Source of the DNA: a virus
DNA: 14,756 nucleotides
Reading direction: 5' to 3' (one strand)
Virus record (IMG/VR): IMGVR_UViG_3300021057_000107
Coordinates: 1 to 14,756 of that record
The notes under the pieces were generated by a model. It worked only from the letters and a program-made list of their open reading frames with translations. It had not been told where the DNA came from and did no database searches. Shown here piece after piece: positions 1 to 14,756 of this stretch. The number at the start of each line of letters is the position of its first letter. Positions within the stretch are counted from its first letter, which is position 1. A program made the translations under genes and the position numbers.

Positions 1-127
1 GCTCAACGGCCCATTTAAAATCTGCCTTGTCTGTACTGTTCAGCATCTCCAAAAACTTTTGCTTTCCTTTTGCCGTTTTCCAGGCTTCAAGCAGATCATA
101 TTTCAACTGTTGGAACTTATTTTTAGA
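1..127. repeat. Terminal direct repeat, copy 1, identical to 14630..14756 (circular-closure overlap or short terminal redundancy)
   Basis: Read directly: gctcaacggcccatttaaaatctgcc...ggaacttatttttaga occurs at both ends in the same orientation with no mismatch seen. Length is 127. Confidence 0.95.
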
Positions 128-259
128 GCCAACAGCACGGCCACCATGAGGAATACCCTTTAGCCAGCGGCCTTTTTCATCCCTAAAGCTCTTCGTTAAG
201 TCGCCTTTAGAGTCGTTTAATTTTGACGTTTCAATTATTTCAGGCTTTAGTTCATCCAT
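1..259 (-). CDS. 5' part of a junction-spanning 125-aa ORF; putative small terminase-like or DNA-binding packaging protein
   Basis: ATG at 259 has AAGGAG (271..266) 6 nt upstream. My hand translation, MDELKPEIIETSKLNDSKGDLTKSFRDEKGRWLKGIPHGGRAVGSKNKFQQL, runs off position 1 in frame with the 14511..14735 track ORF, whose first M is really an internal TTG Leu codon. The basic GRxxGSKNK motif followed by a helical ...AILPKE segment recalls DUF5681-type small-terminase-like phage proteins. That similarity is recalled, not searched. Confidence 0.5.
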   Translation of the reverse strand, partial: MDELKPEIIETSKLNDSKGDLTKSFRDEKGRWLKGIPHGGRAVGSKNKFQQLKYDLLEAWKTAKGKQKFLEMLNSTDKADFKWAVE

Positions 260-269
260 GCATAGCTCC

Positions 270-803
270 TTAAGTATCTAATAAATGACTAGTACTTAAA
301 CCTTCACTTTGACGGTAACTGTTACTTTTACTTGTATCCAAGGCATAGTCTATTGATAGGGTATCCATAGGCTCTCTATTGGTGTCTTTTAATGGCTTTT
401 GAATAAGCGCTCGTTGAAAAATATCCTTATCAACATTTAAATATCTTAAAATCTTATCAATATCGAAGTCCCTTGCTCTTTGCTGGATATTCCGGCAGAT
501 GGCTTTGTGAACGGTCTTTTTTAGGTTTATAGGAGCATTCCGTTGATCTTCTATGTGATCTTTAAGCCAAAGCCATTTATTTTCACGCCAGTAATACTTT
601 TGAATCTCTTGCATTAATGGCTCGATCTTTTCTTCAGGGATACGCGTAAAATAAGCAAAATGTTTTGGATTATACTGAATAAATCCGGCAGTGTCGCAAC
701 GGTCATTTAAGTAATAAAGCAAATACCCCGCCTCTGGACTTAAATTCTGATATTCTTCAAGCTCCCATTTAGTTTTGACGCTAAACTTGATATCACCGCT
801 CAA
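270..803 (-). CDS. Hypothetical protein, 177 aa, TTG start; possibly replication-associated by context
   Basis: The start is TTG at 803, with AGGAGG (815..810) 6 nt upstream. It overlaps the upstream TGA as TTGA (800..803). The first in-frame ATG is only at codon 64. I recognise no motif, and the functional guess rests only on coupling to the CHC2 zinc-finger gene. Confidence 0.7.
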   Translation of the reverse strand: MSGDIKFSVKTKWELEEYQNLSPEAGYLLYYLNDRCDTAGFIQYNPKHFAYFTRIPEEKIEPLMQEIQKYYWRENKWLWLKDHIEDQRNAPINLKKTVHKAICRNIQQRARDFDIDKILRYLNVDKDIFQRALIQKPLKDTNREPMDTLSIDYALDTSKSNSYRQSEGLSTSHLLDT

Positions 804-1273
804 ATAACACCTCCTACAAGAAAATTAACTGCCTGGTTAAAATTTAATCCTTTAATATTCATCACAAAATCGATGCTTGTGCCATCAGCCCCACAGCCAA
901 AACAGTGATAACGGTTTTTTTGGTCAATTATCATTGAAGCTTTATCCTCGCGATGAAACGGACAGCAAACCCAATTCTTCTGGCCTTTTTGTTTTATGCC
1001 TTCAAAGTCAAATAAATTCAGTATAGAAACCGCCTTAGCCCTAAGAATCTTCTGTCCAAAGTTCATTGTGTTGTCAGCATGGCCGTTATCTGCAACCAGG
1101 CTTTTAATGCGTTGTAGGTAGGTCGTCATTTCATTTGATTGTTCTTTTTCGGCAATAGTATCTTTCACCTCTGGAAAAATCTTAAGGAGATCAAGCGTGT
1201 CTGGGTATTCGTACTGGTATTCGTACCAATCGCCTTCGTTTACGTCATCCATGTATTTAATTGTTTGTCGCAT
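800..1273 (-). CDS. Stand-alone CHC2 (DnaG-type) zinc-finger protein, 157 aa, with no TOPRIM or primase catalytic domain
   Basis: The C-terminal segment WVCCPFHREDKASMIIDQKNRYHCFGCGADGTSIDFV carries the CPFH...YHCFGCGxxG signature of the primase zinc-binding domain (compare E. coli DnaG CPFHNEKTPSF...YHCFGCGAHG). The protein ends about 25 aa after the finger. There is no obvious SD before the ATG at 1273. Confidence 0.8.
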   Translation of the reverse strand: MRQTIKYMDDVNEGDWYEYQYEYPDTLDLLKIFPEVKDTIAEKEQSNEMTTYLQRIKSLVADNGHADNTMNFGQKILRAKAVSILNLFDFEGIKQKGQKNWVCCPFHREDKASMIIDQKNRYHCFGCGADGTSIDFVMNIKGLNFNQAVNFLVGGVI

Positions 1274-1358
1274 ATTTACTTAGGTGGGATTTTGCAACTA
1301 GGAGCATTACATCAATAAGTTTGGCTCTCTTTTGCAATGATTTACTCATACCCTTACC

Positions 1359-2825
1359 TTAAAAGTTATAGTCTATTTCAACATTTCCTTTAGGGAAAAC
1401 CCGAATAATCTTAATCAAAGCGTTTATCATATCTCGCTTTTCTTGTAGAGAAGCTTCTTCCCAATTTTGGTCAAACTCCCTATAAAATCTTTCTTTCTGC
1501 TTAAAATCCTCTTTTTTGGCCTTTTCTACCTCAAGTGAAGCCTTCAAAGAAGAGATATCCCCTTCAAGCTCCTTAATTTCCTTCCGGATTGCCTCGTATC
1601 TCTCCAAGAATTCATCTGGGGGGCTGTCTTGCTTCTCAAAAACCTGTAACCATTTCTTTTTAGCTAAATCTTTCGATTTTAGGGTTTTTTGTTTGTTTTC
1701 GATCTGTGCCTTAATATGGTCTATTTCCTGCTGTGAAGTTACATTTAAATGCCGCTGCATATATCTACTGTCATTTAAAAGCGCTCCAATATGCTCAAAG
1801 ATCATTTCCTTTACCGAACCTTCAAGCTTTTCTTTCTTATGAAATTTACGATGTTCACAGTCTCTTTTCTTGTTCCTTCGGTGGCAAGATGAACAGGCAT
1901 AATATCCTAAGCGACCTCTGTCCTTCTTTTGACTTGGAACCTCTCTTTTAACCATTTCACGCCCACAAAGACCACACTTAGCAACGTCTCTTAAAATAAA
2001 ATCCGGGGCCACACATGACCAACTCGCTTCGTAGCCTTTAAAGTTTGCGTCTCTAATTCTCTGAACTTCTTCAAACATAGGAATTTCGATAATGGGCGGG
2101 TGCTTTTGTTCATAGATAATTTCTTTAACTTTCATGCGTCCAGTATATTTAACATTCGTCAGTATTCGCATTATTTGCCTTCGATCAAGCTTAACCCTTG
2201 CGCTTATGCCTCGCCTTTCTAATTCAATTCGTACGCGGTTATCACTCTTATACTGCAAATACAATTTATAAATAAGCCTGACAATTTCTGCATCTTCCTC
2301 GACTATAACAAATCTTTTCTCAATGGTTTTATATCCAAAGGGCGGTTCTGATCCAAAATTTGTTCCATCACGCTGAACCTTCGTATATCTTCCAGTAATC
2401 ATACGCTCAGCGATATTGTCTCTTTCCATTTGAGCAAATACAGCAATTATGCCCATTATTGCCTCAGAAAACTTGGAGCTTGTATCAAAAGGCTCTGTAA
2501 CAGATTTATAGGTGACGCCGTAATTCTTAAACTCTTGCAGTAGTTCCAGAGTATCCCGTGCTGTTCTACTTAAACGATCTTGTTTCCACACAAATAAATG
2601 CTTAACTCTTCCGCGCCTTATATCTTGCCGCAGTCGTTCAAGTGAGGGTCTATCTACAAATGTAGCCCCACTGGAAGTATCAATATAGAAATCTTGTTCG
2701 GAAAGCTCTAAACCTTGTGACCTTGCAAAAGAAGAGATTCGATCTTTTTGTGTGTCTATTGAGGCGCGGTCTTCCCGAGCTTGTTCAAGAGTGCTGACTC
2801 GTATGTAAGCTTTGCTTGTTTTCAT
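1359..2825 (-). CDS. Large serine recombinase (phage-integrase type), 488 aa
   Basis: The N-terminal resolvase catalytic motif is KAYIRVSTLEQ (Ser11), with the LFVWKQDRLSR motif following. There is a central recombinase domain and a Cys-rich zinc ribbon, CGLCGREM...YYACSSCHRRNKKRDCEH. The long charged C-terminal coiled coil (about residues 360-470) is typical of large serine integrases. Confidence 0.95.
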   Translation of the reverse strand: MKTSKAYIRVSTLEQAREDRASIDTQKDRISSFARSQGLELSEQDFYIDTSSGATFVDRPSLERLRQDIRRGRVKHLFVWKQDRLSRTARDTLELLQEFKNYGVTYKSVTEPFDTSSKFSEAIMGIIAVFAQMERDNIAERMITGRYTKVQRDGTNFGSEPPFGYKTIEKRFVIVEEDAEIVRLIYKLYLQYKSDNRVRIELERRGISARVKLDRRQIMRILTNVKYTGRMKVKEIIYEQKHPPIIEIPMFEEVQRIRDANFKGYEASWSCVAPDFILRDVAKCGLCGREMVKREVPSQKKDRGRLGYYACSSCHRRNKKRDCEHRKFHKKEKLEGSVKEMIFEHIGALLNDSRYMQRHLNVTSQQEIDHIKAQIENKQKTLKSKDLAKKKWLQVFEKQDSPPDEFLERYEAIRKEIKELEGDISSLKASLEVEKAKKEDFKQKERFYREFDQNWEEASLQEKRDMINALIKIIRVFPKGNVEIDYNF

Positions 2826-2937
2826 TAACCTTGCTTGTTTTGTTTATTCTTCTTTCGACGGGTTTTTGATAAATCTTCCAGAAATCATTTTCTGCTGTTT
2901 CTTTAATATTCAAAAACTTAGCTCTTGCCTTAATCAT
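2785..2937 (-). CDS. Possible 50-aa basic micro-ORF coupled to the tyrosine recombinase stop (speculative; candidate accessory or directionality factor)
   Basis: It is absent from the track because it is under 60 aa. The ATG at 2937 overlaps the upstream TGA as ATGA (2934..2937), and GGAGGAG lies just upstream inside the end of the recombinase gene. My translation is MIKARAKFLNIKETAENDFWKIYQKPVERRINKTSKVNENKQSLHTSQHS. Its last 41 nt overlap the large serine recombinase start in another frame, which argues against it. Confidence 0.3.
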   Translation of the reverse strand: MIKARAKFLNIKETAENDFWKIYQKPVERRINKTSKVNENKQSLHTSQHS

Positions 2938-4571
2938 TTCTCCTCCTTTATTGGATTAAAGTATCTCCGGCTTTTTATTAACCATGCCGGAGGATTCTTA
3001 ATTATTTCTTGTACGTCAGACAGAATAACTTGATTCCTCGCCCGCGTTGAGTCACTTTTAATTAACCCTTGCTTTACATATTTATGGGCCGTTGTTAAAG
3101 AAATTCCCAATATCTTCCCCGCCTCTTCAACGGAAATATGATCCTTGCTTACATTCTGAGTTCTTTTCTGGTTAGCATAGAACTTTATTAACCATTCTGG
3201 CTTTGCCTGCAGGATGAGATCAATTTCGTTTTTGCTTAACTCCTTTGCTATGCCGTCATTTCTAACCTTGCTCAAATACCCCTTCTTAACCCAATCTTTT
3301 AACGTCATAACCGAAGTCTTGATATACTTAGCAGCTTCAGCGAACGTCAAGTAAGGATCTTTTGCTCTTTCTTCGGCTGCTTCGCGTAAAATATCCGCTG
3401 TAGTTTTCTTCTTGGCTTCATTAAGTCTCTGCTTTCTCCCTGCTACCTGTTCCTTTAGCCATGCCACACGACGCTCTAAAATGGCAACGTCCTTCTCTGT
3501 GACAAATTCGGAATCATCCTGGACGCCAAGACTTTTTCTTATTTTTTCGTAACCTTCGGTTATTTCATCCTCTTGTTTCTGACGTAGAACATCTTTTCCA
3601 CCAAAAAGCAAAGCATGATCTGCAAACATTTTTTGTGGACTAACATGTGTGTATACTTCGGTCGTTGAGATGCAGCTATGTCCTAATAATTCTTTAATCT
3701 CCAGGGTATTTGCTCCCCCCTCCAACAAATGCGTTGCAAAGGCGTGACGAAATAAATGAGGATGAACACGCTTATTCACTTTTTCCATTAAGGCATATTG
3801 CTTCATTTGTAAACCAACACGTGCTTTATGCAGTTTTTTGCCTTCGCCACTTCCTGCAACGGTAAGAAACACTTTACATTCGGGAAGTAAATCCTCTTTC
3901 TTCTTTGTTTTGTTGTAAGTAGAAATGGCTAGATTTGCCCGACGATTGATAAATACAATTCGTTGTTTAGAGCCTTTGCCAGTGACAACCGCTGATCCAT
4001 CCGATAAATTAAGGTCCTTATTTTCCATATTAAGCACCTCGCTTACTCGGCAACCAGTGCTGTAAAAAGTTTCTAGTAAAGCCCAGTCGCGCAATAACCG
4101 AATTAATGGAGCATTAATGATCTTACAAACTTCATTGACGCTTAGAACATTAGGAAGTGGCCTTTGCAGTTTGGGAAGATCCATTAATAGCCAGTTTGCA
4201 GTACTTGGGATAACTTCATTTCTGGCTAAGAAATTTCCGTAACCACGAAGAATAGTTATGATTCGATGTCTAAGATTTGGCGTAAGGTTGGAAATTTGAC
4301 CTAAAAACTCTCTGACGATTGACCTATCAATTTGATTAACGTTCTTTAAACCATTCTTATTGGTGAATTTTTGGAATCTTCCAAGATAACATTGGTAGGC
4401 TCTTATTGTACTATTTGATAAATTCTTGATCTCACAATCGGCAAGGTAACTCTTAATTGATTTATTTATTGAGTTACTGACAGGAAAAGGTAATTGTAAT
4501 GACCTTTTCTTATTTAGAAGACGAATAATCTCCTGGTGGGTTTCCCTTTTATAAGCAATATGATTAGCCAT
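2934..4571 (-). CDS. Tyrosine recombinase (XerC/XerD-integrase family core) with a roughly 225-aa C-terminal extension carrying two tandem excisionase/MerR-like HTH repeats
   Basis: An N-terminal SAM-like core-binding segment (YLADCEIKNLSNSTIRAYQCYLGRF) is present. A full catalytic set is readable: R174 (STGCRVSE), GKGSKQR, H272-x-x-R275 (HPHLFRHAFATHLL), H298 (LLGHS) and Y307 (TEVYTHV). Residues 321-545 add a coiled coil and two related roughly 57-aa modules, YLTFAEAAKYIKTSVMTLKDWVKKGYL...KPEWLIKF and HISVEEAGKILGISLTTAHKYVKQGLI...PPAWLIKS. Confidence 0.92.
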   Translation of the reverse strand: MANHIAYKRETHQEIIRLLNKKRSLQLPFPVSNSINKSIKSYLADCEIKNLSNSTIRAYQCYLGRFQKFTNKNGLKNVNQIDRSIVREFLGQISNLTPNLRHRIITILRGYGNFLARNEVIPSTANWLLMDLPKLQRPLPNVLSVNEVCKIINAPLIRLLRDWALLETFYSTGCRVSEVLNMENKDLNLSDGSAVVTGKGSKQRIVFINRRANLAISTYNKTKKKEDLLPECKVFLTVAGSGEGKKLHKARVGLQMKQYALMEKVNKRVHPHLFRHAFATHLLEGGANTLEIKELLGHSCISTTEVYTHVSPQKMFADHALLFGGKDVLRQKQEDEITEGYEKIRKSLGVQDDSEFVTEKDVAILERRVAWLKEQVAGRKQRLNEAKKKTTADILREAAEERAKDPYLTFAEAAKYIKTSVMTLKDWVKKGYLSKVRNDGIAKELSKNEIDLILQAKPEWLIKFYANQKRTQNVSKDHISVEEAGKILGISLTTAHKYVKQGLIKSDSTRARNQVILSDVQEIIKNPPAWLIKSRRYFNPIKEEK

Positions 4572-5112
4572 GATTTTTATTCTGGTATCTCAGTAAGTAA
4601 CCTGATTTTCTTCTTCGCCCTTTATCCTTGCTGCCCTGCGGCCTCCCTAAATCACGACCCTTCGCCTTCAATCTGGCTCTTGCACTAACAAGTCCAGCCC
4701 TTGTTCGCTCGCTGATTCTTTTTCGTTCCTGCTGGGCAACCCAACTAAATATTGCCAGCAAAAGCTGCCCTAATCCTTCGTCACGCGTGTCTAGCCAACT
4801 TTCCTGTAATGATTTAAGATCAACCCCATTGCGCTTTAACCGTTCAATGTAACCTAAGGTATTGCTAATTCCTTCACGAGAAAGGCGATCTAACGACCAC
4901 AAAAGAACTAAATCAAACTTCCTTTTGTCTGCATCTTCAAGCATACGTCTAAACTCCGCACGATCTCCATTACTACCGCTTGCCAAATCAACATATTCGT
5001 CAATAATCTCGCCGCCTAAGGCATCTGCATAATTCCTAAGAGGAATTAATTGATTCTGAGGGTCTTGACTTTCATCATTTTTTGAAACCCGGCAATAGAT
5101 AGCAATTTTCAT
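4564..5112 (-). CDS. Small serine recombinase (resolvase/invertase catalytic domain), 182 aa, lacking the usual C-terminal HTH
   Basis: The sequence shows MKIAIYCRVSKNDESQDPQNQ (Ser10), LLWSLDRLSR and the E-helix AQQERKRISERTRAGL. After GRP (residues 156-158) only a 24-aa basic tail remains (QGSKDKGRRRKSGYLLRYQNKNHG). The start overlaps the upstream stop as ATGA (5109..5112), with GGAG 7 nt upstream. The 3' end overlaps the tyrosine recombinase start by 8 nt. Confidence 0.9.
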   Translation of the reverse strand: MKIAIYCRVSKNDESQDPQNQLIPLRNYADALGGEIIDEYVDLASGSNGDRAEFRRMLEDADKRKFDLVLLWSLDRLSREGISNTLGYIERLKRNGVDLKSLQESWLDTRDEGLGQLLLAIFSWVAQQERKRISERTRAGLVSARARLKAKGRDLGRPQGSKDKGRRRKSGYLLRYQNKNHG

Positions 5113-5297
5113 ATGCAGTCTCCATTAAATTTCTTTTTATCAAAAACATTGTCTATGATTTTTTCCGCTTCATTTAATAATAAATATTCGCGACAGGCCT
5201 CCTCAATTAAGATCTGAGTTGCTTTGTCCAACATTGCAATTATCGGTGCGGGTTTCGATTCTGGCGGCTTTGCCTTTTTCCTGCTATTCTTTTTCAT
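5109..5297 (-). CDS. Hypothetical 62-aa protein with a lysine-rich N-terminus
   Basis: I prefer the ATG at 5297 (MKKNSRKKAKPP...) over the track's TTG at 5312, because it forms an ATGA overlap with the XRE gene stop (5294..5297). It is chained by another ATGA to the resolvase gene. I recognise no motif. Confidence 0.6.
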   Translation of the reverse strand: MKKNSRKKAKPPESKPAPIIAMLDKATQILIEEACREYLLLNEAEKIIDNVFDKKKFNGDCI

Positions 5298-5533
5298 CGT
5301 TGCTCCCGGCAAGTTGTAAGGCCTGATCCAAAAAGTGACGGATCAATTCGAGCTGGATCAACACCAAGAATTTTTGCAATAGTGATAACTTCACCCGTAC
5401 TGGGCGTACTCCTATTGGTTTCATACCGCGTTAAACGCGCCTCTTTTATTCCTGATTTCTCCGCAAGCTTGCGCTGGGTTAATTCGGCCTTTAACCGAAA
5501 CACTCGAATATTTTGACCTATACGATTTTCCAT
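5294..5533 (-). CDS. XRE / Cro-C1-type HTH regulator, 79 aa; first gene of the long leftward operon (Cro-like position)
   Basis: IRVFRLKAELTQRKLAEKSGIKEARLTRYETNRSTPSTGEVITIAKILGVDP is a classic HTH_3 pattern. AAGGAGG lies 4 nt upstream of the ATG at 5533. Confidence 0.88.
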   Translation of the reverse strand: MENRIGQNIRVFRLKAELTQRKLAEKSGIKEARLTRYETNRSTPSTGEVITIAKILGVDPARIDPSLFGSGLTTCREQR

Positions 5534-5573
5534 TTTTCCTCCTTGTTAAAACTTTCTTTATTAACCTTTAGAC

Positions 5574-5602
5574 AAAAAAAATCGACTCGATTTTCTAGTC
5601 GA
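5574..5602 (-). terminator. Intrinsic-terminator-like hairpin plus U8 tract in the leader of the leftward operon (alternatively an operator palindrome)
   Basis: The minus strand reads G-TCGACT-AGAAAATCG-AGTCGA-TTTTTTTT. That is a 6-bp perfect stem (5597..5602 with 5582..5587), a 9-nt loop, then eight U (plus-strand A run 5574..5581). The stem is short and only half GC, so it would be weak. Confidence 0.35.
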
Positions 5603-5673
5603 CAAACTTTCTATTAATGCTAAGATTATTAAATTGTTTTGGTTTTGCTTTCCGCATAATTATCTCTGGAATT

Positions 5674-5753
5674 TGGTAATATTTCATTACTATGGTAATA
5701 ATATATCACCCAACAAAACATTTGTCAATAATTGACTGGTAATTTTTTATCAC
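5674..5753. promoter_or_regulatory. Three 17-bp operator-like direct repeats in the divergent control region
   Basis: O1 is 5674..5690 TGGTAATATTTCATTAC. O2 is 5693..5709 TGGTAATAATATATCAC. O3 is 5737..5753 TGGTAATTTTTTATCAC. TGGTAAT is invariant, and the right end is TATCAC in O2 and O3. O2 covers the predicted leftward -10. O3 fills the rightward promoter spacer. Confidence 0.55.
5700..5728 (-). promoter_or_regulatory. Predicted leftward sigma70-type promoter
   Basis: On the minus strand, TTGACA (5728..5723) is followed by a 17-nt spacer and TATATT (5705..5700). This implies a leader of about 160 nt before the 79-aa XRE gene. Confidence 0.5.
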
Positions 5754-5759
5754 TATAAT
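5732..5759 (+). promoter_or_regulatory. Predicted rightward sigma70-type promoter driving a leaderless mRNA
   Basis: TTGACT (5732..5737) is followed by a 16-nt spacer and TATAAT (5754..5759). The A of the ATG at 5766 is the 7th nt after the -10, and no SD lies between them. This promoter sits back-to-back with the leftward -35, 3 bp apart. Confidence 0.65.
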
Positions 5760-5765
5760 CAGCTT

Positions 5766-6065
5766 ATGAACGTCACATGGAAGGAAGTTGCATCTGAAAT
5801 TCGAAAAAAGCGTAGGCTCTTAGATATAACTCAAGAAGAGTTCGCTAAAATGATTCATACTGGACAATCTTTTGTCGCGCAGATGGAGAAAGGCGAAAAA
5901 GTGCCCTCTATAGAGGTTGCTAAGAAGATTGCTAAGGAACTTGATATAGACTTTAACCGAATTAAGAATGCCATTATACTGAAAAAAGCAGAACCATTTT
6001 CCGCACCCGCAGGATCAACGATCCAGATAAAAACTCATACACGTATAATCATTCCAAAGAAGTAA
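5766..6065 (+). CDS. XRE-type HTH regulator, 99 aa; the only plus-strand gene (CI-like position), with no peptidase domain
   Basis: IRKKRRLLDITQEEFAKMIHTGQSFVAQMEKGEKVPSIEVAKKIAKELDID is an HTH_3 pattern. The gene is transcribed divergently from the 79-aa XRE gene. Confidence 0.88.
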   Translation: MNVTWKEVASEIRKKRRLLDITQEEFAKMIHTGQSFVAQMEKGEKVPSIEVAKKIAKELDIDFNRIKNAIILKKAEPFSAPAGSTIQIKTHTRIIIPKK

Positions 6066-6109
6066 AATAGGTTTGGTTTGCATTCTTCTCACTTCGCAAA
6101 TGAACGTAA

Positions 6110-6514
6110 TTATCCATGATTATATAGAGTAAAATTCTTATCTATCCATAATATGTGAAAAATTCTTCCCAATTTAAAGCCAACCATTGGAGCCTGACCT
6201 ATACAACGAAAAGCAATCATATCAACATCCTCTGTTACCTTAGCAGGAATCGACACTTTTAAAGCATTGCGAGCTATTTTTTCGTAACCAAGGCCGTCCC
6301 GCGGAGCTAATCTTAATTCCTTCCATGTCAATTTGCTTCTCTTATAGAGAGCCATTGCAAAATGAGCCTTTTGGTCTTTTTGACATGAATGGACACAATA
6401 TCCGTCAACCATAAATTCTAAAGAAAATATTGGAGTTTGATCGTCAGATTTGTCGGAGGGAACGTAATGCGGTTGGATTCTTCCAGTGTTTAGTTTAGGC
6501 TCGCGAAATGTCAC
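6110..6514 (-). CDS. Unrecognised 134-aa protein immediately downstream of a Panacea-domain antitoxin; candidate toxin
   Basis: A GTG start at 6514 lies 3 nt after the upstream TAA (6518..6520) with no separate SD, which suggests coupling. The C-terminus FRCIGQAPMVGFKLGRIFHILWIDKNFTLYNHG loosely recalls the terminal beta strands of RelE/ParE-like folds. That is weak and by eye only. Confidence 0.6.
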   Translation of the reverse strand: MTFREPKLNTGRIQPHYVPSDKSDDQTPIFSLEFMVDGYCVHSCQKDQKAHFAMALYKRSKLTWKELRLAPRDGLGYEKIARNALKVSIPAKVTEDVDMIAFRCIGQAPMVGFKLGRIFHILWIDKNFTLYNHG

Positions 6515-6517
6515 GAA

Positions 6518-6976
6518 TTATTCAACAACAAGGGTCTTAAAATATTCTTTCATTGAAGCGTGAGTGATAACCTCAACGCCAGCACCCTTTTCAAATGCTT
6601 CTTTCCAAGGAGCCTCTTCGTGAGTTAAATTTCTTAATTTCCAGGCGGAGAATTGACCAAAAACTCTATATACTTCATCCAAAAGGTCTTGAACTTTTTT
6701 ATCATAAATTGATAAGTCTAATTTATCGGGAGCAGGAATACTATCCGCACCATAATCTCTATATTTTCGATACAAGGACGGTATCACAGGACCATGTTGC
6801 CATGCCTCAATCTCCTCAGTAAACAAAGGCTCATTAAACATAGCCAAATGAAATCCTTGAGCATAATAACAAAGTTTCTGTAATTTAAGATTTGAGATCA
6901 TATCCCCTGCTTCAGGATCATTTTTGGCAAGAAAATAATTAGCAATATCTTCGACTGATAATTGGCGGGTAGGCAT
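6518..6976 (-). CDS. Panacea / DUF4065 (SocA, GepA-like) antitoxin-domain protein, 152 aa
   Basis: NLKLQKLCYYAQGFHLAMFNEPLFTEEIEAWQHGPVIPSLYRKY matches the family hallmark (LQKLLYYAQG...IEAW.HGPV...Y). AGGAG (6989..6985) lies upstream of the ATG at 6976. Confidence 0.85.
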   Translation of the reverse strand: MPTRQLSVEDIANYFLAKNDPEAGDMISNLKLQKLCYYAQGFHLAMFNEPLFTEEIEAWQHGPVIPSLYRKYRDYGADSIPAPDKLDLSIYDKKVQDLLDEVYRVFGQFSAWKLRNLTHEEAPWKEAFEKGAGVEVITHASMKEYFKTLVVE

Positions 6977-7002
6977 AAATATTTCTCCTATAAAGAGTGT
7001 AC

Positions 7003-7031
7003 AATATAGCGTAAAATTGTCAACTAGTCAA
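7003..7031 (-). promoter_or_regulatory. Predicted promoter of the antitoxin-toxin pair
   Basis: On the minus strand, TTGACT (7031..7026) is followed by a 17-nt spacer and TATATT (7008..7003). The leader to the SD is about 20 nt. A GTCAAC direct repeat (7019..7024 and 7027..7032) overlaps the -35 region. Confidence 0.55.
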
Positions 7032-7078
7032 CAGGTAAGAGTCTTGGGGTCATTTATTATAATTTAACTCTTTACTGT
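7031..7078. repeat. Imperfect 12-bp inverted repeat with a 24-bp spacer (48 bp overall) between terL and the TA module
   Basis: ACAGGTAAGAGT (7031..7042) pairs with ACTCTTTACTGT (7067..7078). The reverse complement of the right arm is ACAGTAAAGAGT, which matches 10 of 12 positions. Confidence 0.5.
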
Positions 7079-7141
7079 TAAAGAACAAGCAAAAACAGAT
7101 AAATTTAAACTTTTAACCAAAAAGAAGCGTCCTTTTCCCTT

Positions 7142-8533
7142 TTATCTTAATCCTAATTCCTTAAATGGATTCCAATTATCGTTTGATGAATATTGAGGTT
7201 GTCTAAAATGTGTATATTGCCTGTCTTGATCGTCCTTTACAGAATCAATAAGACTGGCCGCCATACAAAGCGAATCGAATAAATTTGGTGATTTAATTTT
7301 ATATTTATTACGCATCTCCTCCTTGCTGATTAATATCTTTCTGCCGTCATTGGCATATTTAAAACGGACGGTCATCATTTCCTGCACAATTTCCTCCGTT
7401 AGCCCACCTATCCAACCACGTGAAATATACTCCTTGAGTTTGTAAGCGGCTGCGGTGCGAGGATTCACATAATCGGGGTTCTTGTCCTTATCTAAAACAG
7501 GATTTCGGAAAGGCTCATAATTATTTAACCTATGCCCGCAAGTAATTGAATCAAAAGGCCCGCTTCCAAGGCCGTCAACGTCAATGATAGATCTTTCTGC
7601 ATTATGCTGCTTTGAAAGATTAATGATCCGACCAGTTGTATAATCAAGGTCTTTGTGTTCCCAAGTTTCTGAATGGACTACCATCCAATGCAAACGATTT
7701 ACTTGCTGTAGAACAACGCACGCGCTTTTGTCGGCTCCATATCGGGCCACATCAAATCCGGCAATTCGTAAACCATAGCCCGGACTAGGCGAGATTTCCT
7801 TCTTTGCCTCCATTAACTCTGAAAATCTATAAACAAGATCGTCACTTTCTGTTTCTTCAAAGCTGTTTAAAACATACCTACGATAGTGCGCCGGAGCGTC
7901 AATCTCCTTTCTTCTTAAATCCTGCACAAAGTCTTCACGGAGGTTCTTCTCATTCGCAAAACTGTTTGCCGTCAAACAATGGTAAACATCATTAATATAC
8001 TCAAATTCGCCCGTTGCTGAATTAATCGTATTTACCGTTTTTGCGCCATTAATCCATAACCTCCAAACCCAATTATGCCCATTAGCGTTTGCAATAACAC
8101 AAATAGGGCATACATTTGCTCCGTTATTCTGACGCATACGATCACGAAGAAACTGAAACGGCGTATCATCGTCAAATTCTTCCGCCTGTTCAATGCCGCA
8201 AATACCAAGGTTAAGATTTTTAAGGACCCTTAATTCATCGGCATGACGGAACATAATTAGTGATCCATTGTCCAAACGATAATTTTTGTCGACCGGAATT
8301 TTTTCTTCATAGTATTTCTCGAAGTCAACCATTGTTGAATCCCGCAAGTCGGTAAATTCTTTACGAACAATTAATCCCGTTGTTCTCTTGTATTTTGCAC
8401 AATAGTTAACGATCTTGTTTATCAATAACATCGTTTTTCCAGTTCCAACGGCTGAAATTAAGCAAGGGAATTTTGCCTCGCTATAAAGAAACCTATATTG
8501 ATAATTCCCCTTATCAACATTAAATGTTTGCAT
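7142..8533 (-). CDS. terL: Terminase large subunit, 463 aa
   Basis: The ATPase half shows Walker A SAVGTGKT, then GLIVRKEFTDLRDS, a Walker B-like LGICGIEQAEE and a coupling-like ANANG. The RNaseH-like nuclease acidic motifs are AGFDVARYGADKSA, IIDVDGLGSGPFD and SPNLFDSLCMA. Order and spacing are typical of tailed-phage TerL. Confidence 0.93.
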   Translation of the reverse strand: MQTFNVDKGNYQYRFLYSEAKFPCLISAVGTGKTMLLINKIVNYCAKYKRTTGLIVRKEFTDLRDSTMVDFEKYYEEKIPVDKNYRLDNGSLIMFRHADELRVLKNLNLGICGIEQAEEFDDDTPFQFLRDRMRQNNGANVCPICVIANANGHNWVWRLWINGAKTVNTINSATGEFEYINDVYHCLTANSFANEKNLREDFVQDLRRKEIDAPAHYRRYVLNSFEETESDDLVYRFSELMEAKKEISPSPGYGLRIAGFDVARYGADKSACVVLQQVNRLHWMVVHSETWEHKDLDYTTGRIINLSKQHNAERSIIDVDGLGSGPFDSITCGHRLNNYEPFRNPVLDKDKNPDYVNPRTAAAYKLKEYISRGWIGGLTEEIVQEMMTVRFKYANDGRKILISKEEMRNKYKIKSPNLFDSLCMAASLIDSVKDDQDRQYTHFRQPQYSSNDNWNPFKELGLR

Positions 8534-11500
8534 TTACCTGATCCTTTTATAAAGTTCTAAGACTTCAAGATTTAAAAGACCTGACTTCTTTGCTTCGGAT
8601 AATTTGTTAAGCAACTCTTCACCTTCAAGGCCTTCGGTTATTTCAAGAACCATACCGACACGGGCGGATACTTTTGCTTTATCTAGAATCTTATCTATAT
8701 TTTTTGCCTTTAACTCATCGTCGGTGTCTTCGTAAGAGTCCATTTGCATATAAGAAGAAATCTTATCAAAGGCTATTGCTCCGGCGTTTTGCCAAAGTTC
8801 CGTGTTCTGTTCTGGCGTTAATATGTCATAGCCTTCACGGCCTCCCAACAAAGTAGTCGATATTTCAAAACCCAGATCTGTTAGCCTCCGTAACTCCTGA
8901 ACAATGGGGTCTTTTATTTCCGTCATCGGTCTTGTAGGATCAGCCATGATTTCAAAGAAGTTTTCTGGAATGATCCGTTCTCTTCCTAGGACATCAATCT
9001 GTGGCTCTAGGCTGCTTCTAAGAAACGGAATCCTTGAAGCAATTGCATTTGATATGTTTTCAACCCGACGTTCTGTTTTGTCTGTTGCCTTTGCAATATC
9101 CGCTATTATCGTTGGCACAAATGAAGAGATGAGCCCAGAGGTGAAATACTCTGCAGATCGTTCTGGGTCGGTTAATGCGTCGATAGCCGAAGACATCCCC
9201 TTAAGAAACGTTTGCTCTGAGAAAGACTTTGCGCTTCCAAAGATCGTCTTTGATATTGCTTCTGTTGGGCTTCCTGATTCTTGAAGTCTTTTCGCAAACT
9301 GCCCGCCGATTAAGATAAGGTTTCCTGCAGGGCCTAAGACCTGAATTGATCGCCATGTATCACCGATTTTGATTGAATTAGCTTTTCGATTTTCAAGCTT
9401 TGCTAATTCCTTAAGTCTTTCGGAAATCGGTCTATCAAGGGTCAAGTCGCCCCTGTTGTAAAGATCATAACCAAACCACAAAAGCGGAACGCCTAATAAA
9501 GCACGGCCCATTCCTTTTGAAAAGTCGCGTTGATCCCATTTTCCTTTTCCGATATTTTCAAGAGCCGTCTTTATAACTCCGGCAGGGCTGTAGTTGATAA
9601 TCTGCATTGCAACGGCTGAAGGCGTCTTACTGAATGGTAGGACAAATTCACCTCCTGGGATATTCTGAATCGCTCGACCAGCTTTTGATAAGAAAGTTTC
9701 GTTCTGGAAAGTTGCTGCTTCAGCATCGGAAACTGCTAAAACCAGAGTATCATCAGTTGGATTTTCGATAAGATTGTTAATATAAGTTTCGGCTTCCTTG
9801 CCTTTTAAACCTTTATTCTTTGCGGCGACAATGGCTTGCTCTGCGATAGAACGAGCTTTTGCACCGTAATAAAATATCTGATCTTCTGCGCCTAGAATCT
9901 TAAAGACTCCTTCTTCATAAGCCTGTAGACCTTTGGCAATTTTTCCTTTACCAAATGATACGCGACGGTAATCAAACTTACCTAAAACGTTTCGCTCATC
10001 GTAACCAGTTTTTAAGAATCGCCAGCCCTTTTCGAAACCTTCTTTGATACCACTAGAAAGCCCTCTGGTTGTAAAGGCAACGGCTCGCTTCCCAGTGAAT
10101 AACGAAACAACACTATCAACAGCAACGGCTGGAATATCTTTTAAAACTTCCGTACCGAAGGCATGAGAAGCGTTGCTGAATATATTCAAGCCTGAAGTTT
10201 TAATGCCTGTGAGTAATCCGGCTTTCCAAACAGTCGTGATTTTCTTGAGCAATGGCGTAGGCACAAGATCATTTAGATAGTCTTGCATCTCTTTCCATGC
10301 GACGGCCTTGGCTTCTCCGTCGGGAAGTTGTGATATTGCGGTGACTCTATCACGAATAAACCTTGCTTGTTCGCCAGTAAGTTCCGGGATTTTCTTTCGT
10401 AGACCAAACATACCAGCGTCTTTCTCGACTTCAGCGTTGTATCGTTTAATGGTTTGAGCTGCGAATTTGATCTGTCCTTCAGGCGTTTGACGTGAAAGAA
10501 TAGAAGCTGCCTGCACAGAACGGCCTAACTCGGTTAATCGAACAGCCATATCATTTCCTAACTCAGCCGCCCTCTCATAGAGAGCGTCAGCTACAGCAGG
10601 CTCCGTGGCTTTCTCAGCTAATTCGGTATAATGTTTTAACAACTCTGCCCCTGTAGCAATTGAAGCATCATCAGTCCCGGTTCTTGCCATTGTCTCAGCA
10701 AGAGCTAAGTCCTCTTGAATTAACGTTCTTGCCTTTTGTGCTAACTCATCAGTACTTCTGGGTACATATTGCCCTGAGACTTTTAATATCGGCAGTTCTT
10801 CTTTGATCGAAGTAATAAATTTCCTTTCTTTGTATCCTGGTTTTATCGTTTCGCCTGCGGCAGCTTTAGCAACGGTCACGGGGTCTGTTGCTGCCTTACC
10901 TGCAGTTTCTCCGACAGCCTTAATTGCGGCCTTTGGGTCATTCGGTGCAGGAACGCCAGTATATAACTTAGGACTCTTAAGATATTTATCAGCCCTTTGG
11001 AAAAAATAAGCCTGAACCTCTGGACGTTGCATATAGGCCCAGGCTTCTTCAGCGTTCATGTTCATTTTTTCCATCACAGTGGAATGAATTTTAGCGGTCG
11101 AGTTCCTAAGAAGATTTCTAGCAGCGTTGATTTGATAGTTTTCTATCATGACTGGAATACTTTGAAGACCGCCATAAATAAACAAATCTTCAATCGCTCC
11201 GGCAACTGCCCGAGGAATTAAAGCGGCGATGCCTCCTTCACGCTCTTTTTGCGTAAATGGTATTCGATCATGTGCGGTGATCTTTACCACCGAAGAAGGC
11301 ATAACAACCGCTTTGATAACATCAGCACCTAACTCGTCAGTCTGACCTGTCACAACGTCGCCAACAAAAGCCCGAACTGGTTCATAAATCCTACCTACCA
11401 GAGTTTCAAAAGCAGCATCAGCAAGCTTTAGACCTGGGTCTACTACGGCACGATTTGCTTTGAGCCTGGCTTCAGTGTCAATCTTTCCCGTCATTAAAAA

Positions 11501-11797
11501 TGAACCTGCATCTTTAACATCTTGGGCCATTGATTGACCTACACCTTTGACAAACTCCGGCACGGCCTTAATGGTTTCCTTTGCCTTTTTCTCCATTGCA
11601 AACCAATTTTCGTCCGAAATAATCGGCTCAGCTTGAGCTAATATCTGCATAATCGACTGACGCGGAGACTTTCCATACTCATTTATATTAATGTGATGCT
11701 GCACATCAATGTCGTGCATATCGCCGGGATAAGACAAAGACTTATTTTTATCTTCAAGATAAATTTCTTTATTAGGTAAAACGGTAATAGGTAGCAT
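8534..11797 (-). CDS. Giant 1087-aa protein of unknown function; possibly virion-associated or packaged, by position only
   Basis: The frame is uninterrupted over 3264 nt. Its ATG overlaps the upstream stop as TAATG (11795..11799), and its TAA directly abuts the terL ATG (TAAATG, 8531..8536). It is mostly helical and Ala/Lys-rich, with a low-complexity linker (APNDPKAAIKAVGETAGKAATDPVTVAKAAAGE) and hydrophobic patches near the C-terminal third. I found no catalytic motif. Confidence 0.85.
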   Translation of the reverse strand: MLPITVLPNKEIYLEDKNKSLSYPGDMHDIDVQHHININEYGKSPRQSIMQILAQAEPIISDENWFAMEKKAKETIKAVPEFVKGVGQSMAQDVKDAGSFLMTGKIDTEARLKANRAVVDPGLKLADAAFETLVGRIYEPVRAFVGDVVTGQTDELGADVIKAVVMPSSVVKITAHDRIPFTQKEREGGIAALIPRAVAGAIEDLFIYGGLQSIPVMIENYQINAARNLLRNSTAKIHSTVMEKMNMNAEEAWAYMQRPEVQAYFFQRADKYLKSPKLYTGVPAPNDPKAAIKAVGETAGKAATDPVTVAKAAAGETIKPGYKERKFITSIKEELPILKVSGQYVPRSTDELAQKARTLIQEDLALAETMARTGTDDASIATGAELLKHYTELAEKATEPAVADALYERAAELGNDMAVRLTELGRSVQAASILSRQTPEGQIKFAAQTIKRYNAEVEKDAGMFGLRKKIPELTGEQARFIRDRVTAISQLPDGEAKAVAWKEMQDYLNDLVPTPLLKKITTVWKAGLLTGIKTSGLNIFSNASHAFGTEVLKDIPAVAVDSVVSLFTGKRAVAFTTRGLSSGIKEGFEKGWRFLKTGYDERNVLGKFDYRRVSFGKGKIAKGLQAYEEGVFKILGAEDQIFYYGAKARSIAEQAIVAAKNKGLKGKEAETYINNLIENPTDDTLVLAVSDAEAATFQNETFLSKAGRAIQNIPGGEFVLPFSKTPSAVAMQIINYSPAGVIKTALENIGKGKWDQRDFSKGMGRALLGVPLLWFGYDLYNRGDLTLDRPISERLKELAKLENRKANSIKIGDTWRSIQVLGPAGNLILIGGQFAKRLQESGSPTEAISKTIFGSAKSFSEQTFLKGMSSAIDALTDPERSAEYFTSGLISSFVPTIIADIAKATDKTERRVENISNAIASRIPFLRSSLEPQIDVLGRERIIPENFFEIMADPTRPMTEIKDPIVQELRRLTDLGFEISTTLLGGREGYDILTPEQNTELWQNAGAIAFDKISSYMQMDSYEDTDDELKAKNIDKILDKAKVSARVGMVLEITEGLEGEELLNKLSEAKKSGLLNLEVLELYKRIR

Positions 11798-13212
11798 TAA
11801 AGATCCTCAAAGTTGATTTGTAGGTTATTAAAAGCTGTACTCACCGGCTTTTGATTTACCTTCTTGCCCTTAGCCTTACTTTCTTTCTTGTACGCTCCGA
11901 TGATTCTATTTCGATTTCCGACAAGGTTAGGAACATCGGGAAGCTGTGTCGTTGAAGGAAAATTTTTGCGAATGTAGTCTTTTTGAACAGTCTGCATGAC
12001 AACATCGGGGTCGGCATTTGGTTGCTTATCTAGACGTTGAAAGAAATTAAATACAATCTCATCTTCGTCTTCCGGAAAAGACTTGGAAGCCCAATCGCCC
12101 AAAGCTTGTGCAGAAGCTCTTATTGTGATTGTTCGGGAGTCAAGTGGATCGTAAGCACTCTTAACTAAATACTCTCTATCCTGCGGCGTTAAACTGCTAA
12201 TGCTTTCGATAATCTTTTGATTAACTTCTTTCCGCTTCTTGCCTTCAAGCTGAAGAGCTTTAATCTGGTTGTAAGATTGAAAGTCCGTTCTCTCTGCCGG
12301 AGCATCATAAATTGAAGCGATATATTTCTCGCCAAAATCTTTTCGAATACCCGTTGAAATAAGCAGATCTTTGACTTTTGTTTGCGTTACCGTACCGAAA
12401 TTTAAAAGTAAATCAGTTTCGTTCTGATCCTGATTAAGATTGACAGTATGGTCATTCAAAATTCTATTACGCCGAATGTGTAATTTTGTTTTCTCCAAAC
12501 GCTCTGCTCTCTCAGCATCGGTAAGATGAGCGTATTCACCATCCTTGCCAGCTTGTAACTGACTATAAACCCAGGAATTTTCTTGTTCCAAAGCTTGATC
12601 TTGCATAATATCTAAATCAACAGAGCCAAGACGATAATCGTCCAAAAGCTTTCTTCCTCCGGCCTCAGTAATCACACCACTGACCACGTTAGCCTCAATC
12701 AATTGCCCCATCTTTTTATCAATGTCTTGCCTTACGGATATCTTCGGTGCATTAGACTTTTCAAGAGACATATTACGCACGGTTTCTTCAAGATTTTGGT
12801 AAGCCTTGAAATGCTGCTTTTGTTTGAATATTCCTTCAATTTCAATTTTGGCAATAGCCAGGTCCTTCTTAAAATGCAAAGCAACATTCTCCCGAACCTG
12901 GGCGTTTTTTATCTGAGTTGGCGAAAGTTTTTCGGCTTTATTAAGTTCTTTTAAATATTTTTCAACGTTGTCGGGGTTTTGGTCTTCAAGAGCTTGCTGC
13001 TTAACTCTAGCGATATGCGTTGAAACCTCTGCACTTGTCTTATTGACTTGCATAACATCATTCGCATTAGACCAATCCTGAGCAATCTGATTGACAGTGT
13101 TAAGAAGGTTTTGATTTGCTTGTGCTGCTTGATCGACTTCATTACGAATTGGAGCTTGTAATTTACTTTCAATATTACGTTTTGATGTATATGTTGGTAA
13201 TGATGGTGACAT
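11797..13212 (-). CDS. 471-aa charged, coiled-coil-rich protein of unknown function (scaffold-like or internal-protein-like is only a guess)
   Basis: I prefer the ATG at 13212 (MSPSLPTYTSKRN...), which has GAAAGGAA upstream, over the track's TTG at 13272. The extra 20 codons are a translation of a GC-rich hairpin. The composition is Gln/Lys/Glu-rich and helical. Confidence 0.8.
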   Translation of the reverse strand: MSPSLPTYTSKRNIESKLQAPIRNEVDQAAQANQNLLNTVNQIAQDWSNANDVMQVNKTSAEVSTHIARVKQQALEDQNPDNVEKYLKELNKAEKLSPTQIKNAQVRENVALHFKKDLAIAKIEIEGIFKQKQHFKAYQNLEETVRNMSLEKSNAPKISVRQDIDKKMGQLIEANVVSGVITEAGGRKLLDDYRLGSVDLDIMQDQALEQENSWVYSQLQAGKDGEYAHLTDAERAERLEKTKLHIRRNRILNDHTVNLNQDQNETDLLLNFGTVTQTKVKDLLISTGIRKDFGEKYIASIYDAPAERTDFQSYNQIKALQLEGKKRKEVNQKIIESISSLTPQDREYLVKSAYDPLDSRTITIRASAQALGDWASKSFPEDEDEIVFNFFQRLDKQPNADPDVVMQTVQKDYIRKNFPSTTQLPDVPNLVGNRNRIIGAYKKESKAKGKKVNQKPVSTAFNNLQINFEDL

Positions 13213-13232
13213 GAATTCCTTTCTTGCCGTAA

Positions 13233-13256
13233 CCCCCGGCCTTTTCAAACCAGGGG
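13233..13256 (-). other. GC-rich hairpin in the short gap before the 471-aa gene
   Basis: Minus-strand RNA forms CCCCUGG (13256..13250) paired with CCGGGGG (13239..13233). That is a 7-bp stem including one G-U wobble, with a 10-nt loop. On the plus strand the same position would be a C-A mismatch. No U tract follows. Confidence 0.45.
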
Positions 13257-13276
13257 CTAGGCAGACACACAAATTG

Positions 13277-13384
13277 TTAAGATAAGCGGTCGTCGTTTCT
13301 AGCGTCGTTCAATGCGCTATTACGTCCGCTGTTTGAATAAGTACATAAACTAACGTCTTTGTTAAAAGTAATCACTGTATCCAT
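13277..13384 (-). CDS. 35-aa micro-ORF with a strong ribosome-binding site
   Basis: It is absent from the track because it is under 60 aa. AAAGGAGG lies 6 nt upstream of the ATG at 13384, immediately after the upstream gene's stop. My translation is MDTVITFNKDVSLCTYSNSGRNSALNDARNDDRLS, with TAA at 13277..13279. It fills an otherwise empty 125-nt gap in a tightly packed operon. Confidence 0.5.
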   Translation of the reverse strand: MDTVITFNKDVSLCTYSNSGRNSALNDARNDDRLS

Positions 13385-13398
13385 AGTTGCCTCCTTTC

Positions 13399-13929
13399 TT
13401 AACCAAGCTTGGGTGTGTACTTGTCGGAAGTTGGTATTGGTTTGTTTTGACTTAGAGAATCAGAAAAGCCGCTGCCTTGCTCTCCTCCTCCGTCCTCAAT
13501 GCGATAACCAGAGCCGGATTTAACTTCTTTATATCCGTAACCGATGCCAGTGTTATGATTGTCAACGTCCTCACTTACTCCCCTTGATCGGTTTCCCTCC
13601 ACAAGGTTTGATGATTTTCTTGCATCAGGCCCTTTGCCATACTCTGCATCTCCAGTTTGCTCTTTTATGATCTGAACCTTTTCAGCTTCATAAGTTGTAA
13701 TCCAGCCTTTTAAATTGCAGCCCTTACCACTGGCAAACCCTGCCTCCATCATGTTGACAAATCTTACGGCTCGATCTGATTCTTCAAGCATTGGAATATT
13801 CTCTTCATCAAACTGACCGCCCCAGTAAGCGTGTTTCTTGTTGGATCGAATCTTTTGAGCCCATGCTTTACATTCTTCTGGTGAAACATAAAGCTCTTCG
13901 TCATCTCCTGGTATTTCGTTGTAGTTCAT
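13399..13929 (-). CDS. Hypothetical 176-aa protein with a Gly/Ser-rich C-terminal tail
   Basis: I prefer the ATG at 13929 (MNYNEIPGDDEE...), with AGGAGA (13942..13937) 7 nt upstream. The track start at 13965 lacks an SD and overlaps the previous gene by 20 nt. I recognise no motif. Confidence 0.75.
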   Translation of the reverse strand: MNYNEIPGDDEELYVSPEECKAWAQKIRSNKKHAYWGGQFDEENIPMLEESDRAVRFVNMMEAGFASGKGCNLKGWITTYEAEKVQIIKEQTGDAEYGKGPDARKSSNLVEGNRSRGVSEDVDNHNTGIGYGYKEVKSGSGYRIEDGGGEQGSGFSDSLSQNKPIPTSDKYTPKLG

Positions 13930-13945
13930 TGCGTTGTCTCCTTTT

Positions 13946-14197
13946 TCATTGTTCTCCATGCTCATGTTTTATTTGTCTAACCTTATTGGCCAGTTCTATG
14001 GTGTCATTCCAATCATGATAATAGACGTCACTACCTTTACTTTTTACTTCCATCATTTTTATAAACTTTCCGACTTCATTGTTTTCACGTATTTGGTGAT
14101 ACTGATGGCACTTTCTAAGAAGTACGAACATTATTTCTAAATCACTTTTTGATGATAAATAATCCCTCGCCTCCTGTAATGCTTCATAGTTTTTCAT
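13946..14197 (-). CDS. Hypothetical 83-aa protein
   Basis: The ATG at 14197 has AAGGA 7 nt upstream. The gene sits in the same-strand operon. I recognise no motif. Confidence 0.7.
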   Translation of the reverse strand: MKNYEALQEARDYLSSKSDLEIMFVLLRKCHQYHQIRENNEVGKFIKMMEVKSKGSDVYYHDWNDTIELANKVRQIKHEHGEQ

Positions 14198-14242
14198 TTT
14201 CTTTTCCTTTCTTAACTGTTTTTACAATGCCTCTCCATTGCG

Positions 14243-14422
14243 CTAGGATGCCCTAGGTTGCGTTTTTTCTGATTGTTCCACCATTGCATCTGCATACTGG
14301 AAAGCTAACGTAGCACAATCTTGTGGTTTTCTCGTCGACCAAATTGAAATAATTGTGTACAAAGCAGCAGCAGCAAAAAGATCACGCTTTGTAACTCCCG
14401 TTTGTTGCGTTGTGTTTTCCAT
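14243..14422 (-). CDS. 59-aa small protein with one hydrophobic helix
   Basis: It falls just under the track cutoff. The ATG at 14422 has AAGGAGA 5 nt upstream. My translation is MENTTQQTGVTKRDLFAAAALYTIISIWSTRKPQDCATLAFQYADAMVEQSEKTQPRAS, with TAG at 14243..14245. The RD-LFAAAAL segment recalls a common small phage protein type; that is recalled, not searched. Confidence 0.6.
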   Translation of the reverse strand: MENTTQQTGVTKRDLFAAAALYTIISIWSTRKPQDCATLAFQYADAMVEQSEKTQPRAS

Positions 14423-14510
14423 GTCTCTCCTTATCTCTTATTCAAATAATCGTTCGTTTATTTGTTTGTGTTTTTTATTCTTTGTAAACCCTAAAAAATC
14501 AGGGGGAGTA

Positions 14511-14756
14511 TTATTTGTTACCATCGGCCTTTTTTTCTGTTGGATCATTAATAACAATTAAAACCTTTGGTTCGCCCACAGTGGCGTCAATATCAATTAA
14601 TGACTCTTTTGGCAAGATCGCAACAATGCGCTCAACGGCCCATTTAAAATCTGCCTTGTCTGTACTGTTCAGCATCTCCAAAAACTTTTGCTTTCCTTTT
14701 GCCGTTTTCCAGGCTTCAAGCAGATCATATTTCAACTGTTGGAACTTATTTTTAGA
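14511..14756 (-). CDS. 3' part of the same junction-spanning ORF (14630..14756 duplicates 1..127)
   Basis: The frame is continuous with 1..259 through the repeat. The stop is TAA at 14511..14513. The joined length is 378 nt, which is 125 aa plus stop. Confidence 0.5.
   Translation of the reverse strand, partial: SKNKFQQLKYDLLEAWKTAKGKQKFLEMLNSTDKADFKWAVERIVAILPKESLIDIDATVGEPKVLIVINDPTEKKADGNK
14630..14756. repeat. Terminal direct repeat, copy 2, identical to 1..127
   Basis: Same comparison as copy 1. The repeat starts at the g of caacaatgcg|ctcaacggcc and runs to the last base of the window. Confidence 0.95.

Follow-up and report, generated by a model that had tools for sequence, protein, structure and literature searches.

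Gene content and organisation of the locus

Positions 1-127 of the window (the whole stretch of DNA analysed, 14,756 nt) recur identically at 14630-14756, so that it closes into a circle of 14,629 bp. A second assembly contains a 100% identical, circularly permuted copy. The protein is present on 5 contigs of 10-20 kb each, of which the one whose DNA was read is circular; no integrated copy of the exact element was found among these 5 contigs. The genes encode, among others, a terminase large subunit (TerL), a toxin-antitoxin pair, a CHC2 zinc-finger protein and an XRE/XRE switch. We conclude that the window holds the whole of a circular 14.6-kb temperate element, most likely hosted by an Omnitrophota bacterium. 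The features of the recombinase region are as follows:

1274..1358, no strand: candidate attP for the large serine recombinase, an 85-bp spacer right after its stop codon, assigned by position only
1359..2825, minus strand: large serine recombinase (LSR), 488 aa, with Resolvase, Recombinase and Zn_ribbon_recom domains
2785..2937, minus strand: orf50, 50 aa, overlapping the stop of the tyrosine recombinase gene and the start of the LSR gene
2934..4571, minus strand: Xer-like tyrosine recombinase (YR), 545 aa, with Phage_int_SAM_1, Phage_integrase (2e-31) and two HTH_17 domains
2937..3596, minus strand: C-terminal extension of the YR, residues 326-545 (220 aa), a coiled-coil linker and two winged-helix (wHTH) domains
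3633-4148, minus strand: catalytic domain of the YR, from the domain search
4227-4448, minus strand: SAM-like core-binding domain of the YR, from the domain search
4564..5112, minus strand: small serine recombinase (SR), 182 aa, Resolvase domain only (3e-36)
5109..5297, minus strand: 62-aa ORF (orf62), with an ATGA overlap at both ends
5294..5533, minus strand: Cro-like XRE protein, 79 aa, first gene of the operon (HTH_3, 5e-13)
5700..5759, no strand: switch region with back-to-back promoters
5728-5700, minus strand: promoter towards the recombinase operon, TTGACA-17-TATATT, near-consensus (11/12)
5732-5759, plus strand: promoter towards the 99-aa XRE gene, TTGACT-16-TATAAT (11/12)
5766..6065, plus strand: divergent XRE-family regulator, 99 aa, repressor-like (HTH_3, 1.3e-14)

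The operon reads, on the minus strand, XRE, 62-aa ORF, small SR, YR, 50-aa ORF and LSR. The sequence-only reading had given this order correctly, all on one strand, but had overlooked the 50-aa ORF at 2937-2785. Its observation that the first four genes are chained by ATGA or 8-nt overlaps was borne out: the XRE/orf62 and orf62/SR junctions, read from the sequence, are each an ATGA overlap, and SR and YR share 8 nt (ATGGCTAA). orf50 continues the chain with an ATGA overlap with the YR stop and a 41-nt overlap with the LSR start, and a start/stop overlap is present at each operon junction. A consensus scan of the minus strand from 5533 to 1359 revealed no strong internal promoter or terminator. 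As judged from this sequence organisation, the six genes are driven from one predicted promoter and the three recombinases are co-transcribed.

Three operator-like ATTACCA repeats, a motif specific to the window, lie near the switch promoters. The operon XRE protein is 44% identical to the XRE protein that precedes the SR in locus L006, while the 62-aa ORF has no family match in Pfam, PHROG, NCBIfam or PADLOC. The three recombinase genes together occupy 3,654 nt, i.e. 25% of the genome, in agreement with the earlier estimate of about 25% of the coding capacity, and the GC content and base composition are even across the region. Repeat searches detected neither flanking repeats nor an inverted-repeat-bounded, invertible segment in the window, the latter as already noted in the sequence-only reading, and no res or dif-like site was found.

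The small serine recombinase

The catalytic domain and E-helix of the SR are followed by a basic tail, GRP.G.KD..RRKSGY.LRY, which is conserved. The domain search detected no HTH DNA-binding domain, the alignment to Gin and gamma-delta resolvase stops at the GRP arm, and the AF2 model predicts that a folded C-terminal (DNA-binding) domain is absent. Residues R8, S10, D75, R76, R79, E129 and R130 are invariant in 41 family members. The SR is thus predicted to be catalytically competent and devoid of a DNA-binding domain of its own, a feature that, like the 220-aa extension of the YR with its tandem excisionase-like domains, had escaped the sequence-only reading.

This is a large family (1,361 matches), 65-84% identical, from mobile elements mostly of Omnitrophota, which also predominate among the genome matches. 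Its members share the catalytic domain and the basic tail and lack an HTH; the best 120 of the 1,361 matches are 72-84% identical, 174-213 aa long and contain the Resolvase domain only. A second recombinase was found in the flank of the SR gene in 24 of 34 non-redundant loci (downstream and on the same strand in 22), and because a separate integrase is present in these 24 loci, the SR itself is probably not the integrase. Conventional YR integrases adjoin tRNA genes in L006, L013 and L018, and in L132 a tRNA-Leu gene lies ~500 bp downstream of the YR integrase. For distant family members in archaeal bins, no integrase was found within 10 kb. The usual position of the SR gene is in an early operon beside divergent XRE genes, which lie upstream of it in many related loci; the earlier impression that placing recombinases directly under the switch is unusual therefore does not hold for this lineage. 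As no conserved DNA site was found within ~1 kb of the SR gene in 27 loci, a resolvase role for this enzyme is a guess.

The tyrosine recombinase and its C-terminal extension

The YR scores 212 and 210 bits against the XerC and XerD models, under their cut-offs. Its alignment to E. coli XerD, the best PDB match, shows all catalytic residues (R, K, H-x-x-R, H, Y), and these are kept in the alignment of the five-member family, with the sole difference of one non-nucleophile motif histidine in P0366. The extension contains two excisionase/MerR-type wHTH domains (HTH_17), each followed by a P(E/P)xWL(I/K)K motif, and residues 407-437 match the TIGR01764 excisionase domain. It is rare: of 1.84 billion representative proteins, just 26 match it; the whole architecture recurs in P0361, P0377, P0366 and P0002.

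In L130, a long YR directly follows the SR (71% identical). Elsewhere the extension is encoded as a separate protein of 251-252 aa: after the SR, L134 encodes a 252-aa wHTH protein, which aligns to YR residues 326-534, and then a 210-aa YR catalytic domain. In L147, the SR (73%) precedes a wHTH protein of 251 aa and an Xer-like YR of 297 aa, directly after which come the host dprA and aro genes. The L147 cassette thus lies at the prophage-host junction, with the left end of the prophage off the contig, where a further integrase is possible. A long or split YR occurs alongside another integrase in the window, L132 and L134, a coexistence just as compatible with a role other than that of an integrase.

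The large serine recombinase, orf50 and the candidate attP

When the LSR is aligned with TP901-1 integrase, its YIRVST motif falls on the nucleophile motif. Together with the XerD and the 41-member SR alignments, this supports the claim that the operon encodes three mechanistically distinct recombinases with intact catalytic residues. An ORF is conserved upstream of related LSR genes, and the motif E..FW.I....VERR..KT of orf50 is common to L126, L127 and L128; orf50 may be a cofactor of the LSR or a coupling ORF.

Four LSR relatives (47-53% identity) lie at element ends on Omnitrophota contigs, each adjoining a truncated comM-like gene. L128 and L129 show the order XRE, SR (77% identical), orf38, LSR (49%) and comM fragment, while L127 shows XRE, an SR-like gene, orf47, LSR (53%) and comM fragment, on a contig that opens with a partial TerL sharing 47% identity with the TerL of the window. 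In L125 and L126, the LSR adjoins the same host flank. A precedent comes from Wolbachia phage WO, whose serine-recombinase prophages adjoin a Mg-chelatase-related gene (PMC5447182). Among the candidates for the integrase of the element, the LSR is the best supported.

The element-host junction lies 30-47 nt past the LSR stop in L125, L127 and L128, and the 85-bp spacer of the window contains an imperfect palindrome at 1292-1337 with the central TT at 1314-1315. By our estimate this palindrome and the similarity of the spacer to comM are at chance level, and attP is not pinned by sequence.

A proposed stacked lysogeny module and its alternatives

The SR-orf-LSR cassette occurs without a YR in L127, L128 and L129, and the SR-wHTH-YR cassette is found in L130, L134 and L147. 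We put about even confidence in the interpretation that the trio consists of a lineage-typical accessory SR and two stacked integrase cassettes. The operon behind the Cro-like XRE gene would then be a lysogeny module of three parts (SR; YR cassette; orf50 with LSR), and this make-up suggests that a conserved accessory SR is followed by two integrases, each an alternative to the other. The SR would be a lineage-typical early gene of Omnitrophota integrative elements, not an integrase, perhaps acting in accessory recombination on the excised replicating circle, e.g. multimer or cointegrate resolution. The 545-aa YR would be a fused version of the two-gene cassette of a tandem-wHTH protein and an Xer-like YR, forming a second integration/excision module in which the wHTH domains may be arm-binding or excisionase-like. 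orf50 and the LSR would form a separate, independent integrase cassette, with attP presumably in the spacer after the LSR stop. Two integrases may represent an intermediate of cassette exchange or the use of two attachment sites. The interpretation draws on the gene content, the intact catalytic residues, the operon structure, the recurrence of the cassettes and the att-adjacent LSR relatives. The three enzymes noted earlier are real, and are better described as an accessory SR plus two integrase cassettes, each of which occurs alone elsewhere. Among the roles initially proposed, integration at alternative sites and resolution of the circle remain viable, while inversion switching found no support, there being no invertible segment. 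Which reactions the three enzymes carry out in this element, and at which sites, is a matter of prediction.

The LSR could instead be the sole integrase, with the YR serving Cre- or Xer-type multimer resolution of the replicating circle and the SR a further resolvase- or invertase-type role. This possibility, which we consider rather doubtful, agrees with the XerC/XerD-like core of the YR, with the replication modules carried by such elements, and with the presence of a long or split YR beside a dedicated integrase, be it the LSR in the window, the tRNA-proximal YR integrase of L132 or the YR integrase of L134, which is accompanied by two Xis-like genes. Against it, the L147 cassette is the last before the host genes, with no other integrase visible on the contig, and wHTH domains of the excisionase type are characteristic of modules for integration and excision. 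Searches detected neither a dif-like nor a lox-like site; palindromes with 11-bp arms are at chance level and none is conserved. Another view would join the SR and the YR/wHTH into one hybrid system, in which the MerR-like wHTH recruits the SR to DNA for an early recombination step apart from integration. The SR has no DNA-binding domain, its gene abuts or overlaps a wHTH-bearing gene in the window, L130, L134 and L147, small HTH_17 genes follow it in L006, L014, L022, L028 and L029, and the split versus fused arrangements imply that the wHTH protein and the YR act together. However, most SR loci contain no long YR, L128 (SR-orf38-LSR), L019 and L025 have no HTH_17 gene nearby, and an Xis partner is a simpler account of HTH_17 domains beside a YR; we consider the hybrid improbable.

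It is highly improbable that one or both of the extra recombinases are mainly DNA-binding regulators of the switch rather than enzymes, even though they are positioned directly behind the Cro-like gene and SPbeta provides a precedent, with the LSR SprA and the tyrosine-recombinase-fold repressor MrpR (PMC10516654). MrpR has lost most of its catalytic residues (PMC10516654), whereas the SR and the YR keep all of theirs, family-wide except for the one histidine of a YR homologue. An artefact (assembly chimera, recently nested mobile element or decaying copies) is hardly credible and already largely refuted. In comparison with L128 and L129, the window does contain an extra block, the YR gene, between the SR and the orf-LSR pair, but the identical sequence in an independent assembly, together with the protein on 5 contigs, argues against an artefact. 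The copies are not decayed, their catalytic residues being intact, and there is no sign of a recent nested insertion, since the junctions are translationally coupled, with seamless start/stop overlaps on either side of the YR, and the base composition is uniform; flanking repeats are likewise absent. The stacked module with its accessory SR remains our preferred interpretation.

Comparison with known systems

The LSR shares the Resolvase, Recombinase and zinc-ribbon domains of large serine integrases (A118, TP901-1, SPbeta SprA) as well as the position of the gene at the element end, where its relatives abut a truncated comM/Mg-chelatase-type gene; the Wolbachia sr1WO prophages are the closest case. 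It differs from them in the conserved overlapping ORF of 38-50 aa ahead of it and in its co-transcription with two other recombinases; its identity to LSRs that are characterised or named is only 23-31%, and its att site is a candidate only.

With Tn3/gamma-delta resolvase and Hin/Gin/Pin the SR shares the catalytic domain with the conserved nucleophile and acidic/basic catalytic residues, the E-helix and the GRP minor-groove arm, but where these enzymes have a C-terminal HTH, the SR has a conserved basic tail of ~25 aa. It has no adjacent res, hix or gix-like site, and instead of neighbouring a transposase gene or an invertible segment, its gene belongs to an early operon of integrative elements. 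IS607 TnpA likewise combines a wHTH of the MerR/HTH_17 type with the catalytic domain of a serine recombinase, and the SR weakly matches the IS607-family model of NCBIfam (6e-13, 48.7 bits, far under the cut-off of 110). In IS607, however, the wHTH is N-terminal in the same protein, whereas here it resides on neighbouring proteins, and the window has no tnpB gene.

The YR resembles XerC/XerD in its SAM-like core-binding domain and its catalytic domain with RKHRHY, with scores below the equivalog cut-offs. Both the YR and lambda Int supplement the core with further DNA-binding domains; in lambda Int the arm-binding domain is N-terminal and Xis is a separate protein, whereas the YR has the 220-aa C-terminal coiled-coil and tandem wHTH.

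Three adjacent, co-oriented recombinase genes are also found in RIT elements, which carry three tyrosine recombinases of fixed subfamilies bounded by inverted repeats, and in Tn554 with its TnpA/TnpB/TnpC trio. Unlike RIT elements, the window combines one SR, one YR and one LSR, without terminal inverted repeats. Phage P1 carries Cre and Cin, and P1 and SPbeta resemble the window in that mechanistically different recombinase-family proteins with divided roles reside in one temperate element. Here, none of the proteins has lost its catalytic residues, no invertible segment is present, and three recombinases are predicted to be co-transcribed from the switch promoter of a 14.6-kb genome.

Organization of the recombinase operon

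The best-supported reading of the recombinase operon is a single lineage-typical accessory gene for a small serine recombinase (SR) followed by two stacked integrase-type cassettes, one with a tyrosine recombinase (YR) and the other with a large serine recombinase (LSR), all of which would be driven from the Cro-side promoter of the XRE/XRE switch. The window is circular (bases 1-127 are identical to 14630-14756, which gives a circle of 14,629 bp), the same sequence is found, 100% identical and circularly permuted, in an independent assembly, and the minus strand holds every gene except one. The operon comprises the following genes:

Genes of the recombinase operon
5533-5294, minus strand: XRE79, Cro-like XRE regulator, 79 aa; Pfam HTH_3
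5297-5109, minus strand: orf62, 62 aa; no Pfam match
5112-4564, minus strand: SR, small serine recombinase, 182 aa; Pfam Resolvase domain only
4571-2934, minus strand: YR, tyrosine recombinase, 545 aa; Pfam SAM_1, Phage_integrase and two HTH_17
2937-2785, minus strand: orf50, 50 aa; ATGA overlap with the YR stop and 41-nt overlap with the LSR start
2825-1359, minus strand: LSR, large serine recombinase, 488 aa; Pfam Resolvase, Recombinase and Zn ribbon

The Pfam analysis confirmed the gene list of the sequence-only reading, and the overlaps it had described were found on reading the junctions (ATGA for XRE79/orf62 and for orf62/SR, 8-nt ATGGCTAA for SR/YR). Its gene order stands for the genes listed, with orf50 to be added as an overlooked member. 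The three recombinase genes occupy 25% of the genome, in agreement with the proposed share of the coding capacity, and alignments to XerD, to the TP901-1 integrase and within the SR family bore out the view that all three enzymes retain their catalytic residues.

A consensus scan revealed back-to-back near-consensus promoters between the XRE79 gene and the divergent repressor-like XRE gene (5728-5700 on the minus strand and 5732-5759 on the plus strand); up to the LSR stop, the minus strand gave no strong promoter or terminator within the operon. The minus-strand stretch 5575-5690, which lies between the switch promoter and the first codon of XRE79, holds a 20-codon mini-ORF and, behind it, a hairpin (TCGACT...AGTCGA) with eight consecutive T at its end; the hairpin was missed by the scan because its loop is too long, and it may serve as an attenuator or terminator that gates the operon.

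The small serine recombinase

SR comprises a catalytic domain and an E-helix. It exhibits the catalytic set of small serine recombinases (equivalents of R8, S10, D67, R68 and R71), and its residues R8, S10, D75, R76, R79, E129 and R130 are invariant across 41 members of the family. Neither Pfam nor NCBIfam identified a C-terminal HTH domain; the alignment to Gin and gamma-delta resolvase ends at the GRP arm, beyond which only ~25 residues remain to the C-terminus, and the AlphaFold (AF2) model built with 41 homologues contains the catalytic domain, the E-helix (residues 114-150) and a low-confidence tail only, with residues 151-182 unfolded. Database searches returned 1,361 family matches, the best 120 of which are 72-84% identical, 174-213 aa long and possess the Resolvase domain only. 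The tail is conserved in the family (GK.LGRP.GSKD..RRKSGY.LRY) and is kept even by a 38%-identical member from the related locus L127. A link to defence systems was sought with PADLOC, which returned nothing for SR and LSR; for YR there was a weak match, confined to the HTH part.

In reference genomes the family is found mainly in Candidatus Omnitrophota; DPANN archaeal bins and one deltaproteobacterial MAG hold more distant members, of 51-58% identity. Its range goes past Omnitrophota and may include archaeal mobile elements. These distant members (L034-L037, L139 and L140, from Woesearchaeota/Pacearchaeota bins, the deltaproteobacterial MAG and viral contigs) have no integrase within 10 kb, and some of them lie beside an MCM helicase gene.

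Analysis of the genomic context revealed that SR genes reside in a rightward early operon, often behind a Cro-like XRE gene and facing a divergent one; the placement of recombinases under the switch, regarded as unusual in the sequence-only reading, is thus normal for this lineage as far as SR is concerned. A separate YR or LSR is present in the available flank of 24 of the 34 non-redundant SR loci, downstream and on the same strand in 22. The conventional YR integrases of L006, L013 and L018 directly adjoin tRNA genes, and that of L132 has a tRNA gene ~500 bp downstream. The presence of a separate integrase in the flank of most SR loci, in some cases at a tRNA gene, shows that SR serves integrative elements as an accessory gene rather than as the integrase.

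Among 27 SR loci, no res or inversion sites were found next to the SR gene, no k-mer or repeated motif other than A-rich low complexity was conserved within 0.9-1.2 kb on each side, and no palindrome or flanking inverted repeat was shared in position or sequence. Since these elements carry replication modules, we favor the possibility that, once the circle is excised and replicating, SR performs an accessory step on it.

The large serine recombinase and its candidate attachment site

The catalytic domain of LSR was identified as PF00239 (1.2e-31), and its YIRVST sequence aligns with the nucleophile motif YTRVST of the TP901-1 integrase. The C-terminal part matches PF07508 (4e-12) and PF13408 (9e-8), and residues 140-379 align to the C-terminal domain of the A118 integrase, so that by domain composition LSR can be classified as a putative phage-type serine integrase.

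Homologues of LSR form a small clade (47-53% identity). In L128 and L129 the gene order is XRE, SR (77% identical to the window SR), a 38-aa ORF and LSR, followed by a truncated ChlI-domain (comM-like) gene on the opposite strand and then by the host genes for DUF212, LysM/YkuD and accA; in L125 and L126 LSR adjoins the same host flank. The L128 arrangement recurs in L127, where SR is a more distant member of the tailed type. At the start of the L127 contig lies a TerL fragment that shares 47% identity with the window TerL, so that L127 and the window agree in the order TerL, switch, SR, orf, LSR, att. The small ORF before LSR shows a motif common to four loci (E..FW.I....VERR..KT). In these 47-53% relatives, for which only one junction is seen, the ComM frames lose homology just after a conserved Lys-Lys, 30-47 nt past the LSR stop.

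By position, the 85-bp spacer 1274-1358 is our candidate for the attP of the window element. It contains an imperfect palindrome (1292-1337) and a weak likeness to the comM core, both estimated to be at chance level, for which reason the assignment is positional only; alignment of the spacer with three junctions gave no attP by similarity. No integrated copy of the window element was found. LSR is quite probably the integrase of the element and, among its enzymes, the best candidate for that role; for a comM-like gene as its target we see about equal chances either way. Serine-recombinase prophages adjoining a gene related to Mg-chelatase have been described for Wolbachia phage WO (PMC5447182). 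At the same comM-like site, L125 (1-10000) has an island with a related LSR and with OLD-family/AAA_15, PD-(D/E)XK and HindIII-type restriction genes, hence the attachment site is also used by a defence island without the small SR.

The tyrosine recombinase and its winged-helix extension

In YR, all six catalytic residues (R, K, HxxR, H and Y) align to XerD, and the set is conserved in a 5-member family alignment, except for a T in place of one motif histidine in the homologue P0366. The core is XerC/XerD-like and scores under the equivalog cut-offs (TIGR02224: 211.9 vs 335; TIGR02225: 209.9 vs 330). These scores, together with a length of 545 aa including a 220-aa extension, as against a ~300-aa two-domain protein, led us to reject an assignment as the XerC/XerD chromosome-dimer resolvase. 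The extension (residues 326-545) comprises a coiled-coil linker and two winged HTH (wHTH) domains of the excisionase/MerR type; searched exhaustively, 1.84 billion representative proteins yielded just 26 matches to it, a handful of which share the architecture of SAM_1, Phage_integrase and C-terminal HTH_17.

Palindromes with 11-bp arms and a 6-8-bp spacer, as in a dif- or lox-like site, occur in the window at chance level. A 26-bp near-perfect palindrome (4484-4509, GAAAAGGTAATT-GT-AATGACCTTTTC) falls within the 5' end of YR, a short way past the SR stop; ~0.2-0.3 such palindromes are expected by chance and L130-L134 contain no counterpart, and we treat it as a chance occurrence or RNA structure rather than as a YR site.

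Related loci reveal the modular nature of the operon. In L130 a long YR (31% identical) comes immediately after an SR-family gene (71% identical). In L132/L133 a long YR (39% identical) is succeeded by a tiny ORF, then by two Xis-like genes and a conventional integrase, which has tRNA-Leu ~500 bp downstream. In L134, SR (75% identical) is followed by a 252-aa protein matching the whole YR extension and a 210-aa protein matching the YR catalytic domain, which makes this a split version of the fused window YR. In L147, a terminase-bearing prophage ends with the genes for SR (73%), a 251-aa wHTH protein and a 297-aa Xer-like YR, after which come host dprA and aro. These contexts indicate that wHTH and Xer-like YR recur as a cassette behind SR. 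Elsewhere the same slot is occupied by Xis and YR (L006, L014) or by LSR with or without a small ORF before it (L128, L136-L138, L030). Compared with L128, the window has the wHTH-YR cassette inserted seamlessly between SR and orf50-LSR.

Alternative interpretations

Within the reading of stacked cassettes, YR could be either a second integrase, as its excisionase-type domains and the position of its counterpart in L147 suggest, or a Xer/Cre-like resolution enzyme, which would fit the presence of a dedicated integrase alongside it in three elements. A further proposal joins SR and YR into a hitherto undescribed hybrid system of small Omnitrophota integrative elements, in which the tandem-wHTH/Xer-like YR would lend its wHTH domains to set the specificity of an SR devoid of a DNA-binding domain, for immediate-early rearrangement rather than integration. 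Such a role would make sense of a wHTH protein encoded next to an SR of this kind; however, the wHTH partner is missing from most SR loci, and we consider the hybrid system improbable. A purely regulatory function of the recombinases is unlikely because every catalytic residue is retained, unlike in the SPbeta repressor MrpR, a protein of tyrosine-recombinase fold that keeps only 3 of 7 catalytic residues (PMC10516654); on the same grounds we rejected YR as a MrpR/YopR-like repressor.

Decayed copies or a recent nested insertion, considered in the sequence-only reading, as well as an assembly artefact, were rejected in view of the identical independent assembly, the seamless junctions and the uniform base composition. 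Inversion switching, one of the roles it had suggested, was rejected both as an invertible segment and as an invertible promoter, since repeat searches of the window and of 27 SR loci gave only short repeats at chance level. Its surprise at three recombinases in one small genome is in part answered by the stacking of modular cassettes.

The remainder of the element

The region 7142-13272 encodes the terminase large subunit (TerL) and no recognizable capsid, portal or tail protein; its 1087-aa product has only a weak 'internal virion protein' match. The 491-aa protein p491 showed no match, and its single-sequence AF2 model (pLDDT 45) provided no usable fold. It is possible that we are dealing with a satellite, or with a mini-phage that is very divergent. 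None of 84 TerL-related loci carries any of the three recombinases, thus the trio is not a property of the TerL lineage. No close relative was matched among GenBank phages, single-protein scans of IMG/VR with YR and LSR gave no matches, and the L134 wHTH protein, used as a query, retrieved nothing but itself.

L134 (1-13795, IMG/VR), a viral contig of 14.9 kb and thus of window-like size, has genes for an HK97 capsid protein, a D5 primase-helicase and, with two Xis-like genes, a conventional integrase. It also encodes SR-wHTH-YR, in split form, and a CHC2 protein that shares 27% identity with that of the window, and looks like a capsid-forming satellite-type element. The window CHC2 protein (800-1273, 157 aa) has the primase zinc finger without Toprim or another primase catalytic domain, and stand-alone CHC2 proteins in L134 and L145 adjoin replication genes of the D5 or DnaG/MCM type. 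On the minus strand, 6110-6976 encodes a SocA/Panacea protein (152 aa) and then a 134-aa protein (phrog_8366, weak PADLOC match to NsnC), which probably form a toxin-antitoxin or defence pair; SocA is likewise paired with a 130-aa protein near SR in L010/L013.

Significance

Each of the three enzymes belongs to a known superfamily. Three points are new: SR, YR and LSR are combined in a single operon; an SR family that lacks a DNA-binding domain and is highly conserved acts as an early gene in integrative elements of Omnitrophota; and YR has the fused Xer-wHTH architecture. Our literature searches found no account of any of these, and nothing relevant on serine recombinases of Omnitrophota or on those without a DNA-binding domain. 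The result is a testable picture of integrase module exchange in an almost unstudied phylum, with a conserved early SR followed by interchangeable Xis + YR, wHTH + Xer-like YR or orf + LSR, and with two integrase-type cassettes at once in the window element. Two uncharacterized enzyme types emerge, the very large and unusually conserved SR family, with neither a DNA-binding domain nor a target identifiable nearby, and the rare Xer-like recombinase with excisionase-type domains. Since both are compact and the LSR target is probably comM-like, they may be of interest to genome engineering, and the SR and YR types may inform the targeting of serine recombinases in trans. Should the hybrid system be true, more than 1,000 SR family clusters would mark an uncharacterized recombination function.

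Comparison with known systems

RIT elements consist of three tandem tyrosine recombinases bounded by inverted repeats; the window operon was rejected as one, having just one YR among its three recombinases and no bounding inverted repeats. Small integrative elements known as cf-PICI-like satellites possess their own capsid and packaging genes and no tail genes; in the window TerL is present, and no protein is recognizable as capsid or portal. Lambda-type heterobivalent integrases have an N-terminal arm-binding domain, in contrast to YR, whose extra DNA-binding domains are C-terminal HTH_17; with no such N-terminal domain and no repeated arm-like motifs in the non-coding regions of the window, YR was not assigned to this type. 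IS607 serine transposases have a MerR-like HTH fused N-terminally to the catalytic domain, while SR starts directly at the catalytic beta-strand and matches the IS607-family NF033518 in its catalytic part only, with 48.7 bits against the NCBIfam cut-off of 110, so that membership in this family was dismissed. SR differs from resolvases and invertases, which have a C-terminal HTH, and shares with them the catalytic domain and the E-helix.

Follow-up and report, generated by a model that had tools for sequence, protein, structure and literature searches.

The direction and the site selectivity of tyrosine recombinases come from accessory DNA binding. In all well-studied cases known to us this is contributed by an N-terminal arm-binding domain, by separate helper proteins, or by both. 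In the lambda-type heterobivalent integrases the arm-binding domain is an N-terminal fold with a three-stranded sheet. The protein analysed here, P0001, similarly has a second DNA-binding unit attached via a helical coupler, with accessory-site reading and directionality as its proposed role. However, this unit is a winged-helix pair at the C-terminus of an Xer-like simple core and, unlike in lambda-type systems, arm-type sites were not found in the 14.6-kb circle which carries the gene. Closer in fold are the winged-helix excisionases and RDFs (lambda, Tn916 and Pukovnik Xis, RdfS) and BldC, which share profile family and fold with the P0001 modules. They form head-to-tail arrays on direct repeats, an arrangement that the covalent tandem pair in P0001 would mimic. 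These proteins are small and free (55-80 aa), whereas P0001 has two copies fused together and to a recombinase. Its modules further differ by an extra C-terminal helix starting from a PxWL motif, and their role in excision is putative.

Other recombination proteins with C-terminal additions are also comparable. The shufflon invertase Rci has, like P0001, an extra C-terminal domain, which Cre, XerC/D and lambda Int lack. It is thought to act in cooperative binding and restricts the reaction outcome (bioRxiv 10.1101/2024.10.25.620183). The likeness to P0001 is one of description, and that source does not present the Rci extension as two excisionase-like units in tandem. When a serine integrase is fused to its RDF by engineering, the single polypeptide is functional and favours attL x attR (Olorunniji et al., 2017, PMC5737554). 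As is proposed for P0001, a directionality factor is joined C-terminally via a linker in one protein; yet these fusions are man-made, employ serine integrases, and their RDFs bind the enzyme rather than DNA. TnsD reads target DNA with C-terminal multi-HTH arrays (PMC10293859). Like P0001, TnsD/TniQ proteins carry tandem HTH_17-type modules at the C-terminus of a mobile-element protein. In these proteins, however, the carrier is a different one without recombinase chemistry, and the HTH modules are outside the PPxWLKK signature family to be described below.

The window, i.e. the whole stretch of 14,756 nt that was analysed, contains P0001 as a single ORF without internal stops. The carrier is a small circular phage-like element of 14.6 kb, and the gene had a single match in its own record. 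The stretch 2973-3353 (minus strand), on which the preliminary description had focused, encodes precisely residues 407-533 of the protein of 545 aa. The gene and its parts are:

2934..4571, minus strand: tyrosine recombinase with twin winged-helix tail, P0001, 545 aa (ORF listing and translation)
4227..4448, minus strand: core-binding domain Phage_int_SAM_1, residues 42-115 (Pfam E 3.6e-7, 30.8 bits vs cut-off 22.3)
3633..4148, minus strand: catalytic domain Phage_integrase PF00589, residues 142-313 (Pfam E 2e-31)
3357..3596, minus strand: helical linker, residues 326-405 (AF2 helices 330-348, 359-385 and 391-404, low pLDDT)
3417-3497, minus strand: zipper-like helix within the linker, about residues 359-385 (heptad pattern, AF2 helix)
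3156..3353, minus strand: winged-helix module 1, residues 407-472 (HTH_17, TIGR01764, AF2)
2943..3140, minus strand: winged-helix module 2, residues 478-543 (HTH_17, alignment to module 1, AF2)

P0001 is a genuine natural fusion of an Xer-like core, a helical linker and a pre-formed winged-helix pair of the excisionase/BldC type. The earlier claim that a complete catalytic core precedes a helical linker and a pair of winged-helix modules of the excisionase/MerR type was borne out by Pfam, NCBIfam, PHROG and AF2. All six catalytic residues (R175, K199, H272, R275, H298, Y307) were intact in P0001 and invariant in alignment A1; by these residues the core appears enzymatically intact. The scores against the XerC and XerD equivalogs were below the cut-offs (TIGR02224, 211.9 bits vs 335; TIGR02225, 209.9 vs 330). 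By its profiles P0001 is Xer-like, yet neither XerC nor XerD. No N-terminal arm-binding family was among its Pfam matches, and residues 1-35 are a helix that is not conserved. Judged from the domain content, the core is a simple-type Xer-like tyrosine recombinase with a SAM-like core-binding and a catalytic domain and without an N-terminal arm-binding domain. The latter defines heterobivalent integrases; in P0001 the additional DNA-binding unit sits at the C-terminus and has another fold.

In the linker a heptad pattern is followed by the hydrophobic residues V362, L365, V369, L372, V376 and L383. K360, D361, L365, R368, L372 and K373 were invariant across P0001 and its fused relatives P0002 and P0127. 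The pattern suggests that the helix 359-385 forms a coiled coil or leucine zipper. An in-frame start with a Shine-Dalgarno sequence was absent from the linker stretch 3357..3596. A nested internal start, which would yield a free twin module as well, is unsupported, because no start codon there has a ribosome-binding site in front of it.

In the AF2 model of the modules (m5420e0483931, pLDDT 87.8) the secondary structure of both is alike: strand, helix-turn-helix, beta wing and two helices, the last of which begins at KPEWLIKF in module 1 and at PPAWLIKS in module 2. The full-length AF2 model was poor (pTM 0.29), too poor as a guide to how the HTH pair docks on the catalytic domain. HTH_17 (PF12728) matched two stretches of P0001 with 46.9 bits together (cut-off 27). 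When each repeat was scanned alone, repeat 1 stayed just under the cut-off (26.0 bits) and repeat 2 passed (27.7). The NCBIfam model TIGR01764 'excisionase family DNA-binding' scored 34.6 bits vs a cut-off of 28.8. The excisionase-type HTH that was said to start each repeat was recovered by significant profile matches, the lack of which the preliminary description had named as refuting it, and the peptides quoted for it are residues 409-433 and 480-504. The P-x-W-L-I-K motif was located as described, at residues 457-464 and 527-534. The two repeats indeed align pairwise (BLASTP E 5e-7, 28% identity), with a period of 71 aa, and of 210 nt in the DNA. As to their size, the tandem arrangement held, but not the length of about 57 aa: each module has about 66 aa because one more helix comes after the PxWL motif. 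Best fold matches by VIA were BldC (Z 7.0, rmsd 1.5 Å), Pukovnik Xis (Z 6.7) and RdfS (Z 6.5); the top rows, spanning Z 6.3-7.0, also included the GIsul2 excisionase, and Z values of 6-7 are in a range which the tool itself rates common. Foldseek gave probabilities of 0.99-1.00 for BldC, RdfS and Tn916 Xis. Scores for MerR (25.9 vs cut-off 28.2) and MerR_1 (19.0 vs 21.6) were too low for assignment to that family. MerR regulators begin with the winged helix and continue into a long dimerisation coil and an effector domain; in P0001 the helical linker lies ahead of the HTH instead, and an effector domain is absent. By profile and predicted fold, both modules are thus classed as excisionase-family winged-helix domains.

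Fusions of a tyrosine recombinase to the twin module are very rare in nature. P0002 (528 aa, 32% identity to P0001 at 92% coverage) and P0127 (531 aa) are single ORFs with linker and modules. They fall in separate 90%-identity clusters and come from metagenome assemblies other than that of P0001, of ENA and Logan. P0153, which has the same length as P0002, and P0154 (540 aa) have the same continuous architecture. Compared with P0001 the catalytic domains of the fused homologues are 46-53% identical, the DNA-binding parts 17-34%. In a tree of the cores only, P0001, P0002 and P0127 clustered with an SH-aLRT of 99. The nearest Xer-like genes stop at most 20 aa past the core end (157 of 159; the remaining two are cut by a contig end). 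Word-based searches with the extension alone (residues 330-545) and with the tail of P0152 returned only the query. With the three-member alignment, the scan of IMG/VR yielded only ordinary Xer genes of about 300 aa, as did that of JGI metagenome contigs among the matches listed. A tblastn of the extension against phage and plasmid collections had no match, and the fused form was absent from 401 sampled Omnitrophota genomes.

The twin module is a small family of its own with the signatures KPxWLxK and NPPxWLKKSWxYFN. The P0001 pair aligned collinearly with P0122, P0123, P0131, P0134, P0137 and five Omnitrophota ORFs; for P0122, in which the twin module follows a helix predicted at the N-terminus, E was 5e-24. 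Three of 33 matches to the twin module were TniQ proteins. Module 2 of P0001 aligned position-for-position with module 2 of the free homologues, and between P0001 and these the same-position modules scored 39.9 bits vs 22.1 bits for cross-position pairs. Therefore, the module pair predates the fusion. Its sequence indicates that it entered the recombinase gene as an already-paired unit, the duplication being older than the fusion. Accordingly, the word 'duplicated' in the preliminary description applies to the paired homologous repeats, but not to an event within the P0001 gene, which acquired the pair ready-made.

As a separate gene the twin module occurs in apparently tRNA-inserted genomic islands of Candidatus Omnitrophota. 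In all five loci with enough sequence the di-wHTH gene comes first, then a small serine recombinase and then a tyrosine integrase; the small serine recombinase lies between the other two in all six loci. In three of the five, the integrase has a tRNA gene (Thr, Leu or Pro) directly after it. These five loci are mutually related and amount to about one independent observation. The full-length free gene was present in only three of the 401 sampled genomes. A free gene two genes upstream of tyrosine integrases indirectly backs the idea of an accessory or directionality factor. This 'Rosetta-stone' link is suggestive, not proof, because the Omnitrophota integrases belong to another tyrosine-recombinase subfamily (22-26% identity) and the free protein bears an extra N-domain of 140 aa. 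This N-domain of the free proteins in alignment A3 had no counterpart in the window, and a scan of viral contigs with A3 gave nothing. Contig L085 (14,757 nt) had no nucleotide similarity to the window; the like size is coincidental.

Two serine recombinase genes and a repeat flank the P0001 gene:

4564..5112, minus strand: small serine recombinase, 182 aa, catalytic domain and GRP arm, without HTH (Pfam Resolvase E 3e-36 only)
1359..2825, minus strand: large serine recombinase, 488 aa (Pfam Resolvase, Recombinase and Zn_ribbon_recom; PHROG 95 integrase, E 2.5e-102)
2812..2849, strand not assigned: tandem 19-nt direct repeat, AAAACAAGCAA twice on the minus strand, candidate binding site (repeat search)

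The 5' end of the P0001 gene shares 8 nt with the stop of the upstream small recombinase gene, and the product of the latter is a possible functional partner of P0001. The large serine recombinase begins 108 nt downstream of the twin-HTH gene. Probably it is the integrase of the element, and the HTH pair might alternatively serve this enzyme. The tandem repeat spans its start codon, yet is not significant, since chance alone would by estimate give some 0.3-3 repeats of this kind. In the 14.6-kb circle 12 inverted repeats with 6-8-nt spacers were counted vs 5.6 in shuffles, none outstanding. Searches of the circle for a core site, accessory or arm-type repeats (k-mers, inverted, tandem and local non-coding repeats) gave none above chance, and Rfam identified no tRNA-like att remnant. 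The element also carries two XRE regulators and an operator-rich switch region. Its relatives found via the terminase, L183-L186, have no recombinase in common with it.

How might such a protein operate? In the reading we favour, an accessory or directionality-type DNA-binding factor of the element was fused in cis to the recombinase, where it may serve for arm binding or as an architectural domain at the C-terminus; we regard this as evenly poised. The twin winged helices would bind two adjacent head-to-tail half-sites beside the core site of the recombinase and induce a local bend in the DNA, in the manner of free Xis, RDF and BldC proteins lined up on direct repeats. Winged-HTH RDFs are known to oligomerise on att DNA (PMC11963761). 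Possibly the winged-helix tails are paired through the linker zipper. Because it is tethered to the catalytic subunit, the tail pair could stand in for both the lambda-type N-terminal arm-binding domain and the free excisionase. The assembly of a defined synaptic complex would then set both the choice of sites and the direction of recombination. Against this reading count the core and accessory sites that were not found in the circle, and the large serine recombinase, which could be the true integrase. Further, Xis genes are reported only beside integrases with an arm-binding domain, not beside simple ones (Smyshlyaev et al., PMC8138268).

That the fusion is an artefact, a recombinase and an excisionase-like gene joined by a frameshift in sequencing or assembly, is scarcely credible. 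True, the free homologue P0122 shows that such a separate gene exists. Yet a frameshift, which the preliminary description had named as fatal to its claim, is excluded by the continuous ORF that is also present in P0002 and P0127. The exact P0001 sequence is on record on two contigs, no composition break runs along the gene, the linker lacks an in-frame start with a ribosome-binding site, and P0153 and P0154 keep the continuous architecture, conserved linker included. A second alternative is that the client of the twin module is a serine recombinase, not the tyrosine enzyme, the module acting either as DNA targeting for the HTH-less, translationally coupled small recombinase or as a directionality factor for the large integrase. 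The small enzyme consists of the catalytic domain only, and its gene overlaps that of P0001; in Omnitrophota its counterpart is placed between the free gene and the integrase. PHROG 6620 ('transposase') matches module 2 with positions 2-36 (E 8.5e-4) and serine-recombinase catalytic domains with positions 57-177, a layout of N-terminal HTH and serine catalytic domain which we read as resembling IS607-type transposases. The Atlas also has large serine recombinases with HTH_17. On the other hand, the small recombinase of the window is just 26-28% identical to those of the cassettes, four of five of which keep an HTH-like tail (that of L082 ends early like the one in the window), and the conserved fusion partner is the tyrosine enzyme. 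We hold service to a serine recombinase to be unlikely.

Quite unlikely, in our view, is that the twin winged helix is mainly a BldC/MerR-type transcriptional regulator domain with little role in synapsis, by which the recombinase represses or times its own operon or the large serine recombinase downstream. The best fold match was BldC, a regulator that binds direct repeats as head-to-tail multimers; RdfS-type proteins regulate promoters too (PMC11963761), and the 19-nt tandem repeat is positioned over the start of the large recombinase. However, that repeat is within chance expectation and the element already has its XRE regulators and switch region. Moreover, a regulator has no evident need of a covalent tie to an intact recombinase, yet the tie was kept while the catalytic domains diverged to about 50% identity.

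Returning to the accessory factor fused in cis, its most far-reaching form is a directional tyrosine recombinase in a single polypeptide, in which a C-terminal zipper and a covalent Xis-like dimer replace arm-binding domain and excisionase and the direction is fixed. We put this forward tentatively and consider it rather unlikely. If true, one protein would read core and accessory sites and impose excision or resolution only, a natural counterpart to the engineered integrase-RDF fusions. More generally, if nature has joined a simple recombinase to a pre-paired excisionase-like module and conserved the union, this would be a third solution to the problem of accessory DNA binding; such a protein could also serve genome engineering as a compact directional recombinase in one chain. 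The analysis also sets apart a twin winged-helix family, small and without a name, and describes a three-gene recombination cassette that is conserved in islands of Omnitrophota, a phylum that has been little studied; the cassette hints at the host range of the 14.6-kb element.

The 545-aa tyrosine recombinase P0001 was examined by profile searches. Two Pfam domains were matched in its N-terminal part:

Residues 42-115, Phage_int_SAM_1
Residues 142-313, Phage_integrase (E 2e-31)

The catalytic residues R175, K199, H272, R275, H298 and Y307 were all invariant in the family alignment. The best NCBIfam matches were the XerC and XerD models. At about 210 bits these were far under the equivalog cut-offs of 330-335, and an assignment as XerC or XerD was rejected; P0001 is Xer-like instead. 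A further 220 residues follow from about residue 325 onward. Here, after the catalytic core, the preliminary description had placed a tandem of excisionase-type HTHs. This was confirmed: Pfam HTH_17 matched in two stretches with 46.9 bits together (cut-off 27; 26.0 and 27.7 bits for each repeat by itself), NCBIfam TIGR01764, 'excisionase family DNA-binding', was passed with 34.6 bits (cut-off 28.8), excisionase-annotated PHROG families matched too, and the two repeats aligned with each other (E 5e-7). All coordinates and motifs quoted in that description were exact. Separately, Pfam DUF5997 matched residues 435-473 (nt 3153-3269), the region of the wing and PxWL helix, with 25.0 bits in full-length P0001 and 28.5 bits in the extension alone (cut-off 27). 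It likewise matched the free twin-module protein P0122 (31.2 bits). A relationship of the signature helix to this uncharacterised family is possible.

A single ORF with core, conserved linker and winged-helix modules was also present in two homologues from other assemblies, P0002 (528 aa, ENA; same-cluster members P0153, 528 aa, and P0154, 540 aa) and P0127 (531 aa, Logan). Therefore, the sequencing frameshift which the preliminary description had considered as an artefact does not account for the extension. K360, D361, L365, R368, L372 and K373 of the linker were invariant across the fused proteins. In P0127 one HTH_17 stretch was confirmed by Pfam; the second module was visible in the alignment only, truncated and without the PPxWL motif. 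Identity of both homologues to P0001 was 46-53% in the catalytic domain and only 17-34% in the DNA-binding parts. In a quick core-only tree with the 57 nearest Xer-like proteins the three fused proteins formed one group (SH-aLRT 99), a grouping that may reflect attraction of long branches. As a length control, the end points of 159 Xer-like genes, the nearest ones on viral and metagenome contigs, were determined relative to residue 325. Of these, 157 ended within 20 aa of the equivalent position; the remaining two ran off their contigs.

The architecture is rare. An exhaustive HMMER search of 1.84 billion representative proteins with the 146-aa twin module yielded only 33 matches at E <= 1e-3. 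Among the 20 covered by a Pfam scan, P0127 and the unrelated P0152 were tyrosine-recombinase fusions; the others were either free proteins with several HTH_17 modules or TniQ proteins carrying HTH_17 arrays at the C-terminus. P0152, a database singleton, is a GC-rich integrase with Phage_int_M, the catalytic domain and then, at the C-terminus, three or four HTH_17-type modules. Apparently, it is an independent fusion of the same kind. An NPP motif comes after one of its HTH modules.

A model of residues 400-545 was built from a 13-row alignment (mean pLDDT 87.8). Each module consisted of a strand, the helix-turn-helix, a two-strand wing and two helices, the last of which starts with the PxWL motif. 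The pTM of 0.52 did not fix the mutual orientation of the modules. In an exhaustive structural comparison BldC ranked first (Z 7.0, rmsd 1.5 Å over 51/52 residues), followed by mycobacteriophage Pukovnik Xis (Z 6.7), RdfS (Z 6.5) and the GIsul2 excisionase (Z 6.3), Z values in a range which the tool terms common; MerR-family DNA-binding domains ranked lower. These matches agreed with the independent sequence-profile result. Foldseek returned BldC, RdfS and Tn916 Xis at probabilities of 0.99-1.00 and, more weakly, TraN of pIP501 (4p0y; about 130 columns, E 0.05, probability 0.84, rmsd about 13 Å). TraN has an internal tandem of the same winged-helix fold.

The closest twin-module matches had the two modules in common and also two signature helices, KPxWLxK and NPPxWLKKSWxYFN. 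P0122 (219 aa), in which the twin module comes after a predicted N-terminal helix, was collinear with the P0001 tail (32% identity, E 5e-24). The alignment begins at the helix immediately before module 1; the zipper-like helix of P0001 (359-385) lies outside. In P0123, P0131, P0134 and P0137 (279-304 aa) the twin module is preceded by an uncharacterised 140-aa domain. Over 13 proteins the mean module score was 39.9 bits for same-position versus 22.1 bits for cross-position comparisons. This indicated that the pair predates the divergence of these proteins. It is older than the fusion and was joined to the recombinase as one unit.

The window is a complete IMG/VR virus record in which bases 1-127 recur at 14630-14756, leaving 14,629 bp of unique circular sequence. 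Nearly all genes are on the minus strand, including the operon of P0001, with genes in this order:

Minus strand, XRE regulator
Minus strand, 67-aa ORF
4564..5112, minus strand, small serine recombinase
2934..4571, minus strand, tyrosine recombinase P0001
1359..2825, minus strand, large serine recombinase
Minus strand, CHC2 zinc-finger protein

In the small serine recombinase the chain stops 24 residues past its GRP arm, and no HTH is present. Its gene overlaps that of the HTH-rich tyrosine recombinase by 8 nt, which couples the translation of the two.

A search of one genome per species for the free form of the module (di-wHTH) yielded five loci, four of them from Candidatus Omnitrophota MAGs and the fifth from a 'Planctomycetales' bin; a sixth came from a sample of 401 Candidatus Omnitrophota genomes. 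Five loci had enough sequence, all of them mutually related islands, and in each the order was di-wHTH gene, small serine recombinase and a 362-374-aa tyrosine integrase (L082 stops after the serine recombinase and was left out):

L083:913-4859, three-gene cassette
L084:193-4153, three-gene cassette
L085:10001-14035, three-gene cassette
L086:1465-5118, three-gene cassette
L187:5697-9172, three-gene cassette

In this conserved cassette the 140-aa N-domain of the first protein matched neither Pfam nor NCBIfam. Three of the loci have a tRNA gene (Thr, Leu or Pro) no more than about 100 nt from the end of the integrase, and in L083 ordinary host genes come next. The loci represent integrated islands. 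Their recombination cassette, the usual location of excisionase genes, contains the free di-wHTH gene. All three components recur in the window, where the di-wHTH part is fused to the tyrosine enzyme, and this provides the main new argument for the module acting together with a recombinase. Its weight is limited by the kinship of the five islands and by the different subfamily of their integrases (22-26% identity to P0001). A further caveat is that four of the five island serine recombinases (L083-L086) carry an HTH-like tail, whereas that of the window stops where this tail begins; the L082 enzyme likewise ends early.

No core or accessory recombination site stood out in the circle. The sole tandem direct repeat, 19 nt at 2812-2849 (AAAACAAGCAA twice on the minus strand), spans both the start codon of the large serine recombinase and its ribosome-binding region and is statistically within chance. 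Inverted repeats of 11 nt, with spacers of 7-8 nt, were seen at two places. The first (4482-4511) falls into the 5' end of the tyrosine recombinase gene, a stretch that is not conserved, and the second (107-135) is at the margin of the 127-nt terminal overlap; overall, such repeats were only twice as numerous as expected from shuffling. Three 17-nt TGGTAAT...CAC repeats at 5674-5753, in the divergent region between two XRE genes, are probably operators of an XRE switch and not sites of the twin winged-helix module.

What might the tail do? Winged-helix directionality factors oligomerize on att DNA and bend it (PMC11963761). Tyrosine recombinases that have been classified carry any additional DNA-binding domain at the N-terminus, and only those with such a domain are accompanied by Xis genes (PMC8138268). 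The shufflon invertase Rci has an unusual C-terminal domain thought to limit the reaction outcome (bioRxiv 10.1101/2024.10.25.620183), and engineered serine integrase-RDF fusions are single proteins with a one-direction bias (PMC5737554). Within this published frame the most likely role, to which we give about an even chance, would be that of a cis-tethered accessory-site-binding or architectural domain which sets site choice and direction of the enzyme. Alternatively, the twin module may be mainly regulatory, or it may serve the HTH-less small serine recombinase or the large serine recombinase downstream.

Full-text literature searches returned no description of a tyrosine recombinase with C-terminal excisionase/HTH domains, and the architecture is absent from the structural features of the 2021 classification. 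Appended HTH_17 arrays are already known in TnsD/TniQ (PMC10293859), and a protein atlas showed them in some large serine recombinases. Thus, the principle of appended arrays is not new. What is new is that a simple tyrosine recombinase bears such modules, at its C-terminus and in the form of a conserved, pre-paired unit.

What the first reader, a model, noticed from the sequence alone, without database searches (positions are those of the whole stretch)
6110..6976. Panacea (DUF4065) antitoxin paired with an unrecognised 134-aa partner: candidate new toxin or defence cargo
The 152-aa protein has the hallmark Panacea/SocA-family sequence. In the described PanA-PanT systems this domain neutralises many unrelated toxin domains encoded next to it. 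Here the partner starts with GTG 3 nt after the antitoxin stop, and the pair has its own TTGACT and TATATT promoter. It is the last module before the convergence point, a typical position for moron or defence cargo. I cannot place the 134-aa protein in a known toxin family. Only its C-terminal strands (GRIFHILWIDKNFTLY) faintly recall RelE/ParE-like folds.
Basis: partly seen in the sequence, partly recalled or inferred. Interest (0 to 1): 0.65.

Follow-up and report, generated by a model that had tools for sequence, protein, structure and literature searches.

The report
Panacea antitoxin with RelE-like partner
A small mobile element carries a two-gene cassette, a Panacea-domain "antitoxin" followed by a small basic protein that looks like a RelE/YoeB-type RNA-cutting toxin; this pairing is real and strictly conserved but was already catalogued in 2022, and nobody has yet shown that the partner is toxic.

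Summary
On the minus strand a 152-aa Panacea/DUF4065 protein (6518-6976; Pfam E=6.8e-22) is followed 3 nt later by a 134-aa GTG-start ORF (6110-6514), behind a TTGACT-17-TATATT promoter-like site.

The partner is not a new toxin family. It belongs to a family of about 1,082 representative proteins with no Pfam model. Two members that I confirmed as homologues (Cylindrospermum WP_015208861.1; Salmonella phage Emek YP_006560566.1, 42% identity) are listed in Kurata et al. 2022 as PanT cluster T1, which holds 217 of 1,268 predicted pairs and is labelled "mRNase".

In all 33 related loci examined, a PanA gene lies directly upstream.

The fold is probably RelE-like. A confident model (pLDDT 90.7) has RelE/YoeB topology, but Foldseek hits are sub-significant (best RelE, prob 0.93, E=0.07). 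64 of 70 members match the C-terminal BECR RNase region of Menshen NsnC. E78, R103, Y131 and H133 are conserved, resembling the YoeB catalytic set.

Toxicity is unproven. Published tests found the Emek and an E. coli T1 protein "not toxic", and a Clostridium one toxic but not neutralised. The Emek construct carried a 22-residue non-native N-terminal extension.

Verdict: new member of a known, unvalidated kind; modest interest.

The parts
7003..7031 (-). Sigma-70-type promoter-like site TTGACT-17 nt-TATATT upstream of panA. A second overlapping match, TTGACA-16-TACACT, lies at 7023-6996.
   Evidence: 10 of 12 matches each; sequence. These are consensus matches only and are not shown to function.
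7018..7033 (.). Imperfect palindrome TGTCAACTAGTCAACA overlapping the -35 hexamers; a possible operator.
   Evidence: I4, 82% complementary. No evidence of binding. PanA here has no DNA-binding domain.
6985..6989 (-). Shine-Dalgarno AGGAG, 8 nt upstream of the panA ATG.
   Evidence: sequence read directly.
6518..6976 (-). panA: a 152-aa stand-alone Panacea/DUF4065 protein with no extra N-terminal domain; acidic, pI 5.1.
   Evidence: Pfam PF13274 E=6.8e-22, residues 32-125. phrog_1281 E=1.8e-52. NCBIfam SocA model 81 bits, below its 190-bit equivalog cut-off. pI.
6110..6514 (-). Partner gene (PanT cluster T1 type): 134 aa, GTG start 3 nt after the panA stop, basic (pI 9.3). Predicted divergent RelE/YoeB-like (BECR-fold) endoribonuclease. 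Invariant or near-invariant W64, G76, E78, R103, D125, Y131, H133.
   Evidence: phrog_8366 E=4.6e-46. PADLOC NsnC positions 184-284 of 284, E=7e-6, with 64 of 70 relatives matching, best 4e-11. 1,082 representatives. AF2 pLDDT 90.7. Foldseek RelE prob 0.93. Conservation. Homology to the T1 members of Kurata et al..
5988..6004 (-). Weak intrinsic-terminator-like hairpin plus T-run, about 105 nt downstream of the partner's stop and inside the 3' end of the convergent HTH gene.
   Evidence: 1 found against 1.0 expected by chance, so not significant.

Best explanation
This is a PanA-PanT two-gene cassette of the already catalogued T1 type, carried as accessory cargo by a small, probably circular 14.6-kb phage-like or integrative element.

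The downstream 134-aa basic protein is a divergent member of the RelE/YoeB (BECR) fold. It is homologous to the C-terminal effector domain (PB-BECR1) of the Menshen defence protein NsnC. It most likely acts as an endoribonuclease, probably on mRNA and possibly on the ribosome, using E78 as general base, H133 as general acid, and R103 and Y131 to hold the scissile phosphate. This would parallel YoeB Glu46, His83, Arg65 and Tyr84.

The upstream acidic stand-alone Panacea protein most likely binds the partner directly and keeps it inactive. The two genes are probably translationally coupled (3-nt gap, no Shine-Dalgarno sequence before the GTG) and transcribed from their own promoter, independently of the packaging genes.

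The likely biological role is conflict-related: abortive-infection or superinfection defence for the lysogen, and/or stabilisation of the element.

Shown here: domain identities, family membership, strict gene linkage, conserved residues, predicted fold topology, charge complementarity and the promoter-like site.

Inferred: RNase activity, toxicity, neutralisation by PanA and any defence role.
For: - PanA identity: Pfam PF13274 E=6.8e-22.
- Linkage: 33 of 33 loci have a PanA gene directly upstream on the same strand, in otherwise unrelated neighbourhoods. These include a defence island beside HigB and an MmeI-type restriction-modification gene, and the accessory slot between injection genes and immI in P22-like phages.
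- Family membership: P0183 = WP_015208861.1 and Emek YP_006560566.1 (41.9% identity over 96% of the query, E=1e-28) are both T1 entries in Kurata et al. Dataset S1 and Table S1.
- Structure: the AF2 model has pLDDT 90.7 and beta-alpha-alpha-beta-beta-beta-beta topology. Foldseek's best hit is archaeal RelE 1wmi_A (prob 0.93, TM 0.59 on the target), followed by YoeB, HigB2, YafQ, RelK, ParE and PrpT.
- Residues: E78, R103, Y131 and H133 are retained in all 20 distinct locus-derived sequences and are invariant or at least 90% conserved across 70 diverse members. They lie in beta2, beta3 and the C-terminal tail, as do YoeB Glu46, Arg65 and His83-Tyr84 (PMC3814384).
- Charge: partner pI 9.3 (family median 9.6) against PanA pI 5.1.
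- Mechanism precedent: stand-alone Panacea antitoxins neutralise by direct binding (PMC10440598).
- Accessory status: four TerL-related viral contigs lack the pair.
Against: - No member of this family has been shown to be a neutralisable toxin. In Kurata et al. Table S1, Emek YP_006560566.1 and E. coli WP_077635758.1 were 'not toxic' in E. coli. C. cadaveris WP_074844970.1 was toxic, but its PanA 'failed to neutralise' it. I did not verify that the C. cadaveris protein is a close homologue of the window protein.
- The Emek protein retains every conserved residue, so its lack of toxicity is not explained by decay. Its tested ORF did carry 22 non-native N-terminal residues.
- The fold assignment is not statistically secure. 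No Foldseek hit reaches E<=1e-3. There are no Pfam RelE, YoeB or ParE hits for 70 members. A profile search of PDB sequences found nothing. hhalign against single E. coli YoeB, YafQ and RelE sequences gave no signal.
- In Mycoplasma mycoides, a RelE-like gene next to a DUF4065 gene is quasi-essential while the DUF4065 gene is dispensable (PMC13621843). That is the reverse of TA logic. Whether that protein belongs to this family is unverified.
Confidence: 0.6

Rival explanations
1. Sensor-effector pair rather than antidote-poison. The RelE-like protein would be a latent RNase that is harmless on its own and is switched on, not merely released, through PanA when a phage cue is sensed. This is analogous to NsnC, which needs NsnA and NsnB in Menshen.
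For: - Two homologues were not toxic alone, and in the third case PanA did not neutralise.
- All conserved residues are retained in the non-toxic Emek protein.
- The same effector domain is used in Menshen under the control of other subunits.
- Ernits et al. propose a sensory role for Panacea.
- The reversed essentiality in Mycoplasma is compatible with this reading.
Against: - In stand-alone Panacea systems that were validated, PanA neutralises directly.
- The negative toxicity tests used N-terminally extended ORFs in a heterologous setting.
- C. cadaveris T1 was toxic alone.
- The basic-toxin/acidic-partner charge pattern and gene coupling are classic type II TA features.
Confidence: 0.2
2. 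A non-toxic RNA-binding or RNA-processing pair with a regulatory or housekeeping role and no conflict function.
For: - 'Not toxic' results for two homologues.
- Quasi-essentiality of a RelE-like, DUF4065-adjacent gene in the minimal Mycoplasma.
- 53 of 70 members match the Mollicutes MAG6450 family model, best E=2e-11.
Against: - The distribution is patchy and tied to mobile elements: prophage accessory slots, a defence island, 48 of 5,426 E. coli genomes.
- Homology to a defence effector domain.
- The catalytic-type residues are strictly conserved.
Confidence: 0.1
3. A ParE-like gyrase poison rather than an RNase. The RelE/ParE fold supports both activities.
For: ParE structures (6xrw, 6x0a, 6n90) are among the weak Foldseek hits. 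Kurata et al. found ParE-type PanTs in other clusters.
Against: - RelE, YoeB, YafQ and HigB rank above ParE.
- An invariant Glu, Arg and C-terminal Tyr-x-His set resembles the YoeB RNase site.
- The sequence homology is to an RNase-type BECR effector.
Confidence: 0.05
4. The 134-aa ORF is a spurious or chance-adjacent ORF.
For: It has a GTG start, no Shine-Dalgarno sequence and no Pfam match.
Against: There are 1,082 representative homologues. phrog_8366 matches at E=4.6e-46. Linkage is 33 of 33. The fold prediction is confident.
Confidence: 0.01

Closest known systems
PanA-PanT pairs of toxin cluster T1 (Kurata et al. 2022, PNAS, PMC8832971, Dataset S1 and Table S1)
   Same: A stand-alone ('noNTD') Panacea gene comes first, followed within a few nucleotides by a hypothetical protein of about 135-145 aa. 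The window partner is directly homologous to two T1 entries: WP_015208861.1 (45% identity) and phage Emek YP_006560566.1 (42% identity). It also occurs in phages and prophages. Kurata et al. predict it to be an 'mRNase'.
   Different: This is a new sequence, at most 66% identical to anything found, on an uncultivated, probably circular 14.6-kb element. Neither this cluster nor this copy has been validated as a toxin-antitoxin pair.
YoeB / RelE / YafQ ribosome-dependent mRNA interferases (RelE/ParE or BECR superfamily)
   Same: Predicted beta-alpha-alpha-beta-beta-beta-beta topology. Basic protein. Conserved Glu in beta2, Arg in beta3 and an aromatic-His motif at the extreme C-terminus, like YoeB Glu46, Arg65 and His83-Tyr84. 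The best structural matches are to these proteins.
   Different: No significant sequence or profile match to them. It is 40-50 residues longer, with a disordered basic N-terminal tail of about 25 residues and an insertion between beta2 and beta3. It is paired with Panacea rather than a YefM, RelB or DinJ antitoxin. Activity is untested.
Menshen NsnC C-terminal effector domain PB-BECR1 (Li et al. 2025, NAR, PMC12065111)
   Same: Significant HMM similarity to positions 184-284 of the PADLOC NsnC model, for 64 of 70 family members. Both are predicted BECR RNase effectors in conflict systems.
   Different: The window protein is stand-alone with no inPIN N-terminal domain. There are no NsnA (ParB-DUF262) or NsnB (ABC ATPase) genes nearby. 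The proposed catalytic set is E-R-(Y)-H here against H-R-H reported for NsnC. The Menshen paper does not mention a Panacea-linked stand-alone form.
SocA-SocB (type VI TA, Caulobacter)
   Same: SocA carries the same Panacea domain.
   Different: The window PanA scores 81 bits against the 190-bit equivalog cut-off of the SocA model. The partner is unrelated to SocB. A ClpXP-adaptor mechanism is not implied.
NCBIfam MAG6450 family / Mycoplasma mycoides MMSYN1_0416-0417 (PMC13621843)
   Same: A small RelE-like protein sits next to a DUF4065 gene. 53 of 70 family members match the MAG6450 model.
   Different: The window protein scores 16.4 bits against a 40-bit cut-off. I could not verify that MMSYN1_0416 belongs to the family. 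In Mycoplasma the toxin-like gene is quasi-essential.

Membership tests
Panacea/DUF4065 antitoxin (PanA) | Panacea domain above the Pfam gathering score | tested here: met
   PF13274, 78.9 bits against a 25.7 cut-off, E=6.8e-22, residues 32-125.
Panacea/DUF4065 antitoxin (PanA) | Conserved two-gene architecture with a partner within 100 nt (the Kurata et al. criterion) | tested here: met
   3-nt gap in the window. A PanA gene lies directly upstream in 33 of 33 related loci.
Panacea/DUF4065 antitoxin (PanA) | Neutralises the partner's toxicity and forms a complex with it | not testable with these tools
   Needs co-expression and pull-down experiments. For T1, the only published neutralisation attempt failed (C. 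cadaveris).
SocA (type VI antitoxin) equivalog | Score above the NCBIfam NF047745 equivalog cut-off | tested here: not met
   81.2 bits against a 190 cut-off.
PanT cluster T1 (Kurata et al. 2022) | Sequence homology to catalogued T1 members | tested here: met
   P0183 = WP_015208861.1 (45% identity, profile E=2.7e-51). Emek YP_006560566.1 shows 41.9% identity over 96% of the query, E=1e-28.
PanT cluster T1 (Kurata et al. 2022) | Antitoxin-then-toxin gene order with a PanA lacking an N-terminal domain | tested here: met
   Dataset S1 rows read 'noNTD, A|T'.
PanT cluster T1 (Kurata et al. 2022) | Toxic when expressed alone | not testable with these tools
   Published tests of homologues: 2 not toxic and 1 toxic. 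The Emek construct was N-terminally extended by 22 aa.
RelE/ParE (BECR) fold RNase toxins | RelE-like fold | tested here: inconclusive
   The model has pLDDT 90.7 with matching topology. Foldseek's best hit is RelE 1wmi_A at prob 0.93 but E=0.073 and TM 0.42/0.59. Many superfamily members follow, but none reaches E<=1e-3.
RelE/ParE (BECR) fold RNase toxins | Sequence or profile match to an established family of the superfamily | tested here: inconclusive
   Positive only through the NsnC C-terminal BECR region (64 of 70 members, best 4e-11). Negative for Pfam, the PDB profile search and hhalign against single YoeB, YafQ and RelE sequences.
RelE/ParE (BECR) fold RNase toxins | Catalytic acid/base residues in the beta-sheet and C-terminal tail | tested here: inconclusive
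   E78, R103, Y131 and H133 are conserved and lie in the elements that hold YoeB Glu46, Arg65, His83 and Tyr84. No residue-level structural superposition was available.
RelE/ParE (BECR) fold RNase toxins | Endoribonuclease activity | not testable with these tools
   Needs biochemistry.
Menshen (NsnABC) defence system | NsnA (ParB-DUF262) and NsnB (ABC ATPase) genes adjacent | tested here: not met
   No such domains in any window ORF. PADLOC gives only the NsnC C-terminal hit.
Menshen (NsnABC) defence system | NsnC architecture: N-terminal inPIN domain plus C-terminal effector | tested here: not met
   The match covers only positions 184-284 of the 284-position model. The protein is 134 aa.
NCBIfam MAG6450 family | Score above the curated cut-off | tested here: not met
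   16.4 bits against a 40 cut-off. The family is related but distinct: 53 of 70 relatives match at E<=0.1, best 2e-11.

The most novel reading that the evidence does not exclude
The T1 partner may not be a classical poison held by an antidote. It may be a latent RelE-like RNase effector that needs PanA as a phage-sensing activator or licensing factor. That would make PanA-T1 a minimal two-protein immune sensor-effector built around the same BECR domain that Menshen controls with NsnA and NsnB. This reading would explain why correctly conserved T1 proteins were non-toxic alone, why PanA failed to neutralise in the one toxic case, and why a Mycoplasma DUF4065 gene is dispensable while its RelE-like neighbour is not.
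Probability: 0.2. Interest if true: 0.6.

Novelty: new member of a known kind. Interest (0 to 1): 0.3.

Why it matters
As a single locus it adds little. It is one more copy of a predicted PanAT pair that was catalogued in 2022.

Three points have some value:
- T1 is one of the two largest Panacea-associated partner clusters (217 of 1,268 pairs), and it still has no validated toxin-antitoxin behaviour.
- The published negative tests for the phage Emek member, and probably the E. coli member, used mis-annotated, N-terminally extended ORFs. Those tests deserve repeating from the native start.
- The family shares a BECR RNase domain with the Menshen effector NsnC. Neither the Panacea papers nor the Menshen paper I read states this link. 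It gives a concrete catalytic hypothesis (E78, R103, Y131, H133) that can be tested by mutagenesis.

Tried and rejected
- Pfam on the partner and on 70 relatives: no credible family.
- PDB sequence searches with the single protein and with the 70-member profile: nothing.
- hhalign of the family profile against single E. coli YoeB, YafQ and RelE sequences: no signal, probabilities 1.2% or lower. This is a weak test, because one side was a single sequence.
- Foldseek against BFVD viral structures: no informative hit.
- The search for related loci with the diverse alignment A2 failed for lack of conserved stretches. Repeated with A1.
- NetFlax (PMC10440598) supplements held as text contain none of the relevant accessions, so I could not place the family in that network.
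- My first linkage script read only one locus because of a file-layout assumption. Its 'NO PanA hit' lines are an artefact, corrected.
- Horizontal-transfer signal from composition: none. The pair has GC 0.37-0.38 against 0.40 for the window.
- Menshen membership was considered and rejected: no NsnA, NsnB or inPIN.
- SocA/type VI was considered and rejected: below the equivalog cut-off and no SocB.
- I could not obtain an NsnC or MMSYN1_0416 sequence to align residues directly.

Full report
**1. Observation**

The window encodes two ORFs on the minus strand: a 152-aa ORF at 6518-6976 and a 134-aa GTG-start ORF at 6110-6514. The junction reads GTT GTT GAA TAA TTC GTG, so the second gene starts 3 nt after the first gene's stop, with no Shine-Dalgarno sequence in between. 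The two closest homologues begin at the same residue.

Upstream of the first gene there is an AGGAG 8 nt before the ATG and a TTGACT-17-TATATT promoter-like site at 7031-7003 (10 of 12 matches). That site overlaps an imperfect palindrome, TGTCAACTAGTCAACA. Promoter-like matches are only about twofold enriched in this AT-rich stretch, so the promoter is plausible but not demonstrated.

The pair converges on a + strand HTH gene at 5766-6065.

**2. The first gene**

It is a stand-alone Panacea/DUF4065 protein. It matches Pfam PF13274 at E=6.8e-22 over residues 32-125 and phrog_1281 at E=1.8e-52. It falls well below the SocA equivalog cut-off, 81 against 190 bits. It is therefore a PanA-type protein, not a SocA orthologue.

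**3. The second gene**

It has no Pfam match, but it is not an orphan:
- It matches phrog_8366 (function unknown) at E=4.6e-46.
- An exhaustive profile search finds 1,082 representative proteins at E<=1e-3 and 673 at E<=1e-10. Almost all of the best 150 are 130-150 aa.
- Named members are all 'hypothetical protein'. They come from cyanobacteria, Pseudomonas, Arsenophonus and others.
- Across 70 diverse members, W64, G76, E78 and Y131 are invariant. P28, F30, C44, I80, P90, R103, G112, D125 and H133 are at least 90% conserved.

**4. Linkage**

In three long metagenomic or genomic contigs the homologue is preceded by a SocA_Panacea gene with an 8-nt overlap. The neighbourhoods are otherwise unrelated, and one lies between a HigB/HTH-M78 pair and an MmeI-type restriction-modification gene.

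I then collected 12 genome loci, 16 viral contigs and phage Emek. All 33 loci carry a close PanA homologue directly upstream on the same strand, at E=1e-39 to 1e-62. About 19 have distinct partner sequences; the Pseudomonas prophage copies are identical. The pair is a co-inherited unit.

**5. It is already catalogued**

P0183 (45% identical to the window protein) is WP_015208861.1 of Cylindrospermum stagnale. Dataset S1 of Kurata et al. 2022 (PMC8832971) lists it as the predicted toxin of PanA WP_015208860.1, in cluster pT1/T1, with antitoxin-then-toxin order and a 'noNTD' PanA.

T1 has 217 rows of the 1,268 predicted pairs, level with the MqsR cluster T2 at 218. It spans Firmicutes, Actinobacteria, Bacteroidetes, Proteobacteria, Cyanobacteria and Mollicutes.

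Salmonella phage vB_SemP_Emek YP_006560566.1 is another T1 entry. It is 41.9% identical to the window protein over 96% of its length (tblastn E=1e-28).

**6. What the partner probably is**

- PADLOC's NsnC model matches the window protein at E=7e-6 and matches 64 of 70 relatives (best 4e-11). The match is always to model positions of about 184-284 of 284.
- An AlphaFold2 model built on 70 sequences is confident (pLDDT 90.7, pTM 0.78). After a disordered basic N-terminal tail, it shows strand-helix-helix followed by four strands and a C-terminal tail. This is the RelE/YoeB topology.
- Foldseek against the PDB ranks archaeal RelE first (1wmi_A, prob 0.93, E=0.073, TM 0.59 on the target). YoeB, HigB2, YafQ, RelK, ParE and PrpT chains follow. 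No hit reaches E<=1e-3.
- E. coli YoeB uses Glu46 as base, His83 as acid, Arg65 and Tyr84, with His-Tyr at the extreme C-terminus (PMC3814384). In the window family, E78 (strand 77-80), R103 (strand 99-105) and Y131-x-H133 (C-terminal tail) sit in the corresponding elements. This correspondence is an inference, not a superposition.
- The partner is basic (pI 9.3; family median 9.6) and PanA is acidic (pI 5.1).

Direct profile tests against RelE-family sequences were negative. The fold assignment rests on the NsnC link plus consistent but sub-threshold structural matches.

**7. Is it a toxin?**

This is unproven and the data are mixed. Kurata et al. Table S1 reports:
- Emek YP_006560566.1: 'not toxic'.
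- E. coli MOD1 WP_077635758.1 (also T1): 'not toxic'.
- Clostridium cadaveris WP_074844970.1 (T1): 'toxic', but its PanA 'failed to neutralise'.

No T1 pair is among their validated systems. The Emek protein keeps every conserved residue.

There is a caveat. The annotated Emek ORF starts at a TTG inside panA (62-nt overlap) and encodes 161 aa. An ATG 5 nt after the panA stop gives a 139-aa protein, which is exactly how RefSeq annotates the nearly identical E. coli prophage gene WP_024173453.1. The tested construct therefore carried 22 non-native, hydrophobic N-terminal residues.

The '-20' overlap listed for the E. coli MOD1 entry fits a TTG eight codons upstream of the same ATG. This is an inference, because I did not see that sequence. 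These negatives lower confidence in 'toxin' but do not settle it.

A further oddity comes from Mycoplasma mycoides JCVI-syn3.0. There a distant RelE-like gene next to a DUF4065 gene is quasi-essential, while the DUF4065 gene is dispensable (PMC13621843). 53 of 70 family members match NCBIfam's Mollicutes 'MAG6450' model (best 2e-11), and T1 includes Spiroplasma. I could not verify that MMSYN1_0416 belongs to this family.

**8. Context**

- In P22-like phages and prophages (Emek, phiv205-1, EC.P3, E. coli IMT5155), the pair occupies the accessory slot between the DNA-injection genes and the immI (arc/ant) region.
- It is present in 48 of 5,426 complete E. coli genomes.
- It is rare on plasmids, 4 of 72,556 records.
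- In the window it lies between the large terminase gene and a regulatory/recombinase module.
- Four viral contigs with related terminases (36-58% identity) lack it.
- Its GC content does not differ from the rest of the window.

**9. Mechanism and rivals**

Best-supported explanation: a PanA-PanT(T1) cassette. A YoeB/RelE-like endoribonuclease is kept inactive by direct binding of a stand-alone Panacea protein. The cassette serves defence or maintenance of the element. Identity and linkage are secure. The RNase-toxin mechanism is at about 0.6.

Main rival (0.2): the partner is a latent effector that needs PanA as a sensor or activator. This fits the non-toxic results and the use of the same domain in Menshen.

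Minor rivals: a non-conflict RNA-processing role (0.1), a ParE-like gyrase poison (0.05), and a spurious ORF (0.01 or less).

**10. Novelty and score**

This is a new member of a known, predicted and still unvalidated kind. The points of residual interest are the unvalidated status of one of the largest PanT clusters, the start-codon problem in the published negative tests, and the homology to the Menshen effector domain, which the papers I read do not state. Interest is 0.3.

Noticed in passing
window 1-127 and 14630-14756: The first and last 127 bases are identical. This is the usual assembler signature of a circular contig, so the window is probably a complete circular element of about 14,629 bp. 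It carries a large terminase, but no capsid or portal is recognisable by Pfam or PHROGs. That is too small for a typical tailed phage and suggests a satellite or another small integrative, packaging-competent element.
   Followed up: partly
window 1359-5112 (minus strand): Three recombinase genes lie in a row: a large serine recombinase (488 aa, 1359-2825), a 545-aa tyrosine integrase with a C-terminal extension carrying two HTH_17 (excisionase-like) motifs (2934-4571), and a small resolvase/invertase (182 aa, 4564-5112) that overlaps the integrase start by 8 nt. This is unusual redundancy for a 14.6-kb element.
   Followed up: no
window 8534-13272 (minus strand): Two large ORFs lie upstream of the terminase gene. 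The 1087-aa one has only a weak C-terminal match to phrog_6651 'internal virion protein' (E=1.3e-10). The 491-aa one has no match in Pfam or PHROGs. In the closest TerL relative (L037, 58% identity), TerL is instead followed by head genes and a portal-sized 559-aa ORF, so the gene order here is atypical.
   Followed up: partly
window 800-1273 (minus strand): A 157-aa protein consists of little more than a DnaG-type CHC2 zinc finger (PF01807, E=3.7e-19). It matches only the N-terminal zinc-binding part of phage primases and has no catalytic primase domain.
   Followed up: no
window 5294-6065: Divergent HTH_3 regulator genes (79 aa on the minus strand at 5294-5533; 99 aa on the plus strand at 5766-6065) flank a 230-nt intergenic region. 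That region holds strong back-to-back promoter-like sites, TTGACT-16-TATAAT and TTGACA-17-TATATT, 11 of 12 matches each. It looks like a cI/cro-style switch.
   Followed up: no
L005 3905-4390 (Salmonella phage Emek, NC_018275.1 15152-15637): The annotated gp16 (YP_006560566.1, 161 aa, TTG start with a 62-nt overlap into gp15) is probably over-extended by 22 codons. An ATG 5 nt after the gp15 stop gives the 139-aa form that RefSeq uses for the E. coli prophage orthologue. The published 'not toxic' test used the long form.
   Followed up: yes
L041 3024-3299 (Escherichia phage phiv205-1): The gene upstream of the partner is annotated as only 276 nt, against about 444 nt for PanA in related phages. 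This could mean a disrupted or mis-annotated panA beside an intact partner gene, which would bear on whether the partner is toxic.
   Followed up: no
L001 and L013: The same partner protein sequence (P0010) occurs in a JGI metagenome contig and in a 'Candidatus Sulfopaludibacter' MAG.
   Followed up: no

Follow-up and report, generated by a model that had tools for sequence, protein, structure and literature searches.

SaPI-type PICIs, exemplified by SaPI1 and its helper 80alpha, are elements of ~11-15 kb, about one-third of the helper genome, in which an integrase, a divergent repressor switch, primase-type replication genes and a packaging or assembly-hijack module are followed by cargo; they are integrated beside direct repeats and lack capsid, tail and lysis genes. 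They carry TerS and use the TerL of their helpers, which are siphoviruses. SaPI1 also encodes a small protein, CpmB, which has a C-terminal capsid-binding motif in common with the 80alpha scaffold and competes with that scaffold (PMC5644958). Among described satellites, a large terminase is found in the cf-PICIs and in MulchRoom and MiniFlayer of Streptomyces; these also have genes for a major capsid protein (MCP), a portal, a protease or scaffold, and head-tail adaptors, and steal only tails. Marine VEIMEs, PICMIs and P4-like satellites are small integrative elements dependent on helper capsids, and some VEIMEs have TerS and serine recombinases; in all of these TerL is expected from the helper, and neither a scaffold-derived protein together with TerL nor ejection proteins have been reported in any.

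The DNA described here, a stretch of 14,756 nt (the window), is in our judgement probably a complete circular 14.6-kb integrative phage satellite, whose own motor and scaffold mimic would take over helper procapsids. It matches the SaPI-type elements in size, layout, integration of its relatives beside direct repeats, possession of a small protein sharing the presumed capsid-binding end of a scaffold, and lack of capsid, tail and lysis genes. Unlike SaPIs, its family has a TerL of its own but no TerS that can be recognised, is unrelated in sequence to CpmA/B, Ppi and Stl, has an extra serine resolvase and appears to exploit podoviruses with T7-like gene order; the window member further encodes ejection proteins. 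In contrast to the cf-PICIs, MulchRoom and MiniFlayer, portal and MCP genes are absent from the window by sensitive profile search. The P4 genes psu, sid and delta were not found in the window.

The circle and its integrated relatives

The two ends of the window share an exact 127-bp overlap, defining a closed circle with a unique length of 14,629 bp when the overlap is counted once. A second, independent assembly (Logan, SRR7004167) supplied a contig of 14,659 bp with a 30-nt overlap, again leaving 14,629 unique bases, with 0 mismatches to the window and a permuted start at another breakpoint; together these observations bear out the circularity of the ~14.6-kb DNA asserted in an earlier note on this sequence. 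Short-read metagenome assemblies can produce circles from repeats, and a circle that is chimeric or collapsed, its source being two genomes or one larger phage genome, might be envisaged; we consider this highly improbable, given that two assemblers using different k-mer sizes agree on every base of the 14,629-bp circle while breaking it at different points, that contigs with the 1087-aa gene described below all (4/4) fall in the 10-20-kb class, that the window has no long internal repeats, and that integrated relatives have a matching backbone. The circle could be an excised, replicating or concatemer-derived form of the element. Its backbone, regulatory, cargo and minor features are as follows.

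1..127, no strand: assembly overlap, identical to 14630-14756; circle confirmed by the Logan contig
270..803, minus: 177-aa ORF, function unassigned, without a match in family searches, downstream of the zinc-finger gene
800..1273, minus: CHC2 (DnaG-type) zinc-finger protein, 157 aa, replication module (PF01807, 3.7e-19)
1359..2825, minus: large serine recombinase, 488 aa, candidate integrase of the window element (Resolvase, Recombinase and Zn_ribbon_recom domains)
2934..4571, minus: tyrosine recombinase, 545 aa (PF00589, 2.2e-31; PF12728), with two C-terminal HTH_17/MerR-like domains
4564..5112, minus: small serine resolvase or invertase, 182 aa, family core gene (PF00239, 3e-36)
5294-5533, minus: cro-like HTH regulator (HTH_3)
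5766-6065, plus: cI-like HTH regulator (HTH_3)
6110-6514, minus: 134-aa partner of the SocA/Panacea-like gene, cargo
6518-6976, minus: SocA/Panacea antitoxin-like gene, cargo (PF13274, 6.8e-22)
13946..14197, minus: 83-aa ORF, function unassigned, without a match in family searches
14243..14422, minus: 59-aa small protein, possible HTH regulator (phrog_2201, 1.3e-8; phrog_30599 'transcriptional regulator', 0.007)

The cro-like and cI-like genes are divergent (5294..6065) and have back-to-back promoter-like sites between them, the window's two best sigma-70-like matches lying at 5700-5759. The cargo region (6110..6976) gave further matches to phrog_8366 (4.6e-46) and PADLOC NsnC (7e-6).

Two relatives are integrated in bacterial DNA. 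The L007 island (12.7 kb) is bounded on its bacterial contig by tRNA-Ser and a repeat of the tRNA-Ser 3' end, and the L103 island (11.46 kb) lies between exact 44-bp tRNA-Met repeats with bacterial genes on each flank; no tRNA-like fragment was found in the window itself. Both islands have the same backbone and TerL as the window, and neither has a capsid or portal gene. The earlier note had allowed that related elements might always sit inside larger prophages; these are free-standing islands of 11.5-12.7 kb with tRNA-derived direct (att) repeats, which argues against reading the circle as an assembly fragment. Islands and window have in common the resolvase (the window gene is 76 % identical to that of L103 and 54 % to that of L007), an integrase, the zinc-finger replication gene (31-34 % identical between the window and the islands; TOPRIM is absent from the window protein) and a conserved 125-aa protein. 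The window's 177-aa ORF occupies the position of the islands' helicase. By gene content, the window is one of a family of elements 11-15 kb long, and both integrated members of this family are in tRNA genes. A tyrosine recombinase and a small serine resolvase make up the family core together with a switch of the cI/cro type, a CHC2 zinc-finger gene for replication (accompanied or not by a helicase), the 125-aa protein, TerL and the mini-scaffold derived from a phage scaffold.

A packaging motor without shell genes

Two features bear on packaging:

7142..8533, minus: TerL, 463 aa, intact (PHROG_2, 4.7e-23)
14511..14756 (3' part) and 128..259 (5' part), minus: 125-aa ORF, conserved island protein, crossing the circle junction

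The identification of TerL in the earlier note is confirmed by its PHROG_2 match and by 833 homologues, the majority with Pfam Terminase_3 or Terminase_6N (PF04466/PF03237). The window protein retains all residues at invariant alignment columns (G32, K33, T34, E115/E118/E119, D261, D318 and D420), so that both the Walker A residues and the invariant acidic columns are complete; its matches in the PDB, to Sf6 gp2, are weak, and the closest other TerL is at most 64 % identical.

The same note had placed a TerS-like gene about 6 kb from terL. That gene is most likely the 125-aa ORF, and the distance is correct, but the assignment to TerS found no support: family searches gave no match, and hhalign returned a probability of only 3.5 % against the lineage TerS family. 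The ORF is uninterrupted in L001:6123-6500 and 60 % identical to the 141-aa protein of L007, to which the 124-aa protein of L103 is 30 % identical. No TerS was found by lineage HMMs in a six-frame translation of the circularised window.

Searched in the same way, the window has no portal, MCP, nozzle, tail-tube A or gp14-like protein; these HMMs are profiles from the related phage lineage and recovered distantly related positive controls (1e-25 to 1e-252). Pfam, PHROGs and NCBIfam revealed no protease, tail or lysis genes, in agreement with the earlier reading that no capsid, portal, protease, tail or lysis gene can be recognised, and a fibre gene is absent from the window. Among related loci whose TerL reaches 49 % identity and whose sequence extends far enough downstream, 25/25 have portal, scaffold and MCP directly after TerL, which makes the gene order of the window exceptional.

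A truncated scaffold and two ejection proteins

The genes that separate the 125-aa ORF from terL had been described as small ORFs and two large ones of unknown function. This description does not hold for three of them:

8534..11797, minus: internal virion protein D (gp16-position ejection protein), 1087 aa, p1087 (tblastn, PHROG_6651)
11797..13212, minus: internal virion protein C (gp15-position), 471 aa, with ATG at 13212
13399..13965, minus: mini-scaffold, 188-aa ORF, p188 (scaffold HMM, E 1.7e-4)

By tblastn, p1087 matches 'internal virion protein D' genes of Roseobacter and Desulfovibrio podophages, and it is 55-60 % identical over its full length to the gene that closes a gp14/15/16-like trio in phage contigs, the longest of which measures 40.9 kb. 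Its AF2 model (pLDDT 78) matches 'internal virion protein' and polyvalent proteins in BFVD (E 1e-13 to 1e-27). The 471-aa gene, whose ATG is preceded by an RBS and a hairpin, has an alternative TTG start at 13272 that would give 491 aa (p491); the protein is 39-47 % identical to the product of a 470-527-aa gene always located directly before the internal virion protein D homologue in complete phages. There the gp15/gp16-position pair is preceded by a PHROG_418 or Pfam T7_gp14 protein, the latter being the case in L104. We conclude from identity and gene order that p491 and p1087 are homologues of the gp15- and gp16-position ejection proteins of ~40-kb podoviruses with HTVC010P/T7 order. They correspond to the second and third genes of the T7 gp14/gp15/gp16 ejectosome, known as 'internal virion proteins B/C/D' in Autographiviridae and HTVC010P-type phages, and agree with these in position, size and predicted all-alpha fold. 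They differ in residing on a capsid-less integrative element directly upstream of terL, and in that the window has no gp14 equivalent, SLT or lysozyme domain, or effector insert; without gp14 the ejection set is incomplete. p1087 belongs to the large polyvalent protein family, known from phages and from conjugative elements, and has the conserved ~780-aa C-terminal scaffold of that family. Its homologues carry ART-PolyVal, Zeta toxin, RelA/SpoT, DnaJ, ParB or LPD3 modules, whereas p1087 is bare, with a disordered linker (residues 269-349) at the site of its relatives' inserts.

The identification of the mini-scaffold, which probably starts at M13 (13929) and is then 176 aa long, comes from profile comparison. 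The p188 family aligns with the phage scaffold family by hhalign at 97.6 % (E 3.3e-12), as against <5 % for seven other, control families; reciprocally, the p188-family HMM matches the C-terminal ends of 23 scaffold ORFs from phages, as well as short ORFs adjoining TerL in L007, L043, L101 and L103. An AF2 model is confident for residues 20-105 and disordered elsewhere; a fold search with p188 gave no matches. On this evidence p188 is a putative truncated phage scaffold, its N-terminal three-helix domain homologous to the C-terminal domain of the phage capsid-assembly protein and its C-terminal tail disordered. In cultured Pelagibacter podophages, members of the full-length family bear the annotation 'capsid assembly protein'; for the 293-aa phage protein the name scaffold comes from gene position and database annotation, not from experiment, and one PHROG match labels it 'protease'. 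The partner of the shared domain could be portal or terminase instead of coat protein.

These assignments also bear on whether the window might be a minimal autonomous tailed virus with capsid, portal and tail too divergent for recognition, as the earlier note had suggested in the alternative. Several small ORFs (p177, p125, p83, p59 and p67) do lack annotation, but we regard such a virus as extremely improbable. The 471- and 1087-aa proteins are not a capsid and a portal but were identified as internal virion proteins, so that both large ORFs are accounted for; the largest unannotated ORF, at 177 aa, is too small for the lineage portal (545 aa) or MCP (283 aa); no remaining ORF matches the portal or MCP profiles of the lineage; and relatives with the same TerL all have ordinary portal and MCP genes.

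TerL with a mini-scaffold and neither portal nor capsid recurs in four further contexts (L007/8/9, L043/L102, L101 and L103). Window and island TerLs are 40-62 % identical, those of all five elements are mutually 38-62 % identical, and island TerLs interleave with phage TerLs from different subclades, as expected if each tracks its own helper. The element could alternatively be a decaying, cryptic prophage, still excisable, with TerL, internal virion proteins and scaffold fragment as podovirus leftovers without function: its phage-like genes are all closest to complete 40-kb phages, it lacks a gp14 equivalent, TerS and fibre, and the architecture with internal virion proteins was found only once, in one sample. 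We nevertheless judge this quite unlikely. The ORFs are full length, every invariant TerL residue is kept, and the p1087 stop adjoins the TerL start (TAAATG); this tight coupling, with GC3 uniform across the element, argues against a recent sloppy insertion. Retention of so odd a gene subset in five elements with such divergent TerLs implies long maintenance under selection, two relatives are cleanly bounded, satellite-sized islands, and no single deletion from the phage order can yield that of the window.

A proposed satellite cycle

For an integrative satellite of this kind, the likely helpers would be HTVC010P-type podoviruses of ~40 kb whose genes follow a T7-like order (TerS and TerL, then portal, capsid-assembly protein and MCP, then tail tube, nozzle, gp14/15/16-like genes and fibre); the hosts of at least some such phages are probably Candidatus Omnitrophota. 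Helper infection would derepress the element, which would be excised and replicated. The mini-scaffold would then bind helper capsid protein through the domain in common with the C-terminus of the helper scaffold, competing with that scaffold or redirecting assembly; the satellite/helper genome-size ratio of 0.29-0.37 would be that required by a switch from T=7 to T=4. Satellite TerL would dock on the helper portal and package satellite DNA. In the window member alone, the gp15- and gp16-like proteins may be incorporated in the particle, in which case the satellite would also provide part of the channel delivering its own DNA to the next cell. The capsid-less, self-packaging element proposed in the earlier note finds support in comparative genomics as regards the missing shell, the element's own TerL and a borrowed capsid; 'self-packaging' is overstated, because the terminase would still require the portal-bearing procapsid of a helper.

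The same proteins might instead serve a phage-defence island, TerL and scaffold mimic sabotaging podovirus assembly and packaging while the element spreads mainly vertically or by non-capsid routes. A scaffold competitor and a foreign terminase would each disturb phage assembly, a Panacea-type TA or defence-like pair is carried, and known satellites double as defence systems (PMC10085698, PMC9618062). We think defence as the principal role unlikely, since it leaves a 463-aa motor, catalytically intact by its residues, and two large ejection proteins unaccounted for, and the combination of integrase, resolvase, switch and replication genes is a classical satellite layout; defence and transfer are in any case compatible with each other. 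As a satellite, the element would bring together TerL, a truncated scaffold and two ejection proteins without shell genes, a gene set without a described precedent among satellites.

The circle and its gene map

The first 127 bases of the 14,756-base window are repeated exactly at its end, leaving a unique circle of 14,629 bp. Logan assembled the same molecule from run SRR7004167: its contig (L001; 14,659 bp) has a 30-nt end overlap, another breakpoint and 0 mismatches. All four contigs on record that encode its 1087-aa protein fall in the 10-20-kb class; the circle is thus not an accident of one assembler, and an assembly artefact is excluded because two assemblies agree. With the exception of a cI-like gene, all genes lie on the minus strand, in the following order (products are designated by p and their length in amino acids):

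cro-like HTH gene, minus; cI-like HTH gene, divergent, plus
5534-5765, between the cro-like and cI-like genes: the window's two best sigma-70-like matches, back to back
67-aa ORF, minus
1359-5112, minus: three adjoining recombinases of different kinds, first the small serine resolvase, next a tyrosine recombinase of 545 aa extended at its C-terminus by two additional HTH_17/MerR-like domains, then the large serine recombinase
CHC2 zinc-finger protein, minus
p177, minus
14511-14756 and 128-259, minus: p125, spanning the window junction (L001:6123-6500)
p59 and p83, minus
13399-13965, minus: p188, the mini-scaffold
13276-13383, minus: 35-aa ORF, its ribosome-binding site (AAGGAGG) strong; then, immediately ahead of the p491 ATG, a GC-rich hairpin
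p491, minus (471 aa from ATG)
p1087, minus, translationally coupled to terL (TAAATG)
7142-8533, minus: TerL
6110-6976, minus, just after terL: SocA/Panacea antitoxin-like gene, then its 134-aa partner (p134)

The window has no tRNAs, and a scan for notable internal repeats, iterons or pac-like repeats found none. Its replication module includes the CHC2 zinc-finger gene, without a helicase or TOPRIM domain. The paired sigma-70-like sites between the cro-like and cI-like genes look like a genetic switch. The 134-aa partner of the SocA/Panacea gene matches phrog_8366 (4.6e-46) and, weakly, PADLOC NsnC, and the two genes probably represent a PanA/PanT-type toxin-antitoxin pair or defence cargo; a role as a defence island would be compatible with, and not opposed to, reading the element as a satellite.

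Terminase, shell genes and the mini-scaffold

The large terminase recognized in the earlier note is genuine. It matches PHROG_2 (4.7e-23 over residues 10-433) and has 833 database homologues, the majority with Pfam Terminase_3 or Terminase_6N. The Walker A motif VGTGKT (residues 29-34) is intact, as are the acidic columns: E115, E118 and E119 of the N-terminal ATPase are invariant across 37 homologues, and the invariant D261, D318 and D420 of the C-terminal RNase-H-like nuclease are all present in the window copy. Residues 378-428 align, through weak matches, to the nuclease domain of Sf6 gp2 and of one more solved TerL. Pfam gave no terminase match on the window protein and NCBIfam TIGR01547 scored 31 bits against a cut-off of 105; homologues at 50-64 % identity carry PF04466/PF03237. 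Its identity to any other TerL does not exceed 64 %, against 72-76 % among the remaining members of the clade.

Shell genes were sought with HMMs built from the related phage lineage, ~40-kb podoviruses of HTVC010P/T7 gene order, for the portal (51 sequences), major capsid protein (MCP; 34), capsid-assembly or scaffold protein (32), nozzle, tail-tube A, gp14-like protein, TerS and others, run with all filters off on a six-frame translation of the circularized window. The portal, MCP, nozzle, tail-tube A, gp14-like and TerS profiles had no match in it, and the only match was that of the scaffold profile to p188. The same HMMs detect their genes in phages with TerLs 40-43 % identical to that of the window, with E values of 1e-25 to 1e-252. 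Pfam, PHROGs and NCBIfam recognized no protease, tail or lysis function in the window. The claim of a TerL without a shell therefore holds. The alternative offered with it, that of a very small tailed virus with extremely divergent structural proteins, is not borne out: an autonomous mini-virus is excluded, since no remaining ORF could be a capsid or a portal.

The same note had also placed a TerS-like gene about 6 kb from terL. This could only be p125, an identity that is without any support: p125 has no Pfam, PHROG or NCBIfam match, and hhalign gave 3.5 % probability against the lineage TerS. In a PDB search, the profile of the p125 family matched only designed armadillo repeats (4rv1, 4hxt; E 1e-19), through seven repeated stretches, which suggests that p125 may be a single ARM/HEAT-like helical unit. 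Neither a TerS nor an Rpp-type redirector of helper terminase was recognized in the window, which carries TerL instead.

The match of the scaffold HMM to p188 (E 1.7e-4) places the last 50 profile positions on p188 residues 17-72. Exhaustive phmmer found only 10 relatives of p188, 8 of them short (132-227 aa). Comparison of the p188 and scaffold families by hhalign gave 97.6 % (E 3.3e-12) over scaffold columns 235-284 of 289, against <5 % for each of seven other structural families of the same phages, and in the reverse search the p188-family HMM matched 23 phage scaffold ORFs at their C-termini. The shared motif, TPEEA..I..D..HPYW...R..AV.FV.RL, often occurs twice in the capsid-assembly proteins of the lineage (L010:13946-14827 and 22 others), with an internal copy at about residues 130-185 in addition to that at the C-terminus. 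Full-length members of the scaffold family occupy the place of T7 gene 9, with the portal on one side and MCP on the other, and are annotated as "(putative) capsid assembly protein" in cultured Pelagibacter podophages; one weak PHROG match labels the family "protease". The AlphaFold2 model of p188 has a confident three-helix domain (residues 20-105) and a disordered tail; Foldseek of this model against BFVD returned nothing significant, and the p188-family profile found nothing in the PDB. A gp14 equivalent, as suggested by the position of p188, was rejected (no match with the gp14-family HMM; hhalign 0.2 %). By these profile comparisons p188 is a cut-down phage scaffold sharing the scaffold C-terminal domain.

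Phages and islands with related terminases

The survey of relatives drew on IMG/VR (80 loci), a small number of MAG loci and two additional contigs. In the locus search of genome contigs, a single TerL query returned nothing and a TerL alignment only 4 loci; a 3-sequence alignment of the p188 family returned no loci in metagenome or viral contigs, and locus L103 was found only by one later version of that alignment. Wherever TerL reached 49 % identity and the downstream sequence sufficed (25 of 25 loci), the genes follow one another identically: TerS, TerL, two small genes, portal (Pfam Head-tail_con), an 84-aa gene, scaffold, MCP, tail-tube A, nozzle, a trio of internal virion proteins, and fibre. 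Several of these phage contigs are ~38.7-41.5 kb. The window order (p188, p491, p1087, TerL and nothing else) is not derivable from this arrangement by any single deletion. Some of the phage loci (L002/L003, L097) have a gene cluster separating fibre from TerS that is unusual as cargo of ~40-kb podoviruses: it comprises glycosyltransferases, an epimerase, an amine oxidase-like gene and a radical-SAM enzyme.

The pairing of TerL with a mini-scaffold that sets the window apart recurs in four other contexts. In L007/L008/L009, on bacterial scaffolds of up to 834 kb, a TerL 62 % identical to that of the window has a 127-aa p188-family member directly upstream (E 5e-18), accompanied by a p125 homologue (60 %), a zinc-finger gene and AAA_25 helicase, a cI/cro pair, a resolvase (54 %) and a tyrosine integrase; the L007 island, of 12.7 kb, is bounded by tRNA-Ser(TGA) and a repeat of the 3' end of that tRNA. 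In L103, on a 96.6-kb contig, a TerL (40 %) has a 168-aa mini-scaffold directly downstream, together with a resolvase, a zinc-finger gene and D5-type primase-helicase, a p125 homologue and a tyrosine integrase; the 5' part of tRNA-Met, repeated exactly over 44 bp at either end, bounds this island of 11.46 kb, whose flanks carry genes for UbiA, PilZ/MshEN, tRNA-Val and YebC. L043/L102 carry a 226-aa mini-scaffold immediately after TerL (scaffold HMM 1.6e-25), with no portal next, and L101 has its mini-scaffold ahead of TerL and a DUF559-like gene, not a portal, after it. In L101 a 62-aa ORF lies between mini-scaffold and TerL; the 35-aa ORF of the window lies between mini-scaffold and p491. With the HMMs, no portal, MCP, nozzle, tail-tube or TerS gene was found in any of the four.

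The TerLs of these capsid-less elements are 38-62 % identical to one another, each being nearest to phage TerLs of a different subclade. Descent of the window from a prophage losing its genes by decay is unlikely, because the same odd subset of genes has been kept intact in five deeply diverged elements. A search of the window for an L007-like att site or any tRNA fragment found none. Of the backbone genes of the island family the resolvase is conserved best, with 76 % identity between the window and L103. L007 has a further tyrosine integrase, of 388 aa, which lies together with HTH_17 and MerR genes just upstream of the island-bearing tRNA-Ser (L007:4601-6181); it is 53 % identical to the L103 integrase and may belong to another element using the same tRNA locus. 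The YebC encoded beside the L103 island (Ga0082335_1000524) clusters at an identity of at least 90 % with a protein of a Candidatus Omnitrophota MAG, and P0025, a homologue of p1087, is also from an Omnitrophota MAG, from which it follows that the system of phage and satellite may infect Omnitrophota.

Ejection-like proteins and the satellite reading

The two large ORFs, previously regarded as being of unknown function, proved to have informative relatives. Homologues of p1087 number 110, many on contigs of 25-47 kb, and tblastn leads to Roseobacter phages and the Autographiviridae phage ProddE, where the matched genes bear the annotation "internal virion protein D". In the ProddE annotation MCP is followed by tail tubular A and tail tubular B, next by the internal virion proteins B, C and D, and these by the fibre. 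In metagenomic phages, full-length p1087 homologues (55-60 % identity) invariably close the trio, which follows a nozzle-like gene (~670-800 aa) and encodes proteins of ~170, 470 and 1100 aa. The trio opens with a gene of PHROG_418 ("internal virion protein"), which in locus L104 is Pfam T7_gp14 and comes after a T7_Gp13-like gene; the second of the three is the p491 homologue (39-47 % identity). The AlphaFold2 model of p1087, all-alpha with a pLDDT of 78, matches BFVD models of internal virion proteins of Pelagibacter and Synechococcus podophages, and also of large polyvalent proteins, at E 1e-13 to 1e-27, and against the PDB Foldseek gave no match with E < 0.08. Searches of PDB chains with the p1087, p491 and TerL sequences gave nothing useful apart from the weak TerL nuclease matches. 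From the annotated matches, the position in the trio and the BFVD models, p491 and p1087 correspond to T7 gp15 and gp16; a gp14 equivalent is missing from the window.

Whereas T7 gp16 has an N-terminal lytic transglycosylase, p1087 has neither that domain nor any other Pfam domain, and PF01464 occurs in one distant homologue only. Many homologues carry interchangeable effector modules (ART-PolyVal, Zeta toxin, RelA/SpoT, DnaJ, ParB, SLT), of which p1087 has none. A disordered linker of p1087 (residues 269-349) lies at the exact place of the ART insert in L104 (L104:10001-14137), and this position in gp16-like proteins looks like a hot spot for module exchange.

Both p491 and p1087 are full length, with GC3 like that of the rest of the element. 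Total GC is raised in p1087, GC3 is even across genes, and composition (GC, GC3) gives no signal of a recent gain of these genes. The likeliest reading is that the gp15/gp16-like proteins of the window member would be built into a stolen capsid and help to deliver the satellite genome. Alternatively they could be accessory genes in the course of being gained or lost, because both complete islands are without them. P0003, the closest homologue of the internal virion protein D, was followed as a route to the helper and comes from a different sample.

Much of what characterizes PICI-type elements is found here: a small integrative element (about 10-18 kb), represented by the 14.6-kb circle and by the att repeats of islands in two relatives; a repressor switch with a primase or replication module, represented by the cI/cro-like pair with promoter-like sites and the CHC2 gene; and no capsid, tail or lysis genes, the two internal virion proteins being atypical. 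The layout (integrase, repressor switch, replication, packaging/assembly, cargo; 11-15 kb) follows the classical PICI plan, and the comparative evidence for classification as a phage satellite is solid at the sequence level. Tentatively, with a confidence falling just short of even, we propose a new satellite family of uncultivated bacteria (probably Omnitrophota and others) that parasitizes T7-order podoviruses with its own motor and a truncated scaffold and without a shell, the window member also carrying gp15/gp16-like ejection proteins and so controlling both the entry of its DNA into a stolen capsid and the exit into the next cell.

The satellite TerL would dock on the helper portal and package satellite DNA. 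By analogy, the mini-scaffold is proposed to bind the helper coat protein: CpmB of SaPI1 shares the C-terminal capsid-binding motif of the 80alpha scaffold and competes for the same coat-protein site, giving small capsids (PMC5644958). The mini-scaffold is like CpmB in sharing a scaffold C-terminal domain, although it has no sequence relation to CpmB. Binding to portal or terminase would be less likely. For a change in capsid size by the mini-scaffold, the one consistent observation is the ratio of element size to lineage genome size (39-41 kb), 0.29-0.37, which would match that of SaPI1/80alpha or P4/P2.

The hijack module is unlike all those described, with TerL in the place of TerS and a truncated scaffold. 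In SaPI-type PICIs the hijack module contains TerS, whereas the window has a complete TerL with the truncated scaffold beside it. For TerL, VEIMEs, PICMIs, SaPIs and P4 rely on the helper, unlike the window family. The described satellites that do encode TerL, the cf-PICIs and MulchRoom/MiniFlayer, also have capsid and portal; cf-PICIs bring their own MCP, portal, protease and head-tail adaptors with TerS, TerL and HNH, of which the window has TerL only. Within the limited literature searched, we found no description of a satellite with TerL and a scaffold fragment but no shell, nor any of a satellite with ejection proteins. A TerL with a short ORF for the scaffold C-terminal domain, and no portal within a few kb, is a searchable signature that could be used for mining podovirus satellites in uncultured phyla, where we know of none. 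The C-terminal domain of HTVC010P-type capsid-assembly proteins emerges as a functional module meriting structural study.

To our knowledge, a satellite either makes an entire capsid of its own or redirects the helper terminase, by way of TerS, Rpp or cos sites. A motor and a scaffold fragment alone would, if the proposal is true, be a third strategy, and the compatibility of TerL and portal, beyond the specificity of TerS for DNA, could then be a point of piracy. A satellite-encoded ejectosome would extend that piracy to the delivery of DNA.

Follow-up and report, generated by a model that had tools for sequence, protein, structure and literature searches.

A 1087-residue protein encoded beside TerL on a 14.6-kb circular element belongs to a large unnamed family found in the gp16 slot of podophages

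Introduction

The locus examined here raises the question of what a very large protein, encoded directly beside the large terminase gene (terL) of a small circular element, contributes to that element, and what kind of element would carry it. We analyzed positions 1–14,756 of the IMG/VR record IMGVR_UViG_3300021057_000107; this whole 14,756-nt stretch is referred to as the window. A preliminary description of the sequence treated the 1087-aa product as a protein of unknown function and offered three options for it, none of them asserted: a packaged or ejected polyvalent protein, a tape-measure-like protein or an oversized portal.

Results

Gene organization

The following features were delineated in the window:

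270–6976, no strand assigned: element backbone, recognized by Pfam and PHROG matches; its genes are partly common to the related elements L107 and L112.
7142–8533, minus strand: large terminase subunit TerL (phrog_2 at 4.7e-23); its start abuts the stop of the 1087-aa gene.
8534–11797, minus strand: gene of the 1087-aa protein, an ORF with an ATG start, placed in the gp16 slot (internal-virion-protein-D class, IVP-D) by its PHROG 6651 match, gene slot and core profile.
8537–10837, minus strand: conserved C-terminal core, residues 321–1087, all-alpha with a few short strands (family alignment, AlphaFold model).
10823–10951, minus strand: Ala/Lys/Pro-rich disordered linker, residues ~283–325, where relatives carry cargo domains (pLDDT, architecture of P0003).
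10943–11797, minus strand: lineage-specific N-terminal region, residues 1–285, helical, with no recognizable domain (family comparison, AlphaFold model).
11797–13272, minus strand: gene of the partner protein, placed in the gp15 (IVP-C) slot; listed with 491 aa and a TTG start, it probably begins at the ATG at 13212 and encodes 471 aa.
13399–13965, minus strand: 188-aa gene upstream of the pair, possibly a small-terminase-position gene of the backbone (weak similarity to an L107 gene).

As the preliminary description stated, the 1087-aa frame is uninterrupted and takes up about 22% of the circle (3264/14,629 = 22.3%), and the junction letters bear out its translational chaining on both sides (TAATG and TAAATG). 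The start of the gene overlaps the upstream stop (...TTTAATGCTA...), and its stop abuts the TerL start (...GGTAAATGCAA...). The copy retains 158 of the 164 core positions (96%) that are at least 90% conserved in the family. GC3 is uniform along the operon containing the gene; a recent acquisition, suggested by the higher G+C of the gene, was considered and rejected, since the excess reflects amino-acid composition.

Homology to internal virion proteins and the gene slot

No Pfam or NCBIfam model matched the whole 1087-aa protein, even at E ≤ 1. The protein does have kin: it belongs to a large family of homologues and matches PHROG 6651, annotated as an internal virion protein (1.3e-10). A tblastn search retrieved proteins annotated as IVP-D in Desulfovibrio phage ProddE, CRP-403, CRP-804 and HTVC025P; in ProddE, the IVP-D gene comes after IVP-B and IVP-C. 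The core HMM matched ProddE IVP-D at 6.5e-50 (hhalign probability 99.8%) and Syn5 gp45, reportedly a virion protein, at 1.7e-17 (97.3%). The proteins of Syn5, ProddE, HTVC025P and CRP-403 (Autographiviridae, pelagiphages and roseophages) are homologous over the C-terminal ~450–550 residues and occupy the same slot, but identity is only ~23–27%, their N-terminal 600–800 residues are unrelated, and they come from complete lytic phages. The 45 Foldseek matches in BFVD with E ≤ 1e-3 comprise, among others, internal virion proteins from the pelagiphage EXVC018P and the cyanophages S-RIP1, S-CBP2/3 and NATL2A-133, as well as PolyVal-ART, LPD (LPD3) and MuF-C proteins.

Related loci in IMG/VR were found with an alignment as the query, which was needed because a single-protein query retrieved none. 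In L101, whose homologue is 69% identical, a PF12236 portal, Bbp19, an epsilon15-type GP7 capsid, Bbp16 and products of 201 and 993 aa precede a block consisting of Phage_T7_Gp13 (weak), a 71-aa product, PF24072 T7_gp14, a 527-aa product and the 1087-aa homologue. The order in L004 is tail tubular A (phrog_394/9239), tail protein phrog_376 (5e-172), a 191-aa product, the phrog_418 internal virion protein, a homologue of the 491-aa gene and the 1087-aa homologue, and gene orders of the L004/L101 type recur across IMG/VR loci. The gene in relatives thus follows the tail-tube A/B, T7_Gp13-like, T7_gp14-like and ~475-aa genes, which is the slot that T7 gp16/IVP-D occupies downstream of tail tubular A/B and of the gp13-, gp14- and gp15-slot genes. 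The window itself has only the gp15-slot partner of these neighbors, and the tail-tube and gp14-like genes are absent.

The likeness to T7 gp16/IVP-D extends to the protein, which is likewise large and almost all-helical with a variable N-terminal module, has moderately hydrophobic conserved helices instead of classical transmembrane segments, and ends in a precisely conserved, basic C-terminus (...KRIR). Its 1087 aa and mostly alpha-helical content fit the IVP-D size range (about 600–1340 aa). In contrast to T7 gp16, the window copy has no muralytic domain, and we detected no sequence or fold similarity between the two. Neither phmmer nor two profile searches of PDB sequences (T7 gp16 included; one profile was built from T7-like-phage members of the family) returned any match, hmmsearch against T7 gp16 gave nothing, and hhalign gave a probability of 1.2%. 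Links to epsilon15 gp15/16/17 and RIO-1 gp36/37 stayed at noise level by hmmsearch, hhalign and blastp. Foldseek against the PDB gave best E-values of 0.29 for the full length and 0.32 for the core (TM about 0.1) and no phage protein, a comparison (e.g., with 7EYB for gp16) in which remote all-alpha similarity can be missed and in which gp16 itself refolds between states. T7-type IVP-D diverges fast, whereas the core described here is far more conserved (45–70% identity in most of the homologues listed). Because of this missing similarity to T7 gp16, the term "gp16-like" rests on slot, architecture and homology to proteins annotated in that slot. Our best reading of the sequence is that the 1087-aa protein is one of a large unnamed family of DNA-ejection (internal virion) proteins encoded by short-tailed phages, which would place it in the virion.

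Domain architecture and N-terminal cargo

DSSP assignments of both AlphaFold models (full length and core) are almost entirely helical, in agreement with the helix-rich composition noted earlier, and the core was modeled with a pLDDT of 88.9 and a pTM of 0.83. The Ala/Lys/Pro low-complexity linker of the preliminary description was confirmed as a disordered segment (pLDDT < 50 at residues 272–289 and 302–328) that marks exactly where the variable N-terminus gives way to the conserved core. Three late hydrophobic segments are indeed present, at residues 767, 821 and 889. A transmembrane reading was rejected: no 19-residue window reaches a Kyte–Doolittle value of 1.6 (maximum 1.46), so these are not clear transmembrane helices.

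The N-terminal region was modeled at low confidence as long helices, except for residues 10–50. Among the family members compared, its full length is common only to P0002–P0010, P0012 and P0022. Conservation of the first ~55 residues is wider: residues ~10–55 also occur in P0011, P0013–P0017, P0019, P0021, P0023, P0024 and P0026–P0029.

Counted as 50%-identity clusters, the core family (residues ~321–1087) comprises 11,551 cluster representatives at E ≤ 1e-30, and it has no Pfam model, NCBIfam model or solved structure. In all of 173 family members, the core is located at the C-terminus, with a median extension of 4 aa beyond it, and the N-terminal extension varies from 0 to 1104 aa (median 365 aa; 320 aa in the window copy). 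The core must itself be functional, since the N-terminal extension is nearly absent from some members. The phage-borne close relatives L001/L002 and L102 encode proteins of 1088–1109 aa, the same length as the window copy, and the IMG/VR contigs carrying homologues measure 35–48 kb.

The family shows clearly a constant ejection scaffold that delivers interchangeable effector domains: ART-PolyVal, Zeta-toxin, RelA/SpoT, DnaJ, ParB and SLT domains were found in the N-terminal parts of relatives. The ART-PolyVal, DnaJ and RelA_SpoT domains and the Zeta-toxin of P0034 all lie N-terminal to the core, as does a ParB_N match that is sub-threshold. At the linker point, P0003 carries an inserted ART-PolyVal domain (405–577) that separates its N-terminal region from the core. 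The sole direct link to gp16 above noise is the N-terminal SLT domain of the distant member P0107, which shares 37% identity with the SLT domain of T7 gp16. IVP-D homologues have been described as hosts of lysozyme and cytoplasm-destined domains, under the name of an extended IVP-D family (Hardies et al. 2016, PMC4819975), and the fit of the relatives' N-terminal domains to this description supports the architecture. In P0086 the core alignment is split, which makes the position of its domain relative to the core ambiguous.

For the window protein, we found no match to an SLT or lysozyme domain and no recognizable enzymatic domain in Pfam or NCBIfam, as expected from the preliminary reading, which saw no enzymatic motif. 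The suggestion of a packaged or ejected polyvalent-type protein is supported by the gp16 slot, the ProddE and Syn5 homology and the domains of relatives. The window copy, having no enzymatic domain, is not polyvalent in the strict sense. Like the polyvalent proteins (Iyer, Burroughs, Anand, de Souza and Aravind 2017, PMC5512222), family members are large phage proteins whose genes lie in the head/packaging region, and they combine ART-PolyVal, Zeta-toxin, RelA/SpoT, DnaJ, ParB and LPD3. The portal–terminase context typical of such proteins is present, with TerL adjoining in the window and structural operons in relatives. Two or more activities, the other hallmark of polyvalent proteins, are not seen in the window protein; P0003, P0034, P0077 and P0103 carry enzymatic domains. 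The 767-aa core also differs in matching no Pfam LPD model (none at E ≤ 1).

It is possible, if unlikely, that the protein is an effector carrier and not a channel builder. Its core would then serve encapsidation and ejection only, functions exemplified by the C-terminal region of N4 gp50 and by MuF domains, and the N-terminal 320 residues would hold an anti-defense or host-takeover activity. The effector domains N-terminal to the core in relatives (ART-PolyVal, Zeta-toxin, RelA/SpoT, DnaJ, ParB) and the BFVD matches to PolyVal-ART, LPD3 and MuF-C proteins argue for such a role, as does the proposal that polyvalent proteins are injected alongside the DNA (PMC5512222). However, the N-terminal region of the window copy yields only low-confidence long helices and no domain match, and the members with an extension of ~0 aa point to a function residing in the core. 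This alternative overlaps the reading as a gp16-slot internal virion protein and does not exclude it.

The partner gene, TerL and the 188-aa gene

Alignment of homologues favors the ATG at codon 21 of the listed 491-aa frame, and hence the upstream gene of 471 aa given in the preliminary description. Homologues of this partner directly precede the core gene in L001/L002, L004, L025, L042/L046, L101, L102, L110, L111 and L112; in L101 the partner stands between the PF24072 T7_gp14 gene and the core gene. We found no sequence link between the partner protein and T7 gp15 or ProddE gp15. A tie to other gp15-slot families, consisting of one weak colinear hhalign match (P 9e-4, probability 23%), was not accepted, and the weak PHROG 1044 match (6.8e-5) of the L112 slot-C protein was set aside.

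The TerL has 832 homologues at E ≤ 1e-20, most with PF04466, and in ordinary phages a PF12236 portal gene follows this TerL type. The adjacency of the 1087-aa gene to terL is real in the window and is not conserved elsewhere, as this TerL was found near the homologue in none of 80 IMG/VR loci (up to 10 kb of flank on each side).

The 188-aa protein is weakly similar to the product of a 127-aa gene located just upstream of the L107 TerL (27% over 86 aa, E 3e-4). It was discarded as a candidate IVP-B (gp14), because it lacks a hydrophobic N-terminus and gave no signal for phrog_418, T7_gp14 or any other family. As the window has no gp14-like (IVP-B) gene, the element cannot assemble a complete ejectosome by itself.

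The 14.6-kb circular element and its relatives

Direct repeats of 127 nt at its ends reduce the window to a unit of 14,629 bp. The Logan assembly of SRR7004167 yielded the same 14,629-bp circle with 0 mismatches, opened at a different breakpoint and with a 30-nt overlap, so that k=127 and k=31 assemblies agree. The backbone encodes a 177-aa ORF, a CHC2 zinc-finger protein, a large serine recombinase, a tyrosine recombinase, a small resolvase, a divergent XRE switch with near-consensus divergent promoters at 5700–5759, and a SocA/Panacea antitoxin with a phrog_8366 partner. The element thus combines three recombinases, a toxin–antitoxin pair and a repressor switch with TerL. None of its products matched a capsid, portal or tail gene in Pfam, NCBIfam or PHROGs, and small ORFs with no assignment remain; scans of the window for tRNAs, Rfam families and att motifs found none. 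The preliminary description spoke of a genome. The 14,629-nt circle is real, but its status as a phage genome is doubtful because it has no capsid, portal or tail genes.

Two related elements were found. L107 (12.7 kb) is integrated in bacterial contigs of 65–334 kb, and one contig with this TerL measures 834 kb. It is bounded by a tRNA-Ser 3' repeat (6266–6294 and 18958–18986) and shares with the window its TerL (62% identity), resolvase (54%) and an o74 homologue (60%), with no capsid or portal. L112 is a 12.5-kb contig whose resolvase is 71% identical to that of the window; it also carries RepO, AlpA, an integrase and the gene pair, the latter being its only structural genes. Two TerL contigs of 14–15 kb (P0198 and P0199) were considered as sister satellites and rejected as fragments of ordinary phages.

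The circle looks like a phage satellite carrying its own ejection proteins rather than a complete phage. Like P4, PICI/SaPI, cf-PICI and PLE, it is small, about one-third of its putative helper given homologue-bearing contigs of 35–48 kb; it has integrases, a repressor switch, a primase-type zinc finger and a packaging gene but no capsid or tail genes, and its relative L107 is integrated at a tRNA gene. It differs from them in its ejection-protein pair and lone TerL. Satellites usually redirect packaging via the small terminase, not TerL alone, and described satellites carry, to our knowledge, no ejection proteins. Our literature search returned no paper in which internal virion or ejection proteins appear together with "phage satellite". 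We tentatively propose, as a possibility with the odds somewhat against it, a new type of satellite of epsilon15/BPP-1-like podophages, which would use the helper's capsid, portal and tail together with its own TerL and two large ejection proteins. The DNA delivery of the particle and any N-terminal effector would then be specified by the parasite, and L107 and L112 would represent kindred satellites, each carrying a different subset of the modules.

The missing structural genes could also mean that the element is a relic, a piece of a prophage in decay or after rearrangement (or else an assembly artifact), in which the gene is a passive passenger with no current function; the adjacency of IVP-D and TerL, unique to the window element among the loci examined, would fit this. 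We regard it as improbable, given the intact 3.3-kb frame with 96% of family-conserved positions kept, the tight coupling at both junctions, the uniform GC3, the identical circle from the two assemblies, and the existence of related capsid-less elements with clean att repeats.

Very improbable, in our estimate, is a satellite weapon or adaptor, in which the pair would replace the core proteins of the helper, either to suit a smaller capsid for 14.6 kb or to spoil helper virions, and would act in remodeling or interference rather than in ejection as such. We know of no capsid-size factor that acts by core-protein replacement, and the phage-borne close relatives L001/L002 and L102 are equally long (1088–1109 aa), although the N-terminal extension in the window is short against the family median (320 vs. 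365 aa). Two small integrative elements, the window and L112, carry the pair and no further structural genes, and the element is about one-third the size of the helper-size contigs; both observations would agree with such a role.

Discussion

Taken as a whole, the explanation that we favor, at a probability of roughly 65%, is that the 1087-aa protein is an internal virion protein of the gp16/IVP-D slot, carried together with its slot-C partner and TerL by a likely podophage satellite. The portal and tape-measure options did not stand and have a probability close to zero: size, helical content and position beside TerL are all that suggest them, whereas relatives have a separate PF12236 portal of the T7 type and podophage-type structural genes (tail tubular A/B, T7 gp13/gp14-like), no portal or tape-measure family matched in Pfam, PHROGs or the PDB, and the sole BFVD entry named "tape measure" ranked 50 (E 0.016).

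As a gp16-slot protein, it may be present, by analogy with T7, in about four or more copies inside the capsid atop the portal, together with the product of the 471/491-aa partner gene. Both proteins would be expelled through the tail before the DNA, refold and extend a DNA conduit across the cell envelope, again as in T7. The ~767-aa core would be the part needed for head incorporation and conduit building. The N-terminal region (residues 1–320) stands where relatives carry muralytic or host-directed effectors and is therefore probably delivered into the periplasm or cytoplasm. The element most likely uses the virions of a ~40-kb epsilon15/BPP-1-like podophage, and would direct its own packaging with TerL and equip the particles with its own ejection proteins.

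A family of more than 11,000 clusters in the gp16 slot of many uncultured podophages, unmodeled in Pfam and NCBIfam, is a target for annotation, and its confidently modeled core is a target for structural work on DNA ejectosomes beyond T7 and P22. If the satellite reading holds, the ejection apparatus joins the known repertoire of satellites, with consequences for host range, for helper interference and for how virome contigs with a terminase come to be classed as "complete small phage genomes".

Gene Content and Arrangement of the Circle

The first 127 nt of the window recur exactly at its end (1–127 = 14,630–14,756), and this terminal direct repeat identifies the window as a circular assembly with a unit of 14,629 bp. 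The same 14,629-bp circle, with 0 mismatches, occurs in a Logan assembly of SRR7004167 (contig L003), where it is opened at another breakpoint and has a 30-nt overlap. The 1087-aa protein itself is recorded on four contigs of 10–20 kb. The annotated features are as follows:

800–1273, minus: CHC2 zinc-finger protein, 157 aa
1359–5112, minus: three recombinase genes in a row, namely a small resolvase (182 aa), a tyrosine recombinase (545 aa; C-terminal extension with two HTH_17/MerR-like motifs) and a large serine recombinase (488 aa)
5294–6065: divergent XRE-family genes, 79 aa (minus) and 99 aa (plus)
6110–6976, minus: SocA/Panacea antitoxin (PF13274, 6.8e-22) and a downstream 134-aa phrog_8366 partner
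7142–8533, downstream of the 1087-aa gene: large terminase, TerL (phrog_2, 4.7e-23; 832 homologues at E ≤ 1e-20, most with PF04466)
8534–11797, minus: 1087-aa ORF with an ATG start
11797–13272, upstream of the 1087-aa gene: partner gene in the gp15 slot, mechanically called as 491 aa from a TTG
Elsewhere in the circle: a 177-aa ORF, and a 188-aa ORF and several smaller ORFs with no function assigned

The preliminary description had singled out the 1087-aa ORF as about 22 percent of the genome, translationally chained on both sides and abutting terL, and all three points were confirmed: the ORF occupies 22.3% of the circle, its start overlaps the upstream stop (TAATG), and its own stop adjoins the start (TAAATG) of a neighbor that is indeed the large terminase. 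For the partner gene, homologues align from the equivalent of an ATG at 13212 (codon 21; MSPSLPTY..., 471 aa), which points to this start rather than the TTG.

Among the remaining genes, the SocA/Panacea gene and its phrog_8366 partner are probably a toxin–antitoxin pair; they lie just after TerL, with promoter-like sites of their own at 6996–7031. The divergent XRE genes look like a lysogeny-type switch, with back-to-back 11/12 matches to the sigma-70 consensus at 5700–5728 and 5732–5759. The 157-aa protein comprises little besides a DnaG-type CHC2 zinc finger and lacks both TOPRIM and helicase domains. It is unusual for a 14.6-kb element to carry three recombinases. No gene for a capsid, portal, scaffold or tail tube, and none resembling gp14, was detectable in the circle.

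A Constant Core with a Variable N-Terminus

The 1087-aa protein had been described as helix-rich, free of enzymatic motifs, and carrying an Ala/Lys/Pro linker and late hydrophobic segments, and each of these features held on closer analysis. It is almost wholly helical, has no Pfam or NCBIfam family match even at E ≤ 1, contains a disordered segment at residues ~283–325, and bears three hydrophobic segments at residues 767, 821 and 889. Hydropathy stays below the usual transmembrane threshold in every 19-residue window (maximum Kyte–Doolittle value of 1.46).

A word-indexed search returned 110 matches, most of them over the C-terminal ~70% of the query only and at 45–70% identity. When 1.84 billion cluster representatives were searched with a profile, 22,285 proteins scored E ≤ 1e-3, of which 11,551 reached E ≤ 1e-30; since this profile includes about 330 N-terminal positions besides the core, its weakest matches may not be core matches. 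Local examination of 173 members placed the ~760-residue core at the C-terminus in every case (a median of 4 aa beyond it), preceded by an extension of ~0 to 1104 aa (a median of 365 aa). The full-length N-terminal 320 residues of the window copy are common only to a dozen close relatives, with the first ~55 residues more widely shared than the rest. The following domains were found in the N-terminal extensions of homologous proteins:

P0003: ART-PolyVal, inserted exactly at the position of the window's disordered linker
P0034: DnaJ and Zeta toxin
P0046: DnaJ
P0077: RelA/SpoT
P0103: ParB_N (sub-threshold match)
P0107: SLT
P0109: LPD3

In one further homologue, P0086, a Zeta toxin domain accompanies a split core alignment, and this is the sole member whose domain position relative to the core is ambiguous. 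The subfamily to which the 1087-aa protein belongs is very large, has no model in the curated libraries and lacks a solved structure.

The window copy retains 158 of the 164 family positions conserved at ≥90% and is therefore not decaying. Invariance across the family is highest in the motif WKAGLLTGxKTSGLN (window residues 524–538, nt ~10184–10228), which is glycine-rich and not a canonical Walker A. Many polar residues are also invariant (D639, Q640, D691, Q698, N699, Q732 and N735), a conservation pattern that suggests a binding or catalytic surface.

The Family Occupies the gp16 Slot of Podophages

Homologues were located on 80 IMG/VR loci and twelve contigs from metagenome-assembled genomes (MAGs), mostly 25–48 kb in length. 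ORF clustering showed that the homologue is repeatedly preceded by the same series of genes, of ~200, 500–1350, ~150, ~175 and ~350–550 aa in that order. On locus L004, tail tubular protein A (phrog_394/9239), a tail protein (phrog_376, 5e-172) and a 191-aa ORF are followed by an internal virion protein (phrog_418), a homologue of the partner gene and the homologue of the 1087-aa protein. On L101, which encodes a relative 69% identical to the 1087-aa protein, precomputed Pfam annotation gives a PF12236 T7-type portal, Bbp19, an epsilon15 GP7 capsid and Bbp16, then ORFs of 201 and 993 aa, a weak Phage_T7_Gp13, 71 aa, PF24072 T7_gp14, 527 aa and the homologue. [quoted passage not shown]

The homologue-bearing contigs L085–L096 were binned in MAGs of Nealsonbacteria, Kaiserbacteria, Saccharibacteria (three), Micrarchaeota, Dehalococcoidia, Phycisphaerae, Poribacteria and others; they may represent CPR-infecting podophages or binning artefacts. 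Phages with IVP-D or TerL homologues can carry glycosyltransferase clusters beside the structural module (L001/L002, 14155–17356; L113, 1–7909), which also hold radical-SAM enzymes, sugar epimerases or aminotransferases.

Residues 764–1007 are matched by PHROG 6651, "internal virion protein" (1.3e-10), and tblastn matched annotated IVP-D genes of Desulfovibrio phage ProddE, roseophages CRP-403 and CRP-804, and pelagiphage HTVC025P. ProddE belongs to the Autographiviridae; BLASTP links its portal, capsid, tail tube and TerL to T7, and its IVP-D gene comes after IVP-B and IVP-C. An HMM of the core built from 176 sequences matched ProddE IVP-D at 6.5e-50 (hhalign probability of 99.8%) and Syn5 gp45, a cyanophage gp16-slot protein, at 1.7e-17 (97.3%); Syn5 gp45 was reportedly described as a virion protein by Pope et al. 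in 2007. Foldseek against predicted viral structures yielded 45 matches at E ≤ 1e-3, including internal virion proteins of pelagiphage EXVC018P and cyanophages S-RIP1, S-CBP2, S-CBP3 and NATL2A-133, as well as large proteins whose names refer to PolyVal-ART, LPD or MuF-C domains.

T7 gp16 itself stayed at noise level by phmmer, two profile searches of PDB sequences, hmmsearch and hhalign, and comparisons with epsilon15 gp15/16/17 and RIO-1 gp37 were likewise at noise level. Within the family, only P0107, a distant member, resembles T7 gp16, through its N-terminal SLT domain (37% identity, E 3e-8). What justifies the label "gp16-like" is therefore the slot, the architecture and the homology to slot-annotated proteins, rather than any resemblance to T7 gp16. 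A confident core-only AlphaFold model from 106 sequences (pLDDT of 88.9, pTM of 0.83) had no Foldseek match in the PDB (best E of 0.32, TM of about 0.1), the top rows being unrelated helical membrane transporters; because of this, the core as modelled is a helical fold without a solved relative.

Proposed Role

A portal and a tape-measure protein had both been entertained. The tape-measure option is rejected, as is the portal option, L101 having a separate PF12236 portal. The suggestion of a packaged or ejected polyvalent-type protein was essentially right at the family level, given the gp16 slot and the accessory domains in relatives. Functionally, the 1087-aa protein adds a new member to an established class, the gp16-slot ejection proteins of podophages.

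Homologues of IVP-C and IVP-D are notoriously difficult to find and have an extensively helical structure (Hardies et al., PMC4819975). In the gp14-gp15-gp16 operon, gp15 ranges from 431 to 982 aa and gp16 from 609 to 1337 aa, the hydrolase domain is swapped, and the membrane-inserting regions of pre-ejection gp16 are globularly folded helices (Swanson et al., PMC8954989). Polyvalent proteins, which are proposed to be injected, carry the same accessory domains as the present family (Iyer et al., PMC5512222). By analogy with T7, from which we infer virion location, ejection and channel formation, the 1087-aa protein would most likely be packed in the head with its gp15-slot partner, expelled before the DNA, and refolded to extend a conduit across the envelope. 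Its N-terminal region is probably the module delivered into the periplasm or cytoplasm.

A Satellite-Like Carrier

Where relatives of TerL at 50–64% identity occur, TerS usually precedes TerL, and two or three small genes, a PF12236 portal and Bbp19 follow it; these phages are of the same lineage as L101. The element therefore has the first gene of such a structural operon (TerL) and its last two (the pair), and in the circle these ends are joined pair-then-TerL. A window-type TerL was found at none of the 80 IMG/VR loci within up to 10 kb either side of the homologue. GC3 is uniform over the pair, TerL and recombinases (0.34–0.37), and the pair is therefore no recent foreign insertion.

A related element, L107/L108, is embedded in bacterial contigs measuring 65 and 334 kb, and one recorded contig with the L107 TerL measures 834 kb. 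The 12.7-kb L107 insert (6204–18986) has entered a tRNA-Ser(tga) gene at its 3' end and is bounded by copies of that end at 6266–6294 and 18958–18986. It encodes a zinc-finger primase followed by AAA_25, methylase, MazG, XRE/HTH genes and an integrase, with no capsid or portal. Compared with the window, its homologue of ORF o74 is 60% identical, TerL 62% and resolvase 54%, and a weak relative of the 188-aa ORF lies just upstream of TerL; in the window, the pair is inserted between these two genes. A second, integrative-looking element, the 12.5-kb contig L112 (1–12496), has a resolvase that shares 71% identity with that of the window, and a pair of its own: a 564-aa slot-C gene and a 1107-aa homologue (51% identity, full length). 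It also encodes RepO, AlpA and a tyrosine integrase, and no structural gene apart from the pair. An NYN-like protein of L112 was assigned by reading its sequence, not by a family match.

The circle is about one third as large as the phage contigs that carry homologues, and it does not represent a phage genome. Its gene content and size, together with the tRNA integration of its relative, fit a phage satellite. Such a satellite might encode ejection proteins to fit a smaller head, to specify its own delivery or to interfere with a helper. The carrier is the more interesting, if less certain, point: a capsid-less, satellite-like integrative element with a TerL and its own ejection-protein pair.
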